NCBI GenBank assembly: GCA_046292385.1
Contig: JBKBRF010000004.1
Coordinates: forward strand, 224,001 to 288,000
From: Armatimonadota bacterium
GTDB taxonomy: Bacteria; Armatimonadota; SYMT01
Reading direction: 5' to 3'
DNA length: 64,000 nucleotides
Shown one piece after another: positions 1 through 64,000 of this stretch (within the stretch, counting starts at the first letter, position 1; the number at the start of each line of letters is the position of its first letter). The notes under the pieces were generated by a model. That model made no database searches. It saw only the letters and a list, made by a program, of their open reading frames with translations, and was not told the DNA's origin. The position numbers and the translations under genes were made by a program.

Positions 1-197
1 TCCCGGCGGAATTCCTCGTCCGATTTGTCCGTGCGCGCCATGCCGACGATGGAGAACTGCTCCGGCAGCCGCCGCTCCATGTAGAGGTTCCAGAGGGCGG
101 GAAGCAGCTTGCGGCGGGTGAGGTCGCCCGAAGCACCGAAGATGACGACGGTACAGGGTCCCGGCCGTCGGTTGTCGACCTGGAGAGTGTCCTGCAT
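1..197 (-). CDS. zwf: Glucose-6-phosphate 1-dehydrogenase, N-terminal part (runs off the window edge)
   Basis: Manual translation from ATG at 197 gives [38 protein letters not shown]..., containing the G6PD NADP-binding motif [17 protein letters not shown]. Not in the ORF track because it is truncated. Confidence 0.93.
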
Positions 198-217
198 GGA
201 TGGGTCCTGGCTCAACA

Positions 218-1012
218 TCACTCGGCGGAGCCCTGTCCGATCGCAACGTGATGGAAGCCGCCGTCCACGTGGATGAGCTCGGCGGTGACGCGGCTGGAGA
301 GGTCGCTCAGAAGGTAGAGCGCGGTGTCGGCGACCGCGAAGCGGTCCTCCGTCGAGTTCCAGCCGATCGGCGCGCGCTCCGGCCAGCCCGCCTCCATCCG
401 GACGAAGCCGGGGATATGCGTGGCCGCCATGGTCCGCATCGGCCCGGCGCTCAGGCTGTTGACTCGGATTCCCTGGGGACCGAGATCGCGCGCCAGGTAG
501 CGCGCGGAGGCCTCCAGCGCCGCCTTGCAGACCCCCATCCAGTTGTAGTTGGGGTAGACGTGCTGTGAGTCGAAGGTGAGCGCGATGATCGACCCGCCCC
601 GGGTCATCTTGTGCCGCGCGGCGCCCGCCACGAAGACGAGGCTGGCGGCGCTCACCTCCAGCGCGTAGAGTGCGTCGGCGCGCGGCGCCTCGAACATCGT
701 CTCCTGCAGGCAGGTCTTCGGGTTGGCGTACCCGATGCTGTGCACCAGCCCGTCCAGCGGCGCCTCGATCTGATCGAAGAGCGCGGTGATCTCTTCATCC
801 TTCGCCACGTCGCACGGGATGACCCGGTAGTCGTCCACGCTCAGCCCCTCGGACTTGAACGCGCGCCGCAGCAGCGAGTCGCGGAAGCGCTCGCTCTGCA
901 CCGTGTAGATCACCTCGGCGCCCTGCTCGGCCGCCTTCTGCCCGATCGCCCAGGCGACGCTGCGGGTATCCAGCAGCCCCATCACCAGGATGCGCTTATC
1001 TTTAAGTAGCAT
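218..1012 (-). CDS. fabI: Enoyl-ACP reductase (FabI/InhA-type SDR)
   Basis: Motifs [14 protein letters not shown], catalytic [21 protein letters not shown] and IHVDGG. Confidence 0.92.
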
Positions 1013-1152
1013 TGGTTGCTCCCGTCATCTTTCAATCTGCGAGAGGCGGCGCCCGGGATGCCAATTCCGAGCACGCCTCGATAGCTGCAGACTCGGCCGC
1101 TGGTAGTTCTACTTCCGGTCGCAGCACGGCCGAAATCGACTTCCCCACCCCA

Positions 1153-1311
1153 GTCATCCTGAACGGAGTGAAGGATCTACGTCACTCATCTTTTCGGGGA
1201 GACGATGAGCTCCCACGTTCGGGAGCGCCTCGCCAGGCCGCGTCCTCGTCACCCCAGTTCCTACTCCGGACCAGCACGGCTTCCGAGATTCTTCACTGCG
1301 TTCAGAATGAC
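1153..1311. repeat. MITE/REP-like element with 26-bp terminal inverted repeats, copy 1
   Basis: GTCATCCTGAACGGAGTGAAGGATCT (1153-1178) and AGATTCTTCACTGCGTTCAGAATGAC (1286-1311). A second copy lies at 23252-23407. Confidence 0.85.
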
Positions 1312-1466
1312 CAGATTCGCGGAAGGGTGCCTCGATCGGAGTACTGGACGGCCATCCATGCGGCGACCATCCCGTTTCATAGGGAGTGACCGACCTTCCG
1401 CCGTGCCTGTGGCTCAGGATGACTGGCGTTGGGGTTGGTGACGAGCCTTTTCCGGCGGTGCAGCCC

Positions 1467-2984
1467 CTAGAGACCTAATCGCTCCCGAAGCAGCTTCTGC
1501 ACCAGGTCCGGACGGGCGGAGCCGCGGGTCGCCTTCATCACCTGTCCCACCAGCGCGTTCAGCTTACCAAGCTCCCCGCGCTGGACGATCGCCTCCACCA
1601 GCTTCGCGTTCTCGCCGATCACCTGGTCGATCACCGGGATGAGCTGGTCCTCGGAGCCGACCACCTCGATTCCCTGCTCCTTCACGATCTCCGCCGGGGG
1701 CTTCCCGGTCTCCCACATCGTCTCGAAGAGGCTCTTGGCGATCTTGCCGGTGATGCGGCCGTCGTCCAGCATCTTCAGCATCTCGGCCAGCTCGGCGGGC
1801 TGCACCCGGACCGCGGCCCAGTCCCGGGCGGCGGCGTTGAAGAGGCGCATCCAGTCGCTCTGGAGCCAGTTCGCCACCTTCTTGGGATCGCTGCCGTAGG
1901 CCAGCACCGCCGCGTCGAAGTAGTCCGAGATCTCCCGCTCGTCGACCAGGATACCGGCGTCGTATTCGGAGAGGCCGTACTCCTCGGTATAGCGGCGGAG
2001 CCGCGCTTCCGGCAGCTCGGGGAGGGTCGCGCGGACCTGGTCGATCCAGTCGTCGCCGATCGCGAGCGGGATCAGGTCGGGCTCCGGGAAGTACCGGTAG
2101 TCGTGCGCGTGCTCCTTGGTCCGCATGGGGACCGTCTTCAGGTTCGGCTCGTCCCAGCGGCGGGTCTCCTGCCGCAGCGCGAGATCGCCCGTGTCGACCC
2201 GCATCTCCGGCGGCCCGGCGAGCAGGGGAGTGGCGCCGAGGTTTAGCCCCCGCTCCTGCTGCAGCGCCAGCGCCTGCCGGCCCGTTTCGTACTGGATGCC
2301 GAGGTGCACCACGCGGAAGCTGTTCAGGTTCTTCAGCTCCGACTTCGCGTTCAACTCGTCGGTGCCGCGCGGGCGGACCGAGATGTTCGGCTCGCAGCGG
2401 AGGGAGCCCTGCTCCATGCGGCCGTCGCTCGCGCCGATGTAGACCAGGATGCGCCGCAGTGCCATCAGGTACTCGCGCGCTTCGTCCGCGGAGTGGATGT
2501 CCGGCTCGGAGACGATCTCCATCAGCGGCACGCCGGAGCGGTTGTAGTCGACGAACGACGTGTCCCGCTCCGCGTGGAGCAGCTTGCCGGTGTCCTCTTC
2601 CAGGTGGACGCGGCGGATGCGGATCCGCTTCACCTCGCCGTTCACGTGGACGTCGAGGTAGCCGTTGATCCCGATCGGCAGATCGTACTGGCTGATCTGG
2701 TACGCCTTCGGCAGGTCCGGGTAGAAGTAGTTCTTCCGGTGGAACAGGTTGTGCCGGTTGATCTCGCAGTTGAGCGCCAGCGCGGTCCGGATCACGTGCG
2801 TCACCGCCGCCCGGTTCGGGACCGGCAGGCTGCCGGGGAGGCCGAGGCAGACGGGGCAGCAGAGGCTGTTCGGCGACGCGCCGAAGGCGGTCCCGCAGCC
2901 GCAGAACATCTTGCTCTCGGTGAGCAGCTCGGCATGGACCTCCATGCCGACGACGGCCTCGAAGCCGATCTCGGTCGTACTCAT
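1467..2984 (-). CDS. gatB: Asp/Glu-tRNA amidotransferase subunit B
   Basis: Motifs [32 protein letters not shown] and [11 protein letters not shown]-terminal YqeY-like domain. Confidence 0.98.
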
Positions 2985-2996
2985 CTGTCGCTTCTC

Positions 2997-4463
2997 TCAG
3001 GCCTGAAGCGCCGGGGACCGGCGGTGCCACTCGGTCGCCTGCTCGTAGGCATGGGCGGCGCGCAGCATGGTCGCTTCCTGGAACGGCTGACCGATCACCT
3101 GCAGGCCGACTGGGAGCCCACCGCTGAAGCCGCACGGCACGCTCACCGCGCAGGTGCCGGCCATGTTGACCGGGATCGTGCAGATGTCGCTCAGCTTCAT
3201 CGCCAGCGGGTCGTCCAGCTTCTCGCCCAGGCGGAACGCCACCTCGGGCGACGTCGGGGTAACCAGCACGTCGAACCGCTCCCAGCAGCGGTCCAGGTCT
3301 TGCTTCACCAGAGTGCGGACCCGCTGCGCCTTCTCATAGTAGGCGTCGTAGTAGCCGGCGCTCAGGGCGTAGGTGCCGAGCATGATCCGGTGCTTCACTT
3401 CGGGGCCGAAGCCCTCTTCCCGGGTGTTCTCGTACATCTCGAGCACGTCCCGCGACTGCGATGACCGGATCCCGTAGCGGACCCCGTCGTACCGCGCGAG
3501 ATTGCTGCTCGCCTCCGCCGGGGCGATGATGTAATAGCAAGCGAGCGCGTACTCCGCGTGCGGCGTGGAGGTCTCTTCCACCACGGCGCCGAGCTGCCGG
3601 TAGACGTCGAGCGCCTGCTCCACGGCGGCGCGGACGTCGTCGTGAATCCCTTGCGCGAAGTACTCTCGCGGCACGCCGATCCGCAGGCCGCGGACGTCGC
3701 CGGTGAGCGCGGCGCTGAAGTCGGGCGTATCGAGCGGGGCGGAGGTGCTGTCGAGCGGGTCGTGCCGGGCGATTGCACTCAGCAGGAGCGCGGCGTCGGC
3801 CGTCGTGCGCGCGAACGGGCCGATCTGGTCCAGCGACGACGCGTAGGCGACGAGACCGTAGCGGCTCACGCGGCCGTAAGTCGGCTTCACCCCCACGATC
3901 CCGCAGAGCGAGGCGGGCTGGCGGACCGAGCCGCCGGTATCGCTGCCGAGCGAGACCGGGACCAGCCGTGCCGCGACCGCCGCCGCCGAGCCGCCGCTGG
4001 AGCCGCCGGGGACGCGGTCGAGATCCCACGGATTCCGGGTGAGGAAGAGACCGCTGTTCTCGGTCGACGAGCCCATCGCGAACTCGTCCTGGTTCGTTTT
4101 CCCGACCAGCAGGCCGCCCGCCTCGCGCACCAGCGCGGTCGCGGTGGCGTCGTAGGGCGGGCGCCAGTCGCCCAGGATCCGGGAGCCGCAGGTGGTGCGG
4201 ATGCCGCGCGTGCAGAGGTTGTCCTTCAGCGCTACGGGAACCCCCGCGAGCGGCGGAAGCGCCTCGCCGCGGGAGCGCGCCTCATCCAGCGCTGCCGCCT
4301 GCGCCAGCGCGGCCTCCGGGGTGACGGTCACGAACGCCCGCACCCGGGGATCGAGCTGCTCGATGCGCGCCAGGTGCGCGTCCGCTACTTCCCGGCACGA
4401 AACGTTCCCCCGCTGGACCGCGGCGCGGATCTCCGCGGCGGTGAGCTCCCACATCTCCGGCAT
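2997..4463 (-). CDS. gatA: Asp/Glu-tRNA amidotransferase subunit A
   Basis: Amidase signature GGSSGGSAAAVA and GSDTGGSVRQPA, plus SSNLARYDGVRYG; lies between gatC and gatB. Confidence 0.98.
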   Translation of the reverse strand: MPEMWELTAAEIRAAVQRGNVSCREVADAHLARIEQLDPRVRAFVTVTPEAALAQAAALDEARSRGEALPPLAGVPVALKDNLCTRGIRTTCGSRILGDWRPPYDATATALVREAGGLLVGKTNQDEFAMGSSTENSGLFLTRNPWDLDRVPGGSSGGSAAAVAARLVPVSLGSDTGGSVRQPASLCGIVGVKPTYGRVSRYGLVAYASSLDQIGPFARTTADAALLLSAIARHDPLDSTSAPLDTPDFSAALTGDVRGLRIGVPREYFAQGIHDDVRAAVEQALDVYRQLGAVVEETSTPHAEYALACYYIIAPAEASSNLARYDGVRYGIRSSQSRDVLEMYENTREEGFGPEVKHRIMLGTYALSAGYYDAYYEKAQRVRTLVKQDLDRCWERFDVLVTPTSPEVAFRLGEKLDDPLAMKLSDICTIPVNMAGTCAVSVPCGFSGGLPVGLQVIGQPFQEATMLRAAHAYEQATEWHRRSPALQA

Positions 4464-4493
4464 CGAATTACGCTGCTCCGTCCGTATCAGTAG

Positions 4494-4790
4494 CTACTCG
4501 GTCTCGACGACGCGCGGGACGACGAAGTACTCGTCGCGGGCTTCCGGCGCGTCGCGCAGGATCTCTTCGCGCGGCAGCGAGGGGCGGGAGAGGTCTTCGC
4601 GCACGACGTTCCGCAGCTCCATCGCGTGGGAGGTGGGGGGGACGTCGGTCGTGTCGAGTCGCTGCAGGATCTCGAACTGGTCCAGGATGACGTTGAGGCT
4701 CTCCTGCAGGCGACTCTTCTCGTCCTCGGTGAGGCGGAGCCGGGAGAGGAGGGCCACGTGCTCCACCTCGGGCAAACTAAGCCTTGGCAT
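4494..4790 (-). CDS. gatC: Asp/Glu-tRNA amidotransferase subunit C
   Basis: Motifs EVEHVALLSRL, VPPTSH, NVVRED and YFVVPRV; first gene of gatCAB. Confidence 0.96.
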   Translation of the reverse strand: MPRLSLPEVEHVALLSRLRLTEDEKSRLQESLNVILDQFEILQRLDTTDVPPTSHAMELRNVVREDLSRPSLPREEILRDAPEARDEYFVVPRVVETE

Positions 4791-4838
4791 CGGCGAATTC
4801 CAGGCGGGCGGGCAGCCGGAGCCCGCCGATCACGAGGT

Positions 4839-4847
4839 ATTCTATCA
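4839..4847 (-). promoter_or_regulatory. Putative extended -10 promoter for gatCAB
   Basis: Minus strand reads TGA-TAGAAT about 50 nt upstream of the gatC ATG. Confidence 0.45.
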
Positions 4848-4902
4848 CGGGGCCTGCTTGCGGCCGGTGCCGCGCCGGGGCCGCTCCGGAGGGGTGTGAA
4901 CG

Positions 4903-5118
4903 ATGAGTGAGACGGTGGAGTTTGCGTGCCCGCAGTGCGGCGCCGCGGCGCGCGTGGGCCAGGTGCAGGGCGACCGCTGCCCCGGGTGCGGCTTCGAGTT
5001 CAAGTGGTTCAGCGCCGCCGAGGCTCGCACGGCGCAGGACTACCACGCCGTGCTGACCCGCCGCACGCACCTGCTGGAGCTTCCGGAAGGAGAGGGGTTC
5101 ATCGTCGCGCACGAGTAG
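4903..5118 (+). CDS. Small zinc-ribbon-like protein (two CxxC)
   Basis: 71 aa with CPQC and CPGC; GGAGGGG ribosome-binding site upstream; GC3-rich codons. Confidence 0.7.
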   Translation: MSETVEFACPQCGAAARVGQVQGDRCPGCGFEFKWFSAAEARTAQDYHAVLTRRTHLLELPEGEGFIVAHE

Positions 5119-5273
5119 CCTGCCGGCCAATCATTTTCTCGGAAGGGACATTGGGGCCACGCGAACGAACCTTCGCCTGAGTGACTACCGCCCGGCCGCC
5201 GTGGGAGCGAGCTCCCGCCCGGATGCCGTTCCGCGGGGCGCTCGCGTCGTTCGTCTTCAGGAAGGAGCCCCCC

Positions 5274-6254
5274 GTGTCCGACTTCGACAGCCGACTTTCC
5301 GCCCTCGAGACCGCTCATCGGAGAACGGTGCGAACCCTTGTCATCTGGCGCTGCGCCGCACTCTCGGCCGCGGTCTTCACCCTGGGCGCGCCGGCCCTCC
5401 AGGCGTGGCAGGGCGATAGCCCGGAGGCCCCGGCCCGCAGCTCGCTCGCTCGACGGGTCCGGCTGCTGGAGGAGCAGTTGCAGGAGCAGCAGGAGCTGAT
5501 CTCCGGCTTGCAGACGGCGCTGGCAGGAGAGACGACGCACCGGGAGCTCGCGGATGCAGCCCTCCGCGGGGATCTGGAAGCGGAGGCGGCGGCTCGCGAG
5601 GGCGGCGATGCCGCGCTCCAGGCCGGTCTCACCCCCGTTCAGCAGAAGCTCGCGAGAGTGGTGGTCCGCAACGGAGGCGACGATCTCTACCTCATCGGGG
5701 CGAACCTGCACGTGGTGAACGGCCTCGAATCGACCGATTCGACGAACGGTCTCGGCAACCTGATCGTCGGATACAACGAGCTCCGCGGAAACGGCGCCGA
5801 CCACCGAAGCGGGTCCCACAACCTGGTGGTGGGACGCTTCAATAACTACCTGAAGTACGGCGGCCTGGTGGCTGGCGAGACGAACGAAGTAAGCGGCGCG
5901 TTCGCCTCGGTGGCCGGCGGGCACGGCGGCGTCGCCAGTGGCGATTGGGCCGCGGTGACCGGCGGGCATGGGAACACCGCCTCCGGCCTGGAATCGACGG
6001 TGACGGGCGGGTGGGCCAATCTCGCGTTCGGTGCCGCGGCCGCCGTAACCGGTGGGGATCACAACGTCGCCTCGGGGAACCTTGCGGTGGTCACCGGCGG
6101 CGCGCAGAACCAGGCGATGGTGGGCGGCGCGGTGGTCTCGGGCGGCCAGGGGAATGAGGCGAGAGGTGTGCTTTCCGTGGTGGGCGGCGGATGGCGGCGA
6201 GCCGCCCCGGGGGATCTCGACTGGGTTGCCGGAGGTCTCTTCCAGGACTTCTAA
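5274..6254 (+). CDS. Hypothetical exported/anchored protein with a coiled coil and Gly-rich 14-aa beta-roll-like repeats
   Basis: AAGGAG RBS before GTG 5274; hydrophobic segment near the N-terminus; heptad-rich region; repeated N-x-A-S-G-x-x-A-x-V-x-G-G units. Confidence 0.8.
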   Translation: MSDFDSRLSALETAHRRTVRTLVIWRCAALSAAVFTLGAPALQAWQGDSPEAPARSSLARRVRLLEEQLQEQQELISGLQTALAGETTHRELADAALRGDLEAEAAAREGGDAALQAGLTPVQQKLARVVVRNGGDDLYLIGANLHVVNGLESTDSTNGLGNLIVGYNELRGNGADHRSGSHNLVVGRFNNYLKYGGLVAGETNEVSGAFASVAGGHGGVASGDWAAVTGGHGNTASGLESTVTGGWANLAFGAAAAVTGGDHNVASGNLAVVTGGAQNQAMVGGAVVSGGQGNEARGVLSVVGGGWRRAAPGDLDWVAGGLFQDF

Positions 6255-6268
6255 CCGGTAAACTCAGG

Positions 6269-7156
6269 GTGACACTGCTCGTGCAGCTGCATGAAGGCAG
6301 CGGCGGGAGGCTGGGGTCGGAGCCCCACTCCGCCGCGTCGGAGAGATCTGCGTTGTCCAGGCTGTATCGGAGACTGACCCGGTTCTCACGTGATCCCGTG
6401 TTCCGGCGCGAGCTGCTCCGTCCGGGCCGGCGCCGGTGCGCGCTCGCCCTGGGGGTGCTCAACGGCGGGTTCTTGCTGCTGCTCGCGTGGTCTCTCTGGC
6501 GGGAGTCGTCCGCCGGCCCCGGCGTGGTGCTGCGGGCGGCGTTCGACTTTACCGGGTGGCTGGTGGCAGGCGGCGCGCTGCTCTCGCTCTGCGCGCACTG
6601 GCTGGTGCCGCCAGCCACCTTCTCCGTCTCCCGCGACGACTACAACCTGGACACGCTCGCCTTCCTGGTGCGGGAGCGGCGAGACCGGGAAGCCGTGCTG
6701 CGCCGGCAGCTTGCCGCCGCGCTGGTGCCGCTGGCGCTGGGCCTGGTCCCGCTCGCGCTGGGCGCCGCGCTGGTGGCGAGCCAGAGCCCGCAGCACGGAA
6801 TCCAGGTGCTGGCGGCCTGTGCGGGCGCGCCTCTGTGGCTGGGGCTCGGTGCGGCAGTGTCGCTCTGGGCTTCGCTCCGCGACCGCCGCGGCGCTACGGC
6901 GCTGGCGTACCTGCTCACCTCCCTGGTCCTGCCGGCCGCGATCGGCGGGGTGAGCATCGTGGTGGCTGCCGGCTGCAGCCGGGGACATCCGAAAGGGGAG
7001 GCGGTCTTCACCGCGGCACTCATCGCAACCGCGGGAATCCTGGTGCTCGGAACCGCCGCCGTGTTCTGGGACCTCGCGCACGCGCGGCTCTTCCCGGAGC
7101 GCCGGCGCAGCCTCTGGCTCGACCAGCCGCCGCCGGGCCTGCCGGAGAGCGAATGA
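6269..7156 (+). CDS. Hypothetical multi-pass membrane protein (ABC-2 permease-like layout)
   Basis: About 6 hydrophobic segments; follows the previous gene closely; start codon uncertain (GTG 6269 or 6281). Confidence 0.6.
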   Translation: MTLLVQLHEGSGGRLGSEPHSAASERSALSRLYRRLTRFSRDPVFRRELLRPGRRRCALALGVLNGGFLLLLAWSLWRESSAGPGVVLRAAFDFTGWLVAGGALLSLCAHWLVPPATFSVSRDDYNLDTLAFLVRERRDREAVLRRQLAAALVPLALGLVPLALGAALVASQSPQHGIQVLAACAGAPLWLGLGAAVSLWASLRDRRGATALAYLLTSLVLPAAIGGVSIVVAAGCSRGHPKGEAVFTAALIATAGILVLGTAAVFWDLAHARLFPERRRSLWLDQPPPGLPESE

Positions 7157-7161
7157 CTCGG

Positions 7162-7480
7162 CTGAGTGGGAGAGTGGGCGCAAGGGGGAGTGGGGGAGGG
7201 AAAGGGATGAACGATGAAGGATGAGGGATGAGCCCGAACCCGTCGTGAGCGGGGGTCTTGCTCCTGCTCGCTGGCGACCCGGTGCTTCCGGCACGACCGC
7301 GTGAGCTCATCCCAGGCCGGTCGGATCGCCCGCTCGTTCCCGCCCCGGAGAAGCATCCCTCCGCGGAAGGCGCGCACCGGCAAAGTGTTCGAGAAAGAGA
7401 CGGGGAACGAGAAGGAGTAGGAGAGTCCGTACCGGAGGTTCGGTTCTCCCACTCCCCCATTCTCCCATTCCCCCACTCAG
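7162..7480. repeat. Intergenic element with inverted arrays of short tandem repeats
   Basis: G-rich arm CTGAGTGGGAGAGTGGG... plus GGATGA(A/G)-like heptamers (7205-7232). C-rich arm TCTCCCAC TCCCCCAT TCTCCCAT TCCCCCAC TCAG (7445-7480). Confidence 0.6.
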
Positions 7481-7483
7481 TCT

Positions 7484-8041
7484 TTACGAGGCCGAGCTCG
7501 TGGTTGCCGAGATGCTCTGCCGCGCCTGGGCGTAGTAGCGGTCGCCACTGCCTCCGTTCCCGTGGCTCTTGCCGTTTCCGTTCGCACCGTTCACGTGCGC
7601 GCCGCTGCCGGCCGCCGGCCGCCGCGGCAGCAGCTTGACGAGGCGGACGCGAGTGCCGTCGCCGTCCGGCGTGAAGGCGACTTCGTCCATCAGCTCCCGC
7701 ATCAGGAAGAGGCCCCGTCCGGAGGGCTTGTACTCCTCGAACTGCGGCAGCGCGATCTCGCGCGGGCGGAACCCGCCGCCCTGGTCGAAGATCTCGAAGA
7801 CGATTTGGTTCTCGTCCAGCTCGCAGCGCAGCCGCACCCGGTTCTCCGGTCCCAGCGGGGAGCCGTGACAGATGGCATTGCTCGCCGCCTCGGAGATCGC
7901 GACCTTCAATCCTTCCAGGTCATCTCCCGAAAGGCGGGCACTATGGATGAATCGGCTGACTAACTCCCGGATATCGTGAACCACCCAGGTCTCCGCCGGA
8001 TACTCCAGCTCCAGCACGCGCTTTCGGGTGTTGGTGGACAT
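7484..8041 (-). CDS. RsbW/SpoIIAB-like anti-sigma factor or Ser/Thr kinase (HATPase_c)
   Basis: Motifs VAISEAASNAICHG, IFDQGGGF and GRGLFLMRELMDEV; AAAGGAG RBS. Confidence 0.88.
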   Translation of the reverse strand: MSTNTRKRVLELEYPAETWVVHDIRELVSRFIHSARLSGDDLEGLKVAISEAASNAICHGSPLGPENRVRLRCELDENQIVFEIFDQGGGFRPREIALPQFEEYKPSGRGLFLMRELMDEVAFTPDGDGTRVRLVKLLPRRPAAGSGAHVNGANGNGKSHGNGGSGDRYYAQARQSISATTSSAS

Positions 8042-8355
8042 CAGTCGCTCCTTTGCTTACTGCCTTAGGATTACCCCAGCAAGCGAGCGGCAAAACAGGG
8101 GAGCCGCGTGGTCCCCGCAGCGTCAGAGCTTTTGCCAAACGCGGGCAGACCGCGCAGTCGGTTGGGCGGATATTCCACGAAGAACGGCCGGAGCCGCCTC
8201 GGCGTCAGCCCCGGGCCACTGGCAATGTACCCCAAGTGACGCAAGTTCACACCCTCAGCTTGCGCGATTACTGCGCGAGGGCGTGCCAATGTGTGGGGGA
8301 AGCGAGCGGGCGTCGGTAGATCAGGCAGGCTGCCGGGCTCCGCTGCCGCCAGCGT

Positions 8356-9723
8356 CTATCCGTCGTTGTTACCCCCGAACGTAGCGAGGAGCCGGCGCAT
8401 CCGGAGCGTGCGGCGGGCGATCACCCGCTTTACGATGGCGCGCAGGCTGCGGGTGTGCTCTTCCGGCAGGTAGTGGAGCGGGATCATCGAGACGATCAAC
8501 AGCACCGCCATCACCAGGAAGAAGATGCGGAAGCGGTCGATCTCCAGGAGGCCCCACTGCACGTTCACTCCCCGCAGCACCTGGAGCAAGTAGCCGGAGG
8601 CGAGGGTCGCGGCGCCGCTGCCGAGTCCGGTGAGCGTGACGCTCAGGGCCACGTAGTGGGCACGGTGGAGCACCGGGATGAATCCCAACTCGAACTTCGA
8701 CATCGAGACGGTAAGCCCGCCGGTGAAGATGCCGATCAGCAGGGAGATGAGGGGCACGCCGAGCCACAGCCAGACGGCGGAGGTGTCGGTAAGGAGCCAG
8801 AGCGCCAGGCTCCCCGCGATTCCGGCGATGACGAGTCCGAGCACCGGACGCGCGCCGATGCGGTCGGTCCAGCGGCCCCAGGCTACCAGGGTGGCGATGG
8901 CGCCGAGGCTGCCGATCGTGTTGATCGCGATGACGCCCGAGGCGCTGATGTTCAGGCCGTCTCGGAGGAAGACGACGAGGAACGGCGGTACGGCACTGAG
9001 CGCCATGCGCAGGAGCACGGAGAAGAGCAGGAAGCGGCGAAAGATGGCGTCCCGCAGCGGCGCGGTGGCGCGGCTCAGATACTCGCGGTCGAGCGGCTCC
9101 GCCATGGAGCCGACGTCCGGCACGCGCGCCAGGTAGACCAGGCTCCAGGCGGCGGCCACCACCCCGAGGCCGATCACGTGCAGGAAGCGGGTCATGCCCT
9201 CCGTATCGATCAGGTAGAGCGCGGTGATGACGTTGATCAACACGATGCTCGCCTGGCGCAGCCACTCCTGGCGGCTCAGGTAGATCCCGCGGTCGTGGGG
9301 GCGCACGATCTCCTGCACCAGCGGCAGCCAGGAGCTCATCCCGAGGGCGCGGCAGATGTAGAAGCCGAGCATCACCACCAGCAGGAGCTGCGTGCCGGCG
9401 GCGGGGCCGCCCCGGGCCATGGCGACCGGGACCAGGAAGAGCCCGGCGGAGACGAAGGTGCGCGCGCCCCAGCCCGCCAGCATCACCCGGCGGGGGCCGA
9501 AGCGGTTGACGAGCGGCGCCACCACGAGCTGGATTACCGCCGCGAAGGGAAGGAGCGCGGAGAGCAGGCCGATGTCGCCCAGCGACGCCCCCGCCTGGCG
9601 CGCGAACAGGATCAGGATCTGTCCGGCCAGCACTTCGAACGACAGGGCGTTCAGGGCCGTGAAGCGCAGCAGGTTGAGCTTGGCGTGCTCGCGCTCCAGC
9701 TCGTCCAGGTCGTCGCCGTGCAT
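8356..9723 (-). CDS. MFS transporter
   Basis: About 12 TM segments; loop motifs VNRFGPRR and WTDRIGAR. Confidence 0.85.
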   Translation of the reverse strand: MHGDDLDELEREHAKLNLLRFTALNALSFEVLAGQILILFARQAGASLGDIGLLSALLPFAAVIQLVVAPLVNRFGPRRVMLAGWGARTFVSAGLFLVPVAMARGGPAAGTQLLLVVMLGFYICRALGMSSWLPLVQEIVRPHDRGIYLSRQEWLRQASIVLINVITALYLIDTEGMTRFLHVIGLGVVAAAWSLVYLARVPDVGSMAEPLDREYLSRATAPLRDAIFRRFLLFSVLLRMALSAVPPFLVVFLRDGLNISASGVIAINTIGSLGAIATLVAWGRWTDRIGARPVLGLVIAGIAGSLALWLLTDTSAVWLWLGVPLISLLIGIFTGGLTVSMSKFELGFIPVLHRAHYVALSVTLTGLGSGAATLASGYLLQVLRGVNVQWGLLEIDRFRIFFLVMAVLLIVSMIPLHYLPEEHTRSLRAIVKRVIARRTLRMRRLLATFGGNNDG

Positions 9724-9801
9724 CTACTCTCCCCCGGCGAAGAGTATCACCGGCAGGCGCTCCGGAACCCCGGCCCGCCGCGAACTGCGGCGCCGGGGCC
9801 G

Positions 9802-9810
9802 TGGTAAGAT
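9802..9810 (+). promoter_or_regulatory. Putative extended -10 promoter for the DUF169 / radical SAM genes
   Basis: TGG-TAAGAT about 47 nt upstream of ATG 9857. Confidence 0.4.
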
Positions 9811-9856
9811 GATCTGAGCCCGGCTCCCCGACCGGGTCGTCGACCGAGGAACCTTC

Positions 9857-10540
9857 ATGCCGTCACCGATTCAGGAGCTGCTGGGGCTCAAGTTTCCCCC
9901 TGTCGCCGTCTCGTTCCGACCGGAGGCACCCGCCGGGATCGAGCGGGTGGACCAGCCGGCCTGCGCGGGCTGCTCGTACTGGCGGCTCGCAGCGGAAGGG
10001 AGGGTCTTCTACACCGAAGCCCCGGACCACTACGGCTGTCCGGTCGGCGCGCACACCCACGGCATCCCGCTCCCGCCGCAGCAGGCAGAGGAGCTGGCGG
10101 AGCTGGCCCGGATCATGACCGGCCTGGAGTACGTGACGGAAGCGGAGGTCCAGGCGATGCCGTCGCGCTCCCAGCCGTTCGGCGTGGCGGTCTACGCACC
10201 GCTCGACCGCGCAACCGAGACCCCGGACCTGCTCCTCGTCCGCGGCACCGCGCGCCAGATCATGCTGCTCACCGAGGCGGCACAGGCCGCCGGGGTGGCG
10301 CCGGAGCGCCCCGCGCTCGGCCGTCCGGCTTGCGTCCTCGTCCCGCTCACGCTGGACGGCAGCACCACGGCCACCAGCCTCGGCTGCATCGGCAACCGGG
10401 TCTACACCGGGCTGCAGGACGACGAGCTCTATTTCGCGCTCCCCGGCAGCGCCATCGACGCGGTAACGGAGCGACTGCCGCGCATCGTCGGCGCCAACCA
10501 GGAGCTGGAGAAGTTCCACCGGGCCCGGCAGGGAGCCTGA
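9857..10540 (+). CDS. DUF169-family protein
   Basis: Motifs LGLKFPPVAV, CAGC, HYGCPVG, PDLLLV, PAC and SLGCIGNRVYTGL..DELYFALP match the DUF169 pattern; GAGGA RBS. Confidence 0.85.
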   Translation: MPSPIQELLGLKFPPVAVSFRPEAPAGIERVDQPACAGCSYWRLAAEGRVFYTEAPDHYGCPVGAHTHGIPLPPQQAEELAELARIMTGLEYVTEAEVQAMPSRSQPFGVAVYAPLDRATETPDLLLVRGTARQIMLLTEAAQAAGVAPERPALGRPACVLVPLTLDGSTTATSLGCIGNRVYTGLQDDELYFALPGSAIDAVTERLPRIVGANQELEKFHRARQGA

Positions 10541-10542
10541 TA

Positions 10543-10631
10543 AAGGCTAAAGGCAGAAGGCTAAAGGCAAAAGGTCCGAACCCTTCGTGTACGGGAGGTC
10601 CTGCTCCTGCTCTTACTCTTGCTCCTGCTCG
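10543..10631. repeat. AAGGC(T/A)(A/G) heptamer array, CCGAACCCTTCG spacer and TGCTCC-like hexamer array
   Basis: Read directly; the same composite recurs at 27826-27940. Confidence 0.65.
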
Positions 10632-10822
10632 CTGGCGACCCGCGATAGTCCGGCGCGTCCGCGTGAACTCGCACTACAAACGGTATCTACAGGCAAAAGG
10701 ATGAACGCTGAACCCCCGACTTCCGGCTGCACTCCCGGCGGTGTCCGGCGTCCGGTAGGAGCCCGGGACGGAGGCTGCTCAGCGCGGACGCCTATTCCCT
10801 CGCGCCGTTGGGAGTGTGCGTC

Positions 10823-12295
10823 TTGACCGGAAGTCAGCAGCCGAGCTTGCGGGCGGCGGGGGGGGTGCTGCTGGTCTCGTTGTATGAGCTGGGCCACCAG
10901 CCGGCGGGGCTCGCCTTTCCCCTGGCGGCGCTGGAGCAAGCCGGGTTCTCGCCGCGAGCGCTCGATCTCTCCGTGGAGGAGCTCGACCCGGAAGCGGTGC
11001 GCGGCGCCGGGTTGATTGCCGTCTCGGTGCCGATGCATACCGCGATGCGGATCGGCGCGGCGGTCGCCGGGCGGATCCGGGCGCTCAACCCGGGAGCGCA
11101 CCTCTGCTTCTACGGACTCTATGCGGTGCTGAATGCCGGCCACCTCCTGGCGACCGCCGACTCGGTGCTCGGCGGCGAGATCGAGCCGGCGCTGGTGACG
11201 CTCGCGGAGGCGTTGGAGCAGGGGGAGCGGGGGCCGATCGAGGGCGTCACGTTTCGTGAGAAGTGGCAGGCAGCCGGCGCCACCGGCACCGCGCCCGCCG
11301 TGCTGCGCCGCGTGGAGCTGCCGGTGCCGAGCCGGGACCACCTGCCGCCCCTGGAGCGGTACGCCCGGCTCGACTACCGGGGCGAGCTGCGGCTGGCGGG
11401 GTACACGGAGGCGACCCGCGGCTGCAAGCACCACTGCCGCCACTGCCCGATCCCGCCGGTCTACGGCGGCCGCTTCTTCGCGGTGCCGGCGGAGACGGTG
11501 CTGGGAGACATACGCCGGCAGGTGACCGCGGGCGCGCGCCACGTCACCTTTGGCGACCCGGACTTCCTGAACGGCCCCACCCACGCGCTCCGGATCGCGC
11601 GAGCGCTCCACGCGGCGCATCCGGAGGTGACGTTCGACTTCACCGCCAAGGTGGAGCACCTCCTGGCACAGGAGACGCTGCTGCCGGAGCTCGCCTCGCT
11701 CGGCTGCCTCTTCATCGTCTCGGCGGTCGAGTCGGTCTCCGAGGATGTGCTGGCGCGGCTGCGGAAGCGCCACACCCGCGCCGACGTGGCCCGGGCCGCG
11801 GCCGCAGCGCGCCGGGCCGGAATCGCGCTGCGGCCGTCGCTGATGCCGTTCACCCCCTGGGCCGGGCTGGACGACTACCTCGACCTGCTCCGGTTCAGCG
11901 TGGAGCACGAGCTGGTCGACTCGCTCGACCCGGTGCAATTCAGCATCCGGCTGCTCGTGCCGCCTGGCTCGCTGCTGCTGGAAGGCGGCGACATGGACCC
12001 GTATCTGGGACCGCTCGACGCCGCGGCATTCAGCTACACGTGGACGCACCCCGACCCGCGGATGGACGCGCTCCACCAGGAAGTGGCGGCCCGGGTGGAG
12101 CGCGCCGCGCAGGCCGGAGAGCCCCCGCGGGAGACGTTCCGCGCTATCTGGTCCGCCGCGCACCGGGCTGCCGGCCTCCCTGACGTCGATCCGAAGCTGC
12201 CGCCGGAGCCGGACGTGAAGCCGCCGCGGCTGACGGAGGCCTGGTTCTGCTGAGCAGAGCCGACCGCGGGCCAGTTGGCCCGCTCTGCGGCGTAA
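10823..12295 (+). CDS. B12-binding-domain radical SAM protein with C-U-A-E-P tail; predicted selenoprotein (UGA 12251-12253 = Sec)
   Basis: CxxxCxxC motif (GCKHHCRHC) and N-terminal cobalamin-binding-like domain. The ORF-track stop after WFC is TGA, followed in frame by AEPTAGQLARSAA and TAA at 12293-12295, matching the CUAEP/CCAEP-tail radical SAM family. Start TTG 10823 after GGAG (alternative 10808). Confidence 0.88.
12254..12288 (+). promoter_or_regulatory. Bacterial SECIS-like hairpin after the UGA of the radical SAM gene
   Basis: Upper stem GCGGGCC (12266-72), loop AGTT, GGCCCGC (12277-83); lower stem GCAGA/TCTGC; loop begins 20 nt after the UGA. Confidence 0.75.
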
Positions 12296-12390
12296 GATGC
12301 GCCCCGCGCATCCGTCCGGCGCCACCCTTACGCTGCCAGGGTGCGCGCCTGCGTTTCGCCCTGCCAGGCCCACCGCGTCGGTGAACCTCG

Positions 12391-14028
12391 TCAATTCGGC
12401 TTCTGCTCGTTCGGTTTCAGGTCCTCGCGAACTCCCGACTCGACGCTTGACGGTTCACCGTCGGCGGAGATGTGGAAGACGTGGCGAACGAATGCCGGCG
12501 TCTTTTCCACGAAGATCCGTACCCGCAGTCGATCCAGTGGAAGCTGATTGGCCAGCCCCGCCAGGCGGCTCGGATCCTCGGCGGCCAGTGCTCCCCGCGC
12601 TCGCGCGTTCGTTCGTGCTACCGAGATTCCGGCCGCAGACCCCGCCTGGCGAAGCTCGGCCGCGCTGAGAGCGTCACGCCAGGCCAGGAACGCCCGGCGT
12701 GCACGGGCGCCGGCGAGCACGACGGGGAACTCCGCGTCAATCAATTGTGCCTGAAGATCGTTCAGACGGGACATTTCCAACAACTCGTCCCAGCCCAGAT
12801 GCCCGTCCCGAGTCCGCACTTCGCGCCAGCGTCGGTGTTGCGTAGCGGGGACTTCACCCAGATCATCGAACGCGAAGCGCCGGTTACGCCAGCGGAGGAC
12901 CAGTCGATCATCATCCACGGCGCACCGATACGCACTCTGCTCCGCGAGCTCAAGCAGTAGGTCTTTCAGAGTCGCAGCGGAAGCCGGGGAGAGCGGCGGG
13001 ACAGGCTTGCGGTGGTAGTAATCGGATGTGAGCGAGCGCCCCAGGACGCGGGCGAGGGAGATCTGGACATCCGCGAGCTCTCGCCAGGAGGGGCGTTCCT
13101 TCTGTAGTTGGCCAGACTGTGCTTCCGTCAGCGTGCCCAGCGCCTCAAGGTTCCCGGATATGGGGTCCTCGGCCGGCTCGCTGAAGCCGAGGGCGGCGAA
13201 TGGGCCACCATTGGAGAAATTCACCCGATTAATGGTGATGCTCGTACCCAGGCGCCACTTGCCCAACGCAGGCTCCAGACGCAGAAACACTCCAATCTCC
13301 GCACTGTCGAGCGCCCCTCGCACTCCATCGCCTCCGAAACGACTAACAAGCAGGGTTTCGAATTGCTGCTTGGCTGGCTCGCTCCATTGAGCCCATGGAC
13401 CCTTCAACTCACCTCCACGAGCCAGATGGTCGAGTTGCTGTGGCGGGAATGTGCCGAGAAGTTGCCCGAGCGGGCGACCCTGCGCCTCCCATTGCTGCGG
13501 AGTCCGGAAGTAAAAGTCAAGCTGTTCGTCCCCCGTGGGTTGTGGGGCTTCGTTCGGATGTGCGCGCGCAAGTCGTATCAAGCGATCCATCCCCGCGCGA
13601 ATACGTGCCGTATCTCGCTCGACCAGCCGCGCGAACTCGTTTCTGGCACGCGGATCCTGCCAGAGCAGGAACTCCGCTTCCCTCGGACGATCCCGCCTCC
13701 ATCTCACGGGGAAGTCGCGCCGGCTCCAAAGCTGCTCCAGGTCGAGCATCGCTTCCCGGGCGGGCCGCTCCTTCCAGAGCACGGTCACATACAGGTCCCG
13801 CAGGTGCTCAACCGCGCCGAATCGCTTGCCGGTAACCTCGGATAGCTTCGCGAGCACCTCGTCCAGCGGGAGTGCCTTGCCCTCCAGGTTGATCTTGGCC
13901 GCCGGCCACTCGCGGGGCACAGAGCCAGCATTACGAGCTTGCTTTGTGCTGGAATCGGCAAGTCCGGCCCCGGTGACAAGGCAGATCAACGCCAGGCAAC
14001 CTGCCGTGAACGCTCGGATATCGAACAT
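12391..14028 (-). CDS. Hypothetical exported protein with an STN-like N-terminal domain
   Basis: Signal-peptide-like N-terminus; INLEGKALPLDEVLAKLSEVTG resembles a secretin/TonB short N-terminal domain; GAGGAGG RBS; atypical codon usage. Confidence 0.7.
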   Translation of the reverse strand: MFDIRAFTAGCLALICLVTGAGLADSSTKQARNAGSVPREWPAAKINLEGKALPLDEVLAKLSEVTGKRFGAVEHLRDLYVTVLWKERPAREAMLDLEQLWSRRDFPVRWRRDRPREAEFLLWQDPRARNEFARLVERDTARIRAGMDRLIRLARAHPNEAPQPTGDEQLDFYFRTPQQWEAQGRPLGQLLGTFPPQQLDHLARGGELKGPWAQWSEPAKQQFETLLVSRFGGDGVRGALDSAEIGVFLRLEPALGKWRLGTSITINRVNFSNGGPFAALGFSEPAEDPISGNLEALGTLTEAQSGQLQKERPSWRELADVQISLARVLGRSLTSDYYHRKPVPPLSPASAATLKDLLLELAEQSAYRCAVDDDRLVLRWRNRRFAFDDLGEVPATQHRRWREVRTRDGHLGWDELLEMSRLNDLQAQLIDAEFPVVLAGARARRAFLAWRDALSAAELRQAGSAAGISVARTNARARGALAAEDPSRLAGLANQLPLDRLRVRIFVEKTPAFVRHVFHISADGEPSSVESGVREDLKPNEQKPN

Positions 14029-14113
14029 GCTGCCTCCTCGTCGGGTTCTGCGGGTCCGAAGAAGCGGCGCTACCGCGCCAGCGTCTTCGGACCCGTGCGT
14101 GCTGATCCGCGGG

Positions 14114-14650
14114 TTACGGATTGATAATGCTGAAGTTCACCGAATCGCGGACGTAGACCGGCATGTCAGGAGAGGTGAAATCCTGACACCATATCTCCAT
14201 CGACGTGTGCGAGGTATGTCCCCCCGCAGATACCGAGCGGTTTCCGGAGAGCTGGGTGGATGAGACCGTAAAGTAGTCAACTACTCCGCCTTGCAGCACG
14301 TAGGGCGTGGGAGGGAATCCGGTTGTACCCAGTGCATCCACCATGTTCGAAGTGTTGTCGACATACAGCCGCGCCAACACATCCCAGTAGGTGTCTGTCC
14401 ACCAGTTGCCATCGGACAGCACGCCCCCACTGATTGTACCTGCGAAAGCAATATTCATGGACGACGCTCCGCCCGTATGAAATGGATCACCACCTGCGGC
14501 GGGGGTATCGTTTGTGGCGTCTACCGTAATGTAGAAGCCGTTGATGCCCTTGCTGTTGTTCGCAGCTTGGACCGGCGAAACGAGCAGGAGCGTGCCGACC
14601 AGGATGCCCAAGTAGCCAAATGTCCGTAGCATCTTCATCAATCTCCCCAT
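14114..14650 (-). CDS. Hypothetical secreted beta-rich protein
   Basis: Signal peptide ending VQA-A; Ser/Thr/Gly/Asn-rich mature part; AT-richer DNA; start uncertain (14650 or 14671). Confidence 0.7.
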   Translation of the reverse strand: MGRLMKMLRTFGYLGILVGTLLLVSPVQAANNSKGINGFYITVDATNDTPAAGGDPFHTGGASSMNIAFAGTISGGVLSDGNWWTDTYWDVLARLYVDNTSNMVDALGTTGFPPTPYVLQGGVVDYFTVSSTQLSGNRSVSAGGHTSHTSMEIWCQDFTSPDMPVYVRDSVNFSIINP

Positions 14651-14888
14651 AAGAAGCTCTCCAGAATTCAAATTCGCGCTGGAGACACAAACAAGTTAGC
14701 TCCCCCCCCCATATTCCTCTTCTCTCCCGAAAGAATCTTGTCGCACTCATTTGGAGAGCATGGACATGTGAACTCCGGATAGACTCGGAGACACTGTGTC
14801 GTCCGTGCTTGTCGATTCCTACCGGGTGGGAAAGAATAGGGGAGAGAACCCCTTCGGCCGGGTCCCTGGTCGAGGACAGGAGAGAGTT

Positions 14889-15551
14889 ATGGTAGGAGAA
14901 GAGCAGCGCGACGCGGCCGCCGCGGCGCCGGATGCGAGCGACGAGATCCTGAAGATCAGCGAGGTGGCGGCCACCAAGATCCTGGACGTGATGCGCTCCC
15001 AGGACCCGCCGGTCTTCACGCTGCGGGTCTCCTCCCCGGCGCGCGGCAAGTACGCGATGAACCTGGAGCCGGAAGGCACCCCGGCGGCGGACGACACGAC
15101 GCTGGAGTACGACGGCTTTCAGGTCTACGTCGATTCCGACAGCCTGGAAGCGGTGCGGGGCGCCAGCCTCGACTTCGTGATGACGCCGACCGGCGGCGGC
15201 TTCCAGTTCACCAACCCGAACGACGCCCCGCGCGGTGGCGCTCCGCAGCGCAAGGAAGCCCCGGAAGGACCGGAAGGCGACGTCTGGCGCCAGATCCAGC
15301 AGGTGCTGGAAGCCGAGGTGAACCCGGCGGTCGCCTCCCACGGCGGGCGGATCGACCTGATCGAATACAAAGAAGGGATCGCCTACGTCCAGATGAGCGG
15401 CGGCTGCCAGGGCTGCGGCATGGCGGCGATGACCCTGAAGCAGGGCGTGGAGCAGATCCTGCGCTCGCACGTGCCGGAGATCGACGAGATCCTCGACGTG
15501 ACCGACCACGCCGGCGGCCGCAACCCGTACTACGCTTCGTCCACCAAGTAA
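14889..15551 (+). CDS. nfuA: NfuA-type Fe-S carrier (degenerate HesB/A-type domain plus NifU C-terminal domain)
   Basis: N-terminal domain VYVDSDS..GASLDF..GGFQFTNPN lacks Cys; C-terminal VNPAVASHGG and MSGGCQGC..TLKQGVE; VTDH. Confidence 0.88.
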   Translation: MVGEEQRDAAAAAPDASDEILKISEVAATKILDVMRSQDPPVFTLRVSSPARGKYAMNLEPEGTPAADDTTLEYDGFQVYVDSDSLEAVRGASLDFVMTPTGGGFQFTNPNDAPRGGAPQRKEAPEGPEGDVWRQIQQVLEAEVNPAVASHGGRIDLIEYKEGIAYVQMSGGCQGCGMAAMTLKQGVEQILRSHVPEIDEILDVTDHAGGRNPYYASSTK

Positions 15552-15557
15552 AGCGCG

Positions 15558-16808
15558 ATGCCCCGGCTGCTGCTGCTCGTCCCGAACACCTCTTACCGCG
15601 CGGAGGAGTTTGGGACGGCGGCGCGCCGGCTCGGGATCGAGGTCAGCGTCGCTTCCGAGCGCGCCAGCAGCCTGGCCGGGCAGCGGCCCGCCGACCTCCT
15701 GGCGCTCGACTTCGCCCGGCCGGAAGTCGCGGTCCGGCAGGCCCGGCGCTTCCACTCCCGCTATCCGGTCGACGCGGTCCTCGGCGTAGACGATGCCACG
15801 GTCGAGGCGGCGGCCCACGTCGCGGCGGCGCTCGGCCTGCCGCACAACCCGCCGGAGGCGGTGGCCCGCGCCCGCAGCAAGCTCCGCACCCGGGAGGCGC
15901 TCCGCGAGGCGGGGACGCCGGTGCCCTGGTTCCGCTGCTACTCCCGAGGGGCCCAGCCGGACGGTTTCGCGGAGGAGGTGCCGTATCCGTGCGTGCTGAA
16001 GCCGCTCGGGCTCTCCGGCGGCCAGGGCGTGATCCGCGCCGATGACCCGCGGGAGCTCGCCGCCGCCTTCGAGCGGGTGGGGCGGATCCTCGACCGCGCC
16101 GCGCCGCAGGGGGCGGAGGCCGGATCGATCCTGATCGAGAGCTTCATCCCGGGACGGGAGGTCGCGCTCGACGGGCTCCTCACCGCTGGCGAGCTTCAGG
16201 TGCTCTGCCTCTGGGATAAGCCCGACCCGTTAGACGGTCCTTACTTCGAGGAGACGATCTACGTCACGCCGTCGCGTCTACCCGAGGCCGCGACGGCGGA
16301 GATCGTGAGCCGGGTCCGAGAGGCGGCGCGGGTCCTCGGGCTGCGAGAGGGGCCGGTCCACGCGGAGCTGCGGGTCAACGACGAAGGGGCCTGGCTGCTG
16401 GAGCTGAACCCGCGCTCGATCGGCGGCAAGTGCAGCCGTGCCCTGCGGTTTGGGGCAGGGCTCTCCCTGGAGGAGCTGATCCTGCGGCACGCGCTGCGGA
16501 TGGAGATCCCGAGCCTGGAGCGGGAGCGGGCTGCCGCGGGGGTGATGATGCTGCCGATTCCCCGGGCCGGCGTGCTGGAAGAGGTCCGCGGGGAAGACGA
16601 GGCGCTGGCGGTGTTCGGCATCCGGGAGCTGATCCTTTCCGCGCACCCCGGGCAGGAGCTGGTGCCGCTGCCGGAGGGCTCCGCCTACCTCGGCTTCCTC
16701 TTCGCGCGCGGCGCTTCGCCGACAGCCGTGGAGACTGCCCTGCGCGAGGCCCACTCGCGCCTGGAAGTGGTGGTGCGGCCGGTCGCCGAAGCAGGTCAGC
16801 CGCGTTGA
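15558..16808 (+). CDS. ATP-grasp domain protein (carboxylate-amine ligase-like)
   Basis: Motifs YPCVLKPLGLSGGQGV, ESFIPGREV, GPVHAELRV and LELNPRSIGG. Confidence 0.88.
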   Translation: MPRLLLLVPNTSYRAEEFGTAARRLGIEVSVASERASSLAGQRPADLLALDFARPEVAVRQARRFHSRYPVDAVLGVDDATVEAAAHVAAALGLPHNPPEAVARARSKLRTREALREAGTPVPWFRCYSRGAQPDGFAEEVPYPCVLKPLGLSGGQGVIRADDPRELAAAFERVGRILDRAAPQGAEAGSILIESFIPGREVALDGLLTAGELQVLCLWDKPDPLDGPYFEETIYVTPSRLPEAATAEIVSRVREAARVLGLREGPVHAELRVNDEGAWLLELNPRSIGGKCSRALRFGAGLSLEELILRHALRMEIPSLERERAAAGVMMLPIPRAGVLEEVRGEDEALAVFGIRELILSAHPGQELVPLPEGSAYLGFLFARGASPTAVETALREAHSRLEVVVRPVAEAGQPR

Positions 16809-16834
16809 CCGGTTGAACGGTCGCTCAGTATAAT
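16805..16834 (+). promoter_or_regulatory. Putative sigma70 promoter for the sugar-binding protein gene
   Basis: TTGACC (16805-10), 18 nt spacer, TATAAT (16829-34). Confidence 0.55.
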
Positions 16835-16899
16835 CGCTCGCACCTCTGACGGTTTTGCTTGCGCGAGACGCCGGATGGACGGCGTCTCGGAGGAACCCC

Positions 16900-17952
16900 A
16901 TGCGTCGTTCTCTCTCCCTCGCCGCGCTGCTCTTCGCGGGCGCACTCACTCTCTCCGCCTGCACCCCGCCGGAACAGTCCGGGAGCGGCGGTGCGAATGC
17001 CACTGGCGCTGCGGCCAACGGCTCCGGGTCGTCCGAAACGATCACGCTTGGCATGATGCCGAAGCAGAAGGGCATCGACTACTTCAACGCCTGCGAGCAG
17101 GGCGCCCAGGAAGCCGCCAGGGATCTGGGCGACGTGAACCTGGAGTACGACGGCCCGGTGCGCGACGAGTCCGAGCTGCAGAGCCAGAAGCTCGACACCT
17201 GGATCACCCGGAACCTCGACGCGGTGGCGGTCGCCTGCAACGACCCGAACCAGATCTCCACCTCCCTGGCGCGCGCCCGCGACAAGGGGATGACCGCGAT
17301 CACCTGGGATGCCGATGCCAACCCGGAGCAGTCGAAGCGGCAGTTCTTCGTGAACCAGGTCGACTCCCTGGCGCTCTCCCACGCGCTGGTCGACCAGATG
17401 GCGGAGCAGGCGGGTGAAGACGCGCAGGTGGCGGTGGTCAGCTCCTCTCCCACGGCGCCGAACCAGTCGGCGTGGCTGAAGGAGATGGAGACCTACATGA
17501 AGTCGAAGTACCCGCAGATGAAGGTGGTCGACACCAAGTACGCGGGTGAGAACCAGGTGAAGTCGGAAGAAGAGGCCGGCAACCTGCTGAAGGCCTACCC
17601 GGAGCTCGACGGCATCTGGGGCATGACCTCCGTGGCGTTCCCCGGGGCCGCCAGCGCGGTGAAGAAGGCGGGCAAGTCCGGCCAGGTGGCGGTGATCGGC
17701 CTCGGCACGCCGAAGGCGATGAGCGGGTTCGTAAAGGATGGCGTGGTGAAGACCGTCACGCTCTGGAACCCGGTCGACCTCGGCTACCTGACCGTGCACG
17801 TGGCGCGCGCGGTCGCGAAGGGAGAGCTGAAGCCGGGCGCCACCAGCTTCACGGCGGGTCGGCTGGGCGAGGTGAAGGTCGACGGCGACATGGTGCTCCT
17901 CGGCAAGCCGATGGTCTTTGACGCCAAGACCATCGACGACTACCAGTTCTGA
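16900..17952 (+). CDS. Sugar ABC transporter substrate-binding lipoprotein (RhaS/LsrB-like)
   Basis: Lipobox LSAC; motifs MPKQKGIDYF, ITWDAD, SSSPTAPNQ..W and LWNPVDLGY. Confidence 0.88.
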   Translation: MRRSLSLAALLFAGALTLSACTPPEQSGSGGANATGAAANGSGSSETITLGMMPKQKGIDYFNACEQGAQEAARDLGDVNLEYDGPVRDESELQSQKLDTWITRNLDAVAVACNDPNQISTSLARARDKGMTAITWDADANPEQSKRQFFVNQVDSLALSHALVDQMAEQAGEDAQVAVVSSSPTAPNQSAWLKEMETYMKSKYPQMKVVDTKYAGENQVKSEEEAGNLLKAYPELDGIWGMTSVAFPGAASAVKKAGKSGQVAVIGLGTPKAMSGFVKDGVVKTVTLWNPVDLGYLTVHVARAVAKGELKPGATSFTAGRLGEVKVDGDMVLLGKPMVFDAKTIDDYQF

Positions 17953-17970
17953 TTCGAGCCCGGACTTTCA

Positions 17971-18032
17971 GGGGATGGGGGGATGGGGAGGGAGATGGGG
18001 GGATGACCCCATCCTTTCTCTGTCCCTCTTTC
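17971..18032. repeat. G-rich/C-rich short tandem repeat tract
   Basis: GGGGATGG/GGGAGATGG-like units followed by a pyrimidine arm CCCCATCCTTTCTCTGTCCCTC. Confidence 0.45.
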
Positions 18033-18062
18033 CGTTTCGGAGCTTCTTCCGTAGGTGTGGCC

Positions 18063-18665
18063 ATGACTTCAACGCGATTACGCTGTTTCTTCACCGAGCT
18101 TTGCCAGGTGGCGCTCGGCGTGACGCTGTGCGCGGCAGTGCTGGCGGGGTGCGGCGGCGGGCGGTCCAATCCGGCGGTGAACGGACCGGCGCGGCTCCCG
18201 GAGGCGCCGCAGGCTCCTACGATCACGGCCACTTCCGCGGGGCCGCTGCGGCTCGGGATGCCGGCGGAGGAGGTCCAGAGGCTGCCGAACTACACGGTCG
18301 ACCGCCTGACCCAGAAGCTGGAGGGGTTCTCCACTCCGGCGCTGCGGGTGGCGCAGTTCGGGACCAACCAGGCGCTGGTGGAGCTGCAGAACGAGCAGGC
18401 CTGGCGCATCGCGGTCCTGACGGAGACCTGGCGCACCGCGGAAGGCGCGCGGGTCGGGATGACGGCCGCGGAGCTGGAGAAGATCTACGGTCCCGGGACC
18501 GTCGCCGCGGGAGAGGGAAACGTCTGCGCCCTCTTCGAGCGCGCTCCCGGCCTCAGCTTCTGCTTCGAGGCCGCGGATGAGCTGCAGGGGCTCGGCTCCG
18601 GCGATTGGGCGAATCTGCGCGAGCGCAACCCGAGGGTGCGGCGGATTCTGGTGGTGGGGGAGTAA
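18063..18665 (+). CDS. Hypothetical lipoprotein
   Basis: Lipobox LAGC; internal repeat LRLGMPAEEV / ARVGMTAAELEKIYG. Confidence 0.7.
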   Translation: MTSTRLRCFFTELCQVALGVTLCAAVLAGCGGGRSNPAVNGPARLPEAPQAPTITATSAGPLRLGMPAEEVQRLPNYTVDRLTQKLEGFSTPALRVAQFGTNQALVELQNEQAWRIAVLTETWRTAEGARVGMTAAELEKIYGPGTVAAGEGNVCALFERAPGLSFCFEAADELQGLGSGDWANLRERNPRVRRILVVGE

Positions 18666-18678
18666 TCCGGCATGATCT

Positions 18679-18840
18679 CCGGGAGTTGACTCCCGGCAAT
18701 CTCTTTGCGATGCGCCCCGTCCTGATCTCCGGGAGTTGACTCCCGGAGTGCCGAAGCGCGGGCAGTTGACTGCCCGCTCCGGTTGAGTCAGGATGCGCAG
18801 TGAACTGCGCCGGTTGGTTCTGCCGGGAGTCAACTCCCGG
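18679..18840. repeat. Cluster of five REP-like palindromes between convergent genes
   Basis: CCGGGAGTTGACTCCCGG at 18679 and 18729; GCGGGCAGTTGACTGCCCGC at 18758; GCGCAGTGAACTGCGC at 18795; inverted CCGGGAGTCAACTCCCGG at 18823. Confidence 0.8.
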
Positions 18841-18875
18841 CAATCCTCTCCCGGCGGGTCCCACCAACTCGCCCG

Positions 18876-19085
18876 CTACTTCCGGTCCTTATACTCCTCC
18901 AGCCAGGCCATCTGGATCGCCTCCAGCTTGCCTTCGTTGGAGGCCTTCGGATCGTCGCCGAAGCTCTCCAGCTCGGTGACCCAGCGGTGCAGGTCGGTGA
19001 AGCGGACCGTGAGGGGATCGGTGTCGGGGTACTTCTCCGCCAGCTCGATGCCGAGATCTTCCGCGTCGTTCCAGCTCAGCTTCAT
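18876..19085 (-). CDS. iscX: Fe-S cluster assembly protein IscX
   Basis: MKLSWNDAEDLGIELAEKYPDTDPLTVRFTDLHRWV..DDPKASNEGKLEAIQMAW; C-terminal 69 aa of ORF 18876..19817; start overlaps the upstream stop. Confidence 0.95.
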   Translation of the reverse strand: MKLSWNDAEDLGIELAEKYPDTDPLTVRFTDLHRWVTELESFGDDPKASNEGKLEAIQMAWLEEYKDRK

Positions 19086-19792
19086 CAGTCGTAGTTCTCC
19101 CATTTGACGTCGCGCCGGCCGAAGCCGCGCTCGTAGAAGAAGTCCCGCAGCGGCCGCACGAACTCTCGCTTGCCGCAGATCATCGGGGTCAGGTCGGCGC
19201 GGTCGCCCAGCCACGCCGGGAGCAGCTCCAGCACCGGTCCCACGCGCCCGGCCCAGCCGGCATCCGGCTCGTCGACCGCCGCGATCAGCTCGAACCACTC
19301 GCACTCCTCGGCGGTGCGGAGTAGCTCGGCGTGGTAGGCCAGGTCTTCCGGGCGCGCCGCGCTGTAGATCAGCGTAACTTTCCGCGGCGGCGGGCTTTGC
19401 CGCAGCTCGAGCAGCATGGCGCGGAACGGGACGATCCCGGTGTAGCGGGCCAGCCAGAGCAGCTCGCCGGGAGCCTCCGGCAGGACGAAGTTGCCGAGCA
19501 CGCCGGCAAACCGGATCTCGTCGCCCGGCGATACCGAAAAGAGGTAGCCGGATCCGAGGCCGTCCGGCACGCGGTCGAGGCAGAGCGTCAGCTCGCCGTC
19601 CGGTGACGGCGGCGCCGCCAGGGAGTAGGCGCGCACCAGCGGCGGGTGCTCGCCCACCGGCAGGTGCAGCGACAGCCACTGCCCGGCCCGGAACGAGAGC
19701 GGCTCTGCCGGCGCGGCGAGCACGATCTCGCGGACGCCGGGAGCGACTTCCCGCACTGCTTTGACGGTGGTGGTGGTGGTAGGCTGCGCCAT
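19085..19792 (-). CDS. FAD/NAD(P)-binding oxidoreductase (ferredoxin reductase-like)
   Basis: Motifs FRAGQW, RAYSLA, GLGSGYL, TGIVPF, MICG and C-terminal ENY. Confidence 0.88.
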   Translation of the reverse strand: MAQPTTTTTVKAVREVAPGVREIVLAAPAEPLSFRAGQWLSLHLPVGEHPPLVRAYSLAAPPSPDGELTLCLDRVPDGLGSGYLFSVSPGDEIRFAGVLGNFVLPEAPGELLWLARYTGIVPFRAMLLELRQSPPPRKVTLIYSAARPEDLAYHAELLRTAEECEWFELIAAVDEPDAGWAGRVGPVLELLPAWLGDRADLTPMICGKREFVRPLRDFFYERGFGRRDVKWENYD

Positions 19793-19803
19793 CGGCAGTC
19801 TCC

Positions 19804-20739
19804 TTACGCTTTCTCACGGGTAGGCGAGCGGTTCACCATGAAGAGCCCGAACAGGATCGCCGCGCCGCCGCCGAGCAGGCCGCCGGTGAGCGCCTCCCCC
19901 AGCAGCAGGTAGCTGAAGATCGCTCCGAAGACCGGCGTCAGGAAGAAGCCGACGCTCAGCCGGCTCGGGCTGAAGTACTTCAGCAGCGCGGTCCAGCCGA
20001 TGAAGCAGAGCCCCGCGACGATCACTCCCTGGTAGACGATCGACGTGAGCACCAGCCCGGTCCACCGCGAGCCGGGCTCTCCGGCCATCAGGCTGGCGGC
20101 GAAGAACGCCGGCACTCCGATAATCATCTGCCAGACCAGCACCTTATAGGGATGCGCGTCCTGCACGAGCCGGCTGGTGTAGACCGCCTTTCCCGCCAGC
20201 AGCACCGCACTGGCGAAGATCAGCAGGTCTCCCACGATGCCGCCGCCCGACCGGAACGCGCTCTCTCCCAGGATGAAGAGCACCCCGATGAACGCCGCCA
20301 GCGTGCCGGCGCTCTTCTGCCAGGTGAGGCGGTCGCCCGGCACGAAGAGGTGCGCCAGCAGCGGCACGAACAGCGGGTAGCTGTTGATCAGCAGCGCCTG
20401 CCGTGCCGCCGTGGTGCGGGCGGAGCCGGCGTTCAACAGGCAGATCTGCACCAGGAACAGTACCCCCATCCAGACCAGCGGCGCCCACTCACCTTTGCGA
20501 GGCCAGAGGCGCACCCGCTGCACGCTCGCCACCGCGGCGATCACCACCGCCCCGATCAGGAACCGGTACCCCGCCGCCGCGAACGGCGGGATGAAGTCCA
20601 GACTGAACCGCAGTGCCGGCGCGTTCCCGCCCCAACCCGCGGCCAGGAGCACCACCTGGAACACCGCCGCCCACGTAAGCGGCGTATCCGCGCTCGGCTC
20701 GCTCTCTTCCTCCCCGCGCTCCCTGATCTCAGTCGCCAT
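19804..20739 (-). CDS. EamA/DMT family transporter
   Basis: 10 TM segments with EamA motifs (PPFAAAGYRF, PLFVPLLAH, PVFGAIFSYLLLGE); start ATG 20739. Confidence 0.88.
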   Translation of the reverse strand: MATEIRERGEEESEPSADTPLTWAAVFQVVLLAAGWGGNAPALRFSLDFIPPFAAAGYRFLIGAVVIAAVASVQRVRLWPRKGEWAPLVWMGVLFLVQICLLNAGSARTTAARQALLINSYPLFVPLLAHLFVPGDRLTWQKSAGTLAAFIGVLFILGESAFRSGGGIVGDLLIFASAVLLAGKAVYTSRLVQDAHPYKVLVWQMIIGVPAFFAASLMAGEPGSRWTGLVLTSIVYQGVIVAGLCFIGWTALLKYFSPSRLSVGFFLTPVFGAIFSYLLLGEALTGGLLGGGAAILFGLFMVNRSPTREKA

Positions 20740-20801
20740 CTTGCCCCTGCTCGACGATCCCCGCCGGCAGTCTCTATACCCTGGACCCGAAACCCTAGAC
20801 C

Positions 20802-21224
20802 CTAATGCGGCGTTTCCTTCACCACGTTCCGGTTCCAGGCCGGCACCTCGATCACGACGTCGGAGGTTCCGTTCGGGATGCACTGGCACGCGAGGCGGGA
20901 CTGGATCGTCAGGCCGGGGGCCTCCTCCAGCTGGTCCAGCTCGTCGTCGGTCTCCTCGTTGCAGGAAGTGAGCCCTTCCTTGACGATGATGTGACAGGTA
21001 GAGCAAGCGCAAACGCCGCCGCAGGTGTGCTCGATCTCGATGTCGTTCCCGAGCGCGATGTCGAGAATGCTGCCCGGCCGGCCGGTCCGCTGGTAGGGGA
21101 TCTGCTCCGGGTCGACCTCCACCTCGCGCACCTCGTTCGTCTCCTGGATGCGGTAGGTGATCTTGTACTTCTGCTTCGGCAGGTCGGCTGCGGCCTGCTT
21201 GATGTAAGGATTGGTTCCGGCCAT
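20802..21224 (-). CDS. fdx: ISC-type [2Fe-2S] ferredoxin
   Basis: Motifs EHTCGGVCACSTCH and SRLACQ; located in the isc operon. Confidence 0.93.
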   Translation of the reverse strand: MAGTNPYIKQAAADLPKQKYKITYRIQETNEVREVEVDPEQIPYQRTGRPGSILDIALGNDIEIEHTCGGVCACSTCHIIVKEGLTSCNEETDDELDQLEEAPGLTIQSRLACQCIPNGTSDVVIEVPAWNRNVVKETPH

Positions 21225-21226
21225 CG

Positions 21227-23155
21227 CTATCTTACTCCCTCGCCGGCGGAGGGGCGGCGCAGATCGCTCGCGGCACCCTCGACCGTCTTTCCTTCCAGCG
21301 CGGCCTGCACCGCGCGATCCATCACGAGCGCGGCGAGCTTCCGCGTCGCCAGGTCGAGCTCTTCGATCCGCTGGCGGATGAGCTGGTGGTCTTCGTCGCC
21401 CGCCACCTCCCGGAGCGCGTCGAGCGCCGTGCGCACGTTCTGCAGTTCTCGCGCGTCCATGCTACCTTCCGCCACGAACTGCTCCCCGAGCGGGAGCTGC
21501 TTCTCGGTGGCGAGGATGACCTGGCTCGCCTCCACCCGCGCCTCCGTGATCTGGCGGAGGCGGAGATCGCTCTCGGCGTGCTCGAACGAGTCGATGATCA
21601 TCTGCTCGACTTCGTCATCGGTCAGCCCGTAGGAGGGCCTCACTTCGATCCGGGCCTCGGCCTCGCTGCGGTGCTCGTAGGCGGAGACGGCCAGGATGCC
21701 GTTCTCGTCGACCATAAAGGTCACTTCGAGCCGCGGCCAGCCGGCCGGCATCGGCGGGATGTGGATCTGCAGGTCCGCGAGCGACCGGTTGTCCGCCGCC
21801 ATCTCACGCTCGCCCTGCACCACGTGGATCTTGAACGCGGTCTGCCCCTCCACGCCGGTGGTGAAAACCTGCCGCGCGCTGGTGGGGACGGTGCTGTTGC
21901 GCGGGATCAGCTTCTCCACGGCGCCGCCGTAAGTCTCGATGCCGAGGGAGAGCGGGATCACGTCGAGGAGCAGCAGACCCTCCACGTCGCCGGCCAGGAT
22001 TCCGGCCTGAACGGCGGCTCCGAGGGCCACCACCTGCTCCGGATCGAGCTCCGTATGCGGGCGCGTCCCGAAGATCGCCTCCACCAGCCGCCGTACGTAG
22101 GGGACGCGCGTGCTGCCGCCGACCAGCACCACTTCGTCGATCTCCGCCCCCGTGAGCCCGGCGTCTTCCAGCGCCTGCTCGCACCGGATGCGGGTCCGCT
22201 CCGCCACCGGCGCGATGATCCGCTCCAGCTCGGTCCGGGTCAGCTCGCGGGTAAAGGCGCCGGCGCCGACCGGAATCGCGATCGTCGTCGTTTCGGCGTC
22301 GGTCAGCGCCTTCTTGGCGTCCTCCGCCGCGATCCGGACCCGCTCCCGCAGCGACGGGTCCTGCCCATTCACCTCCGGGAACTGCGCGAGCAGCTCCGGC
22401 AGAATCGCCTGGTCGCCGAGGACGCGGTCGAAGTCGTCACCCCCCAGGTGCGTGTCGCCGTTGGTCGACTGGACCTCGAAGACGCCGTCCCGCAGCTTCA
22501 GGATCGAGATGTCGAAGGTGCCGCCGCCCAGGTCGTAGACCGCGACGGTGCCCTCTTTCTTCCGGTCGAGCCCGTAGGCGAGGCAGGCGGCGGTCGGCTC
22601 GTTGACGATCCGCAGCACCTCCAGCCCGGCGATGCGGCCGGCGTCGCGAGTCGCCTGGCGCTGGCTGTCGTTGAAGTAGGCGGGGACGGTGATCACCGCC
22701 TGCTCCACCGGCTCGCCCAGGTACTCCTCCGCCCGCCGCTTCAGCTCCCGCAGGACCTGCGCCGAGATCTCCGGCGGGGTGTAAAGGCGGTCGCCGACCT
22801 TGATCCGCACCACTTCCCGGTGCTCGTCCGAGATCTCGTACGGCAGCCGGGAGCGCTCCTCGGCCACGTCCTCCAGCCCGCGGCCCATCAGGCGCTTCAC
22901 GGAGTAGATCGTCCGCGTCGGCGCGTCGTAGAGGTGGTGGCGCGCGTCGTCTCCGACCAGCGCCGAGCCGTCGGCGGTGAAATGGACCACCGACGGCAGG
23001 ACCGGGTCGCCGTCCGGACCCGGAATCACCACCGGCTTGCCGTCCTGCATGCAGGCGACGAGGCTGTTCGTGGTCCCCAGGTCGATCCCCACGATGCGGG
23101 GCTCCCGGTGCCGGTGCGCCCCCGCCAGGGGCAGCGGTATCTTCGATGTGCTCAT
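21227..23155 (-). CDS. hscA: Fe-S assembly Hsp70 chaperone HscA
   Basis: Motifs [17 protein letters not shown] and DLGGGTFD; lies between hscB and fdx; start taken at MSTSK. Confidence 0.9.
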
Positions 23156-23251
23156 AATCTTTGTTTGCAGGCTGGACCGGCTGCACCCCGCACGTCGGCA
23201 GCCCCGGTCATCCACAACCGTTCCCGGCGTACTGAATGCCCCCCCGCCGAA

Positions 23252-23407
23252 GTCATCCTGAACGAAGTGAAGGATCTACGTAACTGAGCCTGTTCCGAAG
23301 CGTCGAGCCGTCCGGCCGGGCGGACCCTGCCAGCGGAGCCCTCGTCACCCCCCTGCGTTTCCCGTCCCAACACGGCTGCCGAGATCCTTCACTTCGTTCA
23401 GGATGAC
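23252..23407. repeat. MITE/REP-like element with perfect 26-bp terminal inverted repeats, copy 2
   Basis: GTCATCCTGAACGAAGTGAAGGATCT / AGATCCTTCACTTCGTTCAGGATGAC; internal blocks are shared with copy 1. Confidence 0.88.
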
Positions 23408-23492
23408 CGCTTTCGCCGGGCATGGTTGTTCTCGGGAGGAGCGCCTGCTTACGATAGCGCTCCCCTGACCCCTGAAACCTGACCTCTGATCC

Positions 23493-24101
23493 CTATCCAG
23501 CTCCCACCGCGGCGTTCAGGCTGTTCAACACGCGGCGGAGGTAGGCGCGGTCGGCGAGCACCGTGCGGATCTCGCCGAGCACGCGTGCGCGTTCCGGAGC
23601 GTCGCCCGAGTCGGAGAGCGCGTCCCATCGACGGAACAGCTCGCCGGTGAGGCGCTCCACCCGGCTATCCAGCTCCGCCTGCAGCCGGTCGCGCTTCTCC
23701 CGCAGCGCCGCGGCCAGCGACTCTCGCTCTTCGGGGTCGGCGAAGCGGTGCTCGCCCAGGAGCTCCTGCACCTCCAGGATCTCGTCGAACAGCTCCTGCG
23801 GGGGCGCGTCCTTCGCCGGCTCTCCCGTGCTCTCTTCCAGCGTCAGCAGGTAGGCGGCGCGCTCGAACGGGTCCCGCAGCGTGCGGTAGGCCTGGTTCAC
23901 CTTGGAGGAGCTCTCCAGCGCCCCGATCCGCTCGCGCGCGGTGGCCGCGCGATAGAGGTCTGGATGGTAGCGGCGGGAGAGCTCGTGGTAGACCGGCTCC
24001 AGCGCCTTCGGGTCGAGCGTCAGCTTCCGCGGCAGTCCCAGCACCGCGAAGTAGTCCGCGTCACGCGGCAGCGGCTCGGCTCGAGTCGGCTCGTCAGGCA
24101 T
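23493..24101 (-). CDS. hscB: Fe-S assembly co-chaperone HscB (J-domain)
   Basis: Motifs DYFAVLGL, YHPD and VNQAYRTLRDPFERAAYLL. Confidence 0.93.
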   Translation of the reverse strand: MPDEPTRAEPLPRDADYFAVLGLPRKLTLDPKALEPVYHELSRRYHPDLYRAATARERIGALESSSKVNQAYRTLRDPFERAAYLLTLEESTGEPAKDAPPQELFDEILEVQELLGEHRFADPEERESLAAALREKRDRLQAELDSRVERLTGELFRRWDALSDSGDAPERARVLGEIRTVLADRAYLRRVLNSLNAAVGAG

Positions 24102-24834
24102 CGGTCAATCTCTCACTCCGGCGCTCCACCCGGAAGCCGCACTCCGCGAGCATCCGGGCCGCCGGCACTATCTCGTAGCCGTCGGCGCGCAGCTCCTCGA
24201 TTAGCGCGGGCAGCGCCTCGGCCGTCCCGGAGTGTGCCGCCTGGCCGCCGTGCAGCACGATCACCGCTCCGGGATGCACTTCCGAGAGCACTCGCCGCCG
24301 CAGCTCCTCCGGCGTCAGCGGGTTCCAGTCCCCGGGCACCACGCTCCAGTAGACCGGCGTCAATCCCTCGGCGGCGAGCGCGGCGCGCGCCCCGAGCCCC
24401 ACCGCTCCGAACGGCGGCCGGAAGAGGCGCGGCGAGCCGGGACAGACCCGGGAGAGCAGCGCCTCGGTGCGCGTCAGCTCTCGCCGCGGGGAAGCGCAGG
24501 TCCCATAGCCGAGCGGGAGGTGGCTCCAGGTGTGGTTGCCGACCTCGTGACCTTCCGCATGGATCCGGCGCAGGAGCGTCTCTTCCGCCGCGGCGCGGCG
24601 GCCTTCCACGAAGAACGTGGCGGTCGCGCCCGCCGCGCGCAGCGCCTGGAGCAGCCGCGGGGTGATCTCCGGGTCCGGACCGTCGTCGATTGTCAGGGTC
24701 ACCCAGCGGCGAGAGGGCGGGCCCTCCCACAGGCCGGCCGGGTACCAGCGGCGGCCAAGCTGCGCGAGGGCGCGCGGCACCCCACCGCGGGGCTTCCGTT
24801 CCGCTCGCTCTACCGGCGTCACGATGGCGCGCAT
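24094..24834 (-). CDS. Polysaccharide deacetylase (NodB/CE4)
   Basis: Motifs LTIDDGP, ATFF, GNHTWSH, FRPPFG, DW and IVLH; overlaps the hscB start. Confidence 0.9.
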   Translation of the reverse strand: MRAIVTPVERAERKPRGGVPRALAQLGRRWYPAGLWEGPPSRRWVTLTIDDGPDPEITPRLLQALRAAGATATFFVEGRRAAAEETLLRRIHAEGHEVGNHTWSHLPLGYGTCASPRRELTRTEALLSRVCPGSPRLFRPPFGAVGLGARAALAAEGLTPVYWSVVPGDWNPLTPEELRRRVLSEVHPGAVIVLHGGQAAHSGTAEALPALIEELRADGYEIVPAARMLAECGFRVERRSERLTDA

Positions 24835-24845
24835 CTCCCTGACTC

Positions 24846-24871
24846 AAGACAAAGCCCCCCTTGCGGGGGGC
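24846..24871 (-). terminator. Intrinsic terminator-like hairpin after iscA
   Basis: Minus strand GCCCCCC-GCAA-GGGGGGC followed by TTTGTCTT. Confidence 0.55.
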
Positions 24872-24888
24872 CGTCCTACCCTCTGAAG

Positions 24889-25266
24889 CTAGGCCTGGAA
24901 CGAGACCCCGCACCCGCAGGATCTGGATGCGTTCGGATTCTGAAAGGCGAAGCCTCCCTCGCCGACCATGTGGAGATCGCCGGTGTAGTCGACCGTCGTC
25001 CCCGCCAGCAGCACCAGGCTCTTGCGGTCCACCACCACCTTCAGCCCGTCGAACTCGAAGAGGCGGTCGTACTTGGGGTCGACGTCCCGATCGAACTCGA
25101 TCACGTAGCTGAACCCGGAGCAGCCGCCGCCGCGGACGCCGAGGCGCAGGTAAAGCCCCTCGGGATCGTCCATCCGCGAGAGGAACTCCCGGGCCTTGTC
25201 GATCGCGGCAGGGGTCAGCGTCAGCAGCCCTGCCGGCGACGGTGCAATCTCTAGTGTCGTTGACAT
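24889..25266 (-). CDS. iscA: A-type Fe-S carrier IscA
   Basis: Motifs GVRGGGCSGFSY and FQNPNASRSCGCGVSF. Confidence 0.93.
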   Translation of the reverse strand: MSTTLEIAPSPAGLLTLTPAAIDKAREFLSRMDDPEGLYLRLGVRGGGCSGFSYVIEFDRDVDPKYDRLFEFDGLKVVVDRKSLVLLAGTTVDYTGDLHMVGEGGFAFQNPNASRSCGCGVSFQA

Positions 25267-25296
25267 GGTCTCTCGTATCCGTTTGCCGGCCGGGCG

Positions 25297-25725
25297 CTAC
25301 TCCGCGCCGGCCGTCACCGGCTCCGCGGAGGCGCCGCTCTGATCGCCCTGCTTGTTCTGCAGATCGTGGACCGCCGCCTTGATGGCATCTTCCGCCAGCA
25401 CGGAGCAGTGGATCTTCACCGGCGGCAGCGCAAGCTCCTGAACGATATCGGTGTTCTTGATGTCGAGCGCTTCCTGCAGGGTCTTGCCCTTCATCCACTC
25501 CGTCGCCAGGCTGGACGACGCGATCGCGCTGCCGCACCCGAAGGTCTTGAACTTGGCGTCCTCGATCACCTGGGTGTCCGGGTTCACCTTGATCTGCAGC
25601 TTCATGACGTCGCCGCACTCCGGCGCGCCGACGATCCCGGTGCCCACGTTCGGGTCGGCCTTGTCCAGGCTGCCCACGTTCCGCGGGTTCTCGTAATGCT
25701 CCAGAACCTTATCGCTATAAGGCAT
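25297..25725 (-). CDS. iscU: Fe-S scaffold IscU
   Basis: Motifs HYENPRNVG, GAPECGDVM, FGCGSAIA and LPPVKIHCS. Confidence 0.98.
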   Translation of the reverse strand: MPYSDKVLEHYENPRNVGSLDKADPNVGTGIVGAPECGDVMKLQIKVNPDTQVIEDAKFKTFGCGSAIASSSLATEWMKGKTLQEALDIKNTDIVQELALPPVKIHCSVLAEDAIKAAVHDLQNKQGDQSGASAEPVTAGAE

Positions 25726-25777
25726 GTCCGTTCGCTCCTCGTCAGAAATCTACCCGGTGCCGACCGGGACAACTCTT

Positions 25778-25925
25778 GGGGGTCTAGGGCTTACGGGAGC
25801 GTAGGGCGCCATCCGAGAACGGCTGCTCCTATGCTGCGCCTCTCAAAGCCCAAATCACCGACCGGATTGGGTGAGCCCCATCGGCGGTTCACTACACCCT
25901 GACCCCTAAACCCTAAACCCTTCCC
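25778..25925. repeat. Inverted heptamer-array element between iscS and iscU
   Basis: G-rich arm GGGGGTCTAGGGCTTACGGGAGCGTAGGG; C-rich arm CACCCTGACCCCTAAACCCTAAACCCTTCCC. Confidence 0.55.
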
Positions 25926-27146
25926 CTAATGCGCTTCCCACTGGACCGTCTTCAGGTCCACTCCTTCGCGAGCCAGCTCGTAAAGCGGGCTCATCTCCCG
26001 AAGGCGGGAGACCGTCTCGATCGTCGCCTGGATCGCGAACTCCACTTCCTCTTCCGTGTTGAAGCGGCCGAGGCCGTACCGGATGGAGGAGTGCGCGAGG
26101 TCGTCGCCTACGCCGAGTGCCTTGAGCACGTAGCTCGGCTCCAGGCTGGCGGAGGTGCAGGCGGAGCCGGAGCTGAGGGCAATGTCCTTCATGCCCATCA
26201 TCAGGCTCTCGCCTTCCACGTAGGCGAAGCTCAGGTTCAGGTTCCCGGGCAGCCGCTGCGTGGGATGGCCGTTGAGGTAGGTCTCCTCCAGCTTGCTGGT
26301 GATCGCCTCGCGCATCCGCTCCCGCAGGGCGGTCAGCCGCTTGCCTTCCTCGCCCATCTCCGCGCGCGCGATCTCGCACGCCTTGCCGAAGCCGACGATC
26401 CCCGGCACGTTCAGCGTGCCGCTGCGCATGCCGCGCTCGTGGCCGCCGCCGTCCATCTGCGCCGCCAGCCGGACCCGCGGGTTGCGGCGCCGCACGTAGA
26501 GCGCGCCGACGCCCTTCGGTCCATACAGCTTGTGCGAGGTGATGGAGGCGAGGTCGACGTTCATCGCCTGCACGTCGAACGGCACCTTCCCGAAGCCCTG
26601 CACCGCGTCCGAGTGGAACAGCACGCCGCGCTCCCGGCAGATCCGGCCGATCTCCGCCAGCGGGTTGATCGTGCCGATCTCGTTATTGGCGAACATGACG
26701 GAGCAGAGGATCGTCTTGTCGGTGATCGCCTCCGCCACCGACTCCGGCCGCACCATGCCGGTGTCGTCGACCGGCAGATAGGTGACGCGGAAGCCCCACT
26801 TCTCCAGCCGCTTGGCGGTGTCGAGTATCGCCTTGTGCTCCACGACCGAGGTGATGATGTGATCGCCCTTCTCGCGGTACATCTCCGCCACGCCCTTGAG
26901 CGCGAGGTTATCGCTCTCGGTGGCGCCGCTGGTGAAGATGATCTCCTTCGGGTCGGCGTTCATCACCCCCGCGATCTGCTCGCGAGCCCGGTCTACCGCT
27001 TCCTCCGCGGTCCAGCCGAAGGGATGACTCCGGCTCGCCGCGTTGCCAAAGGTCTCCCGGAAGTACGGGAGCATCGCGTCCAGCACGCGCGGGTCCACCG
27101 GGGTGGTCGCGTGGTTGTCCATGTAGATGGGCAACTGAACTGCCAT
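25926..27146 (-). CDS. iscS: Cysteine desulfurase IscS
   Basis: Motifs [21 protein letters not shown] lysine SHKLYGPKG and catalytic [13 protein letters not shown] upstream of ATG 27146. Confidence 0.97.
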
Positions 27147-27193
27147 CGAATCCTTGCCTCCCTCCAGCCGTCGGGCCGGAGTCGTTTCCAATC

Positions 27194-27787
27194 CTATCCG
27201 CAGCACTCTCCGTCCCGGCCGGTCGCCCCGGCCGCGGTGAGCGCGTCCTCTCGTATTAGCTGCGCCTCGGCGCACTCCGTCGGCAGCAGCGCCTGGCAGC
27301 TCACGCAGAGCGCCTGGAGCGCGCTGTGGTCCCGCAGGGCCGCCGTCACGAACGACTCGAGTCCCTGGATCAGCGCCTGGCGGTCCGCCGGGGACATCTG
27401 ATCCAGCACCTTCACCAGCCGCTGCGTCCGCTCCCGGCGCACCTGGTGCACCAGCTCCAATCCCGCCGGGGTCACGCGGATCTCGCTCTGGCGGTGGTCG
27501 GACGCTGCTACGCCCCGCGTCACCAGCTCCTTCCGCGCCAGCTTGTCGACCAGCTTCACCGCCGCGACGTGAGAGACCCCCAGCGCCTCGGCGATTGCTC
27601 CCACGCTCGTCTTCTTCCGCTCCGCCACGATGGTGAGCGCCTGGAGCTGCGAGAAGGTGATCTCCAGCTCGTCCAGCTCCCGGAGCAGGCGCACGGTCAT
27701 CGTCTCCGTGACGATGTCACTGAAGAGTCCCGTGAGCTTCTCCGCAAAGCTGTCGCACGTTTCGCGCGTAGGTAGGCTGGCCGACAT
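27194..27787 (-). CDS. MarR-family transcriptional regulator with a C-terminal Cys motif; first gene of the isc operon
   Basis: MarR wHTH motifs [29 protein letters not shown] and [13 protein letters not shown]; tail CVSC-x7-C...CCG. Confidence 0.88.
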
Positions 27788-27789
27788 CT

Positions 27790-27814
27790 TATGTAACCCG
27801 GTTACATATTATCA
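27790..27814 (-). promoter_or_regulatory. Perfect operator palindrome overlapping a putative extended -10 of the marR-isc operon
   Basis: TATGTAACC-C-GGTTACATA (27790-27808) lies 2 nt upstream of the ATG; minus-strand TGA-TAATAT overlaps it. Confidence 0.7.
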
Positions 27815-27825
27815 CCGACACCGGG

Positions 27826-28129
27826 AAAGGCAAAAGGCTGAAGGCAAAAGGCCGAGAGTGAAGGCAAAAGGTTCACCCCCCGAACGGGGGGCAAAAGGCT
27901 GAAGGCTAAAGCCGAACCCTTCGAGCTCGGCTGCTCCTACTGCTGACAGGGATGTCAGCGCTTCGGGAAGCGTGCCGACCCGGCGGGGCGGAATTTGGAG
28001 TGCGGTAGCTTGCTACCGCTTTGAGGAGCGTGGCGCCCTGGCGCATTCCCGTGGGCGAACGGGAGCTCTCGTAGGGATGGCGGTGTGAAGGCGGGACAGG
28101 CTGGGCAGGCGGGACAGGCTGGGCAGGCG
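27826..28129. repeat. Composite repeat-rich spacer
   Basis: AAGGC(A/T)(A/G) heptamer arrays plus CCGAACCCTTCG; hairpins GCTGACA-GGGA-TGTCAGC (27942-59) and GCGGTAGC-TT-GCTACCGC (28002-19); 18-bp tandem AGGCGGGACAGGCTGGGC x2 (28089-28124). Confidence 0.65.
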
Positions 28130-29413
28130 CTACCGCCTGCGGGATGCGCCCGTTATATCCCCGTCTTCGGCCTGGCCGCGCAGCAGGGGGCGAGGGCTCC
28201 GTCCGCCGTCATCGTTGCCGTCGGGGCCACGGCTATAGACCTGCGCCTCGACTCCGTCGGGGTTGAAGACCAGAACGCCGCCGCCGAACGGATCTTCCGG
28301 AACGGCGGGGAGGTACCGGGGGACGAGAGCTTGGAGGGTGGTGGGCGGCTGTCCGCTGTCCAGCTCGTAGCACCGCAGGGCCAGACGCGCCAGCGCAACT
28401 CGATAATCGGCGTCGCGCTTTGCCCATTGCAGCGAGAGGTCGGAGAGCGAGGGGAGCAGCAGCCGGTTGAACGGGTCATCGGGGACCGGCGGAAGCGCCG
28501 CCCGCTCCGCGTACGGCTTGCGAGCCTCCGCGATGAGCGCGTCGTAGTAGGCTCGGTAATGGTAGAGGATCTGGCCCTTGGGCGTAAATCCGAAGCGCAG
28601 CTCTTCCCAGGCTCCGGGCGGCACGCGAAACGTGTTCGAGGGCGCCCCGGGGGCCCGGAGGCGCGCCTGTTCCCAGAACGCCCGGTGGCTCCCCCGTCGC
28701 GCCTCCAGCAGCTCGTAGGTTCCGGAGAGCTGGTAATCGCGATCGGAGGCGAGCACCTGGTGCAGGGCGGTGGAGCGCCGCTCCCGCTCCCGAAGCCGCA
28801 AGAGCGTGTCTCTCGCGGTGTTCGCATCCAGTCGGTCCGCCACCCGGTTGAGGGCGGCGAGCGCCTCCCGCTCGACGGCGATGCCGACCAGGCCATGGAT
28901 CTGGATGCCGCCGCGGGGAACGTCGCCGCCCAGCCGCAGGCAATCGAGGTAGCTCTGGGCGGCCGCGTTCCAACGTCCTCGACTCTCGCCGGCGCGCCCT
29001 TCGATCAGGAGCGCACGTTCCAACCGCCGGAACTCCATCAGCTCCGGTGTCTGGTGGGAAAAGGATCGCGCGGGCGGGTTCAGGTATTCGTGCCGGAAGC
29101 CGGCGCGGAGACGCCGGAGGGCCGGCTGAACGCGTTGCGACCAGCGTTGGAAGTCCCGCGCGGTGAGTGACGGGTCCGACGGGTTGACGGTCTGGAACCG
29201 GGGCGGAAGCAGCGCGGCGGCGGCGACGTAGTCGTCGTACGCATTGGGAGACGGCATCCGCACCGCGGGCGGCCGGTTTGCGGGAAGGCCCTGGCAGTAG
29301 GCCCAGTACCCGGCAACGCCGAGCACTGCCCCCAAGGCCACGGCCGCAAGACCTCCCCACACCCACCTTTGCGCCGCCCGCTTCCGATCGAAAGAAGAAG
29401 CTGTCGCTTCCAA
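28130..29413 (-). CDS. Hypothetical membrane-anchored helical protein with a GspG-like C-terminal motif (paralog 2)
   Basis: N-terminal TM; MPSPNAYDDY; C-terminal LQALVPRYLPAVPEDPF...YSRGPDGNDDGG; GGAGG RBS before the TTG start. Confidence 0.8.
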   Translation of the reverse strand: MEATASSFDRKRAAQRWVWGGLAAVALGAVLGVAGYWAYCQGLPANRPPAVRMPSPNAYDDYVAAAALLPPRFQTVNPSDPSLTARDFQRWSQRVQPALRRLRAGFRHEYLNPPARSFSHQTPELMEFRRLERALLIEGRAGESRGRWNAAAQSYLDCLRLGGDVPRGGIQIHGLVGIAVEREALAALNRVADRLDANTARDTLLRLRERERRSTALHQVLASDRDYQLSGTYELLEARRGSHRAFWEQARLRAPGAPSNTFRVPPGAWEELRFGFTPKGQILYHYRAYYDALIAEARKPYAERAALPPVPDDPFNRLLLPSLSDLSLQWAKRDADYRVALARLALRCYELDSGQPPTTLQALVPRYLPAVPEDPFGGGVLVFNPDGVEAQVYSRGPDGNDDGGRSPRPLLRGQAEDGDITGASRRR

Positions 29414-29430
29414 GACGTGCTCCTCCGGAT

Positions 29431-30702
29431 CTACTTCCGCGGGCTCGCGGTGGTGATGTCGCCGTCACCGCCAATCGCGTACTGCCACCGCAGGAGCCGG
29501 CCGCCGTCGTCGTCGCCGTCGGGGCCGCGACTGTAGACCTGCGCCTCCAGTCCGCGGGGACTGTAGAGGAGGGCGCCGGTGCCGAACGGATCCCGCGGGA
29601 CCGAGGGCAGGTAACGCGGCACGAGCTGCTCCAGGCGGGTGGGGGAAACGCCCCGCTCCAGCCGGTAGGCGCGCAGCGCCAGCCGGGATTGAATCACCCG
29701 GCAGACCGCATCCCGTTCCTCGAAGCGGAGGTGCGCGCTGATGAAGGTTGGCGCCAGCGACCGGTTGAAGGCATCCTCCGGGATCGGTGGACTGGCCCGG
29801 GTTCCGTACGGCTTGCGCGCTTCCGCGATGAGCGCGTCGTAGTAGGCGCGGTAGTCGTGAAGGACCCGCGCCTTCGGCGTAAACGCAAACTGGACCTCCA
29901 TCCAACGCTCCGGGAGTGTCGGTGGAGTGGTCTGCCCGCTCAGCATCCGGAGGGAGGACCACCCCGGCACCGCCCCATGCTTTCCCTGGAGCAACTCGTA
30001 GGCACCGGCAATACCGGCATCTCGCTCCGCGGCGAGTGTCTGGTCGAACGGGATCGATTCTCGATCGACACGGGCCAGCTCCGCCGCCAGCCGTCGCGCG
30101 GTGCGAGCGTCCAGCCGGTCTGCCAGCGCTTCCAGCCGGGGGAGCGCCATCTGCTGGATTGAGACGCCGACGAGCCCGTGAATTAACGTGCCGCCCCGAG
30201 GGACATCCGCTCCCAGTCGGAGGCAGTCGACGTACGCGCGGGCGGCCTCGTCGGACCGGCCCGCCCGCTCCGCCGCCAACCCGGTAAGCACCAGTCCACG
30301 CCCGAGCACGCGGAACTGCGCCAGCTCCGGGAAAGGCTGGGTGAACGAGAGGACGGGCGGATTGCGGTACTCGTGAGGGAAGCCGTCCCGCAGCCGCTGT
30401 AGTGCCGGCTGAAGCTGCTGGGCCCACCTGCGGAGCTCCGCCTCCGGCAACTCGTCCCGCGATACGTCGACCTGCTCGAACCCGGCAGGGAGCAGGGCGA
30501 CCGCGGCGACGTAGTCGTCGTACGCGTTCGGCGACGGCATCCGCACGCGCGCCGGCGTGTAGGGCGGCAGGGCCTGGCAGTAAGCCCAATACCCCACCAC
30601 TCCCAGCGCGAGCACCGCCAGCAGCGTGGCAACACTCCCCGCCAGCCAGAGGCGGGCCGCCCGTTTTCGACGCGGAGAGGAGGCAGCAGCTTCCATATCC
30701 AT
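29431..30702 (-). CDS. Hypothetical membrane-anchored helical protein with a GspG-like C-terminal motif (paralog 1)
   Basis: Collinear with 28130..29413 (GYWAYCQ, MPSPNAYDDYVAA, YRAYYDALIAEARKPY, YSRGPDGDDDGG). Confidence 0.8.
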   Translation of the reverse strand: MDMEAAASSPRRKRAARLWLAGSVATLLAVLALGVVGYWAYCQALPPYTPARVRMPSPNAYDDYVAAVALLPAGFEQVDVSRDELPEAELRRWAQQLQPALQRLRDGFPHEYRNPPVLSFTQPFPELAQFRVLGRGLVLTGLAAERAGRSDEAARAYVDCLRLGADVPRGGTLIHGLVGVSIQQMALPRLEALADRLDARTARRLAAELARVDRESIPFDQTLAAERDAGIAGAYELLQGKHGAVPGWSSLRMLSGQTTPPTLPERWMEVQFAFTPKARVLHDYRAYYDALIAEARKPYGTRASPPIPEDAFNRSLAPTFISAHLRFEERDAVCRVIQSRLALRAYRLERGVSPTRLEQLVPRYLPSVPRDPFGTGALLYSPRGLEAQVYSRGPDGDDDGGRLLRWQYAIGGDGDITTASPRK

Positions 30703-30741
30703 CCCATAACGGTGGGAGAGCGGGGTTGGATACGCATTTTC

Positions 30742-30886
30742 TAGGGTCTAGGGGATAGGGTCTAGGGGATAGGGTCTAGGGGATAGGATATGGCGGGCTT
30801 GTGCGTCACCAGGCCGTCATTGGGCAAACGGCTGCGCGCTAACGGAACGGATCGTTCCCACACCCTAAACCCTAGACCCGAAACCC
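30742..30886. repeat. Inverted heptamer-array element (TAGGGTCTAGGGGA x3 ... CCCTAAA CCCTAGA CCCGAAA CCC)
   Basis: Three exact 14-bp units at 30742-30783; C-rich arm at 30863-30886. Confidence 0.8.
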
Positions 30887-30897
30887 GGGCTGCCCAG

Positions 30898-30927
30898 TGT
30901 AACCTTTTCCTCCCCGGCCGCATCGAA
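30898..30927 (+). promoter_or_regulatory. Possible autoregulatory ECF promoter
   Basis: TGTAACC, 16 nt spacer, CATCGAA, upstream of the ECF sigma gene; an AAC-containing -35 is typical of ECF promoters. Confidence 0.4.
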
Positions 30928-30976
30928 CCGGTGTAAGGGCCCAAGAATAGAGGATGGATGCCATCACGAGGATTCC

Positions 30977-31606
30977 GTGAGTATGCCCCTCGGCCAGAGC
31001 ATGGAAGCGGCCGGCGCGTCCCGGGCGACTGCCGCCGGCGCTCCTGACTCCGACCTGAACCTGATCCGTCTTTTCCGCGCGGGCGACGAGGCGGCGTTCG
31101 ACCGGCTGTACGTCAAGCACCAGGAGTACGTCTACAACGTCTGCCTGGGGATCCTGGCGAATGCCGACGACGCGCGCGACTCGACGCAGGAGACGTTCCT
31201 CCGCGTCTACCGCAAGGTGGCGGAGTTCCGGGCAGAGGCGGCGTTCTCGACCTGGCTCTACCGGGTGGCGGTCAACGTGTGCGTGGGGCACCTGCGGAAG
31301 CGACCGCGCACCGCCACCGCTTCGCTGGAGGACGAAAACGTGCGCGAGATCGCCGACGACGCACCGGAGCTCGATTCCGGGCTCACGCGCGCCGTGGACG
31401 AGGCGCTGGTGCGCGAGTTGGTGGCGGAGCTGCCGGAAGACTACCGGGTGGTGCTGGTGCTCCGCTATTTCCAGAACCTCTCGTATGAGGAGATGATGGA
31501 AGTCCTGGGGTATACGCTGGGCCAGGTGAAGGTGAAGCTGCACCGCGCCCGCCGGGCCTTCGCGAAGCGGTGGGAAGCGCGCGGATTGGGAGCAGTCGGG
31601 CTGTGA
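30977..31606 (+). CDS. ECF sigma factor (sigma70 family)
   Basis: Region 2 DARDSTQETFLRVY..FSTWLYRVAVN; region 4 LPEDYRVVLVLRYFQNLSYEE..VKVKLHRAR. Confidence 0.95.
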   Translation: MSMPLGQSMEAAGASRATAAGAPDSDLNLIRLFRAGDEAAFDRLYVKHQEYVYNVCLGILANADDARDSTQETFLRVYRKVAEFRAEAAFSTWLYRVAVNVCVGHLRKRPRTATASLEDENVREIADDAPELDSGLTRAVDEALVRELVAELPEDYRVVLVLRYFQNLSYEEMMEVLGYTLGQVKVKLHRARRAFAKRWEARGLGAVGL

Positions 31607-33228
31607 TGAAGTGTCGTCAGGCAGCAAACTGGATCGACGCGGCGCTGGACGGCGACGCGGGGCTTACCTCCACCCAGCGGGAGCAGCTGGAGGCGCACCT
31701 GGCCGGGTGTGCCGGCTGCCGCCGCCAGTGGGAAGCGCTGCGGACGGCGGAGGCGGTGCTGCGGGTGCCGCAGCCGGTCGCCGCGCCGGCCGGCATGCTG
31801 GACGAGTTCCGCCGCCGCCTGGAAGCGGAGCGCGCGGCTCCGGTGCTCCCGCCGTCTCGCCGCTGGAGCTGGAGCTGGCTCTGGCCGGTCGGCTCCCTCG
31901 CGGCGGCCGGCGCGGCGGCGGCGCTGGCGCTGCACTTCAGCACGCCGACCCTGCTCCTGCCGTCCACCCCGGACTCCGCGCCCGCTGCGGCAATCCCGGA
32001 GAGAACCGGGAGCGCTTCGGCACCGACGCGCGGCTCGGCGGATGCTCCGGCTGCCCGCGCGGGGACCGGCGCTCCCGATGCCGCGCGAGGCCGGCGAGAG
32101 TCGCCGCGCCCCCCCTCGTCTCCAGCGGCCGGAGGCGGGGAGCTCCGGTCCAGCCCCGCCAAAGTGACCACGCCGGCGGCGGGAGCGCGGCCGGAGCGTG
32201 AGAGGACAGCTACCGACTCGACTGCCGCGGCAGACTTCACCCGCCCCCATCCGCAGGCCACGACTGCCGGAGGGCACGCGGCGGACCTGAAGCAGGATGC
32301 GGCGGCGGCCATGCTGGGACTGGAGAGCACCCACCCCAAGCCGGTAGGGAGACGGTCCGCCGCGCCGGAGCAGACGACTCAGCTCTTCGCGGATTGGCCG
32401 ACCTTTTATGTCTCGGGGCAGCGCGACAACGCGCCCACCGCGGCCCCGCTCGCACCGGAGTTCGAGGTCTCGCCCGCCGTTCTGAGCGCCCTGCAGCGTC
32501 CCGTAAGGGTCAGCGGAGAGATGCAAAGCCTGCAGGACGCGGCGGAGAGGCTGAGCGAGGCGGCCGACGTTCGCCTGGAGATCGAGGGGCGGCCGTCGGT
32601 GCTTCGCCGGCAGGTACGCCTCAGCGCCCCCACGGATGAAGCCCCGCTGTGGGTGGTGCTGCAGAACGTAGCGCAGGAGCACAGCCTGCGAATCTACCCG
32701 AAGGAGAACCAGCTCGTGCTGCGCCCGGCGGAGGAGACGGAGCGGCGTGGCGGCAAGGCGGTGGCCAGGGCGGAGGCGGTGGCGCCGCGCGCGCCGGAGG
32801 CGCTCTCCCAGAAGCGGGGCCCGGCTCCGCCACCGGAGCCGACCCGGACGATGCGCGCCGTGACGTCTGCCCCACCGGCCGGCCCCGCCGCGCCTTCCTC
32901 TGCTCCGGCGCCGTTCGGCGGCCTGGCGGGAGGCGGCTTGGGCGGGTTCGCCGGCGGCGACCGAGACCACGCCCCGGAGTCGCGGCTGATGTATCGCCGC
33001 GGCGCTGCCTACCCGGGTCTCGCGCCGGACCGCTCCGTGTGGCCGTCGCAGTGGGGTCTGCTGCCGGAGCAGGGCTTCCGCCTGCCCAGCCCGGAGGAGT
33101 TCGCGCAGAACCAGCTCTACGGCACGGCGGTGCCGCAGGGTAATGCTCCGGACCGCCCGGCGGCGGAAAAGGCTTCCACACCCCAGCCGAGCTCGCCGGC
33201 GAAGCCCCAGCTCCCGAAAAAGCGCTAG
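31606..33228 (+). CDS. Zinc-binding (ZAS) anti-sigma factor with a TM helix, low-complexity linker and STN-like extracytoplasmic domain
   Basis: MKC...HLAGCAGC (HxxxCxxC); translationally coupled to the sigma gene (TGATG); one TM; LQDAAERLSEAADVRL..PLWVVLQNVA. Confidence 0.85.
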   Translation: MKCRQAANWIDAALDGDAGLTSTQREQLEAHLAGCAGCRRQWEALRTAEAVLRVPQPVAAPAGMLDEFRRRLEAERAAPVLPPSRRWSWSWLWPVGSLAAAGAAAALALHFSTPTLLLPSTPDSAPAAAIPERTGSASAPTRGSADAPAARAGTGAPDAARGRRESPRPPSSPAAGGGELRSSPAKVTTPAAGARPERERTATDSTAAADFTRPHPQATTAGGHAADLKQDAAAAMLGLESTHPKPVGRRSAAPEQTTQLFADWPTFYVSGQRDNAPTAAPLAPEFEVSPAVLSALQRPVRVSGEMQSLQDAAERLSEAADVRLEIEGRPSVLRRQVRLSAPTDEAPLWVVLQNVAQEHSLRIYPKENQLVLRPAEETERRGGKAVARAEAVAPRAPEALSQKRGPAPPPEPTRTMRAVTSAPPAGPAAPSSAPAPFGGLAGGGLGGFAGGDRDHAPESRLMYRRGAAYPGLAPDRSVWPSQWGLLPEQGFRLPSPEEFAQNQLYGTAVPQGNAPDRPAAEKASTPQPSSPAKPQLPKKR

Positions 33229-33324
33229 GGACCGCCGCCCCGGGTACGCGCCGCGGGACCGGGAGCCTCGCCGCCGCTCCCGGTCTTCGGGTGGGTCGCG
33301 CCCGGTGACGGGAGAACCCGGGGA

Positions 33325-33702
33325 TCAGGCGGAAGCCGGCACCGGCGTCCCGATCCGTTCCAGCAGCTTCTTCGCCGCGGCGTGGGCAGGATCGAGCTCC
33401 AGCGTGCGCGTGAGCTCGGCCGTGGCCTCGTCCATCCGGCGCGCCTGGTAGAGCGCCACCGCCAGGTTGTAACGGGCCCCGGCGTGGTCCGGCTGCAGAA
33501 AGGCCGCCTGCTGGAGCGAGGCGACGGCGGAGACGAGGTCGCCCCGCCGCCCGTGGCAGATGCCGAGCAGGCCGTGCGCTCCCACGTCGTCCGGATTGGC
33601 CGCGATCGCCTGCTGGAGCTTCTCCACCGCCTGCGTGAGGTTCCCCGACTGTAGCAGCCGCGCTCCCTCCTCCCGGAGGGCGGCTCCCGATTCCTGGTTC
33701 AT
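33325..33702 (-). CDS. TPR repeat protein
   Basis: Three TPR units (AHGLLGIC, ARYNLAVAL, LELDPAH). Confidence 0.85.
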   Translation of the reverse strand: MNQESGAALREEGARLLQSGNLTQAVEKLQQAIAANPDDVGAHGLLGICHGRRGDLVSAVASLQQAAFLQPDHAGARYNLAVALYQARRMDEATAELTRTLELDPAHAAAKKLLERIGTPVPASA

Positions 33703-33810
33703 TGCTGTTCCCTGTGCCGGCGCGTTCCGGATGCCGGCGGTTGACTACGACTGCCTACTGGTTCTACAGAGGAGTGCCGGAACCCTACAATGCCGTGCAG
33801 CCGCCCGAAG

Positions 33811-34737
33811 TCAGGGAATCGGGGTGAAGGTCACGCTCACCAGCCAGAGCAGCAAGCTGCAGAGCGCCACGTAGGCGACGCCCATCACCACGCGCTGCGA
33901 CGAGGTGACGGGAGTACCGCCTTCCGGCGTCACGTCGCCGTGGCGCAGGCCGTGCCAGAGCCGCGGCAGCGAGAGGAGGACCAGCAAGATCAGCAGCGGG
34001 TTGCGCAGCATTCCGGTGGCGTAGCCGGCGATCATCACCACCACGCCGACCAGCCAGATTCGCGGCGAGACCGCGCCGGTGATCCAGCCGCCGTCGAGCG
34101 GAAAGATCGGCGCCAGGTTGAAGAGGTTGAGCAGGAACGTGAAGTAGGCGAGCGAGAGGAATAGCCCGCTCCCGGTAAGGCCGTACAGGCCCAGGCAGGC
34201 CAGCCCCGCCAGGGTGCCGCCGATCGGCCCGCCGATCCCGATCACCGCCTCTTCGAACGGCGACTTCGCCGCGCGCTTCTGGAGGATCAGCGCCCCGAAG
34301 CCGGGGATGAAGAACGGCGCCGAGACCGGGACGCCGAAGCGGGCCGCCGCGAAGACATGCCCCATCTCGTGCACCAGGATGGAGAGCACGAAGCCGAGCC
34401 CGAAGGGCCAGCCCCAGAGCGTGGCGTAGTACCACGCGCTGAGGAGCATGGTGCCGCTCGTCTGCAGCACCGGCAGCACGAACTTGAGACTGGCCAGGGA
34501 CTTGAGCTTGCCGGCCAGCAGGAAGAGGGAGACGCCGATCGGGCCGAGCACCTTGAGCCGCTCCACCCAGCCGGACTGCGCCGCGGCCGGCGTGGAGGCG
34601 GTGGGCGACGCGGCAGGGCGCGCGGGCTGCGACGTGCCGGCGGCGAGGTCGAAGTCGAGCGCCGGCGCGGCCGCGGTGCCGCAAGCAGGACAGGCGCCGC
34701 TGAGTGGAACCGAATTCTGGCAGTGAGAGCAGGTCAT
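33811..34737 (-). CDS. Site-2 protease (peptidase M50) with N-terminal zinc ribbon
   Basis: HEMGH and NLAPIFPLDGG motifs; N-terminal CSHC..CPAC; ATG 34737 overlaps the upstream stop. Confidence 0.9.
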   Translation of the reverse strand: MTCSHCQNSVPLSGACPACGTAAAPALDFDLAAGTSQPARPAASPTASTPAAAQSGWVERLKVLGPIGVSLFLLAGKLKSLASLKFVLPVLQTSGTMLLSAWYYATLWGWPFGLGFVLSILVHEMGHVFAAARFGVPVSAPFFIPGFGALILQKRAAKSPFEEAVIGIGGPIGGTLAGLACLGLYGLTGSGLFLSLAYFTFLLNLFNLAPIFPLDGGWITGAVSPRIWLVGVVVMIAGYATGMLRNPLLILLVLLSLPRLWHGLRHGDVTPEGGTPVTSSQRVVMGVAYVALCSLLLWLVSVTFTPIP

Positions 34738-35654
34738 CAAACTGGTCGCTGCACCCGCGAGGCGATTCCCGCCCCGATGTAACGTCCCGTGAACACGTAG
34801 AAGAAGATGTTGATCGCCATGAAGCCGCCGCCGAGGAGCATCTCGAGACCCAGGATGATCAGGCCGGCGCCCACGCCGACCATCCACCCCTTCTCTTCGT
34901 CCAGGTTAGCGAGCCCAATGATCCAGCCGGTAATCGCGCCGAAGAACCCGTAAATGATGGCCTGGCCGATCGTTTCCACCCACCAGTCGGACGGTACCGA
35001 TCCCCTGGAGAAGAGGAACATCGAGATCGTCGACCAGAGGGTCCACCACTGGCCGTACAGGAGACCCCAGCCCCAGCCGCGCAGGAAGCGTCGCCCGATT
35101 CCGGGCAGCTTCCCTGCCGGTACGGCGGCGGCGTGTGGAGTCCCGGTCGGGAGCGTCATCGGAGCGCCCGGTGCGGGGCCGGCCGCCGGAGCGGGCTGCC
35201 AGGTCTGCGCCGGGCCGCCGAGCAGTGGGGGAGCGGGAGCCGCGTTGGGCGCGGCGGGAGCCGCCGCCGGCGGAGCGACGGTAGACGCTGCGCCGCTCGC
35301 TTCGATCCGCCGGAGCAGGTCCTGCGCCCCGGCATGCTCCGGCTGTAGCTGCAGGGCGCGGCGCACCGCGGAGGCGGCCTCGCGGGTGTCGCCGGCCTGG
35401 AACGCCGCGAGCGCCAGGTTGTAGTGTGCCGCGGCGTCGCCCGGCTGCAGCGCGGAGGCCTGACGCAGCGCGACGAGCGCGGCGGGCAGGTTGCCCTGTC
35501 GCGCCTGGCAGATTCCCAGCAGGCCGTAGGCGCGCGCGTCGCCCGGATCGAGGCGTACCGCCTCACTCAACAGCCGCTCCGCCTCCGGCAGGTTGCCGGC
35601 CTGGAGCTGGCGGGCTCCTTCTTCTCGCGGCGACGCCGACACGTTTTCCATCAA
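34737..35654 (-). CDS. TPR domain, Pro/Ala linker and 4-TM membrane domain protein
   Basis: N-terminal TPRs closely paralogous to 33325..33702; C-terminal hydrophobic helices. Confidence 0.8.
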   Translation of the reverse strand: MMENVSASPREEGARQLQAGNLPEAERLLSEAVRLDPGDARAYGLLGICQARQGNLPAALVALRQASALQPGDAAAHYNLALAAFQAGDTREAASAVRRALQLQPEHAGAQDLLRRIEASGAASTVAPPAAAPAAPNAAPAPPLLGGPAQTWQPAPAAGPAPGAPMTLPTGTPHAAAVPAGKLPGIGRRFLRGWGWGLLYGQWWTLWSTISMFLFSRGSVPSDWWVETIGQAIIYGFFGAITGWIIGLANLDEEKGWMVGVGAGLIILGLEMLLGGGFMAINIFFYVFTGRYIGAGIASRVQRPV

Positions 35655-35697
35655 ATAGCTCTCCCTGCCGCTTCGGTGCGGCGCCGTCCGGACGAGA

Positions 35698-36468
35698 TTA
35701 CGAAAGTCCCATCGCTTGCAGGTTCCGCAGGCTGATCGCCAGGCTGTCGAACGGGTCCCGCTCGTAGGTGTGGTCCTGCTCCACCACGTACCAGCGCACG
35801 CCGGCCTCCCGGCAGGCTTCCAGGATCGCGGGCCAGTTCAGGTTGCCTTCGCCCACCTCCGCCATGAGCTGCTCTTTGCCGTCGCGAATCGACATGTCCT
35901 TGAGGTGGACCACCGGCAGCCGGCCCTGCATCCGGCGGATCCACCAGGCGGGATCGCCGCCCCCGTGCTGGATCCAGTACGTATCGATCTCGGCGTTGAA
36001 CACCGCTGCGTCGCTCTCGGAGTAGAGGATCTCGAGCCCGGTCCGGCCGTCGAGCCGCTCCAGCTCGAAGCTGTGGTTGTGGTAGCCGAAGGTGAGACCG
36101 CGCTCCTTCAGCCGCCGCGCCACTTCGCTCGCTTCCCGCGCGAAGCGCGGATAGCCTTCCGCGGTGCGGTACTCCGGCGGCATCGAGCCGACGGCGACGC
36201 TGCGGCAGCCCAGGAACTCCTGCTCCTCTACCACTGCCTCCAGCTCATCGCGCATCCGCGGGAAGGACACGTGCGCGGCGCAGGCGGTGAGCCCCTCACC
36301 GTCGAGGATTCTCCGCAGCTCGCGCGGATCGATCGGGCCGACCGCGGCGAGCTGGACCGCGCGGTAGCCGATTGCGGCGAGCTTCTTGAGGCTGGCGGCG
36401 ATCTCTTCCGGGGTCTTGATGAACTCCCGGACGGTGTAGAGCTGGGCAGCGAGGCAGGTCTCGGCCAT
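35698..36468 (-). CDS. Sugar phosphate isomerase/epimerase (xylose isomerase-like TIM barrel)
   Basis: Motifs AAQLYTVR, YHNHSFE, EIDTYW, VHLKD and YVVEQD; C-terminal part of ORF 35698..37608. Confidence 0.9.
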   Translation of the reverse strand: MAETCLAAQLYTVREFIKTPEEIAASLKKLAAIGYRAVQLAAVGPIDPRELRRILDGEGLTACAAHVSFPRMRDELEAVVEEQEFLGCRSVAVGSMPPEYRTAEGYPRFAREASEVARRLKERGLTFGYHNHSFELERLDGRTGLEILYSESDAAVFNAEIDTYWIQHGGGDPAWWIRRMQGRLPVVHLKDMSIRDGKEQLMAEVGEGNLNWPAILEACREAGVRWYVVEQDHTYERDPFDSLAISLRNLQAMGLS

Positions 36469-36609
36469 CGGATGTAAGACTCCGGTGAGAATAGAGCTTT
36501 GATGACGATAGGGGAAGGTACGCCGGGAATGCGGCAAGCCCCTCCCCGGATGCGGCTCCCGGCCGGATGCGGTACGGTATCGGTGTTTACGAACGACAGG
36601 AGGCGAGGC

Positions 36610-37692
36610 ATGCAGCCGTATCGGTTCGCGGTGGTGGGGGCCGGCTGGCGTACCGACTTCTTTCTGCGCATCGCGCGGGAGCTGCCCGAGCGGTTCGAGC
36701 TCTGCGGGGTGGTGGTCCGCAGCCCGGAAAAGGGGGAAGTGCTGGAGGCCCGCTGGGGCGTACCGACCTTCCGCACGCCGGAGGCGCTGCTCCAGGCGGT
36801 CTCGCCGGAGCTCTGGGTCAGCAGCGTCTCTTATGCCGCGAACGGCGAGGTGACGCTCTCGCTGCTGGAGACCGGGCTGCCGATCCTGACGGAGACCCCA
36901 CCCGCCGCCACGCTGGAAGAGATGCAGGCGCTCTGGCGTCGGGTGCGGGAAGTCGGCGGGCGCGTGCAGGTAGCGGAGCAGTTCCACCGGCAGCCGCATC
37001 ACGCGGCGCGGCTGGAGGCGGTCCGCCAGGGACACCTGGGGCCGGTCCACACCGCCTACGTCTCGCTGTCGCACGGCTACCACGGCACCAGCCTGATCCG
37101 GCGCTTCCTCGGCGTCCAATTCGAGCCGGCGCGGATCGTCGGGACGGGCTGGACCGATCGTGTCCACGACTCCGGCGGCCGGGAGGGCCCCCCGGTGAAT
37201 CCGGGGATCAAAGACTCGCCGCAGCAGATCGCGCTGCTCGACTTCGGCGGAAAGCAGGCGGTCTTCGACTTCACGAGCGTGCAGTACTTCTCCCCGATCC
37301 GCGCGCAGCGGGTCTGCATCCGGGGCGAGAAGGGAGAGATCGTCGACGAGCTGCTCCGGACCTACAACGCCGAGGGCGAGCCGATCACCGTACCGTTCCT
37401 CCGGCGCGCGGCAGGGCCGAATGGAAACCTGGAGGGACACCACCTTCAGGGCATCCAGCTGGGAGACACCTGGATCTACCGCAACCCGACCGCCCCGGCG
37501 CGCCTGAGTGACGAGGAGATCGCGATGGCGGAAATGCTCCGCGGCATGGGTGAATATGCCCGGGGCGGCGCGGAGGTCTACCCGCTGGTCGAAGCGATGC
37601 AGGACCACTACCTCGGCCTCTGCATCCGCCGCGCCTGTGAGACGGGGGAGCCGGTGGAAGCGACTCCCCAGGAGTGGGCGCGGGACGCCTGA
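36610..37692 (+). CDS. Gfo/Idh/MocA family oxidoreductase
   Basis: Motifs FAVVGAGWR, ILTETPPA, QVAEQF and HGYHG; GAGG before ATG 36610. Confidence 0.85.
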   Translation: MQPYRFAVVGAGWRTDFFLRIARELPERFELCGVVVRSPEKGEVLEARWGVPTFRTPEALLQAVSPELWVSSVSYAANGEVTLSLLETGLPILTETPPAATLEEMQALWRRVREVGGRVQVAEQFHRQPHHAARLEAVRQGHLGPVHTAYVSLSHGYHGTSLIRRFLGVQFEPARIVGTGWTDRVHDSGGREGPPVNPGIKDSPQQIALLDFGGKQAVFDFTSVQYFSPIRAQRVCIRGEKGEIVDELLRTYNAEGEPITVPFLRRAAGPNGNLEGHHLQGIQLGDTWIYRNPTAPARLSDEEIAMAEMLRGMGEYARGGAEVYPLVEAMQDHYLGLCIRRACETGEPVEATPQEWARDA

Positions 37693-37704
37693 ACGGCTGC
37701 GCCG

Positions 37705-38163
37705 CTACGCGAGTCCGCGCCGTCGGCCCGGTTGGCCGTCGGCCGCTACCAGTCGCCGGGCCAGCAGCGCGTCGAGGCTGTACGCCCCGGGACCCGCCAG
37801 CAGCAGCGCGACGTTCACGACCAGGTAAACCGCTGCCAGCTCCCAGCTCGACCCGCCGGTGCCGACGAAGGGATCGCCGGCCGGAAGATGCACGCGGAAG
37901 ATCGCCACGAGCATTTGCACGGTCAGGAAGAGTGCGGCCACCGGGGTCAGCAGCCCCAGCACGAGCAGTGCGCCCCCCAGCACCTCCGTCCACGCCGCTA
38001 TGAATCCCAGTGCCGGCGGCAGCTGCATCATCTCGGCGAAGGCGGCCGGGTCGCGGACCTTCGGCAGCCCGTGGAAGATGAAGGCGATGCCGGTCACCAC
38101 CCGCAGCGCCAGCAGCGCGGCGCCGACCCGACCGGAATGAAAGCGCTCGATGATCAGGTGCAT
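37705..38163 (-). CDS. DoxX family membrane protein
   Basis: Motifs LRVVTGIAFIFHGLPK, EVLGG, MLVAI..VH and GPGAYSLD. Confidence 0.9.
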   Translation of the reverse strand: MHLIIERFHSGRVGAALLALRVVTGIAFIFHGLPKVRDPAAFAEMMQLPPALGFIAAWTEVLGGALLVLGLLTPVAALFLTVQMLVAIFRVHLPAGDPFVGTGGSSWELAAVYLVVNVALLLAGPGAYSLDALLARRLVAADGQPGRRRGLA

Positions 38164-38183
38164 GGGCGAACTCTTTCGAGCGT

Positions 38184-38335
38184 GTAGCGTTTAGGGTGCA
38201 GCGTGTAGAAATACGTTTGCCGCAGCTTACTCAAAAACCGGTTCCCGCCCCGAGAGGGCGCTCAATTAGGAGCAGGTGTGCGCGGATGGCACTGTCCGCC
38301 AGCCACAGACCTACACGCTGCACCCTAACCGCTAC
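38184..38335. repeat. 25-bp inverted repeat built from heptamers flanking a 102-bp core
   Basis: GTAGCGTTTAGGGTGCAGCGTGTAG (38184-208) versus CTACACGCTGCACCCTAACCGCTAC (38311-335), one mismatch. Confidence 0.8.
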
Positions 38336-38562
38336 CCCCTACAAACCGGGCCTGTTTGCCTGCTCGGTAAGGGCGAGTATGACGCGTGCTATTGTGCGGC
38401 GGCTCTCCTATACTGGGGCCGTTCGCGCCGAGGCGCAGCCAACACTTGTCCCGATTCCGATCCCGACTGGTACCTTTCTCCCCGCCGGGTCGCATCGGTA
38501 ATCCCCCCTGTCTAGAGCATTTTTTGTTCGGCAGTCGGTGAAACTCCGAAAGGAAAGCAGGC

Positions 38563-39954
38563 ATGCAGCAGCTACTCCTGGCGTTCGTGACCGGACTCTT
38601 CTCGCAGCCGGCCGGCGCCCCCGCGGCACCGCCGATTGCGCCCGCCGCGATCGTTGCCAAGAAGGCCCAGGCGGAGGCGCCCGTGGCGCCGCCGGTGAGC
38701 CCGGATGCGGCGCGGAGCGCCCGCGCGCAGGTGCGCCATTCCGTCGACGTGACCGGATCGCGCCGACGCCACAGCTTTACGTTCCCGGACGGGAGCACCG
38801 TCGAGTTCACGCAGCGGGCGCGCCGCTCGCGCGACCAGGCCCGCCGTCAGTGGGTCCTTTCGTACCCGGGCACTCACACCGCCGGGAACGAGCCGGACAC
38901 CACCTTCGAGGCGGCCGGGCAGAGTGCCGGCCTGTCTCCGGCGGCGGTCCGCGCGCTGCGGTTCGTCTCCGGTCATGAGGGCGGCTTCGACGCCATCAAC
39001 ACGTGGGACGTCGCCCGGTTCAGCTGGGGGTTCATCCAGTTCGCCGGAGGTTACGGCTTCCCGCCGGCGCTGCTCCACGTGAAGCAGAGCAGCCCGGAGC
39101 TGTTCCACGAGCTGCTGGCGCAGTACGGCGTGGACGTGGTCCGCAGCCGTGACGGCGACCCGACCCCGGTCTTCGTCAGCGCCCGCACCGGGCGGACGCT
39201 GCGGGGCCGCGAGGCGGAGCAGGCGTTTGGGGATGATCCGCTGGCGATCGCCCTCTTCATCCGGGCGGGACGCCACACCGAGATCAAGCAGCGCCAGGTC
39301 GAGGCCGCGGTGCACAACTACGCCGCGCCGGCGCTCCAGACGGCGCTAGACGGCATCGCGCTGGCGCAGATGCTGGGGTCGCCGCAGGGGCTGGCGGTGC
39401 TGATGGACCGCCAGGTTCAGGAAGGCAACGTTCGCCGCATCGCCGCCGCGCTGGAGTCGGTCCGCCAGAGCCACCGCCTCGAAAACGCGCAGGACGTAGC
39501 GGCGCGCGAAGGCGAGGTGCTCGACCGCGCGATCCAGGATGCCGATGCGCGCGTCCGCATCCGGGAGCTGAGCCGGTCCGCGGCGGCGGCGCTCTCCCGC
39601 GCGGCGGCCAAGGCGCGCGGCGGTGAAGCCGGTTACGTGCCTTACGGCCCGACTCTCTCCTCGGCGCTCGACGCGGTGCGCCAGATGCACTTCGAGGCGG
39701 GGAACCGCATGACCCTGAGCAAGAAGCGCGAGCGGATCTACGGCGGACTTTCGGAAGTGCTCACCGTCACCGACCCGGGCCGGCTCCAGGGCCTCTCCGG
39801 TCGGGAGATGGCCCGGCGGCTGGAGCGGGCCGCGGGCGAGGTCCGCGAGCTGGCTTCCGGCTTCCGCTGGGAAGAGAACATCCGCGACCGCCTGCGCAGC
39901 ATCCGCAGCTCCGAGTTGGCCGGCCCGGCGCCCTCCGGCATCGTGCTGCAATAG
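38563..39954 (+). CDS. Hypothetical exported protein with a possible lysozyme-like domain
   Basis: Motif HEGGFDAINTWD..FSWGFIQF resembles lysozyme-superfamily E...SxGxxQ; hydrophobic N-terminus; Pro/Ala linker. Confidence 0.6.
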   Translation: MQQLLLAFVTGLFSQPAGAPAAPPIAPAAIVAKKAQAEAPVAPPVSPDAARSARAQVRHSVDVTGSRRRHSFTFPDGSTVEFTQRARRSRDQARRQWVLSYPGTHTAGNEPDTTFEAAGQSAGLSPAAVRALRFVSGHEGGFDAINTWDVARFSWGFIQFAGGYGFPPALLHVKQSSPELFHELLAQYGVDVVRSRDGDPTPVFVSARTGRTLRGREAEQAFGDDPLAIALFIRAGRHTEIKQRQVEAAVHNYAAPALQTALDGIALAQMLGSPQGLAVLMDRQVQEGNVRRIAAALESVRQSHRLENAQDVAAREGEVLDRAIQDADARVRIRELSRSAAAALSRAAAKARGGEAGYVPYGPTLSSALDAVRQMHFEAGNRMTLSKKRERIYGGLSEVLTVTDPGRLQGLSGREMARRLERAAGEVRELASGFRWEENIRDRLRSIRSSELAGPAPSGIVLQ

Positions 39955-40029
39955 CGGGTCCGGAAGCTGCTGCTCGACCGAAGGGGTCGTCCACCACGAG
40001 TGGGCGGCCCCTTCGGCAACTCAGGGACG

Positions 40030-40149
40030 TTGCAGGTTTGCAGGTTAGCAGGTTGCAGGTTATGAACCCCCCCGACTGGCAGGTCAACCTGGAACCTGCA
40101 AACCTGGAACTTGCAAACCTGGACCTTGCAAACCTGCAACCTGCAAACC
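40030..40149. repeat. Inverted arrays of TTGCAGG(T) / (A)ACCTGCA 7-8-mers between convergent genes
   Basis: Four G-arm units at 40030-40061 and about eight C-arm units at 40086-40149. Confidence 0.75.
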
Positions 40150-40157
40150 GACTCCCG

Positions 40158-40505
40158 CTACGGGACGCGGCCGGACCACGACGAAAGCATGATCAGCAGC
40201 ACCACTCCGATGCCGATCACGATGGCGGCGACGACCCCCCAGACCTGCGCCTTGCGGCCCCACTGCTGATCTTCCGCGAAAGCGGTCGTCTGCTCCTCGA
40301 CCACGGCCGGGTCGAGCGGCACCTCTTCGCCTCGCCTCACCGCCTCGGCGGCAGCTTCCAGCTCGGCGGGGGTCATGAAGCCGTCGGAGACGAGCATGTG
40401 GCGCGCGCGGTCCCGCGGCTCCTGCGGCAGGTGCCCGCACTCCCGGCAGGCGTGCCACGCGCCCGCCTTCCACGCCCCGCACCGGAGACAGACCGCACCG
40501 GACAT
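40158..40505 (-). CDS. Small hypothetical protein with N-terminal zinc ribbon and C-terminal TM helix
   Basis: CLRC...CREC; GGAG RBS; hydrophobic C-terminus. Confidence 0.7.
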   Translation of the reverse strand: MSGAVCLRCGAWKAGAWHACRECGHLPQEPRDRARHMLVSDGFMTPAELEAAAEAVRRGEEVPLDPAVVEEQTTAFAEDQQWGRKAQVWGVVAAIVIGIGVVLLIMLSSWSGRVP

Positions 40506-40578
40506 CGCACACTCCTGCGCCGCGGAGTAACCGTCGGCGAGACGTAGATCGACCGCCGCCCGCTCCGCTACACCCCTA

Positions 40579-42159
40579 TTATGGCCGTGCCGGGCGGTAG
40601 CGGGGCCCCTCGGAGCGGGCTTCGCGGGTGCCGCTGCCGGCGAGGAAGTGGAGCAGACCCTGGGAGATGCCGGAAGCCACCTTCTCGCGGTAGTCCGGAT
40701 CGGCCATCTTGCGGGCGGTAGGCGCGTGGCTGATGTAGCCGGTCTCGATCAGCACCGCGGGGCGCTTCGCGGTCCGCAGCACGTAGAAGCCGGAGCGGTA
40801 GCGGGTGTAGTCGGAGCGGACGCCCAGGTCGTAGGCGTCGATCACGTCCACCAGGTTCTCCTGGACGCGCTCCGCCAGCGACCGGCTGGGCGTGTGGTCG
40901 TGGTGGAAGTAGGTAGTGGTGCCGGAGATGGATGGGCGTCCCTCTATCGCGTCGCAGTGGATGCTCACCAGGATGTCGGACTCGGTGTTCCGGATCCAGG
41001 CGGCGCGCTGCGGCGGATCGAGCGTGCGATCCCCCTCGCGGGAGAGATGCACTTCGTGACCGAGCTCCCGCAGCTGCCGCGCCACCCGGAGGGTGACGTC
41101 GAGGGCGACTGTCTTCTCGTAGAGTCCGCCGGGGCCGACCGCGCCGGAGTCCCGTCCACCGTGGCCTGCGTCGAGGGCGATCACGTAACGCCGGACGGGT
41201 CGAGGAGGCGCGGTGCCCGGTGCGGGAGCTCCGGGGTAGATGAGCTGGGCGACTTGCTCCCCCGCGGGCGCGACCGCGCGGGGCTGCGTTCCCGAACGGA
41301 GATCGAGCACCACGCGCGCGATGTCCGGGCCGCGGCTGTTCTGTCCCACGCGCACCTGGCGGACCGGGGTGCCGGCCAGCCCGGGGCGCGGTGTCTCCGG
41401 CATCGCGAGCACCGCCCCACGCACGTCGAGGATGTAGCGCGGCGCGCCCGTGCCGACGAACGCCTCCGAGACCGTGACCGGGCCGGTGGTCTGCAGCTTG
41501 ACGCGCACGCGGCTCCCAACCCTGACCAGCTCCACGCCGGTGAGCTGGACGCCCGGCTCCTCCGGGCGAGGCTTCGGCTCGGGCCGCAGAGGGGGTGCCG
41601 GGCGTACCGGGGTGGGGGTGGGGACCGTCGGCTCCGGCCGCGTCGGCGTCACCGGCTCCGGCTCCGGTCCCGGCTCCGGCTTCGGCTCCGGCCGCACCGG
41701 CGGCGTCGGCTCCGGCTTGGGCTCCGGGGCGGCGGAGCCGGGAGCGCCGCCGATCTCGAGCACCAGGTCGCGCGCCCCGGCCGGAGAGACGAGCCGCGCG
41801 CCGAGCGGGCGCGCCACCTGCAGCTCGATCCGCACTCCCTGGGCGCTGCGAGACGAGCGCAGCGAGACGATGCCTCCGGCGTCGACCGGCAGCTCCGGCG
41901 GCAGCGAGCGGCTGGCGGCGCCGGGCAGCTCCACCACGATCTGCCCTTTCTCCACCCGAATGCGCGGCGTGAGCGCGCCGGAGCAGCGGAGGGTGATACG
42001 GGAGGCGCTCTCCCCCGGCTCGATCGTGACCCCCAGCACCTGGACGCGGGTGGATGCGGTCTGGGCCCAGCCAGGCCTGGGGCAAGCGCCGCCTCCCGCG
42101 AGGAGACAGCAAGCGGTAAGCGCGAGCAGGCGGTAGTGCGGGAAAGCTTGGAACGGCAT
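40579..42159 (-). CDS. N-acetylmuramoyl-L-alanine amidase (Amidase_3) with two AMIN-like domains and a PE/PT linker
   Basis: Motifs LDAGHGGRDSGA, EK, VSIHCD and VLIETGYI; VRVGQ..ARVVLDL is AMIN-like; start ATG 42159 (ORF extends to 42261). Confidence 0.9.
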   Translation of the reverse strand: MPFQAFPHYRLLALTACCLLAGGGACPRPGWAQTASTRVQVLGVTIEPGESASRITLRCSGALTPRIRVEKGQIVVELPGAASRSLPPELPVDAGGIVSLRSSRSAQGVRIELQVARPLGARLVSPAGARDLVLEIGGAPGSAAPEPKPEPTPPVRPEPKPEPGPEPEPVTPTRPEPTVPTPTPVRPAPPLRPEPKPRPEEPGVQLTGVELVRVGSRVRVKLQTTGPVTVSEAFVGTGAPRYILDVRGAVLAMPETPRPGLAGTPVRQVRVGQNSRGPDIARVVLDLRSGTQPRAVAPAGEQVAQLIYPGAPAPGTAPPRPVRRYVIALDAGHGGRDSGAVGPGGLYEKTVALDVTLRVARQLRELGHEVHLSREGDRTLDPPQRAAWIRNTESDILVSIHCDAIEGRPSISGTTTYFHHDHTPSRSLAERVQENLVDVIDAYDLGVRSDYTRYRSGFYVLRTAKRPAVLIETGYISHAPTARKMADPDYREKVASGISQGLLHFLAGSGTREARSEGPRYRPARP

Positions 42160-42226
42160 CGAGGGCTCCTGGGCGCAAACGGGCCGCCGCGTGGCGCAGC
42201 GGGCAATCCCGGGCGTGGCTCCCCAA

Positions 42227-42287
42227 GAAATGAAAAGCCGCCCGCGGCGTGGTCCGATCAAACGACCACGCCGCCGGACGGCGGGTT
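42227..42287 (-). terminator. Terminator after tmRNA
   Basis: GCGGCGTGGTC/GACCACGCCGC stem followed on the minus strand by TTTTCATTTC. Confidence 0.6.
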
Positions 42288-42289
42288 AG

Positions 42290-42642
42290 TGGAGGCGCCG
42301 GGAGTTGAACCCGGGTCCAAAGGGATGCAGCTTAGACTTCTACGAGCGTATCCGATGATTTAATCTCGCGCTGTGCCCCCCATCGGCAGGGTGCATGCTC
42401 GCGCCAGCCCGCTAATACGCGAAACGGCCCGCAGGCAAAACCGTTCCGGTGGCCAGGTTTATCATCGCCCTACGCCGCGCCCCTGGCCGGGCTCGGATCG
42501 GACGCGCTAGCCTAGATTAGGCAGCGAGAGCGTAGCTCTGAGTGTTGTTCGCGTTTATGCGTTTGCCGCTTTTTACGAGGCCAGCGGCGCCTCGGCTCGC
42601 AATCTAAACCCCAAGTCTCCTCTGTCGACACCCATCGCCCCC
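42290..42642 (-). ncRNA. ssrA: Transfer-messenger RNA; tag (A)ANNTQSYALAA
   Basis: 5' GGGGGCG pairs with 3' CGCCTCC-A, including a G-U wobble; T-arm CCGGG-TTCAACT-CCCGG; tag ORF 42552-42517 GCG AAC AAC ACT CAG AGC TAC GCT CTC GCT GCC TAA. Confidence 0.96.
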
Positions 42643-42908
42643 CAGTTGGGAACGTGGCCCCATGGTACCCCGCCGATCGTGGTCTGTCAACGTTTTGCCA
42701 ACACCGATTCTCGGCTGCTGATCCGGAATCTACACCCCAATCGCGGGCACCAGGGATAAGACCCGGAGGGTCCGTTCCGGTTCCATCCTGTTTCCGGGCG
42801 GCCATCCGGGACCGGGTGCCGGCGGTCGTACGCGGGAGAGGGGTCCGCCTTTCGGGGACCCCTCTCCATTCGCTCGCCGTCACTGGGACGGCGTCTTCTC
42901 ACGCTGCC

Positions 42909-43289
42909 CTAGCGGGGCATGGTCCCGCCCGGCATCGGCATCGTTCCACCCGGCATGGGAGCGGTGCCCGGTCCCGGCGGAGGGGCGATCATGCCAGGGC
43001 CGGGCATCGTACCCCCCGGCGTCGGCATGGTACCGCCCGGCGTCGGCATGGTCGCCCCCGGAGTCGGCATCGTGCCGCCGGGAGTCGGCATGGCGCCGCC
43101 GGGCGCGGTGCCCGTGGTTGGCATCACCGCGGGGCCCATCGGCGCCCCGCCCGGTCCACCCATCGTCATGCCGCTGGTGATCGGCGGCGGGGGCGGGGGC
43201 GGCGAGAACGTTTTCCACCCCATGAAGATCGCTGCCACGATTCCGACGGCTGCGAGCGCCGCGGGAACCACCCACTTCGGAAGATCCAT
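42909..43289 (-). CDS. Small membrane-anchored Pro/Gly/Met-rich protein with PGG(T/A)MP(T/M) heptapeptide repeats
   Basis: AAGGAG RBS; N-terminal TM; 21-nt tandem repeats; directly downstream of the DUF1559 gene. Confidence 0.75.
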   Translation of the reverse strand: MDLPKWVVPAALAAVGIVAAIFMGWKTFSPPPPPPPITSGMTMGGPGGAPMGPAVMPTTGTAPGGAMPTPGGTMPTPGATMPTPGGTMPTPGGTMPGPGMIAPPPGPGTAPMPGGTMPMPGGTMPR

Positions 43290-43315
43290 CCTTCGCTAGC
43301 TCCTTTCGTGGGGGA

Positions 43316-44113
43316 TTAGTCCGTGTCCCAGGGATCGGCGCCGAACTGGTAGTGGCCGCCTGCGGCCTGCCCCCCACGGCTGTTGAACCACCAGTTGATG
43401 TCGTAGGCGGCGATCTGGTTGTTGCCGGAGACGAAGTTCACCTTCATCCACTTGGCGTGGCCGTCGTAGAACAGCGCGTTGGAGCCCTTGCTGCCGGTAT
43501 TGGCGCCGTTCCAGGAGTACGGATCTGCGCCGCCCGCGTGCCAGTGCTCTTCCACGAGGTAGGCCAACTGCGCCGGTCGCTGGATCACCGCCTGCGTCAC
43601 GTCTCCCACGATGGACGCATGCGTGTCGTGAGCGTGGCGCTGGTAATAGGAGCCGCGCTCGTTCCCCGCGATCCACCGCCCGACCTTGTTATCACTCGGG
43701 CAGCGGAAGATGCCCTCGTTCTTCGAGTATGGGTTGAGCCGCGCCGGATAGCCGGCGAGGACGCCGCGCACCGTGGCGGTGTTCGTTCCGGGCTGGTAGA
43801 GCCGGATTCCCCAGCAGGTGATGTGCGCCGCACCCAGGTAGGCGCCGGGGCTGCGGCCGATGGTGCTGCAGCCGCCTCCGTCCAGCGCGTCGAATGACTG
43901 GCGCGAGTCCGGGAAGGTCTCGTCGTAGTCCTGCGTGTACATCATGGCCGCGGTGCCGATCTGCTTCATGTTGCTCAGGCAGCTCGCCTTGCGAGCCGCC
44001 TCGCGGGCACGGGCGAAGACGGGGAAGAGAATAGCCGCCAGGATGGCGATGATGGCAATTACGACGAGGAGCTCTATGAGCGTAAATCCTCGCCTGTCTC
44101 GACGATGAAACAT
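43316..44113 (-). CDS. Prepilin-type N-terminal cleavage/methylation protein (DUF1559, H-X9-DG-like C-terminus)
   Basis: [60 protein letters not shown]. Confidence 0.93.
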
Positions 44114-44281
44114 GACGCGTTCTCCAGAAAGCGGATCCCAACGATCCTACCGGGAGATTCACCGGCCACGCCGTTTTCCCTGCCCGCGCTGTGACTTTTT
44201 CGCGACATCCGGGGTGATTACCGCGCTTTGATTCGATAAACACTTTCTTAAGAACTCTGCTTCCGCGCCGCGAAGTGTATG

Positions 44282-47200
44282 CTATCGACCACTAACGACG
44301 CGGGTAGACGCTCCTCCCCGGCTGCTTCGCACCGTCACGCGATCGGGTCGAATTCGCACCTTGAAGCGGCCTCGATACTCGTTTTTCCGGACGTGCTTCA
44401 GCTTGCCGATCGCCTTTCCGGTGCGGGTGTCGTAGACGGTCAGCGCCGGCTTGCGCAGCCGCCGCGCGGCTGCGGCGAGCCCGTCCGCGGCGGTGCTGGT
44501 CGCCTCCACCGTGAGCTGCGCCCCGGAGTTGCTCGTGGCAGCGGTCTGCACGTCCACCTGGTCCTGCGCCTCACTCGGTAGGATGTCGATCCACGTGCCG
44601 AGCTCGTCGTCCCGAGTGTAGGCCCAGACGTCCGCGAAGGTCGGCTCGGCCACTCCCTGGGTCTGCGCCGTAAACCGGATGATGAACTCCCCTTCCGGAA
44701 TTAACACGGAGGCGGGGAGGGCGAGAAGGTCCGGTTTATCGGTCTCCAGGTAGACGGTGAGCCCCTCTTCCGGAGCCGGACCGGAGAGGACGAGGGTGCC
44801 CTCCACATGGCTGCCGCCGACCACCGGATCCGGGGAAAGGAAGAGGTCCTCGAGCCAGACGGGCCAGACCCACAGAATGGCCGAGGCGCTCAATCCGTTG
44901 GCGGAGGCCGTGATCTCCACCTCGCGGTCTTCCGTCGGCGAGGCAGCGGTGACCGGGAAGCTCGCCGTGGTCTGTCCCGCGGGAACGGTGACCGAGCCCG
45001 GGACTCGCACCACCGCGTGGCTCGACTGCAGCGCCACGCGCAGGCCTCCCGCCGGGGCGGGGCCGTTCAGCGAAACCGTCCCGCTGAAGCTCTCCCCACC
45101 GCCGGCGGCCCAGCGCTCCAGCTCCACCGACACCGGGCCGGGTGGGGCTACGGTCAACGGAGCGGTGTGCGACATGCCCCCGAGCGAGGCGGTGAGCACC
45201 ACCTCCGTGAGCCGTTCCACAGCCCGGGTGGAGACGGTGAAGGCGACGCTGCGGAGGCCCGGCCGGACGGTGACGTTAGCCGGCACGGAAGCGGACGCGC
45301 TGCTGCTGGAGAGCTGAACGGTGACTCCCCCCGGTCCCGCGGGCTCCGGCAGCGTCACCACGCCGCCCGCGGGCGAGCCGCCGCCCACTCGCGCCGGCTG
45401 CACGGAGAGGAACGGCAGCTCGGTGCCCGGCTCCGGCGCCGTCGCTACCGCATAGAGCCAGCTCGCCTCGCCCCGGACATACTGGTTGCCGGTCATCCCC
45501 ACGTAGGCCGTCTCCGCGTCTGCGGAGAAGCGCGGGCGGGAGACAGGCAGCACCGGCGCTCCCGCTTCCATCGGCAGCGTGAGCCGCCACAGCGAGGTGC
45601 CGGCGATGCTGACACCCGCCAGGAAGCACTCCGCCTCGAACACAGTCTGGCCGGGCACCACGAGCAGCGTGTTGAAGGGACTGACCTCCGGCGCGAAGGT
45701 GCGCGTCGGCACCGGGAGCTCCCATCGCTGCCGGCGTGCTGAATCGAACGCCGCCAGCCGATCACTCTCGAGCGCGTAGACGGTTCCATCCGGCCCCGCC
45801 ACCGGTGCCTGGCGCGCCGAGGAGAAGCTTCCACGCGCGGAGCCGTCTGGCCCGTACTCGGTAACCCGGCCGGTCTGGCCCGCGGGCGGGCTGGCCTGCA
45901 CGTAGACGCTGCCGTCCGGAGAGATCGCGGCCTGCCCGACGCCGGGGCGCGACCACCGGAAGGTCCCGTCCAGCGTGTACGCCACCAGGGCGCTCTGGGA
46001 GCTGAAGTAGAGCTGATTCCCTGCGAAGACAATCTCCTGACCGTCTCCCCAGTAGGCGCCGCCGAAGTCCCGGAACCCCGGGCTGCTCCAGCGCAGCGCT
46101 CCCTGCGGGGAGACGCTGAAGAGGCCGAGCCCCTGGCCCGGGAGATCGCTTCCGACCGCGTAGATGTTGCCGTCCGGGCCGATGCTGGGACCGGCGAAGA
46201 TGATTCCGTCGGTCGGCTCCTTCACGCGCCAGCGCTCCCGGCCGTCCGGACCCACGGAGATGAGCGTGCCGTACGCCGCCATGTAGACGGTGCCGTCCGA
46301 CCCGACCGCCAGCGACTGCGCGCAGTGCGCGGGGGCGGCGGAGTAAATCCACTTCAGGGCGCCGTCCGGCGCCAGGGCATACAGGTGCCCGCGGTGGTCT
46401 CCCGCGTAGAGCGTGCCGTCCGGACCGACCGCCGGGCGGCTGTAGACCGCGGGGCCGTCCGCCTGGAAGCGCCAACGCACCCGGCCGTCGCTGGGTCGGG
46501 TCACCACCTCCAGCGGCAGCGCGGCGCCCTCGCCGCCCGCGGTCACGACGACCACCTCCGTCGAGCCGAGCGGTGCCGTCTCCGGCACGTAGGCGGTGAT
46601 GCTGTTGTCGCTCCAGTGGGTGACCAGCGCCTCGGCGCTTCCGATTCGCACCACGCTGTTCTCCTGGTGGAAGCCGAAGCCTTCGCCGGTAATCTTGAGG
46701 CGCCCGGCGCGGGGTAGGACCGGGTCGGAGAGCTGGATGAGCCGCGGGACCGGCGTCACGCGACTGCCGTAGAGCGTCATCGACAGATCGGTGTGCATCT
46801 CCCCGTAGTAGAGCTGCCGGGTCCAACCCGGGTCCTCCGCCAGCAGGTCCCGGAACCAGGCCCCGCTGCCCCGCGGGGCGCCGCTGTTGGCGCTCCACCA
46901 GTACCAGCGCGCCTGGAAGACGGGGTCGATCACCGGCTGGACGGAGACGAAGTGGCGACCTTCCGCGGCGAACGGCGGCTCCAGCGCCACTCGGAACCGG
47001 TTGGGCACCGCGTGGTCTACTTCAAGGCCCGGTGCGCCCGCCTCCTGGAAATACTCCGCTTGCAGCGCGCCCGGCTTGCCGTCCGGCCCGAAGGCGTAAA
47101 ACCGCACGTTCACCCCATAGAACGGCGGGGGAAAGTTGGGGCTGCCAATGTGGCCGTTCAGGCCTCCGACGCTGATGGCGGTGACGGAGCCGGTCAAGTC

Positions 47201-47377
47201 AAAGTCGTCCGCCAGCTCGGACTCGATCGGCAGCAGCGGCTCCCTCGACACCTGGCTAGGGCCCCAGGTGTCGCGCCCGCCCTCCGTCTGCTGCCAGATC
47301 AGCGTTTCCGTGTCTCCACTCGCCGCTCCCGCGAGCGTCAGCACCAGCAGCAGTAGGAGCCAGAGTCGGTGGATCAT
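44282..47377 (-). CDS. Large secreted protein with an IPT/TIG domain, PQQ-like beta-propeller and Ig-like repeats
   Basis: Signal peptide; ITGEGFG..WSDNSITAYVP; repeated PAVGPDGTLY..W motifs; three VxGG..GxVTL..PA repeats. Confidence 0.85.
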   Translation of the reverse strand: MIHRLWLLLLLVLTLAGAASGDTETLIWQQTEGGRDTWGPSQVSREPLLPIESELADDFDLTGSVTAISVGGLNGHIGSPNFPPPFYGVNVRFYAFGPDGKPGALQAEYFQEAGAPGLEVDHAVPNRFRVALEPPFAAEGRHFVSVQPVIDPVFQARWYWWSANSGAPRGSGAWFRDLLAEDPGWTRQLYYGEMHTDLSMTLYGSRVTPVPRLIQLSDPVLPRAGRLKITGEGFGFHQENSVVRIGSAEALVTHWSDNSITAYVPETAPLGSTEVVVVTAGGEGAALPLEVVTRPSDGRVRWRFQADGPAVYSRPAVGPDGTLYAGDHRGHLYALAPDGALKWIYSAAPAHCAQSLAVGSDGTVYMAAYGTLISVGPDGRERWRVKEPTDGIIFAGPSIGPDGNIYAVGSDLPGQGLGLFSVSPQGALRWSSPGFRDFGGAYWGDGQEIVFAGNQLYFSSQSALVAYTLDGTFRWSRPGVGQAAISPDGSVYVQASPPAGQTGRVTEYGPDGSARGSFSSARQAPVAGPDGTVYALESDRLAAFDSARRQRWELPVPTRTFAPEVSPFNTLLVVPGQTVFEAECFLAGVSIAGTSLWRLTLPMEAGAPVLPVSRPRFSADAETAYVGMTGNQYVRGEASWLYAVATAPEPGTELPFLSVQPARVGGGSPAGGVVTLPEPAGPGGVTVQLSSSSASASVPANVTVRPGLRSVAFTVSTRAVERLTEVVLTASLGGMSHTAPLTVAPPGPVSVELERWAAGGGESFSGTVSLNGPAPAGGLRVALQSSHAVVRVPGSVTVPAGQTTASFPVTAASPTEDREVEITASANGLSASAILWVWPVWLEDLFLSPDPVVGGSHVEGTLVLSGPAPEEGLTVYLETDKPDLLALPASVLIPEGEFIIRFTAQTQGVAEPTFADVWAYTRDDELGTWIDILPSEAQDQVDVQTAATSNSGAQLTVEATSTAADGLAAAARRLRKPALTVYDTRTGKAIGKLKHVRKNEYRGRFKVRIRPDRVTVRSSRGGASTRVVSGR

Positions 47378-47666
47378 GGAACGCTCCGGTACGGCAGAGG
47401 AGGGGCGGCGTGGGGACGCGCGCCCGCAGCAGGGAGAGGCAGCGAGTGACTCCCATCACTTAATAGCGGCAATCCCCGGAAGAAAATACGCTGCGCCGCA
47501 CGGGAATTCCGCACGGGGTCGAGCGTTCGGATGGCGGACCGAGCGCCGCCCGGGTTGACGAGTCCGCCGGGACGAGGACTCGAAGCAGGGTCCCGACGGA
47601 AGGCGGCGAAATCGATCTAATGTAAGCAGTGTCTGCTTCGATCCCGGACGAGCGAGGAGCAGCGAG

Positions 47667-48680
47667 GTGAGCGAACCGGATTTCATCATCGAGCCGGCGG
47701 AGCAGGTCTTCCGGATGCCGGCCTCCAGCACGCAGACCGCGGTGATGGCGAGTGTCGGCGGGATTGCGCTGCTTGTTCTCGCCGTGGCCGGGTTCTGCCT
47801 GGCTATCGTGATTCGCGCCAACGTCGTCACGCAGCAGGTCCTGACGACGCTGCCGGCGCTGGCCGGGATCGGGGCACTCGCCACCGCGACGATGATCCGG
47901 CGAACTCCGCGCGAGGTGGGTGTCAGCGACGCCGGCTTGCGGATCGACACCCGGCAGCAAAGCCGTACCCATCCGTGGTCCGAGATCGGGTGGTCGATGA
48001 TCGACGCGCCGCTCGGCCCCCGGCGCGTCCTGCGGGTTTTCGACGTGGAGGGGCGAGTGCTGGTTTCACTCAGCGAGAGCATCGAACGGTTCGACGCGCT
48101 GGCGGAGGCGCTCACCGGACGGATCGCGGCGAAGCGCGATGACACCGCGGAGCGGGTGCAGAGGACACAGGCCCGCAGGCGCGCGGTGTGGCTCGGCCTC
48201 GGTGGGGTCCTCTTCCTCGCGGTGTCGATCAGCCTCGCCTGGATGACCTCCCGGGAGATCCGCGCGGAGCGACTGCTCAAGACGGCCGCCGTGCCTGGGA
48301 AGGCACAGATCGAGCGCCGGTTCCTGGCGCCGAACGGCGTTACGCCCCGCCTGGTCTACCGAATCACGACGAAGGACGGGAAGTCCGCCAGCCGTAACGC
48401 GGAGGTGCTGCGCCCGATGTGGGACGCGCTGGAAGGCGCGGAGACGGTCGACGTGATCTATGTCCCCGGCGAGCCCGAGATCAGTCGACTCGCAGCCGGT
48501 GAGGCGCCGGACCGCGACGCCTCCACCCAGCCCCTCGTCGGCTACGGCGTACCCGTGCTGGGCGGGCTCTTCAGCCTGTTCTTCCTGGGCGCGGCGGTGC
48601 TGGCGTGGCGCGGCCTCGACATCGACCTCGACTCGAAGACCGGCAAGCTCTCGATCAAGCGGTTCGGCACCGGGCGTTAG
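47667..48680 (+). CDS. Hypothetical membrane protein (4 TM with PH-like and DUF3592-like soluble parts)
   Basis: GAGGAG RBS before GTG; TM pattern; VDVIYVPGEPEIS motif. Confidence 0.7.
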   Translation: MSEPDFIIEPAEQVFRMPASSTQTAVMASVGGIALLVLAVAGFCLAIVIRANVVTQQVLTTLPALAGIGALATATMIRRTPREVGVSDAGLRIDTRQQSRTHPWSEIGWSMIDAPLGPRRVLRVFDVEGRVLVSLSESIERFDALAEALTGRIAAKRDDTAERVQRTQARRRAVWLGLGGVLFLAVSISLAWMTSREIRAERLLKTAAVPGKAQIERRFLAPNGVTPRLVYRITTKDGKSASRNAEVLRPMWDALEGAETVDVIYVPGEPEISRLAAGEAPDRDASTQPLVGYGVPVLGGLFSLFFLGAAVLAWRGLDIDLDSKTGKLSIKRFGTGR

Positions 48681-48730
48681 CTCCCCGCTGGATAGATCCC
48701 CGCTCCCAGCCCGGCATCACGTCGGTCTGG

Positions 48731-49093
48731 CTACTCGTGCCGGTGGACGGTGTCGGGCGAGAACGCCGGCAGGCAGACGGCGAGGTACTCCGCGCCGCCC
48801 TCGTCCGGGCTGCTGTACTGCACCCACTCTCCGGCCGACGCGATGATCGCCTCTCCCGCGCGCACCGCCGTGGTGCCGCCCGCGTGGGTAACCAGGAGCG
48901 TGCCGGCGAGTACCACGGTGTACTCGTCGAACTCCGGGGTCTGCGCGGGCTCGGTCCAGCCGGCGGGGCTGCGCATCCGCGCGATGCTCACCTGCTCGGT
49001 GCCGGAATTGACCCGGCCGATGAACTCCTCGATCACCTTAGGGACGTTGCCGGCGGCGGCGATACGGGTGGGGGAGGGGATGTGGCGGGGCAT
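48731..49093 (-). CDS. Cupin domain protein
   Basis: Motifs KVIEEFIGRVNS, GWTEPAQTPEFDEYTVVL and AVCLPAFSPDTVHR. Confidence 0.88.
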   Translation of the reverse strand: MPRHIPSPTRIAAAGNVPKVIEEFIGRVNSGTEQVSIARMRSPAGWTEPAQTPEFDEYTVVLAGTLLVTHAGGTTAVRAGEAIIASAGEWVQYSSPDEGGAEYLAVCLPAFSPDTVHRHE

Positions 49094-49108
49094 CTGAATC
49101 GTCTCCTG

Positions 49109-50215
49109 TCATTCGGCGCCCCGCAGGGCGCGGTCGAGGTTCTCCGCGTAGCGCGCGAATCCGAGGGCGGAGGGATGGAGGCCGTCCGGGTAGAGGCGGG
49201 CGTCGCGCGGGGCGAGGCCGCCGACCACTTCCACCTCGGGGAAGCGCGATAGCCGCTCCTCCAGCTGCTGCCGGATCCGCGCCAGGCGGTCCGCGGCGGC
49301 CTGGTTCAGGAAGACCCCGGCAAAGTCGGGCGGGCCCTTGCCCTCCTCCAGCGGCTTGTATCCGGGCAGGAGCCAGACCACCCGCCCGGGCTCCCCGGCG
49401 AGCACCCGCCGAACGAGCTCCTCCGCCCGCTCGCCGGCGAGCTCCGCATCCGGCTCTCGCCAGGCGTGGTTGCTGCCGAGCCCAATCGTCACCAGCTCCC
49501 AGCGGTGCGACCCGAGCGCCCAGTCGAGCGCCTCCGGCTCGACCTGGAGGCCGCCGACGCCGAGGTTCCAGACCGGGAGACCCCAGCGGCGGGAGAGACG
49601 ATGGACCCAGTTCTGAGTAGGGCACTGCACGGAGAAGCCCTGCGTGAGGCTGTCCCCCAGGGCGAGCCACCGCGGCTCCGGAGGAGAGAGCGGCTCGACC
49701 GAGCTCCCGGGCACGACCGCGATCCCCCGCACCTCGCAGGTGGAGATCAGCGGCAGCCACAGGCGCACCGGGCGGAGGTCGCCTCGCTCCAGGCCGGTCG
49801 GCAGCGGCACCTGCACCGCTCCGGAGAGCTCCCGTAGGTCCGTGCTGGAGACCGTGAGGCAGGAGCCGTCCGGCTGCTCCACCTCCAACGCCACCCCCTG
49901 CGGGGTCGGCTGGTGATGCCGCAGCCGCTCCAGGTGCAGCTCCACCAGCGGGCTGTCGGTCTCAAAGAGCAGCGCGCAGCCGGCGGAGGAGCGGAGGTTG
50001 GCGGTCGGCCCGATCTGGCCCGCCAGGGCGTCGTACGCCGCCTGCGGAAACCGGGAGATGCGCACCGTCTCACCGGACCGGTCGACCGGCTGCGGCGCGA
50101 AGTAGGAGAGCCGCGGGTCGGCGGCGGGGATGAAGCTCAGCATGACCGTCGAAGCCAGGTACTCCGGGCTGGAAGACCAGCGCCCCCGACCAGTGGCTGA
50201 TCGGGGGCGCTCCAC
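49109..50215 (-). CDS. SGNH/GDSL hydrolase
   Basis: Blocks LGDSLTQG, NLGVGG, GLGSN and DGLHP; start may be ATG 50143. Confidence 0.88.
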   Translation of the reverse strand: MERPRSATGRGRWSSSPEYLASTVMLSFIPAADPRLSYFAPQPVDRSGETVRISRFPQAAYDALAGQIGPTANLRSSAGCALLFETDSPLVELHLERLRHHQPTPQGVALEVEQPDGSCLTVSSTDLRELSGAVQVPLPTGLERGDLRPVRLWLPLISTCEVRGIAVVPGSSVEPLSPPEPRWLALGDSLTQGFSVQCPTQNWVHRLSRRWGLPVWNLGVGGLQVEPEALDWALGSHRWELVTIGLGSNHAWREPDAELAGERAEELVRRVLAGEPGRVVWLLPGYKPLEEGKGPPDFAGVFLNQAAADRLARIRQQLEERLSRFPEVEVVGGLAPRDARLYPDGLHPSALGFARYAENLDRALRGAE

Positions 50216-50233
50216 TATCCGGTCACTGCCGCT

Positions 50234-51736
<1,503 letters not shown>

Positions 51737-51807
51737 CAGGATCTCCTTGGGCGTGCGTGCAAAGCCGGTGCGAACGGCTGAGAAAGCGATGTAACGAGAT
51801 AGAAGTG

Positions 51808-52752
51808 CTATCGACGCCGGGTTCGTGCCGACGCCGCGAAGAGAGCGGGCCCCCGCGCCTCCGGATCCGCCGGAAGCGGGTGGAAGCGGAGCGCCTCGAA
51901 GCCGGACTGGGTGAGATACCGCGAGAGCTGCGGCTCCGAAAAGCCGAGCCACACGTGGCCCATCTGCTGCTGATACTCCTCACGCTCGTGCGGCAGCATG
52001 TCGACGATCAGCAGCCGGCCTCCCGGCACGAGCGCCCGTCCCGCCTCGGCCAGGACTCGCGCGGGATCCGGAACATAGTGCAATACCAGCATCAGCACGG
52101 CGGCATCCAGCGCGCCGGTCTCTACCGGCAGCGCCTCCAGCTCGCCCTGACGCAGCTCTACGTTCGGCATCCCCTGCAGGCGGCCGCGGGCGCTCTCCAG
52201 CATCTCGCGAGAGCCGTCCACCGCGATCATCCGCCCCACGAACGGCGCCAGGACCTGGGAGACCTGCCCGGTGCCGCAGCCGAGGTCGCCGACCGTCCAC
52301 TCGCTATCCAGCAGGCCGAGCAAGGCCCGCAGGTGGAATACCGAGCCGAACAGCTCCCCGCGCAGGCGGTCCCACTGGTCCGCCGTCGACGAAAAGAACT
52401 CCCGCGACTTCAGTCTTCGCTCCGAGAGCACGCCTTCCAGCCGCTGGTCGTCCTGACGCGCCGCGGCGGTCTCCGCCACCTGCGCGTCGACCAGGCTCCA
52501 CAGCTCCTGCGCCTCGCCGGAAAGCTCGCCGGCCGCCATGCTGTAGAAGCGGCTGGTGCCGTCCCGCCGGGAAGCGACCCAGCCGTCGTCCAGCAGGGTC
52601 TTCAGGTGACGGCTCACGGTCGATTGCGGAAGCTGCAGCACCGCGCAGAGCTCCGAAACGGTCAGCTCCTGCCCGGCTAGCAGACGCAGCATGCGGCAGC
52701 GGATCGGGTCCGCCACCGCGAGCATGTGTCTCAGTATCGCCGGCTGACTCAC
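51808..52752 (-). CDS. sahR: ArsR HTH plus class I methyltransferase-like domain regulator (SahR-type)
   Basis: N-terminal [19 protein letters not shown]-terminal DLGCGTG and LVPGGRL; immediately upstream of ahcY. Confidence 0.85.
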
Positions 52753-52761
52753 GCCATCTCC

Positions 52762-52808
52762 ATCCGTCTATCCGGATAGAGTGTTGCACAACTCCGTAGC
52801 GGTGTCAA
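52762..52808 (-). promoter_or_regulatory. Candidate operator and -35 box of the sahR-ahcY operon
   Basis: ATCCG-N6-CGGAT (52762-77) overlaps the perfect palindrome TCTATCCGGATAGA (52767-80); minus-strand TTGACA at 52808-52803. Confidence 0.55.
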
Positions 52809-53019
52809 CTACCGGCCGCCCGGGCCTCGAGCGCCGTCGCCCAAGAGCCTTCCGTCCGCTCTCGCGGCCCGGAGCCCGACCATGCGTTGGACCAGATCGA
52901 CGGGGAGCGGCTGGTACAGTGGGAATTGGAGGGAGCCCCTGACGCTTGCTACTTCGTCTCGTCGCCACCTTCGTGGGTCCCGAGGCCCTGGGTAAGAGCA
53001 GCGCCGGCCGCGATAGCTC

Positions 53020-53048
53020 TTGCAGTTTCCCTCGCCCCGTGGTAGTAT
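53020..53048 (+). promoter_or_regulatory. Putative sigma70 promoter of the RRM gene
   Basis: TTGCAG, 17 nt spacer, TAGTAT with an extended TG. Confidence 0.6.
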
Positions 53049-53259
53049 CCGTATGTCAAGTTCAGATTGAGTTCGTAGCGCATTACCGTTCGGAGTTCCA
53101 GGTCCGTCCTACTAGTGCTTTACCGCACCGGGACGGGCTTTTTTGTTGCTTCTGTGACTAGGCTGCCGACGACCGCCTTCTGTTTGGGACCCCTTGTGGC
53201 TCGGGACGAGCCGCCTTTCTGCCGCGATCTCGAAACCTTCGAGACCGGAAGGATACACC

Positions 53260-53568
53260 ATGAGCAAGCGATTATTCGTCGGCAACCTCTCGTTCAACAC
53301 CTCCGAAGCACAGCTTCAGACGACGTTCGCGCCGTATGGCTGCACCAGCGCCACGATCCCTACCGACTACGACGGGCGCGGCAAGGGCTTCGGCTTCGTG
53401 GACGTGAACGATGACCAGATGGACGCGGCCATCTCGGCCGTCAACGGCCGCGACGTGGACGGGCGCACGCTGAATGTGAATGAGGCTCGCCCGCGCCCCG
53501 AGCGCAGCGGTGGTGGCAGCCGTGGCGGCGATCGCCAGGGTGGATACGGCGGCGGCAACCGCTGGTAA
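53260..53568 (+). CDS. RNA-binding protein (RRM plus Gly-rich tail)
   Basis: RNP2 LFVGNL, RNP1 KGFGFV, LNVNEARPR and GGYGGGNRW; GAAGGA RBS. Confidence 0.95.
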   Translation: MSKRLFVGNLSFNTSEAQLQTTFAPYGCTSATIPTDYDGRGKGFGFVDVNDDQMDAAISAVNGRDVDGRTLNVNEARPRPERSGGGSRGGDRQGGYGGGNRW

Positions 53569-53584
53569 GCCGTCCGTAGAACTT

Positions 53585-53633
53585 CAGAGAAGGCACACGC
53601 GCTCGTCAGGCGCGTGTGCCTTCTCTGCGTTTC
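53585..53633 (+). terminator. Long hairpin terminator after the RRM gene
   Basis: 18-bp stem CAGAGAAGGCACACGCGC / GCGCGTGTGCCTTCTCTG followed by CGTTTC. Confidence 0.65.
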
Positions 53634-53671
53634 TGGTCTCGCAGGGTACTCAAGACGTAAGGAGAGGAACG

Positions 53672-54067
53672 ATGTGGACTTACAATCGAGATGGGGAGCT
53701 CATCAACCTGGCGCAAGCGCTCAAGGTGGAGACCATGCACGACGACGCCCAGGTGGGCGGGGTCGATGGCAACTACGGCCTCTTCGCGCTGTTCCCGGTG
53801 GTCGAAGAGCAGGAGCTGGACCTGGAGCTAACGTCGGAGGACGCAGCGGCGGAGGGCTCTGCGCCGGGTCCCCGCTGGCGCGGCCGTGCGCTCGGCCAGA
53901 GTGCCTTCTACGTCGACATTCTCTGGGGTACCTACTCGACCTGGGAAGCGGTGGTAGCCGCGCAGCAAAGTCTTGGACAGAGACTGGGTGTCCTTGACAT
54001 GGCGGAGCTGGGCGCGGAGCCGGTTCCGGTCGCTGGGCCCGGTTCGGACGCCGTGCCCGAAGCCTGA
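53672..54067 (+). CDS. Hypothetical acidic protein
   Basis: AAGGAGAGG RBS before ATG 53672; 131 aa. Confidence 0.65.
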   Translation: MWTYNRDGELINLAQALKVETMHDDAQVGGVDGNYGLFALFPVVEEQELDLELTSEDAAAEGSAPGPRWRGRALGQSAFYVDILWGTYSTWEAVVAAQQSLGQRLGVLDMAELGAEPVPVAGPGSDAVPEA

Positions 54068-54102
54068 GCGGGTCTCGGCATCCGTTGAGAAGTCCTGACC
54101 GT

Positions 54103-54132
54103 GCATTCCGCGCGAGTTTTCGCGCGGAATGC
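54103..54132. repeat. REP-like hairpin
   Basis: GCATTCCGCGCGA-GTTT-TCGCGCGGAATGC. Confidence 0.55.
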
Positions 54133-54353
54133 GCACCCGTGGTCGGGTGCCGCCGAGAAGCATCGCCACTGCCGACCCATCCGAAAGCAGCGACACGAGC
54201 TTCCGGATGATTTTCGGCGGCCACGCACCCGGTGGTTGCCGTGCCCCGCACGCTTCTGTGTGAGAGCGTCACCGGGCGGCCTCGCGAGCGCGCCGCTCCG
54301 TCACAACGCATGCTCCCGACGCGTATTGTCCGCAGAAAGGAGCGATAGCCACG

Positions 54354-56777
54354 ATGCGTCCCACCGGAGCCCGGACCCTATGGATCGCGACCCTCGCCCT
54401 CCTCCTCGCCTACGGCGCCCCCGGCCGCGCCCAGGACAGTGCTGCCGGCGCCTGCCGGGAGCGGCTGGCGGCGATTGGAAAGGCGGTGACCGCGTATGAG
54501 CGGGAGCACGGCAGCATCCCGGAGAGCTTCACGCGGCTCTTCCCGAAGCACCTCACTGACAGGAGCCTGCTGATCTGCCCGTCGGACGAGCAGCCGCGCG
54601 CGTTGCGCGACGGGGACCTGCCCGCGAGCTACCACTCGTGGTGGAACGACAACCCGGACGGAAGCGGCATGCGGCTCTCGCCGCCGCGCGCCGGCGCGAC
54701 CCAGCGGGAGGTGCTGACAGCGCAGCGCCAGAACTTTGGCGACCACGTGCCGGTCACCGCGTGCTGGCGTCACCGCCTGCTGCTGGCGGTGAGCGGCGAA
54801 GTACGGCCGACCGGGCGCTTCTGGCAGCAGGACCTGGTGGTGTTCCCGACCGTGGTCGCCTCGCTGCACCGGGACGCGCTGGGGGAGAAGGCGGCCTTCG
54901 ATCGCCGTTGGGATCTCGCGGCGCTCGGAAAGTACTTGAAGTGGGCACTGGAGGCCGAGGTCCGGCTGGACGGGGAGGGCCGAACCCGACTGCGGGAAGC
55001 GGCCGCCGCGATCCGCGACCGCGCCGGCGCTCCGGAAGGCGTGCGGAGCTTCACCGCCGGGATGGCGTTCGCGGTAGCAGGCGAGACCGACCCCGCCTTC
55101 GACGCCCTGGAACGGTCGGTCCTCGCGAGCGACAGCCAGCACGAGCGGGCCCTGGAGCCGCTCGACGCGCTCTACCGGTCGGCGGCCCAGCCGGAGCGCG
55201 CGATCCGCTTCTACCGCAGGCTGCTCGACCGCTATCCCGGCGGCACCGGCTACGCCGCGAAGCTGGCCGACGCGTACCAGGCGGCCGGCCGGCGGGAAGA
55301 GGCGAGGGAGTGGTCCGCCAGGGCAGCGGCCGCGGCGGAAGCCGTCACCCGGCCGGCCTCCGTGGAGGCCTGCCGGCTCCGTCTCCAGGCGGTCCACCGG
55401 GCGCTGACTGCCTATCGCACCGATCGCGGAGAGCTGCCGGCGAACCTGTCCGACCTCGCTGCGGACCACCTGAAGCCGGAGCTGCTCCACTGCCCAAGCG
55501 ACCATTCTCCCGGCAGCCTCGGCACGCCGTTCGCCTACCGCGACCCGGCGGGCTACGTCAGCTACGCGTATGAGATGAGCCTGGCACCTTCCGGTGGGAT
55601 GCCGCACCCGCTCGGCCCCTTCCCCAGACGTCCGGACGGCTGGGGCAGCAGACGCGACGTGGCGACCCACCAGGGGACCTTCTACGGCCCGCAGGTTCCG
55701 GTCGTCCGCTGCTTCCATCACCGTCCCGCGGCGCGAGAGTCGAACGCCGACGACCAGGTGCTGAACCTGCGCGCGGATGGCTCGGTATACCGGAGTGGCT
55801 TCCGCTGGGAGAGTCACCCGGAGAGCGTGCGGATCGCGATGGAGGGAGCCGCGCGGGATCTGGATGCGGGCCCGGAAGTCTTCTCCCGGCGCTGGTATCT
55901 CGGACAGATCGATCAGGACGCCTCCGACTGGATCGAGGAGCCGCAGCCGCCGGAGACCCGCGCCGCGCTGGTCCGGCTGGCGAAGGCGCTGGAAACGCGG
56001 GCGAAGCAGCTCAAGCCGCTCTCCAAAGCGTTCGCCCTGCGCGTGGCGGGACGGCTCTACCGTGCCGGAGGGGAGCACGCAGCAGCGATCTGTGCGGGCA
56101 AGCAGGCGCTCGGCCTGCTGCCCGAGAGCGACCCCGGCGGCCGGAGCGCGGCGAAGGAGCTGCTCGCCGCGGCCTATCGGAGTGCGGAGCAGTACGACCC
56201 CGCGATCGTCCTCTACCGCGAGCTTCACGAGGCGAGCCCCAGGATCGGCTACTACATGGTCCAGCTTGCCGAGCTGCACGAGCTGGCGGGGCGCCCGGAA
56301 GACGCGCGTGCCTGGCGCCAGAAGGCCGACCCCGGCCAGCGACTGGTGGGGCAGCCGGCGCCGGACTTCACCGTAGCGACGCCGGGCGGAGAACAGCTCG
56401 CGTTGAGCCATGTCCGGCGCGGGGGGAAGGCGACGTTGATCAACTTCTGGTTCTATGGGTGAGGCGCCTGTCGTGAGGAGTTGCCTCACCTCCAGAAGCT
56501 GTATGCCGAGCTAAAAGGAAAGGGCCTGGAGATCATCGCCGTCAACCACGCCGACTCCAGGGAGACGGTGGAACGCTACTTCCGCACCAGCGGCTTCACC
56601 TTCCCGGTGGGGCTGGGGGACCGGGGGGCGGACGTCTTCTCCCGCTACGCGGTGGAAAGCTATCCCGCGAGCTACCTGCTGGATACTGACGGAAAGATCG
56701 TGTGGCGCGCGGTCGGCTACGGGCCCTCGACGCTGCAGGAGCTCAAGAAGGCGCTCGCCGGTCTCGGCGTGAAGTAG
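54354..56777 (+). CDS. Exported multidomain TlpA/redoxin-like selenoprotein (UxxC; UGA 56460-56462 = Sec), about 807 aa
   Basis: ORF 54354..56462 ends GQPAPDFTV...INFWFYG-TGA and continues in frame GACREELPHLQKL into ORF 56481..56777 (YPASYLLD..GKIVW), completing a thioredoxin fold. Signal peptide and two duplicated modules lie upstream. Confidence 0.88.
56463..56492 (+). promoter_or_regulatory. Bacterial SECIS-like hairpin after the redoxin UGA
   Basis: GTGAGG (56473-78), loop AGTTG, CCTCAC (56484-89); loop begins 17 nt after the UGA. Confidence 0.7.
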
Positions 56778-56908
56778 CAGCGCCACGAGCTACCGACGAT
56801 GAAGGCGCCGGAGTCCGGAGCGGACCCCGGCGCCACCGCTGCCTTGGCTCGCATAAGCTCTCCCGGGAGTGGAGCGGTGGGAGTATCGGGCCCCCGGTTC
56901 GGCACTCA

Positions 56909-57373
56909 TCAGGCATCCGGGCGGATGTCGCTCCAGAGCTCCGCTCGAACGAACTGCGAGAGGTGGCCGATGTTAGAGGTGGCGATCACGAGCTCCTCTG
57001 GCCGCAGCCCGAGGTCGAGCGCTTGCGCCGCGAGAAGAACGTCGCAGTCAAGCTCTTTCGGGTCTGCAGTCGGTCGGCCGGAATTCCGGGCCGACGCCCA
57101 GAGACTCGCCGCCAGACGCAGAGCGGTATCGGTGAGCGGGAGGTAGCAGCCCGGCAATGCGCAGAAGGCTTCGAGGCGAGCCAGGCCGGTATCTCGCCCT
57201 GACCGGCGGAGCTCACGGGCAACCTCATAGTAGGCGATGGCGGGCGCCAGGATGCGACAATTGGCGCGGCGACACTCTGCCAACCATCGGCGACATGCTT
57301 CCGCCTCGGCAACACCCGCTCGCTGGGTGACGATGCTTAGCGGAGAGGTGTCGAGCACGATCGTGAGCGGCAT
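56909..57373 (-). CDS. PIN-domain toxin (VapC-like)
   Basis: Motifs IVLDTS, YEVAREL, DCDVLLAAQA and IATSNIGH. Confidence 0.88.
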   Translation of the reverse strand: MPLTIVLDTSPLSIVTQRAGVAEAEACRRWLAECRRANCRILAPAIAYYEVARELRRSGRDTGLARLEAFCALPGCYLPLTDTALRLAASLWASARNSGRPTADPKELDCDVLLAAQALDLGLRPEELVIATSNIGHLSQFVRAELWSDIRPDA

Positions 57374-57666
57374 CAGAACAGACGTCGAGAGCCGGCGCGC
57401 TCACGCTCGGCGTTTACGTTGCGCTTGAAGTCGTTCCAGAGGCGGCGCTCCTCCGCCACCTCATCCGGAGTCAGGTGCGCATCCTCTCGATCCCACTGCG
57501 CGAGGAGCGCCAGAGTGGGATCGGAGTCCTCGTTTAACTGCTCCAACGGTGGCAGGTGCTCGGCGAGAAGCCTTCGCGCTACCTCTTCAACCGACAGGCC
57601 CTGATCCCGGGCCGCGCGTGCGAGCCGCGCCTCGTCGTCCGGGGTGAGCTCGAGCTTGAGAGTCAT
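57373..57666 (-). CDS. Putative antitoxin (RHH-like N-terminus)
   Basis: MTLKLELTPDDEARLARAARDQGLSVEE; acidic C-terminus; TGATG coupling to the PIN gene. Confidence 0.78.
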   Translation of the reverse strand: MTLKLELTPDDEARLARAARDQGLSVEEVARRLLAEHLPPLEQLNEDSDPTLALLAQWDREDAHLTPDEVAEERRLWNDFKRNVNAERERAGSRRLF

Positions 57667-57687
57667 CGTGCGCCTCCGTGCGAGGGA

Positions 57688-59502
57688 TCAGTCGTTGACG
57701 CGGAGCACCGACAGGAACGCTTCCTGCGGGATCTCCACGCGGCCGACCGACTTCATCCGCTTCTTCCCTTCCTTCTGCTTCTCCAGCAGCTTGCGCTTCC
57801 GGCTGATGTCACCGCCGTAGCACTTCGCCAGCACGTCCTTGCGGAGCGGGCGGACGCTTTCGGAGGCGATCACCTTGCTGCCGAGCGCGGCCTGGATGCG
57901 GATCTCGAACATCTGCCGGGGCAGGATCTCCTTCAGACGCTCCGCGAGCTGCTTGCCGCGGGCGTAGGCGCGCTCCCGGTGCGTGATGAAGGAGAGGGCG
58001 TCGACCACGTCGCCGTTGATGAGGATGTCCATCTTCACCAGCGGGCTCTCCTTGTAGCCGCACAGCTCGTAGTCGAACGAGGCGTAGCCCTTCGTGCGGC
58101 TCTTCAGGTGGTCGAAGAAGTCCATCAGGATCTCCGCCAGCGGCAGCTCGTAGGAGAGGACGACACGCTCCGTCCCGGAGTACTCCATGTGCTTGAAGAT
58201 GCCGCGCCGGTCGTTGCACAGCTCCATGCAGGCGCCGACGTAGTCTTTCGGCGTGATGACGGTGGCGGCGACGTACGGCTCTTCCACTTTCTCGATCTTC
58301 GGGGTGGGGAGCCAGTGCGCCGGGTTGTCGATCTCGTGGACCGTCCCCGCGCTGTCGGTGACCCGGTAGATCACGGAGGGGGAGGTGGCGATCAGGTCGA
58401 GATCGAACTCGCGCTCCAGCCGCTCCTGGACGATCTCAGAGTGGAGCAGGCCGAGGAAGCCGCAGCGGAAGCCGAAGCCGAGCGCCGCGGAGGTCTCCGG
58501 CTCGAAGACGAGCGCGGAGTCGTTGAGCTGCAGCTTTTGGAGCGCCTCACGCAGGTCCGGGTAGTCCTCGCCGACGACCGGATAGAGGCCGCAGTAGACC
58601 ATCGGCTTTACGGTCTTGTAGCCGGGAAGCGGCTCGGTCGCCCCTCCCGGTCCTGCCACGGTGATCGTGTCGCCGACGCGGCACTCCCCGATCGACTTGA
58701 TCCCCGCGTGGATGTAGCCGGTCTGTCCGGTGGTGAGCCCCTCGGTGGCGCGCATCTCCGGGGCGAAGACGCCGACGCCGAGCACCTCGAACTGGCGTCC
58801 GGTGGCGAGCATCTTGATCTTCTGCCCTGCCTTGATCTCGCCATCGACGACACGGACGTAGGCGACGATCCCCACGTACGGGTCGAAATGGCTGTCGAAG
58901 ATCAGCGCTCGCAGCGGCGCGTCCGGGTCGCCGCTCGGGGGCGGAACTCGCTCGACGACCGCCTCCAGCAGCTCATCGATGCCGATCCCTTCCTTGGCGC
59001 TGACGAGGATGCACTCCTCGCCCGGGATCGCCAGCGACTCCTCGACTTCGTGGACCACGCGCTCCGGGTCGGCGGCGGGGAGGTCGATCTTGTTCAGCGT
59101 GGGGATCAGCGTGAGATTGCTGTTGAGCGCCAGGTTGACGTTGGCGAGGGTCTGCGCCTCTACGCCCTGGGCGGCGTCGACCACCAGGATCGCGCCCTCG
59201 CAGGCGGCGAGCGAGCGGGAGACTTCGTAGGTGAAGTCGACGTGGCCCGGCGTGTCGATCAGGTTCAGCTCGTAAAGCTGACCATCGTTCGCCCGGTAGT
59301 TCATCCGCACCGCGGCCATCTTGATGGTGATGCCGCGCTCCCGCTCCAGGTCCAGCTTGTCGAGCATCTGGTCCTGGTGCGCCTCGCGGCTTACCGTGCC
59401 GGTCACTTCCAGCAGGCGATCGGCCAGGGTCGACTTTCCGTGGTCGATGTGCGCGATGATGCAGAAGTTTCGGATATGCGCTTGTCGATCGCCCTTCGCC
59501 AT
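57688..59502 (-). CDS. lepA: Translation elongation factor 4 (LepA)
   Basis: Motifs [38 protein letters not shown] and [25 protein letters not shown]. Confidence 0.99.
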
Positions 59503-59533
59503 GCTCTACTCCGCCGGGCCCGGGTCCCGTCAT

Positions 59534-59559
59534 GAAAAAAGGGTCGCCGCAGCGACCCT
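59534..59559 (-). terminator. Intrinsic terminator inside the lepA leader
   Basis: Minus strand AGGGTCGC-TGCG-GCGACCCT followed by a T run, ending about 30 nt before the lepA ATG. Confidence 0.7.
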
Positions 59560-59652
59560 CGGTCTATCCGGTGCCGTGGTCCGGCCCAGCCCCCGCGCAG
59601 GGGGAAAGATTTTGGTCCGGGGGCGCGCGGCCGCGCCGGCTCCGGCGGGCGT

Positions 59653-59681
59653 ATTCTAACAGAGCGGGGTAGGGGCGTCAA
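59653..59681 (-). promoter_or_regulatory. Near-consensus sigma70 promoter upstream of lepA
   Basis: TTGACG (59681-76), 17 nt spacer, TAGAAT (59658-53) with an extended TG. Confidence 0.75.
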
Positions 59682-59792
59682 TTGTGACGCGGAGCAAGAT
59701 GGAGCCTGCCGCGGACGCCTCATCGCGCCCTTGGGCTACCGCCAGCGGCAGCGATCAGGCAGCCGTTCTCCGCACAGGCACCACGAGGAGTA

Positions 59793-59821
59793 TTGACACC
59801 TCCCGGAGCGCGTGACATAAT
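59793..59821 (+). promoter_or_regulatory. sigma70 promoter for tRNA-His
   Basis: TTGACA, 17 nt spacer, CATAAT with an extended TG; GC-rich discriminator. Confidence 0.75.
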
Positions 59822-59858
59822 GCGCTGGCTCGCGGGCGGGACGGTCCGCAAGCTCCAC

Positions 59859-59931
59859 GGCGGGTGTAGCTCAGTGGTAGAGCGCCAGGTTGTGGCCCTG
59901 GAGGCCGGGGGTTCAATTCCCCTCATTCGCC
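59859..59931 (+). tRNA. tRNA-His (GUG); CCA not encoded
   Basis: G-1 plus GCGGGTG/CATTCGC acceptor stem with C discriminator; anticodon arm CCAGG-TTGTGGC-CCTGG; T-arm GGGGG-TTCAATT-CCCCT. Confidence 0.96.
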
Positions 59932-59954
59932 CTCAAAACGCCAGTTGCTGATCA

Positions 59955-59996
59955 GCGGCAGAAGCCCCTTCAAACGTGAGGGGCTTCTGCTGTTTT
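59955..59996. terminator. Terminator hairpin between tRNA-His and the convergent chorismate mutase gene
   Basis: GCAGAAGCCCCT / AGGGGCTTCTGC stem followed by TGTTTT. Confidence 0.7.
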
Positions 59997-60003
59997 CTGA
60001 AGC

Positions 60004-60771
60004 TCAGCGCGAGGCCGGCCCCTTATCCCGAGACTGCTCCTGCAGGCGCTGGTGGTTGGCGACCACCGCGTCGAAGATGAGCCGGAAGACTCGCTGGGCG
60101 ACTTCGGGGTCGAGGCCCACGGAGTTTGCCAGGAGGCGGGCGCGCTGGAGCTGGGCGCCCTCCCGGACCTCATCGCGGGCCGGCAAGCCCTGGCGGCTCT
60201 TGAAGACTCCGACCTTCTCCGTGGTGCGGAACCGCTCCGCCAGCAGCCGAACCAGCGCGCCGTCCAGGTTTTCGAGCGATGCCTGGAGGTCGGACAGCTC
60301 GGAGGGGGCTGGTTTCGGGGCGCTCTCGCGATCCGTCCCGGGTGCCCGGTCTCCCGGCCGGAGCAACGCTCCCTCGAGCGCGGTGCGGAAGATGTTGTCT
60401 ACCACCTCCGGATCCAGTCCCACCGGCTTCGCCTGGTCTCTCGCCTTCCGCAGCCGGAGCTTCTCGCCTGCCTCGTCGCGGGCCGGCAGGCCGTGACGGT
60501 GCCGGTACTCGCCGAGCCGCTTCGCCGCGCGGGACTGCTCCGCCAGCAGCCGCAGGAGGACGGCGTCGAGGTTGTCCAATGTGGCCCGGAAGTCGGCCAG
60601 CGAGGGCTGTCCGTCGCTCGCTGCCGGGCTCGGAGGGGCAGCGACGCTGCGGTCCCCATCGGATGCGGGAGAGACACTGATCTGGCCCTGGGCGATGCCG
60701 CCCGGCAGGGTGACGGCCGAGAGCGCGATGACCAGCCAGGAAGCGCGGACGGTGGGGCTAAGACAGTTCAC
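60004..60771 (-). CDS. Exported protein with two tandem AroQ (type II) chorismate mutase domains
   Basis: GAGGAGG RBS before GTG; signal-peptide-like N-terminus; two copies of L.NLD..L.RLLAE...G......GLPARDE..E........GLDPEV. Confidence 0.85.
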   Translation of the reverse strand: MNCLSPTVRASWLVIALSAVTLPGGIAQGQISVSPASDGDRSVAAPPSPAASDGQPSLADFRATLDNLDAVLLRLLAEQSRAAKRLGEYRHRHGLPARDEAGEKLRLRKARDQAKPVGLDPEVVDNIFRTALEGALLRPGDRAPGTDRESAPKPAPSELSDLQASLENLDGALVRLLAERFRTTEKVGVFKSRQGLPARDEVREGAQLQRARLLANSVGLDPEVAQRVFRLIFDAVVANHQRLQEQSRDKGPASR

Positions 60772-60967
60772 AACTCCTCCTCGGGAAACGGCAGCGGGTC
60801 ACCGCAGTTAATCATCACCGCGGCGCTCGACGGTAGTTCCGGCTGGCCGCTCATCGAGCAGTGACGGGCGCGGCAGGAGTTCCGGGGAAGCGGTGCGAAC
60901 GCACCCAGCGAAGCTCCCGCTGCCGCTCACCCCGTGCCCCGGCGCGGGCTCCTACCTTCCACTCCGC

Positions 60968-61867
60968 ATGGCTCTCTGGCTTGGCGCGCTCACGCAGGGA
61001 CTGGCACTGATCTTCCTCGGGTGGGGGATCTACCTCTCGTTCCGCGTGCTCTCCTTCGCCGACATCACGGTCGACGGCAGCTTCACGCTCGGCGCCGTCC
61101 TCTCTGCCGTGCTGGTGGCTGCGGGCGTCCACCCGGCGCTGGCAGTCGGCGCGGGTCTGCTGGGCGGGGCGGCGGCAGGGGCGGTGACGGGTCTGATCCA
61201 CACGTGGCTGCGGGTGAGCGACCTGCTCGCCGGCATTCTCACCCTCACGGCGCTCTACTCGATCACCCTGCGTGTCATGGGGCGCCCGAACGTCTCGCTG
61301 CTCGGAAAGCTCACGCTCCCCGGCTGGCTGCAGAAGCTCGGGATCGCCCCGAGCGACGACGTCGCCGCGCTGGGGCTCTACCTGGGGCTGGCGGTGGCCG
61401 GCGCGATCCTGCTCTCCGCGTTTCTGAAGACCGACGTCGGGCTGGCCCTGCGCGCCACGGGCGACAACCCGGAGATGATCACGGCGCAGGGAGTCGATAT
61501 CTCCCGCACCCGGCTGGCCGGCCTGGCGCTGGCGAATGCCCTGGTCGGCTTCTCCGGGGCGCTCATCGCGCAGTACCAGGGGTTCGCCGATATTCAGATG
61601 GGCATCGGCTCCCTCGTTGCAGGGATCGCCGCCGTGATGATCGGGGAGAGCTTCGTGGGTCGGCGCTCTCCCGCGGTGGTGATCGCCGCCGTGGCGGGTG
61701 GGTCGATCCTGTTCCGGCTCCTGATCGCGCTGGCGCTGCGGCTGGGGCTGAACCCGGTCGATCTCAAGCTGGTGACCGCCGTCTTCGTCCTGGCGATCCT
61801 CGCCGCCGGCCGGCTCCGACTCCGAAAGGGATGGAAGCTGGCGCCCCGGACCGGAGGCGGCGCATGA
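60968..61867 (+). CDS. ABC transporter permease (putative Trp/Tyr-type)
   Basis: Motifs GIYLSFRVL.FADITVDGSF, LLAGIL, GLALRATGDN and QYQGFADI.MGIG. Confidence 0.9.
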   Translation: MALWLGALTQGLALIFLGWGIYLSFRVLSFADITVDGSFTLGAVLSAVLVAAGVHPALAVGAGLLGGAAAGAVTGLIHTWLRVSDLLAGILTLTALYSITLRVMGRPNVSLLGKLTLPGWLQKLGIAPSDDVAALGLYLGLAVAGAILLSAFLKTDVGLALRATGDNPEMITAQGVDISRTRLAGLALANALVGFSGALIAQYQGFADIQMGIGSLVAGIAAVMIGESFVGRRSPAVVIAAVAGGSILFRLLIALALRLGLNPVDLKLVTAVFVLAILAAGRLRLRKGWKLAPRTGGGA

Positions 61868-62640
61868 TCCGCCTCGAATCGGTCTCCTGCCACTTCTCCG
61901 TGCCGGGCTCGCCGCCGGTAGCCGCGCTGCAGGCGCTCGACCTGACCCTCACGGCGGGAGAGTTCGTGACCGTGATCGGGACGAACGGCAGCGGGAAGTC
62001 GACCCTGCTGAACGTCCTGGCCGGCCGCGTCACGCCGGCGGCGGGGGCGGTGTGGCTCGACGACCGGTACGTCACCCGCACGCCGGAGCATGTCCGCGCC
62101 GCCTGGATCGGCCGGGTGTTTCAGAACCCGTTCCAGGGCTCCTGCCCGAACATGACGGTGGAAGAGAACCTGCGCCTGGCGGACCGCCGCGGCCGCCGGC
62201 AGGCACTCCCGGGCCGGGGCGGCGGGGGGCGGCGAGCGCGCTTCCGCGAGGAGCTCGCCAGCCTGGAGCTCGGCCTGGAAGATCGGCTTCACGCCCTGGT
62301 GGGCAGCCTCTCCGGCGGGCAGCGCCAGGCTCTGACGCTGCTGATGGCGACCCTGCGTCCGCCGCGCCTGCTCCTGCTGGACGAGCACACCGCCGCGCTC
62401 GATCCGCGGGCAGCGACCCGCGTGCTGGAGCTGACCCGAGAGCGCGTGGCGGCGCACCAGTTGACCACCCTGATGGTCACCCACAGTATGACACAGGCCC
62501 TTTCGGTGGGCAGCCGGACGATCATGCTGCACCATGGCACGGTAATTGCCGATCTCCTGGGTGTCGAGCGGGCGACCGCTCGGCCGGAGGAGCTGGTCGA
62601 CCGCTTCACCCGCCTCCAGCTCGCAGATCCGGCGCCCTGA
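61864..62640 (+). CDS. ABC transporter ATP-binding subunit
   Basis: Walker A GTNGSGKST, RVFQNP, LSGGQRQAL, LLLDEHTAALDP and VTH; ATGA overlap with the permease. Confidence 0.93.
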   Translation: MIRLESVSCHFSVPGSPPVAALQALDLTLTAGEFVTVIGTNGSGKSTLLNVLAGRVTPAAGAVWLDDRYVTRTPEHVRAAWIGRVFQNPFQGSCPNMTVEENLRLADRRGRRQALPGRGGGGRRARFREELASLELGLEDRLHALVGSLSGGQRQALTLLMATLRPPRLLLLDEHTAALDPRAATRVLELTRERVAAHQLTTLMVTHSMTQALSVGSRTIMLHHGTVIADLLGVERATARPEELVDRFTRLQLADPAP

Positions 62641-62673
62641 GCCTCTGCCACTCTACTCTCTACTTCCACGCCC

Positions 62674-63663
62674 ATGCATCGACGAGACCTACTCACCACC
62701 CTGTTCGGTGCGGGCCTGGCGCTGCCGCTCCTCGGCGGCTGCAGCGGCGGCGGCTCGGCGGGCGATCTGCCGAAAGTCGGCGTCGTCGCCTACGGACCGG
62801 ATCCGACGACCGACATCACCGTGGAAGGCCTGAAGGAGGGGCTGCGCGCCGCCGGGTTCGAGCCGGGAAAGGCTGTGCAGGTGGAATACCAGGACGCCCA
62901 GGGCGATCAGAGCCTCATTCCGCAGATCGTGCAGAAGTACGTCTCGGAAGGGGTCCGGGTCATCGTGCCCATGACCACGCCGTGCCTGGTGGCGACCGCG
63001 AACGCGCTGAAGAACAGCGACCAGCCGGTCGTCTTCACGGAGGTCTTCAACCCGTATGCCGCGGGAGTGGCGCGCTCGTCGACCGATCACCCTGCCAACC
63101 TGACCGGAGTCGCCTCTCCGCCCCCGGCTAAGGAGCTCCTCGATCTGATCCTGGAGCTCCAGCCGCAGGCGAAGACGATCGGCACGATCTACAACGCGGG
63201 CGAGGCGAACTCCGTCTCGGCGGTCGAACGCCTACGTGAGGCGGCCGCGGCCGGCGGGCTGAAGCTGGTCGAGCGGACCGTTGCCGGCTCGATCGAGGTT
63301 CAGCAGGCGGCGCAGTCGCTGGTGGAGGAGGTCGCCGCCGTCTGTATTCCGGGGGACAACACCGTACAGGCGGCCCTCGATGCCCTGGTCGGGCCGGCGC
63401 AGAAGGCGCGCGTACCGGTCGTAGCCGGGAACCCCGCGTGGATCGAGCAGGGGATGCTTGCCTGCCTGGGGCCGGACTTCCGGAACGCCGGTAAGGAGGC
63501 GGGGGAGATGGTGGCGGCGGTCCTGAACGGGGAGAGTCCCGCCGGCATGCCGATCCGCGAGACGGAGAAGCAGGAGCTGCTCCTCAACCGCAAAGTTGCC
63601 ACGGCGCTGGGCATCGCGTTTTCGGAGGCGCTCGCCGCCCGAGCGGACCGTGTCATCGAGTAG
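62674..63663 (+). CDS. ABC transporter substrate-binding lipoprotein (ABC_sub_bind, aromatic amino acid type)
   Basis: RRDLL Tat-like leader and LGGC lipobox; motifs DAQGDQS, TTP, PVVFT, NLTGV, IYNAGEANS and GDN. Confidence 0.88.
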   Translation: MHRRDLLTTLFGAGLALPLLGGCSGGGSAGDLPKVGVVAYGPDPTTDITVEGLKEGLRAAGFEPGKAVQVEYQDAQGDQSLIPQIVQKYVSEGVRVIVPMTTPCLVATANALKNSDQPVVFTEVFNPYAAGVARSSTDHPANLTGVASPPPAKELLDLILELQPQAKTIGTIYNAGEANSVSAVERLREAAAAGGLKLVERTVAGSIEVQQAAQSLVEEVAAVCIPGDNTVQAALDALVGPAQKARVPVVAGNPAWIEQGMLACLGPDFRNAGKEAGEMVAAVLNGESPAGMPIRETEKQELLLNRKVATALGIAFSEALAARADRVIE

Positions 63664-64000
63664 CGGTACCGCTCTTCGCCGGGCAGGATTCCTCAGCAGC
63701 GAGCGTGAGCCTCGCAGCTCTCGGACGTGCGTAGGGCGGTCGAGCAGCGGTCTGTTCAAACAGGCGATTGCTCAATGAAGGTATCTCCGCTTTCCCCGAC
63801 GAAATCTAATCCGCACCCTGCCTGCCCGTCCTGGAAGGGAGCGCCGTCCACCCTGCTGCCGTGACTCGAACCTAGCGTGGAGGCCCGAACGCCCCCGTGA
63901 AAAGGCCGATCGCCGCAGTGGCGAGCCACTCTTCGCGAGGTGACCGTGAGAAGCACTCTGCGTTCCGGACTGACCGCTGCCTCCGCCCGCCTGATCGGCC

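Follow-up and report, generated by a model that had tools for sequence, protein, structure and literature searches.

A selenocysteine-tailed radical SAM protein related to ArsL in a conserved gene cassette with an L-amino-acid-ligase-type ATP-grasp protein and putative Fe-S helpers

Four genes on the same strand of an Armatimonadota genome, encoding a DUF169 protein, a radical SAM protein with a C-terminal C-U-A-E-P motif, an NfuA-type Fe-S carrier and an ATP-grasp ligase, raise the question of whether such an assembly constitutes one functional unit and, if so, what kind of compound it might make. A first-pass annotation of the locus proposed that these genes form a selenium-dependent pathway, with a divergently encoded MFS transporter as the exporter of its product. 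Here, we analyzed the window, that is, the whole stretch of 64,000 nucleotides, together with related loci and genomes. All four genes are present as annotated and were assigned to their families by domain matches (Table 1). The repeat spacer between the DUF169 and radical SAM genes was also seen, as was the start of the ATP-grasp gene 6 nt past the nfuA stop codon.

Table 1. Features of the locus, with positions in the window
Feature	Position	Strand	Basis or remark
MFS transporter	8356-9723	-	divergent from DUF169
DUF169 protein, 227 aa	9857..10540	+	PF02596, 91.2 bits
Intergenic spacer with short tandem repeats (267 nt)	10541..10807	.	repeat scan
CUAEP-tail radical SAM selenoprotein	10808..12296	+	495 aa from TTG 10808; NF040546 match, translation
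In-frame TGA read as selenocysteine U482	12251..12253	+	homolog column TGA/Cys; genomic Sec machinery
SECIS hairpin GCGGGCC-AGUU-GGCCCGC	12266..12284	+	RNA fold, covariation
NfuA-type Fe-S carrier	14796..15551	+	PF01521 + PF01106
L-amino-acid-ligase-type ATP-grasp, 416 aa	15558..16808	+	ATPgrasp_N, ATP-grasp_4, LAL_C2
isc operon, iscS to iscX	27275 down to 18876	-	

The radical SAM protein belongs to family NF040546, the CUAEP/CCAEP-tail radical SAM (seleno)proteins, which it matched with 689.8 bits against a cut-off of 500 (E value of 1.6e-207; 683.3 bits in a genome-wide profile search). Residues 20 to 491 aligned to model positions 1 to 467 of 468, the C-U-A-E-P tail included, and no difference from the family was apparent at this level. 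The open reading frame up to the TGA codon spans positions 10808 to 12250, and an alternative TTG start at 10847 gives a 468-aa form. An N-terminal B12-binding-like domain is followed by the radical SAM core (PF04055, 53.8 bits), whose CxxxCxxC motif, C206/C210/C213, is invariant in 23 sequences, and then by the C-terminal tail. In the predicted structure, the last four 10-residue blocks had pLDDT values of 76, 77, 62 and 59, and this lower-confidence stretch is probably flexible. Of 80 related loci, 74 encode the C-U/C-A-E-P motif at the C terminus, and contig ends truncate the other 6. Cys300 and the tail stay conserved in a wider radical SAM alignment. The idea that C29, C100, C300 and the tail are ligands of a second Fe-S cluster was dropped, as the window protein has Leu at position 29 and C100 is <90% conserved in the wider alignment.

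NF040546 far exceeds its sister family ArsL in size, and its members come from phyla of soil, groundwater and marine habitats. It is termed uncharacterized in the available portion of the Haft preprint (10.1101/2022.07.06.499078), and NF040546, CUAEP and CCAEP are absent from the main text of a 2026 selenoproteome review (PMC13188914). Our literature search retrieved no study on the function of the NF040546/CUAEP radical SAM family. The homolog search with the radical SAM protein yielded at least 8000 scored candidates, all with E values of ≤1e-20, although some of these candidates may belong to other radical SAM families of the B12 type. No donor lineage was derived from quick FastTree trees, because branch lengths looked inflated by over-long open reading frame starts; the three window proteins each had different neighbors, namely, locus L053 for DUF169, L053 and Nitrospirota for the ligase, and L096 and Chloroflexota for the radical SAM protein.

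The tail of the window protein reads EAWFC-U-AEPTAGQLARSAA, with the frame after the TGA codon remaining open up to a TAA at positions 12294 to 12296. Across the 80 loci, the corresponding column holds TGA in 49 and Cys in 25, with 6 unresolved. The stem of the SECIS hairpin begins approximately 13 to 16 nt past the UGA, within the tail-coding sequence. The same hairpin was detected in 48 Sec-form sequences, in which 82.1% of cells were paired versus 71.1% in shuffles (reached in 0 of 500) and 53 double-change cells were observed versus 20.6 in shuffles, and it was absent from the 25 Cys-form homologs. An Rfam scan of positions 9500 to 17200 returned only a chance IRES match (E value of 0.45) and no curated SECIS family. 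The genome encodes the Sec machinery, with selB (367.5 bits), tRNA-Sec (66.6 bits), selD (362.3 bits) and selA (577.9 bits) all scoring above their cut-offs. In-frame UGA with a SECIS element, Cys orthologs in the same column and Sec machinery are the marks of a bacterial selenoprotein, and their joint presence indicates that this is a true Cys-Sec tail. The Sec-tailed radical SAM protein of the first-pass annotation is thus borne out by the family match through the tail, the covarying hairpin and the complete genomic machinery; the label "selenium-dependent" applies to this enzyme and not to the cassette generally, as 25 of the 74 resolved homologs carry Cys.

With respect to the chemistry of the enzyme, the next-best family was ArsL (NF040542), with 300.6 bits over model positions 1 to 413 of 423, and the third family reached only 50.6 bits. 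The ArsL cut-off is 450 bits, above the score of the window protein, and the match covers everything except the Cys tail of ArsL itself. ArsL, which forms the C-As bond in arsinothricin biosynthesis, has the same architecture, homology over the whole core, the CxxxCxxC motif in the same place and likewise a Cys-bearing C-terminal tail. According to the available portions of two reports, it makes a 3-amino-3-carboxypropyl (ACP) radical and binds As(III) through a C-terminal CCxxC motif (10.1101/2024.02.01.577332, 10.64898/2026.04.29.721666). The latter, as far as its text is available, describes ligation of As(III) by three Cys and presents ArsL as so far the sole canonical-fold radical SAM enzyme known for the ACP radical (10.64898/2026.04.29.721666). 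Two differences stand out. The tail in the window, WFCUAEP (WFC-U/C-AEP in the family), offers two chalcogen ligands, here one Cys and one Sec, whereas the RCCLKC/CCxxC tail of ArsL offers three Cys. Furthermore, the partners of the window family are an amino-acid ligase and Fe-S helpers instead of arsM and an ars operon, and no ars gene (such as arsM or arsQ) or methyltransferase was found among the annotated recurrent neighbor families or the scanned window genes.

It is conceivable that the enzyme instead performs canonical 5'-deoxyadenosyl chemistry and that the Cys-Sec tail holds no substrate, acting as a redox shuttle or H-atom donor via a selenenylsulfide, with the ligase catalyzing a separate step. 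Precedents are the C-terminal Cys pair of ribonucleotide reductase and the vicinal Cys-Sec (GCUG) that mammalian thioredoxin reductase carries near its C terminus on a mobile arm; the window protein shares such a pair, but it has another fold and enzyme class, and its tail, with 13 further residues, belongs to a radical SAM enzyme. Redox catalysis is a more usual task of Sec than the simple binding of a ligand, and Sec/Cys interchange at one position, as seen at the 74 resolved loci, is the usual pattern for redox-active selenoproteins. The lower model confidence of the tail fits a mobile arm, the ligands number two and not three as in ArsL, and the closest solved structures, AprD4, OxsB and TsrM, are without ACP chemistry. 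However, the closest sequence family over the whole core is ArsL, far ahead of the next, and no thioredoxin or reductase gene is recurrent among the annotated neighbor families. In addition, the ligase and a DapDC-like PLP amino-acid decarboxylase, which adjoins the radical SAM gene at 4 loci in a Planctomycetota variant of the cassette, are both of kinds that act on alpha-amino acids, and both point to an amino-acid product. We regard a purely redox-active tail as rather unlikely.

The ATP-grasp protein has the domain set of L-amino acid ligases (ATPgrasp_N, 50.8 bits; ATP-grasp_4, 114.8 bits; LAL_C2, 57.9 bits; each above its gathering score), and no curated NCBIfam ligase family reached its cut-off. 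It thus has the same three-domain architecture as BL00235, BacD and RizA, and its best solved relative is 3VOT (BL00235; E value of 4.2e-42 over residues 21 to 406). Unlike the characterized L-amino acid ligases, for which we know of no such adjacency, the window-type ligase is fixed beside Nfu or YggX genes. BL00235 makes Met-Gly and Met-Met (table 2 in PMC6920838).

The NfuA-type protein consists of a degenerate A-type domain (PF01521, 34.5 bits) and an Nfu domain with a CQGC motif (PF01106, 83.2 bits), and its gene contains an internal ATG at position 14889. With 117.6 bits, it remains below the cut-off of 269.35 for the NfuA equivalog TIGR03341, so that "NfuA-type" names the two-domain architecture only. 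Orthologs with 53 to 62% identity are present in 6 of 6 family relatives, and in one of these genomes, G004, nfuA directly precedes the same sugar-binding-protein gene. By this distribution, NfuA is a resident housekeeping gene of the lineage that occupies the Nfu position of the cassette, with the ligase adjoining it; its earlier listing as a cassette member holds for the position beside the ligase and not for the origin of the gene.

The DUF169 protein exceeds the PF02596 gathering score of 27 over model positions 2 to 208 of 209, and C39, C61, C159, C177, D57 and H58 are invariant in 15 cassette-linked homologs. We consider it a candidate helper within the cassette, with an Fe-S or redox role. 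Its predicted structure has an AF2 pLDDT of 92.5. The best Foldseek match in the PDB had an E value of 0.053 with a TM score of about 0.2, the best VIA-align Z score over 48,161 chains was 4.9, and a PDB sequence search gave nothing below an E value of 0.14; these searches found no relative with a solved structure.

In the window, the cassette genes fall into two or more transcription units. The only strong site in a promoter and terminator scan lies before the sugar-binding-protein gene. The spacer contains TAAAGGC repeats (4.9 copies, positions 10541 to 10574) and TCCTGC repeats (5.3 copies, positions 10599 to 10630); an AAAGGC-type repeat reappears at positions 27826 to 27907. The two opposite-strand genes (positions 12391 to 14028 and 14114 to 14671) have no family match, and their atypical composition is confirmed (G+C content of 0.55 to 0.64 versus 0.70 to 0.75 in the flanks). 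Related genes occur at 0 of the 80 loci, and distant homologs occur in 4 of 6 family relatives, which indicates that the pair belongs to the lineage and lies outside the cassette. The proposed role of the MFS transporter as exporter found no support, its relatives being present at 0 of the 80 loci and its ortholog being kept in 3 of 6 same-family genomes, none of which (0 of 6) has the radical SAM gene. The reading of the locus as one gene set is therefore retained for the four conserved families and given up for the MFS gene. The isc operon does lie about 2 kb beyond the ATP-grasp gene, with its 3' end there rather than its start. Two small conserved open reading frames, c18 and c29, were discarded as antisense shadows of a conserved 144-aa gene.

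Of the 80 related loci, 41 extend 3 kb or more to each side of the radical SAM gene and were used to assess conserved linkage. The ligase lies within 3 kb in 21 of these, an Fe or Fe-S helper in 29, both in 20 and neither in 11. Four different families occupy the helper slot, namely, Nfu, YggX, CDGSH and DUF169, the last of which is found within 3 kb at 20 of all 80 loci. Ligase orthologs (47 to 60% identity) were detected at 36 of the 80 loci, and an Nfu gene adjoins the ligase in other phyla too. Where the ligase is not adjacent to the radical SAM gene, an ortholog was found elsewhere, beside Nfu or YggX, in 4 of 5 genomes tested. At least six phyla share this linkage. The first-pass annotation had named a lack of conserved linkage as grounds for rejecting its proposal; in the neighborhood comparison set out beforehand, the families are linked and co-inherited in many phyla, and this objection fails.

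Co-occurrence of the radical SAM and ligase genes was near perfect in two large samples. Among Nitrospirales genomes, 24 have both, 2 the radical SAM gene only, none the ligase only and 95 neither; for Gemmatimonadota, the corresponding numbers are 11, 0, 14 and 126, these genomes being kin, so that the counts are not independent. Within the phylum of the window, each gene was found only in G000 and G016 among 41 genomes, i.e., among 40 relatives, the ligase ortholog is restricted to the one other radical-SAM genome. These patterns, together with linkage kept across phyla, contradict the notion that the four window genes are functionally unrelated and merely adjacent, for which the interruption of the set by two unrelated genes and the 267-nt spacer and the housekeeping nature of NfuA could be cited, and we consider mere adjacency very improbable.

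The Gemmatimonadota data bear on a further possibility, i.e., that the Nfu-ligase pair is primary and has its own role, for example, in making a dipeptide of the methionine, homocysteine or thiol type that is connected with Fe-S or sulfur metabolism. The radical SAM enzyme would then be an addition to this pair, either using it or being served by it. The radical SAM gene is missing from 14 of the 25 ligase-bearing Gemmatimonadota genomes, and the reverse occurs in none; thus, the pair can exist without the radical SAM gene, and the ligase cannot depend only on the product of that enzyme. Nfu is located directly upstream of the ligase at 10 of 10 Gemmatimonadota loci, 6 of them from radical-SAM-negative genomes, and metE is directly upstream of nfu at 5 of the 10. 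The ligase also remains beside Nfu or YggX where the radical SAM gene is elsewhere in the genome. On the other hand, 0 of the 95 radical-SAM-negative Nitrospirales genomes have the ligase, the ligase occurs in the window's own phylum only where the radical SAM gene is present, the Gemmatimonadota genomes are kin, and the metE linkage is limited to one phylum, being absent from all 80 loci and from the window. We judge a primary Nfu-ligase pair to be unlikely.

Our preferred explanation is that a conserved cassette is present in the window in rearranged form. Its core consists of an NF040546 radical SAM selenoprotein, an L-amino-acid-ligase-type ATP-grasp protein and one or two Fe or Fe-S helpers (here DUF169 and the resident NfuA), and the cassette probably makes an amino-acid-derived compound. 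The ACP chemistry, the tail role, the ligase substrate and the helper role we infer as follows. By analogy with ArsL, the radical SAM enzyme would cleave SAM at the gamma-carbon to give an ACP radical. The Cys481-Sec482 tail, perhaps assisted by Cys300, would hold a metalloid or chalcogen as the soft atom to which this radical is joined. The resulting methionine-shaped amino acid would be coupled by the ligase to a second amino acid, and Nfu, YggX, CDGSH or DUF169 would provide or restore the [4Fe-4S] cluster, which is sensitive to oxygen, in hosts that are mostly aerobic. Small carriers of Fe or Fe-S that act on radical SAM enzymes, or share a locus with them, have precedents. NfuA serves the cluster-consuming radical SAM enzymes LipA and MiaB. 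Similarly, as stated in the available portion of one report, Dph3 donates iron to the ACP-radical enzyme Dph1-Dph2 under air (PMC8251694). In contrast to these systems, the helper slot here accepts any of four families.

In favor of this ArsL-like model, we count the ArsL core match, the probably flexible tail, the linkage, the co-occurrence, the partners acting on amino acids, the four Fe or Fe-S families that fill the helper slot and the Dph3 precedent. Against it, we count the two chalcogen ligands in place of three Cys, the lack of ars or methyltransferase genes among the annotated recurrent neighbor families, the 14 ligase-bearing Gemmatimonadota genomes without the radical SAM gene, and the radical SAM gene without a ligase in 2 Nitrospirales genomes and in G041, the one Planctomycetota-variant genome searched. 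The 11 of 41 full-flank loci with neither partner within 3 kb, the redox preference of Sec and the distribution of the window genes over at least two transcription units also weigh against it. Taken as a whole, the model is a serious candidate whose chances we put at somewhat below even. A bolder extension, which we offer as doubtful, is that at least six phyla forge a C-Se, C-As, C-Sb or C-S bond via an ACP radical on a Cys-Sec arm to give a methionine-like amino acid that is converted to a dipeptide or, in the Planctomycetota variant, decarboxylated, with DUF169 as a new Fe-S helper or electron donor replacing Nfu.

In summary, genome comparisons identify a widespread gene set that has not previously been studied for its function, and within it a radical SAM protein that contains selenium and is related to ArsL, an enzyme of arsenic-antibiotic biosynthesis. 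The cassette linkage provides a first functional context for DUF169, and experiments can start from the conserved partners, namely, the amino-acid ligase and the Nfu, YggX, CDGSH or DUF169 proteins that replace one another. If the chemistry is ArsL-like, the Sec tail would be a rare case of selenium presenting a substrate, and an organo-element amino acid, along with the peptide made from it, would occur widely in nature.

The first-pass annotation proposed that the radical SAM protein of the window ends in a selenocysteine (Sec) tail, and on comparative sequence evidence we conclude that this selenocysteine is real. When TGA is read as Sec, the protein ends ...EAWFC-U-AEPTAGQLARSAA, followed by TAA at 12294-12296, and it matches NCBIfam NF040546 with 689.8 bits (cut-off, 500), the tail being included in the match; this family has already been named by NCBI, as 'CUAEP/CCAEP-tail radical SAM (seleno)protein'. 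Among 80 related loci drawn from a species-level genome collection, 49 have TGA in the Sec column, 25 have Cys, and 6 are unreadable there because they stop at a contig edge, and the peptide AEPTxGQ continues in frame past the TGA across related loci. A hairpin with an AGUU-type loop lies at a fixed distance past the TGA in 48 Sec-form sequences (47 loci and the window). Here, 82.1% of the cells are paired, compared with 71.1% in shuffles (reached by 0 of 500 shuffles), two-sided changes are seen in 53 cells versus 20.6, and the named register exceeds all six slid registers. The hairpin is absent from all 25 Cys forms, and the 55 nt past the codon fold with a mean energy of -17.9 kcal/mol in Sec forms and -12.2 kcal/mol in Cys forms. 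Furthermore, the genome of the window encodes selA, selB, selD, and tRNA-Sec, each scoring over its family cut-off. The tRNA-Sec, selD, and selA genes lie side by side on contig C11 of this genome (positions 87438 to 90122); since the selD match holds one in-frame TGA, SelD may itself be a selenoprotein.

Features of the window in and around the radical SAM locus
Feature	Position	Strand	Basis or remark
HATPase_c_2 kinase gene, anti-sigma-factor type	7484-8041	minus	upstream of MFS gene
MFS transporter gene	8356-9723	minus	ORF listing and family scan
DUF169 protein gene	9857-10540	plus	PF02596, 91.2 bits
AAAGGC-type short tandem repeats (two intergenic sites)	10541-10574 and 27826-27907
B12-domain-type radical SAM gene	10808-12250	plus	family scans
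Two genes, no family match	12391-14028 and 14114-14671	minus	family scans
NfuA-type gene	14796-15551	plus	PF01521 and PF01106
ATP-grasp ligase gene, 6 nt past nfuA	15558-16808	plus	ATPgrasp_N, ATP-grasp_4, LAL_C2
Strong sigma-70-like site, ahead of sugar-binding-protein gene	16805-16834		11/12 matches
Sugar-binding-protein gene	16855-17952	plus
isc operon, iscS (27275) down to iscX (18876)	18876-27275	minus
Polysaccharide-deacetylase-like gene in isc operon	24094-24834		between hscB and iscA

ORF listing and family scans bore out the earlier description of the sequence apart from the orientation of the isc operon, which does lie about 2 kb past the ATP-grasp gene but ends there, on the minus strand, rather than starting there. 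The interval between fdx and iscX in this operon also holds genes for an EamA-type transporter and an FNR-like flavin reductase. The spacer between the DUF169 and radical SAM genes is 267 nt long with two short tandem repeats. A 14-mer of the AAAGGC-type repeat has 5 matches versus 0.08 expected, and the very high contig depth over the spacer bin 10457-10807 in soil metagenomes makes it probable that the repeat is widespread or present in multiple copies.

The linkage of DUF169, radical SAM, Nfu, and ATP-grasp genes put forward from the window alone is conserved elsewhere. Searching the 80 loci with the window proteins (tblastn) identified relatives of the ATP-grasp protein in 36, of the Nfu domain in 23, and of DUF169 in 20, and none in any of the 80 for the MFS transporter, either opposite-strand protein, or the sugar-binding protein. 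De novo clustering of all ORFs of the loci again ranked these three families first among true neighbors, and additionally found YggX (Iron_traffic, PF04362) immediately upstream in 10 Chloroflexota loci and a divergent gene for a CDGSH iron-sulfur protein in 7 Methylomirabilota loci. When the count was limited to the 41 loci flanked by 3 kb or more of sequence on each side, a ligase gene was present within 3 kb of the radical SAM gene in 21, a helper gene (Nfu, DUF169, YggX, or CDGSH) in 29, both in 20, and neither in 11. In 4 of 5 genomes examined from the last group, a ligase ortholog (48 to 56% identity) is encoded elsewhere, and the displaced orthologs adjoin Nfu or YggX plus a formyltransferase-like gene. 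The usual order is radical SAM, DUF169, ligase in Nitrospirota; radical SAM, Nfu, ligase in Methylomirabilota; and ligase, radical SAM, Nfu in Acidobacteriota, while two loci (L053 and L041) have radical SAM, Nfu, DUF169, ligase.

Some further neighbors recur within single phyla. The formyltransferase-like gene is divergent from the YggX and radical SAM genes in the same 10 Chloroflexota loci (L036, L058, L060, L061, L063, L077, L090, L091, L095, and L099), scores 119.5 bits against the fmt model, under the cut-off of 201.5, and also accompanies displaced YggX and ligase genes in L106 and L107. In 11 Nitrospirota loci (L023, positions 5167 to 5751, and 10 others), a conserved protein of about 144 amino acids, with no match in Pfam or NCBIfam, is encoded convergently just past the ligase.

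The history of the window locus separates the cassette, i.e., the radical SAM, ligase, and Fe or Fe-S helper genes, from its surroundings. None of six same-family genomes encodes the radical SAM protein, the ligase, or a close DUF169 protein; all six encode orthologs of NfuA (53 to 62% identity) and of the sugar-binding protein, which are adjacent on one contig of G004 (50-646 and 1175-2239). Because of this, we regard the window NfuA as the lineage's resident gene, with the ligase gene exactly between it and its old neighbor. By identity, too, it resembles the NfuA proteins of these six genomes more than the NfuA that accompanies the cassette in another relative, G016 (44%), or in locus L034 (40%). 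Elsewhere Nfu pairs with the ligase, and in the window this resident gene takes the Nfu place in the cassette. The MFS transporter had been proposed to export the product, but besides being missing from all 80 loci, it has orthologs in 3 of the 6 same-family relatives, all without the cassette. Synteny of the left flank with G005 extends through the MFS gene and ends at it; the HATPase_c_2 kinase gene likewise keeps its synteny in one same-family relative. The minus-strand gene pair has a G+C content of 0.55 to 0.64, compared with 0.70 to 0.75 in its flanks, and distant homologs of the larger protein (28 to 33% identity) occur in 4 of the 6 relatives. The two proteins have 545 and 185 amino acids and hydrophobic N termini that look signal peptide-like by eye. 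By local history, the MFS gene and the two inserted genes lie outside the cassette. A 435-nt soil metagenome contig matches 11944-12295 with 8 differences, continues with 28 other letters, and resumes at 14824; as it appears to skip 12296-14823, it hints weakly at a close relative in which nfuA lies right behind the radical SAM gene and the two intervening genes are missing.

That four unrelated Fe or Fe-S families share the helper slot suggests that the helper maintains the [4Fe-4S] cluster, loading it or keeping it reduced, in hosts that are mostly aerobic. Four Cys residues and an Asp-His pair are invariant in DUF169, and its predicted model is confident (pLDDT, 92.5); PDB sequence searches, Foldseek against the PDB, and VIA-align returned no relative with a solved structure. 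A natural fusion of DUF169 to a 4Fe-4S ferredoxin domain in one Atlas cluster provides a lead. The helpers may be likened to Dph3, which similarly provides cluster upkeep, by donating iron, for Dph1-Dph2, an enzyme that forms a 3-amino-3-carboxypropyl (ACP) radical (PMC8251694).

The window radical SAM protein scores 300.6 bits against the model of ArsL, the RCCLKC-tail radical SAM enzyme (NF040542) of arsinothricin biosynthesis, over positions 1 to 413 of 423, i.e., all except ArsL's own tail, and the next family reaches 50.6 bits. To our knowledge, ArsL is the sole studied relative of this family. The Cys-Sec tail (Cys481-Sec482) is on a C-terminal stretch of lower model confidence and is probably mobile, as judged from the predicted structure. 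By analogy with ArsL, it would present an acceptor atom to the radical. A serious alternative is that the tail is a redox or hydrogen-donor arm in canonical radical chemistry, since Sec is found more typically in redox catalysis. As for the acceptor reading, two reports (10.1101/2024.02.01.577332; 10.64898/2026.04.29.721666) describe ArsL as cleaving SAM to an ACP radical and joining this to As(III) bound by three C-terminal cysteines, whereas the window tail offers two chalcogen ligands. Unlike for ArsL, no ars gene or methyltransferase recurs near the radical SAM gene among the annotated neighbor families. NF040546 is called uncharacterized in a preprint (10.1101/2022.07.06.499078), and our literature search, which included the main text of PMC13188914, found no functional study of it.

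At the genome level, in counts that overstate independence, the sampled genomes being kin, the radical SAM and ligase genes were both present in 24 of 121 Nitrospirales genomes (order of G196; locus L033), with radical SAM only in 2, ligase only in 0, and neither in 95; for 151 Gemmatimonadota genomes (phylum of G043; locus L078), the numbers were 11, 0, 14, and 126, respectively, and 8 further genomes had only a distant paralog (E values, 1e-32 to 1e-43). Among 40 relatives of the window genome, G016 alone has the radical SAM gene and the sole strong ligase ortholog (57% identity), behind a full-length NfuA. The radical SAM gene is clearly almost never found without the ligase, and in one phylum the Nfu-ligase pair can stand alone: Nfu was immediately upstream of the ligase in each of the 10 Gemmatimonadota loci inspected, of which 6 come from radical SAM-negative genomes. 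In 5 of the 10 (L104, L105, L114, L116, and L121), metE, encoding a cobalamin-independent methionine synthase of 773 amino acids, immediately precedes nfu, an arrangement seen in radical SAM-positive and -negative genomes alike. In 8 of the 10, the next gene after the ligase encodes a family-less protein of 301 amino acids. Because of the ligase-only genomes and metE beside nfu, the Nfu-ligase pair may have its own role in methionine or sulfur metabolism, into which the radical SAM enzyme plugs. The best solved relative of the ligase is BL00235 (E value, 4.2e-42), listed in table 2 of PMC6920838 as making Met-Gly and Met-Met. In four Planctomycetota loci (L037, L046, L074, and L079), the radical SAM gene is followed on the same strand, within about 0.2 to 4 kb, by (DUF169), an uncharacterized protein of 162 to 166 amino acids, a DapDC-like pyridoxal phosphate decarboxylase (199 to 205 bits against the lysA model, which requires 298), and an FGE-sulfatase-like protein; a search of one such genome (G041, that of L037) found no ligase. 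With a BL00235-like ligase and a DapDC-like decarboxylase as partners, the predicted enzymology of the cassette is consistent with an amino acid product.

Follow-up and report, generated by a model that had tools for sequence, protein, structure and literature searches.

The gene described here, found in the 64,000-nucleotide stretch of DNA that was analysed (the window), very probably encodes a single exported selenoprotein of 807 residues, in which two tandem units, each a probable pilin-fold domain followed by a TPR-like helical region, precede a selenocysteine (Sec)-containing redoxin domain. This reading of the sequence is based on an in-frame UGA at the position of the catalytic cysteine, on cysteine-containing homologues, on a co-varying hairpin downstream of the UGA and on a complete Sec machinery in the same genome.

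Results

Reading frame and context of the gene

The open reading frame 54354..56462 on the forward strand (702 amino acids) ends with a TGA at 56460-56462, and the following frame of 98 amino acids (56481..56777) lies in the identical frame. Reading the TGA as U gives a product of 807 amino acids that extends to 56777 and contains the segment LINFWFYG-U703-GAC-REELPHLQ. The initial annotation had proposed that both frames belong to one hidden protein, and the same-frame read-through together with a Pfam redoxin domain spanning the TGA bears this out. In the public database the protein is recorded as ended at the TGA by the gene caller (P0002, 702 amino acids). The stop-to-stop frame (C4_+_278264_732) starts 30 codons 5' of the ATG. 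The features of the gene are collected in Table 1.

The signal peptide region has no prepilin G-F-T-L-x-E motif, and the homologues of the 807-residue protein show hydrophobic leaders alike at their start. Upstream of the gene there is a terminator (53585-53627), and a promoter scan gave no sigma-70-like site. Among the neighbours of the gene there are no pilin or secretion genes, and no cytochrome-maturation, copper-assembly or metal-related genes were seen.

Table 1. Features of the selenoprotein gene, in positions of the window.
Feature	Position	Strand	Basis
Complete selenoprotein CDS, 807 aa	54354..56777	+	starts at ATG, stop of TAA/TAG class, single in-frame UGA
Probable Sec-type signal peptide, residues 1-26, MRPTGARTLWIATLALLLAYGAPGRA followed by QD	54354..54431	+	read from translation
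Probable pilin-fold module 1, residues ~30-198, more diverged copy	54441..54947	+	module HMM domain E 2.7e-49; aligned to module 2
TPR-like helical region 1, residues ~199-330	54948..55343	+	Pfam TPR_19 at 277-328, sub-cut-off; aligns with helical region 2
Probable pilin-fold module 2, residues 331-530	55344..55943	+	HMM domain E 5.5e-71; AF2 model; pilin matches
TPR-like helical solenoid 2, residues ~531-664	55944..56345	+	Pfam TPR_12; helices at 203-334 of 477-residue model
ResA/TlpA-type thioredoxin-fold (redoxin) domain, residues 665-807	56346..56774	+	Pfam, phmmer, Foldseek
UGA, almost certainly selenocysteine U703, attacking residue of U-G-A-C	56460..56462	+	read-through, homologue and ResA alignments, contigs
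TGT codon of C706, resolving Cys of UxxC	56469..56471	+	translation, ResA alignment
Bacterial SECIS-type hairpin, in CDS	56473..56489	+	stem GUGAGG/CCUCAC, loop AGUUG; spans part of C-R-E-E-L-P-H codons

The repeated units and their kinship with DUF1559 proteins

The two units (residues 28-330 and 331-660) align with 32% identity over 328 columns and an E value of 3e-24, in agreement with the two repeated modules of about 300 residues with TPR-like helices that had been described from the translation. TPR_12 is placed at residues 538-589 of the second unit (E 1.5e-8, 35.1 bits, above the Pfam cut-off of 30.1), and TPR_19 in the first unit stays below its cut-off (E 6.7e-5, 23.6 bits against 25). 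The residues of module 2 that are conserved in the family are C340, C380-P-S-D383 and C453-F-H455-H456. The AF2 model of module 2 has a pLDDT of 92.8 and a pTM of 0.88, and in the model of module 2, helices and redoxin as one chain of 477 residues (pLDDT 93.5, pTM 0.88) one unit and the redoxin are predicted to form a compact body. In a quick tree of 46 modules, whose branches are unresolved, modules 1 and 2 do not group as sisters; a single origin may be compatible with this tree.

The alignment of the module with the 49 DUF1559 paralogues of the genome by hhalign (probability 98.0%, E 1.6e-13) and the direct matches of the module HMM to the DUF1559 pilins of the genome indicate, at the level of sequence, that the module is a distant homologue of the DUF1559 prepilin-type proteins encoded elsewhere in it. 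Searching with the module model by VIA-align placed pilins and pseudopilins as the top 11 matches and in 30 of 50 rows, aligned from about chain residue 27, with a best Z of 5.3 against the tool's caution level of 8; the best pilin match has an rmsd of 2.5 Å over 83 aligned residues. Foldseek gave no match of the module in the PDB at E <= 0.001. The Pfam family DUF1559 (PF07596) reaches 12.6 bits on module 1, under the cut-off of 23.3, and does not match module 2, and T2SSG reaches 13.5 bits on the module, under the cut-off of 21.

The proposed kinship of the module with the globular part of DUF1559 and GspG proteins is thus upheld by the profile comparisons, for the N-terminal ~100 residues only. 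These correspond to the start of the globular part in DUF1559 (H-X9-DG) proteins and GspG pseudopilins and share with DUF1559 the motifs C..L..IG.A..Y..P ... CPSD ... SY.Y. The 'H...DG' resemblance to pilins is not sustained, the C-terminal half being aligned at low confidence only; in contrast to DUF1559 proteins and pilins, this half carries an invariant VPVVRC-x-HH that is specific to the module family. Two further differences separate the module from these proteins. It has neither the prepilin cleavage/methylation motif nor the hydrophobic helix, as had been noticed earlier (N_methyl (PF07963) and TIGR02532 do not match in the 807-residue protein, and the true pilin at 43316..44113 has both), and it sits inside soluble multidomain enzymes.

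Distribution of the module and possible clients

When the complete protein was the query of a word-based search, nothing but its own record and two weak redoxin matches came back; an exhaustive profile search was needed for the homologues of the module. The latter gave 668 family representatives at E <= 1e-3, 199 at <= 1e-10 and 31 at <= 1e-30, and there is no Pfam or NCBIfam model for the domain. Module relatives with titles come from Planctomycetota, Pirellulales and Poribacteria MAGs, and the fusion partners are redoxin, beta-lactamase-like, BlaR1/M56, S41, S9, RDD and TIR domains. Metagenomes and MAGs repeatedly contain the single-unit form, module-TPR-redoxin, in a Cys or a Sec version, and the doubled form was unique among the 150 representatives examined. 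The claim of the initial annotation that the architecture is undescribed consequently stands for names and papers (the literature searches gave none that describes the fusion of a pilin-like domain with a redoxin of TlpA type) and fails for sequence databases, where the single-unit form is common.

With the whole protein as query, modules were not found in 40 related genomes, all matches covering residues ~632-807 only. The 11-row alignment led to nine genome and four metagenome loci, among which no Sec form of the module-redoxin architecture occurs; at locus L056 a UGA redoxin lies upstream of a separate module gene. By regular expression, the CxxC is absent in 12 of 26 complete module-then-redoxin homologues and in all 15 with the reverse order. 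With the motif missing in so many homologues, this conserved body of three parts may serve for more than redox catalysis.

The initial annotation suggested that the enzyme could be dedicated to the Cys-containing pilin-like proteins of this lineage. In such a model the modules would recognise the many Cys-bearing DUF1559 prepilin-type proteins through their resemblance to them, and the Sec redoxin would reduce or isomerise the disulfides of these proteins in export or assembly. The homology of the module with DUF1559 pilins, the Cys motifs C..L..IG.A..Y and CPSD common to both, and the presence of at least 53 ORFs in the genome that match the DUF1559 protein of the window at E <= 1e-5 speak in its favour. 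Pilin assembly, however, proceeds mainly via the N-terminal helix, which the module lacks; moreover the fusions to beta-lactamase-like, BlaR1/M56, S41, S9, RDD and TIR domains fit general docking or ligand binding better, and neither pilin nor secretion genes lie next to the gene, which is preceded by a terminator. We therefore regard these clients as unlikely.

It is likewise doubtful that the invariant C..CPxD..C-x-H-H cluster of the module binds metal, or is itself redox-active, and is served by the fused redoxin. TlpA keeps the cysteines of copper-centre assembly proteins reduced, and by analogy the redoxin might keep metal-binding cysteines reduced. Across 46 sequences C123 and H126 are invariant and conservation reaches at least 90% at C10, C50, P51, D53 and H125; module, helices and redoxin are modelled as one compact body, and homologues whose redoxin has lost its CxxC still retain this body. 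Against such a site, module 1 has R for the first His, C10 and C50, which DUF1559 pilins also have, may be no more than the partners of a structural disulfide, and the neighbourhood shows no metal-related genes. In the mechanism that we propose, the two units would dock clients or confer specificity on the enzyme.

The redoxin domain

Across the TGA, AhpC-TSA (PF00578) is placed over residues 665-800 with an E value of 2.1e-21 (76.6 bits, gathering cut-off 26) and Redoxin (PF08534) with an E value of 7.7e-19 (68.4 bits, gathering cut-off 26.6); Thioredoxin_8 is also placed by Pfam over residues 665-800. The closest solved structures are the reductases ResA, DsbE, StoA and TlpA, with the Foldseek match to ResA 4nmu_A at E 5.3e-11, TM (target) 0.82-0.89 and an rmsd of about 2 Å. 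Model (pLDDT 93.5), Foldseek and alignment agree in locating the (C/U)xxC where helix 1 of the thioredoxin fold has its N-terminus. These data establish the C-terminal domain as a thioredoxin fold of the ResA/TlpA/CcmG type with the active site U-G-A-C, as had been read from the translation. More specialised NCBIfam models stay under their cut-offs: the ResA subfamily (NF002854) with 91.8 bits against 170, WAxxUGC_long (NF041054) with 35.3 against 300, SelL_rel_redox (NF040769) with 27.8 against 120 and redoxin_TUGYCR (NF053656) with 20.1 against 100.

By analogy with its nearest families the protein most likely works outside the cytoplasm, as a thiol-disulfide reductase. The selenolate of U703 would attack the disulfide of the client and C706 would resolve the resulting selenosulfide, as in the family; re-reduction would then take place through a DsbD/CcdA-type membrane protein, a route also taken from the family, for which the genome has a DsbD_TM homologue (C84:7763-8395, 93.1 bits). 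That the domain is instead a peroxidase or an oxidase/isomerase seems very unlikely. AhpC-TSA is indeed the best Pfam family, some homologues weakly match GSHPx or carry 'peroxiredoxin' as source name, and Sec enzymes are often peroxidases according to the review PMC13188914; the motif, however, is a UxxC at the ResA/TlpA position and not the TxxU or PxxxTxxC of peroxiredoxins, and the nearest solved structures are the reductases named above.

The UGA codon and its hairpin

In the phmmer alignment with ResA 4nmu_A (E 7.9e-23), U703 falls opposite the first Cys of the CxxC. Homologues that share the architecture carry cysteine at this position (L053, LINFWFYG-C-GACREE; L055, FWFYG-C-GPC), as do further aligned homologues (P0007, P0009, P0012, P0014 and others), so that the assignment of the TGA to the first Cys of a TlpA-type motif is confirmed. 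Homologues whose records stop here do exist: ten further module-bearing representatives end exactly at the position of U703 (e.g. P0005, '...LINFWFYG'), with the JGI names 'TPR repeat protein' or hypothetical, whereas the Cys homologues read on past it. A sequencing error is contradicted by contigs of two runs, X2 and X3, that come from further samples and studies and keep the TGA with no other letter over 56460-56462; run X4, which covers the UGA and has one other letter within 56419-56569, was left out as support. The one RNA run among those listed contained 0.05 of the sampled sequence words.

The hairpin noticed downstream of the TGA was recovered at all 14 aligned UGA sites of the redoxin family. 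In the selenoprotein gene, 56473-56478 pairs with 56484-56489 after a spacer of 10 nt, the hairpin starting at nucleotide 11 from the UGA; the seventh pair is A.G, leaving a stem of 6 bp. Over the 14 sites 90.8% of the cells are paired, compared with 81.5 +/- 1.9 in shuffled alignments (0 of 500 reach this value) and at most 68.4% in slid controls. Three of the seven pairs are altered on both sides, with pair 20:30 being CG in 7 sites, AU in 6 and UA in 1, and covariation scores 0.239, compared with 0.069 for the shuffles (again 0/500). The folding energy over +9..+32 has a median of -9.7 kcal/mol at 13 Sec sites and -3.0 at 28 Cys sites (Mann-Whitney p 5.7e-7), in a comparison of sequences that are kin and not independent, with one spurious Cys row (L046) and with the U703 site outside the motif window. 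The minimum-energy fold of the region is a longer hairpin with the UGA itself inside, at a z of only -2.49, and at gathering thresholds Rfam found no SECIS family in the window, the matches being a tmRNA and one tRNA only.

All four genes of the Sec machinery that had been called for are present in the genome above their curated cut-offs: selA (577.9 bits), selB (367.5 bits), selD (362.3 bits), which has one in-frame TGA of its own, and the tRNA-Sec at C11:87438-87532 (66.6 bits), which ARAGORN reads as SeC with the anticodon tca. Judging from the sequence data, UGA703 almost certainly codes for selenocysteine; it would be decoded as such during translation, with SelB and Sec-tRNA(Sec) binding the small in-frame hairpin 11 nt downstream. 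That the TGA is a true stop, giving a secreted pilin-like/TPR protein of 702 residues and leaving the 98-codon frame as a remnant or separate small gene, is hardly credible, for although the protein stops there in public gene calls and ten homologues are likewise on record as truncated, the TGA lies 38 residues inside a Pfam redoxin domain with an in-frame continuation and at the catalytic Cys position, the co-varying hairpin occurs downstream of UGA forms only, and the genome has the complete Sec machinery.

The selenoprotein is one of several in this genome. Fourteen redoxin-domain matches were found, eight with TGA at the first position of the xxC, and all eight read through to complete AhpC-TSA/Redoxin domains. 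Two of the UxxC TlpA-like genes are in tandem (C14:77453-78742 and C14:76271-77449), with redoxin domains 52% and 49% identical to that of the selenoprotein and an FWFYG-U-GAC motif and hairpin identical in kind; they differ in their N-terminal parts of about 250-285 residues, which have no Pfam or module-HMM match.

Discussion

UxxC TlpA-like selenoproteins are a catalogued kind (Table 1 of the review PMC13188914), and the selenoprotein part of the present gene is in itself ordinary for the field. As in the catalogued Sec redoxins, the fold families are PF00578/PF08534, Sec replaces the first Cys of CxxC, the coding region has a SECIS hairpin shortly after the Sec codon and Cys homologues exist. 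The differences are the UGAC motif, the NCBIfam selenoprotein models that remain below cut-off and the pilin-like and TPR extension, which the passages of PMC13188914 consulted do not mention. With ResA, TlpA, CcmG (DsbE) and StoA the protein shares sequence, fold, position of the motif, a probable export signal and a DsbD_TM-type candidate partner in the genome; it departs from them by Sec in place of Cys, by about 640 extra N-terminal residues and by a gene without cytochrome-maturation or copper-assembly neighbours.

Gene callers cut the eight UxxC redoxins of this genome at the UGA, and the selenoprotein gene and at least ten homologues are on database record as truncated 'TPR repeat' or hypothetical proteins. 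Furthermore, a probably pilin-derived domain without its membrane helix is widespread, though without a Pfam or NCBIfam model.

A broader proposal, unlikely on our own estimate, is that the helix-less pilin-fold domain represents an undescribed extracytoplasmic family derived from DUF1559-type pilins, which with TPR and thioredoxin fold would make up a conserved three-part machine having its business at the Cys/His site, either in metal handling or in a redox relay to pilin-like surface proteins. If so, the Sec or Cys redoxin would be a built-in reductant and the doubled form would accommodate a pair of clients or one that is dimeric. The DUF1559 family is large and functionally unknown; among its soluble relatives the module is the first to be joined to an enzyme of known chemistry, and the attachment of the redoxin offers an experimental handle on what domains of the module type bind.

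Probable read-through across the UGA codon

A 702-aa ORF closed by TGA where the first Cys of a TlpA-type motif belongs, and continued in frame by a 98-aa ORF, had been reported in the initial annotation at 54354..56777, and both the ORFs and the place of the TGA were borne out (see the table). When TGA is read as U, a single 807-residue protein ending at 56777 is obtained (...GKATLINFWFYG-U703-GAC-REELPHLQKLY...), in which residues 665-800, across the TGA, match the Pfam families AhpC-TSA (E 2.1e-21), Redoxin (7.7e-19) and Thioredoxin_8 (2.3e-12). Among solved proteins, ResA (4nmu_A, E 7.9e-23) is nearest in sequence, and the first Cys of its CxxC aligns with U703. Module 2, the following helices and the redoxin were modelled as one compact chain (pLDDT 93.5, pTM 0.88), whose C-terminal domain compares with ResA at a TM of 0.82-0.89. 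By its sequence, the C-terminal domain is a ResA/TlpA-type redoxin with U-G-A-C.

Cysteine was found at the U703 position in homologues of the same N-terminal architecture, namely the loci L053 (LINFWFYG-C-GACREE) and L055 (FWFYG-C-GPC) and several database proteins. Eleven of the 150 module-bearing representatives, this protein counted, stop exactly before the U position, and the JGI labels for those looked up are 'TPR repeat protein' or 'hypothetical protein'. A sequencing error at the TGA is unlikely, as contigs of two runs from other samples and other studies (X2 and X3) span the codon and agree with it in every letter; a third run, X1, may be the source and is not independent.

Features of the window and of the source genome (C numbers denote contigs of the source genome)
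Feature	Coordinates	Strand	Remark
tmRNA gene	42287..42642	-	Rfam, 164.8 bits
Prepilin-type protein	43316..44113	-	N_methyl motif, DUF1559 start, weak H-X9-DG C-terminus
Small RRM-like RNA-binding gene	53194..53568		upstream
Strong terminator	53585..53627	+	after RRM-like gene; 19-bp perfect hairpin
ORF, 702 aa	54354..56462	+	ORF call; ends at TGA 56460-56462
Hairpin GUGAGG-AGUUG-CCUCAC	56473-56489	+	10 nt beyond UGA
ORF, 98 codons	56481..56777	+	ORF call; in frame with 702-aa ORF
Toxin-antitoxin-like pair	56909..57666	-	by eye; PIN-like + short partner, one-codon overlap
LepA-like translation GTPase	57688..59502	-	by eye; weak selB-model match
tRNA gene	59860..59931	+	Rfam
tRNA-Sec + selD + selA cluster	C11:87438-90122		mutually adjacent
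UGA-redoxin gene	C14:77453-78742		tandem pair member
UGA-redoxin gene	C14:76271-77449		tandem pair member
UGA-redoxin gene	C17:7066-8583
UGA-redoxin gene	C22:71910-73142
UGA-redoxin gene	C18:43521-44036
UGA-redoxin gene	C6:130668-132170
UGA-redoxin gene	C13:84984-85805

The selenoprotein gene stands alone. The genes downstream lie on the opposite strand, and the ~700 nt between the upstream terminator and the gene hold no long ORF of clear identity.

SECIS-type hairpin and Sec machinery

The SECIS-like hairpin noted after the TGA proved to be recurrent, following 8/8 genomic UGA sites and six further ones from relatives and one metagenome contig. In the alignment of these 14 sequences 90.8% of the paired cells can pair, against 81.5 +/- 1.9% when shuffled (0/500 shuffles reach this value) and at most 68.4% in slid controls, and the covariation score is 0.239 versus 0.069 in shuffles (0/500). 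Both-sided changes occur in 3/7 pairs, pair 20:30 being CG in seven sites, AU in six and UA in one, and one compensatory change joins GAG->GCG (Glu->Ala) to a synonymous CCU->CCG (Pro). Fixed-window folding gave a median of -9.7 kcal/mol for 13 Sec sites versus -3.0 for 28 Cys sites, a comparison in which the sequences are kin, one Cys row is spurious and the 56460 site itself was left out. The E. coli fdhF element has the same 11-nt spacing. An Rfam scan of the window returned no SECIS family, the seventh stem pair at 54354..56777 is A.G, and the minimum-energy fold around the UGA favours a longer helix taking in the UGA itself (z -2.49). We read UGA703, by comparative sequence analysis, as a Sec codon that would be served by the in-frame hairpin.

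The search for selA, selB, selC and selD in the source genome (7.04 Mb, 91 contigs, 98.45% complete) recovered all four, so that the Sec machinery is complete: tRNA-Sec (66.6 bits; SeC with anticodon tca by ARAGORN), selA (577.9 bits), selB (367.5 bits) and, adjoining tRNA-Sec, selD, which contains one in-frame TGA and is therefore probably also a selenoprotein. A tblastn search with the redoxin domain gave 14 genomic matches, the first position of xxC being TGA in eight and Cys in five, with the motif absent in one. All seven other UGA genes complete an AhpC-TSA/Redoxin domain when read through; they carry the same downstream hairpin, and their N-terminal regions differ and are without Pfam match.

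The pilin-like module

The two repeated ~300-aa units described in the initial annotation do align (residues 28-330 and 331-660, 32% identity, E 3e-24). Their first ~200 residues, here called the module, gave only sub-threshold matches in curated libraries (module 1, DUF1559 E 0.14; module 2, T2SSG E 0.078 and GspG E 0.029), all on profile positions after the pilin helix. The module is a real domain family without a name: exhaustive profile search of representative proteins found 668 at E <= 1e-3, 199 at <= 1e-10 and 31 at <= 1e-30. In 46 sequences P32, L38, Y74, C123 and H126 are invariant, and conservation reaches 90% or more at C10, C50-P51-x-D53, H125 and further positions (module-2 numbering).

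The proposed likeness to the globular part of DUF1559/GspG pilins holds for the N-terminal half. Against 49 DUF1559 prepilin-type paralogues of the same genome, hhalign gave a probability of 98.0% (E 1.6e-13) over 84 columns, from the Cys after the pilin helix through the CPSD...SY.Y region, whereas the C-terminal half aligned with low confidence only. The module HMM matches same-genome pilins directly (e.g. 2.9e-8, 1.7e-7; 3e-4 for the window pilin 43316..44113, itself matched by at least 53 genome ORFs at E <= 1e-5), always within HMM positions 6-105. The AlphaFold2 model built with the family alignment (pLDDT 92.8, pTM 0.88) found no match in the PDB with Foldseek; in VIA-align, over 48,161 chains, pilins and pseudopilins took the top 11 rows and 30 of 50, with a best Z of only 5.3; their alignments start at about chain residue 27, where the hydrophobic half of the helix has just ended. 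Among the language-model neighbours are a 'T2SS protein G family' cluster and a cluster in which 17% of members have PF07596. In our reading the module is probably a pilin-fold domain lacking the helix; it is a distant homologue of DUF1559 and lies outside that Pfam family.

Only the N-terminal half of the HMM is matched by four adjacent ORFs (C2:151048-153700, E 2e-13 to 4e-4) and by one other (C12:117158-118000, E 4e-17), which may represent intermediate forms linking the DUF1559 pilins to the soluble module. Other ORFs of the source genome gave no full module with the HMM, and a search of 40 related genomes with the 807-aa protein gave no match to the modules.

Discussion

Table 1 of a review (PMC13188914) catalogues UxxC selenoproteins of the Prx-like, TlpA-like and redoxin types, and PMC4807772 reports Sec machinery from Planctomycetes. 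The 807-aa product is predicted to be a real selenoprotein of this already known kind, and its accessory domain architecture is undescribed and here doubled. Among the papers listed by the literature searches, none describes a pilin-like domain attached to a UxxC/TlpA-type redoxin, in agreement with the unfamiliarity first claimed, but the single-unit form recurs: among 150 module-bearing representatives the module precedes a complete redoxin in 26 and one cut at the U position in 11, a thioredoxin-like domain lies ahead of two modules in 15, and 98 lack a redoxin. Among these representatives, the 807-aa protein alone carries a complete pair of module-plus-TPR units ahead of a C-terminal redoxin. 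The usual single-unit protein has 470-520 aa (module, TPR, AhpC-TSA/Redoxin), as in two Poribacteria chromosomes, L047 and L050. In a Pirellulales MAG (L045) Ser/Thr-kinase-like, LRR, module, CGPC-redoxin and LamG-like parts form a protein of ~1,100 aa, and other fusions involve beta-lactamase-like, BlaR1/M56, S41, S9, RDD and TIR domains. Planctomycetota MAGs (L048, L049, L052) encode the module by itself as a membrane-anchored protein, in which a hydrophobic helix runs right up to the first conserved Cys. A Poribacteria MAG (L046) has a sigma-70-like fusion whose redoxin is without CxxC (FWMVWRDFG), confirmed by eye. By regular expression CxxC is missing from 12/26 complete module-redoxin forms and 15/15 redoxin-first forms; therefore the three-part body is retained even without redox cysteines.

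By analogy with the family, we propose that the protein would be exported and act as a reductase: its selenolate would attack client disulfides, C706 would resolve the selenosulfide and DsbD/CcdA would re-reduce the enzyme; a DsbD_TM homologue is present elsewhere in the genome. The fusion patterns and the compact model suggest that the pilin-fold/TPR units may serve to dock clients or may themselves contain a functional site. Cys-containing pilin-like proteins could be the substrate of the Sec redoxin, as the initial annotation suggested, and the module could carry a metal site. Taken together, the seven further UGA-redoxin genes look like a Sec-redoxin cassette combined with varied accessory parts.

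Follow-up and report, generated by a model that had tools for sequence, protein, structure and literature searches.

In the window analysed here, a 64,000-nucleotide stretch of a contig from an Armatimonadota bacterium (GCA_046292385.1, JBKBRF010000004.1, positions 224,001 to 288,000), we identified a gene that probably encodes an exported, single-chain chorismate mutase (CM), folded as an intramolecular pseudo-dimer with a single live pocket and derived from an independent duplication (Table 1). The protein contains two AroQ domains, hereafter D1 and D2, joined by a Pro-rich linker, as a first-pass annotation of the sequence had it: Pfam CM_2 (PF01817) matches two stretches, with an E value of 2.3e-31 and 108.3 bits against a cut-off of 27. 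A route often invoked in enzyme evolution starts from a homodimer that has two shared sites; duplication and fusion follow, and one site then decays. For CM this route has been inferred from the structures of AroQ-gamma and AroQ-beta, whose halves are far more diverged, and the present protein looks like a two-chain enzyme caught partway to a one-chain enzyme.

Table 1. Features of the tandem CM gene and its surroundings (positions in the window)
Feature	Position	Strand	Basis
Whole gene, 255 codons and TGA stop, GTG start	60004..60771	-	open frame, Pfam CM_2 twice
Shine-Dalgarno-like GAGGAGGAG, 2 nt upstream of GTG	60774..60782	-	read from sequence
Residues 1-29, signal-peptide-like; Arg9, core WLVIALSAVTL, A-Q-G before Q30	60685..60771	-	hydropathy, by eye
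Residues 30-55, Pro/Ser/Ala-rich spacer, probably disordered	60607..60684	-	pLDDT
Domain 1, residues 56-136, degenerate AroQ, Arg62 (= Arg11) kept; helices 58-92, 100-117, 121-136	60364..60606	-	
Arg62 codon, proposed Arg11-type donor to D2 pocket	60586..60588	-	invariant in 4/4 tandem proteins; confident interface
Residues 137-156, Pro-rich inter-domain linker, 20 residues	60304..60363	-	pLDDT 65-80, dN/dS 1.14
Domain 2, residues 157-249, AroQ, catalytic set complete save Gln163 (11); helices 156-193, 201-217, 222-249	60025..60303	-	
Gln163 codon, D2 position 11	60283..60285	-	Arg in 57/60 clade sequences
GC-rich hairpin between tRNA-His (+) and gene 3' end (-)	59958..59990	.	read from sequence
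tRNA-His	59860-59932	+	
Divergent ABC importer: permease, ATPase, TrpX-like binding protein	60893..63663	+	Pfam BPD_transp_2, ABC_tran, ABC_sub_bind

The residue register was taken from an ungapped phmmer alignment with 1ECM (query 159-250 on chain 7-98), in which a D2 residue carries the E. coli number plus 152; the D1-D2 alignment is also gapless, with an offset of 101, and the two domains are identical at 37 of 85 residues (44%) and 151 of 243 nucleotides. When the AroQ catalytic set (Arg11', Arg28, Lys39, Asp48, Arg51, Glu52) was tested on this register, one full set was present, made up of R62 from D1 and R180, K191, D200, R203 and E204 from D2. The second set, which would combine the D1 body with Q163 of D2, is incomplete. 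In D1 we read R62(11), Q79(28), R90(39), D99(48), G102(51) and E103(52), with no equivalents of V84 and H88 and with a short helix 3 that ends at residue 136 in the model, while D2 has Q163(11), R180(28), K191(39), D200(48), R203(51), E204(52), V236(84) and H240(88). Every residue named in the first-pass annotation was found as stated. The His at 88 of D2 is indeed there, but it does not count as a loss, since His88 and Val84 are the normal residues of the clade (60/60 and 57/60 rows of alignment A1).

The family comprises five sequences among about 15 billion proteins, four of them tandem, and its conservation follows the same division of residues. Alignment A1 has 60 rows, 56 of which are single-domain proteins; Arg28, Arg51 and His88 are invariant in it, and Arg11 is present in 57 rows. 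All 56 single-domain proteins keep Arg at position 11, and the three exceptions are the D2 domains of P0001, P0004 and P0005, so that Arg11 is missing solely from domains to which a fused D1 can supply the arginine. In all four tandem proteins D1 keeps Arg11, has Arg in place of Lys39, has lost Arg51 (G, G, W, A) and has a short helix 3, and in all four the pocket residues of D2 are kept; position 11 of D2 reads Q, R, E and Q, with Arg lost in three. As judged from these sequences, the D1 pocket appears to have been lost first (4/4 homologs), with the loss of Arg11 from D2 apparently still ongoing (R beside Q, E and Q). In P0003 position 11 of D2 is still Arg and D1 still has Arg28, and the second pocket may therefore not be fully dead in every member. 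At the Gln163 codon itself no variant was seen among runs X2-X4.

Across the four tandem homologs, the invariant positions of D1 amount to 18/23 in helix 1a, 3/15 in helix 1b, 4/24 in helix 2 and 6/19 in helix 3, whereas those of D2 amount to 12/23, 9/15, 18/24 and 13/19. Helix 1a of D1 is thus the most conserved segment of the protein, with only 13 of 66 D1 positions beyond it invariant, and the conserved segments (helix 1a of D1; helices 1b, 2 and 3 of D2) sum to exactly one AroQ site. The homologs thus share the reciprocal pattern, and the proposal of one functional site gains support at the sequence level from D1 Arg11 and the D2 pocket, kept in 4/4, and from D1 Lys39, Arg51 and the end of helix 3, lost in 4/4. 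For one pair, P0001 and P0003, dN/dS was 0.26 in D1, 0.13 in D2 and 1.14 in the linker, with dS of about 1, near saturation. The conservation counts come from four sequences. These data bear on the idea that a D2 homodimer is the enzyme and that D1 is accessory or decaying, with no catalytic part. D2 alone does superpose on 1ecm_A at an rmsd of 0.9 A over 91 residues and bears the whole pocket, and in P0003 it even retains Arg at position 11, but a site formed by two D2 domains would have Gln, Glu or Gln instead of Arg11 in three of the four tandem proteins, against Arg in 56/56 single-domain ones. The conservation of D1 helix 1a and the purifying selection on D1 also speak against this idea, which we regard as highly improbable.

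The single-chain AlphaFold2 model consists of six helices (pLDDT 84, pTM 0.76), and with VIA-align it matches pseudo-dimeric CMs over both domains. The whole model aligns with 2fp2_B at Z 12.6 (rmsd 3.5, 154 aligned) and with 3csm_A at Z 11.8 (rmsd 3.1, 162 aligned; model 55..250 on chain 7..256), and all 104 of 104 residues of the engineered monomer 2gtv align over model residues 54..250 (Z 9.2, rmsd 2.7). Among 48,161 chains, 13 reached Z of at least 8, every one a chorismate mutase, and the next best had Z 7.4. VIA-align was clearer here than Foldseek, which alone gave no match at E of 0.001 or below (best 2.7e-3). Furthermore, in ESM Atlas's own model 164 residues (52-236) align to a 198-aa CM cluster.

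When D1 and D2 were predicted as separate chains, the median ipSAE of three runs was 0.84, against 0.00 for the best of three controls; among 157 solved complexes 116 attained the 0.84 mark, as did 2 of 215 mismatched pairs. Contact agreement between the runs was at least 94% and partner pLDDT at least 86. The helix-1 pair is predicted to be antiparallel (180 with 68, 169 with 79), and the confident interface brings F61-R62 together with 186-187 and 190, adjoining Lys191. Arg62 would thus sit in the D2 pocket, as read from contact lists and alignment ranges rather than from measured distances. The alignment depth for D1 was 4 to 7 rows, and the predictors may recall the known dimer, because AroQ homodimers have already been solved; the two-chain pass should accordingly be read as likeness and not as binding. 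Within these bounds the AlphaFold2 model, the ESM Atlas model and the ipSAE value agree with the heterodimer-like intramolecular fold that had been suggested for this protein, and D1 and D2 are predicted to pack as an AroQ-like six-helix pseudo-dimer.

Because the separate-chain prediction passes equally well, the interface is silent on whether pairing occurs within or between chains. D1 of one chain could pair with D2 of another, giving a domain-swapped dimer (in which two pockets would be live and two dead) or a chain of molecules with the same chemistry, and the solved AroQ-gamma enzyme described in PMC10520331 is a homodimer of six-helix protomers. We consider this arrangement rather unlikely, as the AlphaFold2 single chain closes intramolecularly and the 20-residue linker matches in length the AroQ-gamma loop that makes the same connection within a chain. 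Set against the H3-H4 loop of the secreted M. tuberculosis CM, a solved AroQ-gamma, the linker shows only one 2-residue gap in the alignment and is for this reason long enough.

In the pseudo-dimer model that we favour, the protein would be exported by the Sec system and its signal cleaved near residue 29, and the two AroQ domains would then fold back together into one six-helix bundle equivalent to the AroQ homodimer. The catalytic pocket would be formed by Arg180, Lys191, Asp200, Arg203, Glu204, Val236 and His240 of D2 together with Arg62 from the first D1 helix, the reciprocal pocket (D1 body and D2 Gln163) would have decayed, and D1 would persist mainly as a structural partner and arginine donor.

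Export is suggested by the layout of the N-terminus, as judged by eye, and by hydropathy. A charged n-region, a hydrophobic core and an A-x-G motif are common to all five family members, and the core WLVIALSAVTL has a mean Kyte-Doolittle value of 2.32 over its 11 residues. The spacer that follows has mean pLDDT values of 58 (residues 31-40) and 67 (residues 41-50) in 10-residue blocks, and its sequence and length differ among homologs. The sole Cys is residue 3, within the putative signal peptide, and the mature protein would therefore contain no disulfide.

At the gene level, the spacing between the Shine-Dalgarno-like sequence and the start codon is short, which we counted against the pseudo-dimer model; in one soil contig (X4) this spacer is longer by 2 nt. 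Contig pieces that are nearly identical, taken from two runs belonging to two other studies, span the inter-domain linker, with no differences in X2 record 7 and one in X4 record 15, and these pieces make an assembly artefact unlikely. Recent transfer of the gene was ruled out by composition (GC 71.2%, GC3 86%, neighbours alike). The promoter scan upstream of the gene returned no sigma-70-like site, an Rfam scan of 59400-61100 returned tRNA-His only, and the hairpin in Table 1 was not listed by a consensus terminator scan. Besides this gene the genome has a CM-PDT open frame and a prephenate dehydrogenase (one of each), and for this reason we do not take the tandem CM to be the housekeeping enzyme.

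Could the protein be something other than a CM in vivo? It might serve in the periplasm to bind or sense chorismate, prephenate or a similar dicarboxylate, or it might act as an isochorismate-pyruvate lyase. A signalling role for exported CMs has been proposed (PMC10520331), the gene adjoins the TrpX-like importer, and the activity of the His88 clade is putative, the clade E family (Val84/His88) taking its designation as chorismate mutase from NCBIfam. The full catalytic set is nevertheless conserved in D2 of all four homologs, the isochorismate-pyruvate lyase model of the PchB type (NF005475) scores 39.1 against a cut-off of 126, and Glu occupies position 52, as is usual among dedicated CMs, where PchB has Val (PMC12329711). 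Such a function therefore seems very doubtful, and CM activity is what the conserved residues point to. The importer is in any case only a neighbour; its binding protein scores 224.5 bits with the TrpX model NF041285, under the cut-off of 390, and a functional link with the CM gene may exist. The suggestion that the second site is regulatory found no support, because the second-pocket residues vary between homologs. A broader reading, in which the family is a living intermediate between homodimer and single chain, the decayed pocket (with its invariant Tyr89-Arg90 and Asp99) has been recruited as a ligand-sensing or regulatory site, and exported enzyme and adjacent TrpX-like importer together capture or sense chorismate-derived compounds in the periplasm, is speculative and in our judgement improbable.

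The nine domains of the family form one clade (100/98), and both domains of the tandem CM have the clade E model, not the gamma model, as their best match. The whole protein scores 140.5 with TIGR01795 (cut-off 120) and 121.8 with NF006691 (cut-off 107.55), a pass that depends on summing the two domains; singly, D2 (96.2 / 84.3) and D1 (50.2 / 45.4) fall below these equivalog cut-offs, and the single-domain relative P0006 scores 100.7 / 90.1. With the AroQ-gamma model TIGR01806 the whole protein reaches 60.8 against a cut-off of 74.15, and D2 alone 35.5. The careful tree places P0006 with D1 (99/87), but a topology that keeps the eight tandem domains together was not rejected by the AU test (p 0.34); P0006 may predate the duplication or may have lost D2. 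The duplication would have occurred within a branch of clade E AroQ proteins that are exported, separately from the events behind AroQ-gamma and AroQ-beta. Independence from AroQ-gamma had been suspected from the outset and is borne out by the clade E models, the nine-domain clade and the opposite choice of retained site. The duplication had also been called recent, which holds in relative terms only, as the four lineages that arose after it have since diverged to 51-63% identity.

Relatives are scarce. A scan of genome contigs with the tandem alignment gave 178 pattern matches and no relatives, and the corresponding metagenome scan yielded the 1401-bp contig of P0003 and nothing else. Among 40 related genomes none had a match better than E 2e-6, and among 400 genomes of the phylum none exceeded a single-domain match of 36-45 bits. 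P0004 is encoded on a 103-kb contig and P0006 on one of 1.7 kb. In the literature searched on natural tandem or pseudo-dimeric chorismate mutases we found no tandem form; among the matches were the 'CM2' domain of the centrosome and a single DAHPS paper on B. subtilis. The family adds a putatively exported CM outside AroQ-gamma, from a non-pathogenic bacterium of soil and hot springs, and bears on the question of what exported chorismate mutases do.

For AroQ-gamma (2FP2/2F6L, 2GBB; TIGR01806) an origin by duplication has reportedly been proposed, by Qamra and colleagues in 2006. It combines a signal peptide with a one-chain, six-helix mimic of the AroQ dimer and one active site, as the tandem CM is predicted to do, and the sequences are co-linear from D1 into helix 1 of D2. 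The two differ in the site retained. The AroQ-gamma site belongs to the N-terminal moiety, with Arg134 supplied from helix 4 (PMC10520331), whereas the tandem CM retains the C-terminal pocket and takes its Arg from the N-terminal half, a mirror image. Arg49, Lys60 and Arg72 of 2F6L align to Q79, R90 and G102, and the Arg of Yersinia 2GBB to Q163, so that the positions aligned with the AroQ-gamma site as defined in PMC10520331 are degenerate. This opposite order, together with the assignment of both domains to clade E, argues for an independent duplication. The halves of the tandem CM are, moreover, still 44% identical, unlike those of AroQ-gamma, and the C-terminal disulfide of AroQ-gamma is absent, although PMC10520331 describes that disulfide as not conserved in all gamma domains. 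The nine organisms of PMC10520331 also carry a cytoplasmic CM-PDT, as does the producer of the tandem CM. In the secreted CM of M. tuberculosis, R134L lowers kcat/Km by 4 orders of magnitude (PMC12329711), a change analogous to loss of the Arg donor proposed here.

AroQ-beta of fungi and plants (3CSM, 1CSM) is also a one-chain mimic of the AroQ dimer, and its parts come in the same order, with Arg16 from the N-terminal helix and a C-terminal pocket of Arg157, Lys168, Asn194 and Glu198 (PMC5986790). It is, however, cytoplasmic and larger (target chains of about 250 residues), whereas the tandem CM model fits six helices into about 195 residues. Furthermore, Trp and Tyr regulate AroQ-beta through allosteric sites (PMC10520331), while the tandem CM gives no sign of a conserved second ligand site, its second-pocket residues varying among homologs. 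Clade E monofunctional AroQ (TIGR01795 / NF006691; 3RMI) provides the best model for both domains: 3RMI and D2 are 40% identical over 94 aligned columns (rmsd 1.0), and D2 has the clade's invariant His88 and its Val84. Clade E proteins have one domain in a chain of about 90-115 aa, in contrast to two fused copies with a putative signal peptide.

Tandem CM_2 families as such are not unique. Other natural proteins with two CM_2 domains per chain exist (P0120/P0057/P0101/P0103; P0022; P0113), of which we found no description in the literature searched, and the P0120 model is likewise a six-helix pseudo-dimer (2fp2_B Z 13.0, rmsd 2.9, 148 aligned). They are, however, only 28-37% identical to the tandem CM and most have no signal peptide. 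The P0022 domains fall outside the nine-domain clade, and P0120/P0057/P0101/P0103 and P0113 are not in the tree; P0113 differs in that both of its copies retain positions 11 to 52, with the aligned match stopping short of the end of helix 3. Like the tandem CM, the engineered mMjCM (2GTV), reportedly built by insertion of a loop in helix 1, carries one complete AroQ-type site on a single chain. It was constructed in the laboratory (2GTV PDB title; PMC12329711 glossary), whereas the tandem CM is natural and keeps a whole second domain, and would offer protein engineers a minimal one-chain AroQ scaffold from nature whose paired pockets are asymmetric.

In the AroQ dimer each active site combines parts of both subunits: one contributes the first half of its helix 1, with Arg11, and the partner contributes helices 1b, 2 and 3. 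The chorismate mutase (CM) gene encodes the corresponding Pfam domain, CM_2, in two stretches of its 255-aa product (E 2.3e-31, 108.3 bits, cut-off 27), hereafter D1 and D2. With phmmer, residues 159-250 align to residues 7-98 of 1ECM without a gap, so that a D2 residue equals the E. coli number plus 152, and D1 aligns gap-free with D2 and with all homologous domains. On this numbering (E. coli positions in brackets), the D1 and D2 residues counted by hand in the first-pass annotation were all correct. It had also taken His88 of D2 for a loss; the histidine is there, but that reading falls, as His88 occurs in 60/60 and Val84 in 57/60 aligned clade members. The solved relative 3RMI carries both, and they are family traits rather than losses.

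Coordinates of the features discussed (window nucleotides for genes, residue numbers for protein features)
Feature	Position	Strand	Details
Chorismate mutase open frame	60004-60771	-	255 codons, GTG start
Shine-Dalgarno-like motif GAGGAGGAG	2 bases upstream of the GTG of the CM gene	-	read from sequence
ABC importer	60893-63663	+	divergent from the CM gene
tRNA-His (GTG) and 3' hairpin region	59860-59990
Key residues of D1	R62(11), Q79(28), R90(39), D99(48), G102(51), E103(52)		helix 3 stops at 136
Key residues of D2	Q163(11), R180(28), K191(39), D200(48), R203(51), E204(52), V236(84), H240(88)
Helices of the AlphaFold2 model	58-92, 100-117, 121-136, 156-193, 201-217, 222-249

The protein has few close relatives. 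A word-indexed search of 5.8 billion clusters, with 8000 candidates scored, gave five proteins: the window's own (P0001), three tandem homologs (P0003, P0004 and P0005, with 63%, 54% and 52% identity) and P0006, a 143-aa single-domain protein with a putative signal peptide, which as a query returned nothing new closer than 52% identity. HMMER, run exhaustively on 1.84 billion representatives, yielded 1713 matches at E <= 0.001, just 3 of them at E <= 1e-30. Forty related genomes and 400 of the phylum held at most weak, P-protein-type matches to one domain, and scanning 185,579 species genomes with a pattern turned up no relative. For LepA, the closest match among named genomes is a Chthonomonadales MAG at 69%, which gives no more than a hint of Armatimonadota. 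Near-identical DNA is present in soil and root metagenome contigs from three other studies: two pieces span the inter-domain linker with 0 and 1 differences, no variant is listed in these contigs at the Q79 or Q163 codons, and the variants that are listed sit away from catalytic positions. One soil contig (run X4, depth 3.35) has a 2-nt insertion at window position 60773, lengthening the short spacer between the Shine-Dalgarno-like motif and the GTG, as well as C3R and S5N in the signal peptide; given the low depth, this may be an error.

Conservation among the homologs follows the reciprocal pattern that had been proposed for them to be checked against. All four tandem proteins keep Arg11 of D1 and the complete D2 pocket, and in all four D1 has Arg replacing Lys at position 39, has lost Arg51 (G, G, W, A) and has a short helix 3. 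Position 11 of D2 reads Q, R, E and Q. Arg11 is found in 57 of the 60 alignment rows, including all 56 single-domain proteins, the sole three exceptions being D2 domains of tandem proteins. Invariant positions across the four make up 18/23 of the first half of helix 1, 3/15 of helix 1b, 4/24 of helix 2 and 6/19 of helix 3 in D1, and 12/23, 9/15, 18/24 and 13/19, respectively, in D2; the conserved segments are exactly the pieces of one AroQ site. Between P0001 and P0003, dN/dS is 0.26 for D1, 0.13 for D2 and 1.14 for the linker, rough values from one pair with dS near 1. Together with the conservation of D1, they indicate that this domain is maintained, though mostly as partner and Arg donor. 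As described in passages of PMC12329711, replacing the analogous Arg134 by Leu in the secreted M. tuberculosis enzyme cuts kcat/Km by four orders of magnitude, so a site formed between two D2 domains, with Gln163, should retain almost no activity.

The NCBIfam models scoring highest on the whole protein are those of the monofunctional clade E family, NF006691 (140.5 bits, cut-off 120) and TIGR01795 'CM_mono_cladeE' (121.8, cut-off 107.55), equivalog cut-offs cleared only because the scores of two domains sum (96.2 and 84.3 for D2 by itself, 50.2 and 45.4 for D1). These scores make both domains clade E-like; the scores of TIGR01806 for AroQ-gamma (60.8) and of NF005475 for isochorismate lyase (39.1) stay under the cut-offs of 74.15 and 126. 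A tree of 66 domains gathers all D1 and D2 domains of the four tandem proteins, together with P0006, in a single clade (100/98) within clade E, and the D1 domains form a clade (100/99) with long branches. A single duplication preceded the split of the four tandem lineages, the D1 pocket decaying on the stem and Arg11 of D2 being lost later, to an extent that varies between homologs. P0006, whose signal peptide is similar to that of P0001, joins D1 (99/87), with the alternative left unrejected by the AU test (p 0.34); it may predate the duplication, have lost D2 or be an unfused paralog.

The first-pass annotation had proposed structure prediction and superposition on the AroQ dimer, and the predicted model fits such a pairing. 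AlphaFold2, run on the 60-row alignment, gave six helices (pLDDT 84, pTM 0.76). A comparison with 48,161 chains, made independently of Foldseek, placed 13 at Z of at least 8, every one a chorismate mutase (next best Z 7.4). Modelled D2 alone superposes on 91 residues of 1ecm_A with rmsd 0.9 A. The whole model superposes, with both domains, on three single-chain enzymes with an AroQ-dimer-like fold: 2fp2_B (Z 12.6, rmsd 3.5, 154 aligned), 3csm_A (Z 11.8, rmsd 3.1, 162 aligned) and the engineered monomer 2gtv (104/104 residues aligned, spanning model 54..250). In the model taken from the ESM Atlas (pTM 0.68), 164 residues align to a 198-aa CM cluster. Predicted as two chains, D2 and D1 reach an ipSAE of 0.84 (median of three runs; best control 0.00), a mark attained by 116/157 solved complexes and 2/215 mismatched pairs. 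The three runs share at least 94% of contacts, and partner pLDDT is at least 86. Helix 1 of D1 runs antiparallel to helix 1 of D2 (180 with 68, 169 with 79, 176 with 72), and the confident interface includes F61-R62 as well as 186-187 and 190, beside Lys191. Since AroQ homodimers are solved, this result may be predictor memory, and the score expresses likeness rather than binding.

Export is inferred from the N-terminal layout: Arg9, a hydrophobic core (WLVIALSAVTL, mean hydropathy 2.32) and A-Q-G ahead of Gln30, with charge, core and A-x-G common to all five family members. Residues 30-55 are rich in Pro, Ser and Ala and are modelled poorly by AlphaFold2. The gene matches its neighbours in GC (71.2%) and GC3 (86%). 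Since the same genome also encodes a single CM-PDT open frame and a single prephenate dehydrogenase, the tandem CM is an extra enzyme, much as the exported CM is additional in producers of exported CM-CDT fusions (PMC10520331). The flanking genes are tRNA-His on one side and, on the other, a divergently transcribed ABC importer with a TrpX-like binding protein (NF041285 matched full length, 224.5 bits, under the cut-off of 390). An aromatic-compound importer beside an exported CM is suggestive of a possible link; PMC10520331 describes genes for transporters and binding proteins in the vicinity of exported CMs and proposes signalling roles. On the tRNA side, tRNA-His precedes a 12-bp GC-rich hairpin with a T-run (59958-59998). 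This hairpin, at a distance of 14 nt from the stop codon of the CM gene, which converges on the tRNA gene, may be a terminator for both.

The tandem architecture is not peculiar to this family, being present in 6 of the best 150 HMMER representatives. P0120, P0057, P0101 and P0103 are a separate family of ~200 aa, mostly without signal peptide, in which Arg11 of D1 is invariant and position 11 of D2 is R, K, N and R; in the P0120 model (pLDDT 85, pTM 0.80) six helices likewise form a pseudo-dimer, which matches 2fp2_B (Z 13.0, rmsd 2.9, 148 aligned). P0022 and P0113, two more tandem CM_2 proteins, suggest that CM_2 duplications recur; P0113 keeps positions 11 to 52 in both copies, and NCBIfam matches it best to CM families of archaeal type. 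Five single-domain clade E CMs (P0192, P0226, P0232, P0197, P0071) have hydrophobic or lipoprotein-like N-termini, for example with Cys following L-S-A or L-A-A, and exported AroQ outside AroQ-gamma may be commoner than the literature consulted implies. In a literature search covering few subscription journals, no paper was found to describe natural AroQ proteins of tandem or pseudo-dimeric form.

Qamra et al. 2006 claim, in the title of their paper, that the AroQ-gamma fold arose by duplication. What sets the present protein apart is the combination of putative export, clade E origin and recognisably similar halves with a documented reciprocal decay and a choice of site that appears opposite to that of AroQ-gamma. 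Its linker aligns with the AroQ-gamma H3-H4 loop with one 2-residue gap and is therefore long enough for an intramolecular connection. The AroQ-gamma site, as listed in PMC10520331, lies in the N-terminal moiety and comprises Arg49, Lys60, Asp69, Arg72, Thr105, Glu106 and Glu109 with Arg134 of helix 4. Residues 72-179 are co-linear with 2F6L (phmmer), Arg49, Lys60, Asp69 and Arg72 falling on Q79, R90, D99 and G102; the helix-4 Arg of the Yersinia enzyme 2GBB aligns with Q163, and the AroQ-gamma profile on P0003 runs from D1 into helix 1 of D2. The AroQ-gamma catalytic positions are therefore precisely those that have decayed, and the tandem protein would retain the other pseudo-symmetric site. 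In having the Arg donor first and the pocket second, it follows the arrangement of yeast AroQ-beta, where Arg16 acts with Arg157, Lys168, Asn194 and Glu198 (PMC5986790).
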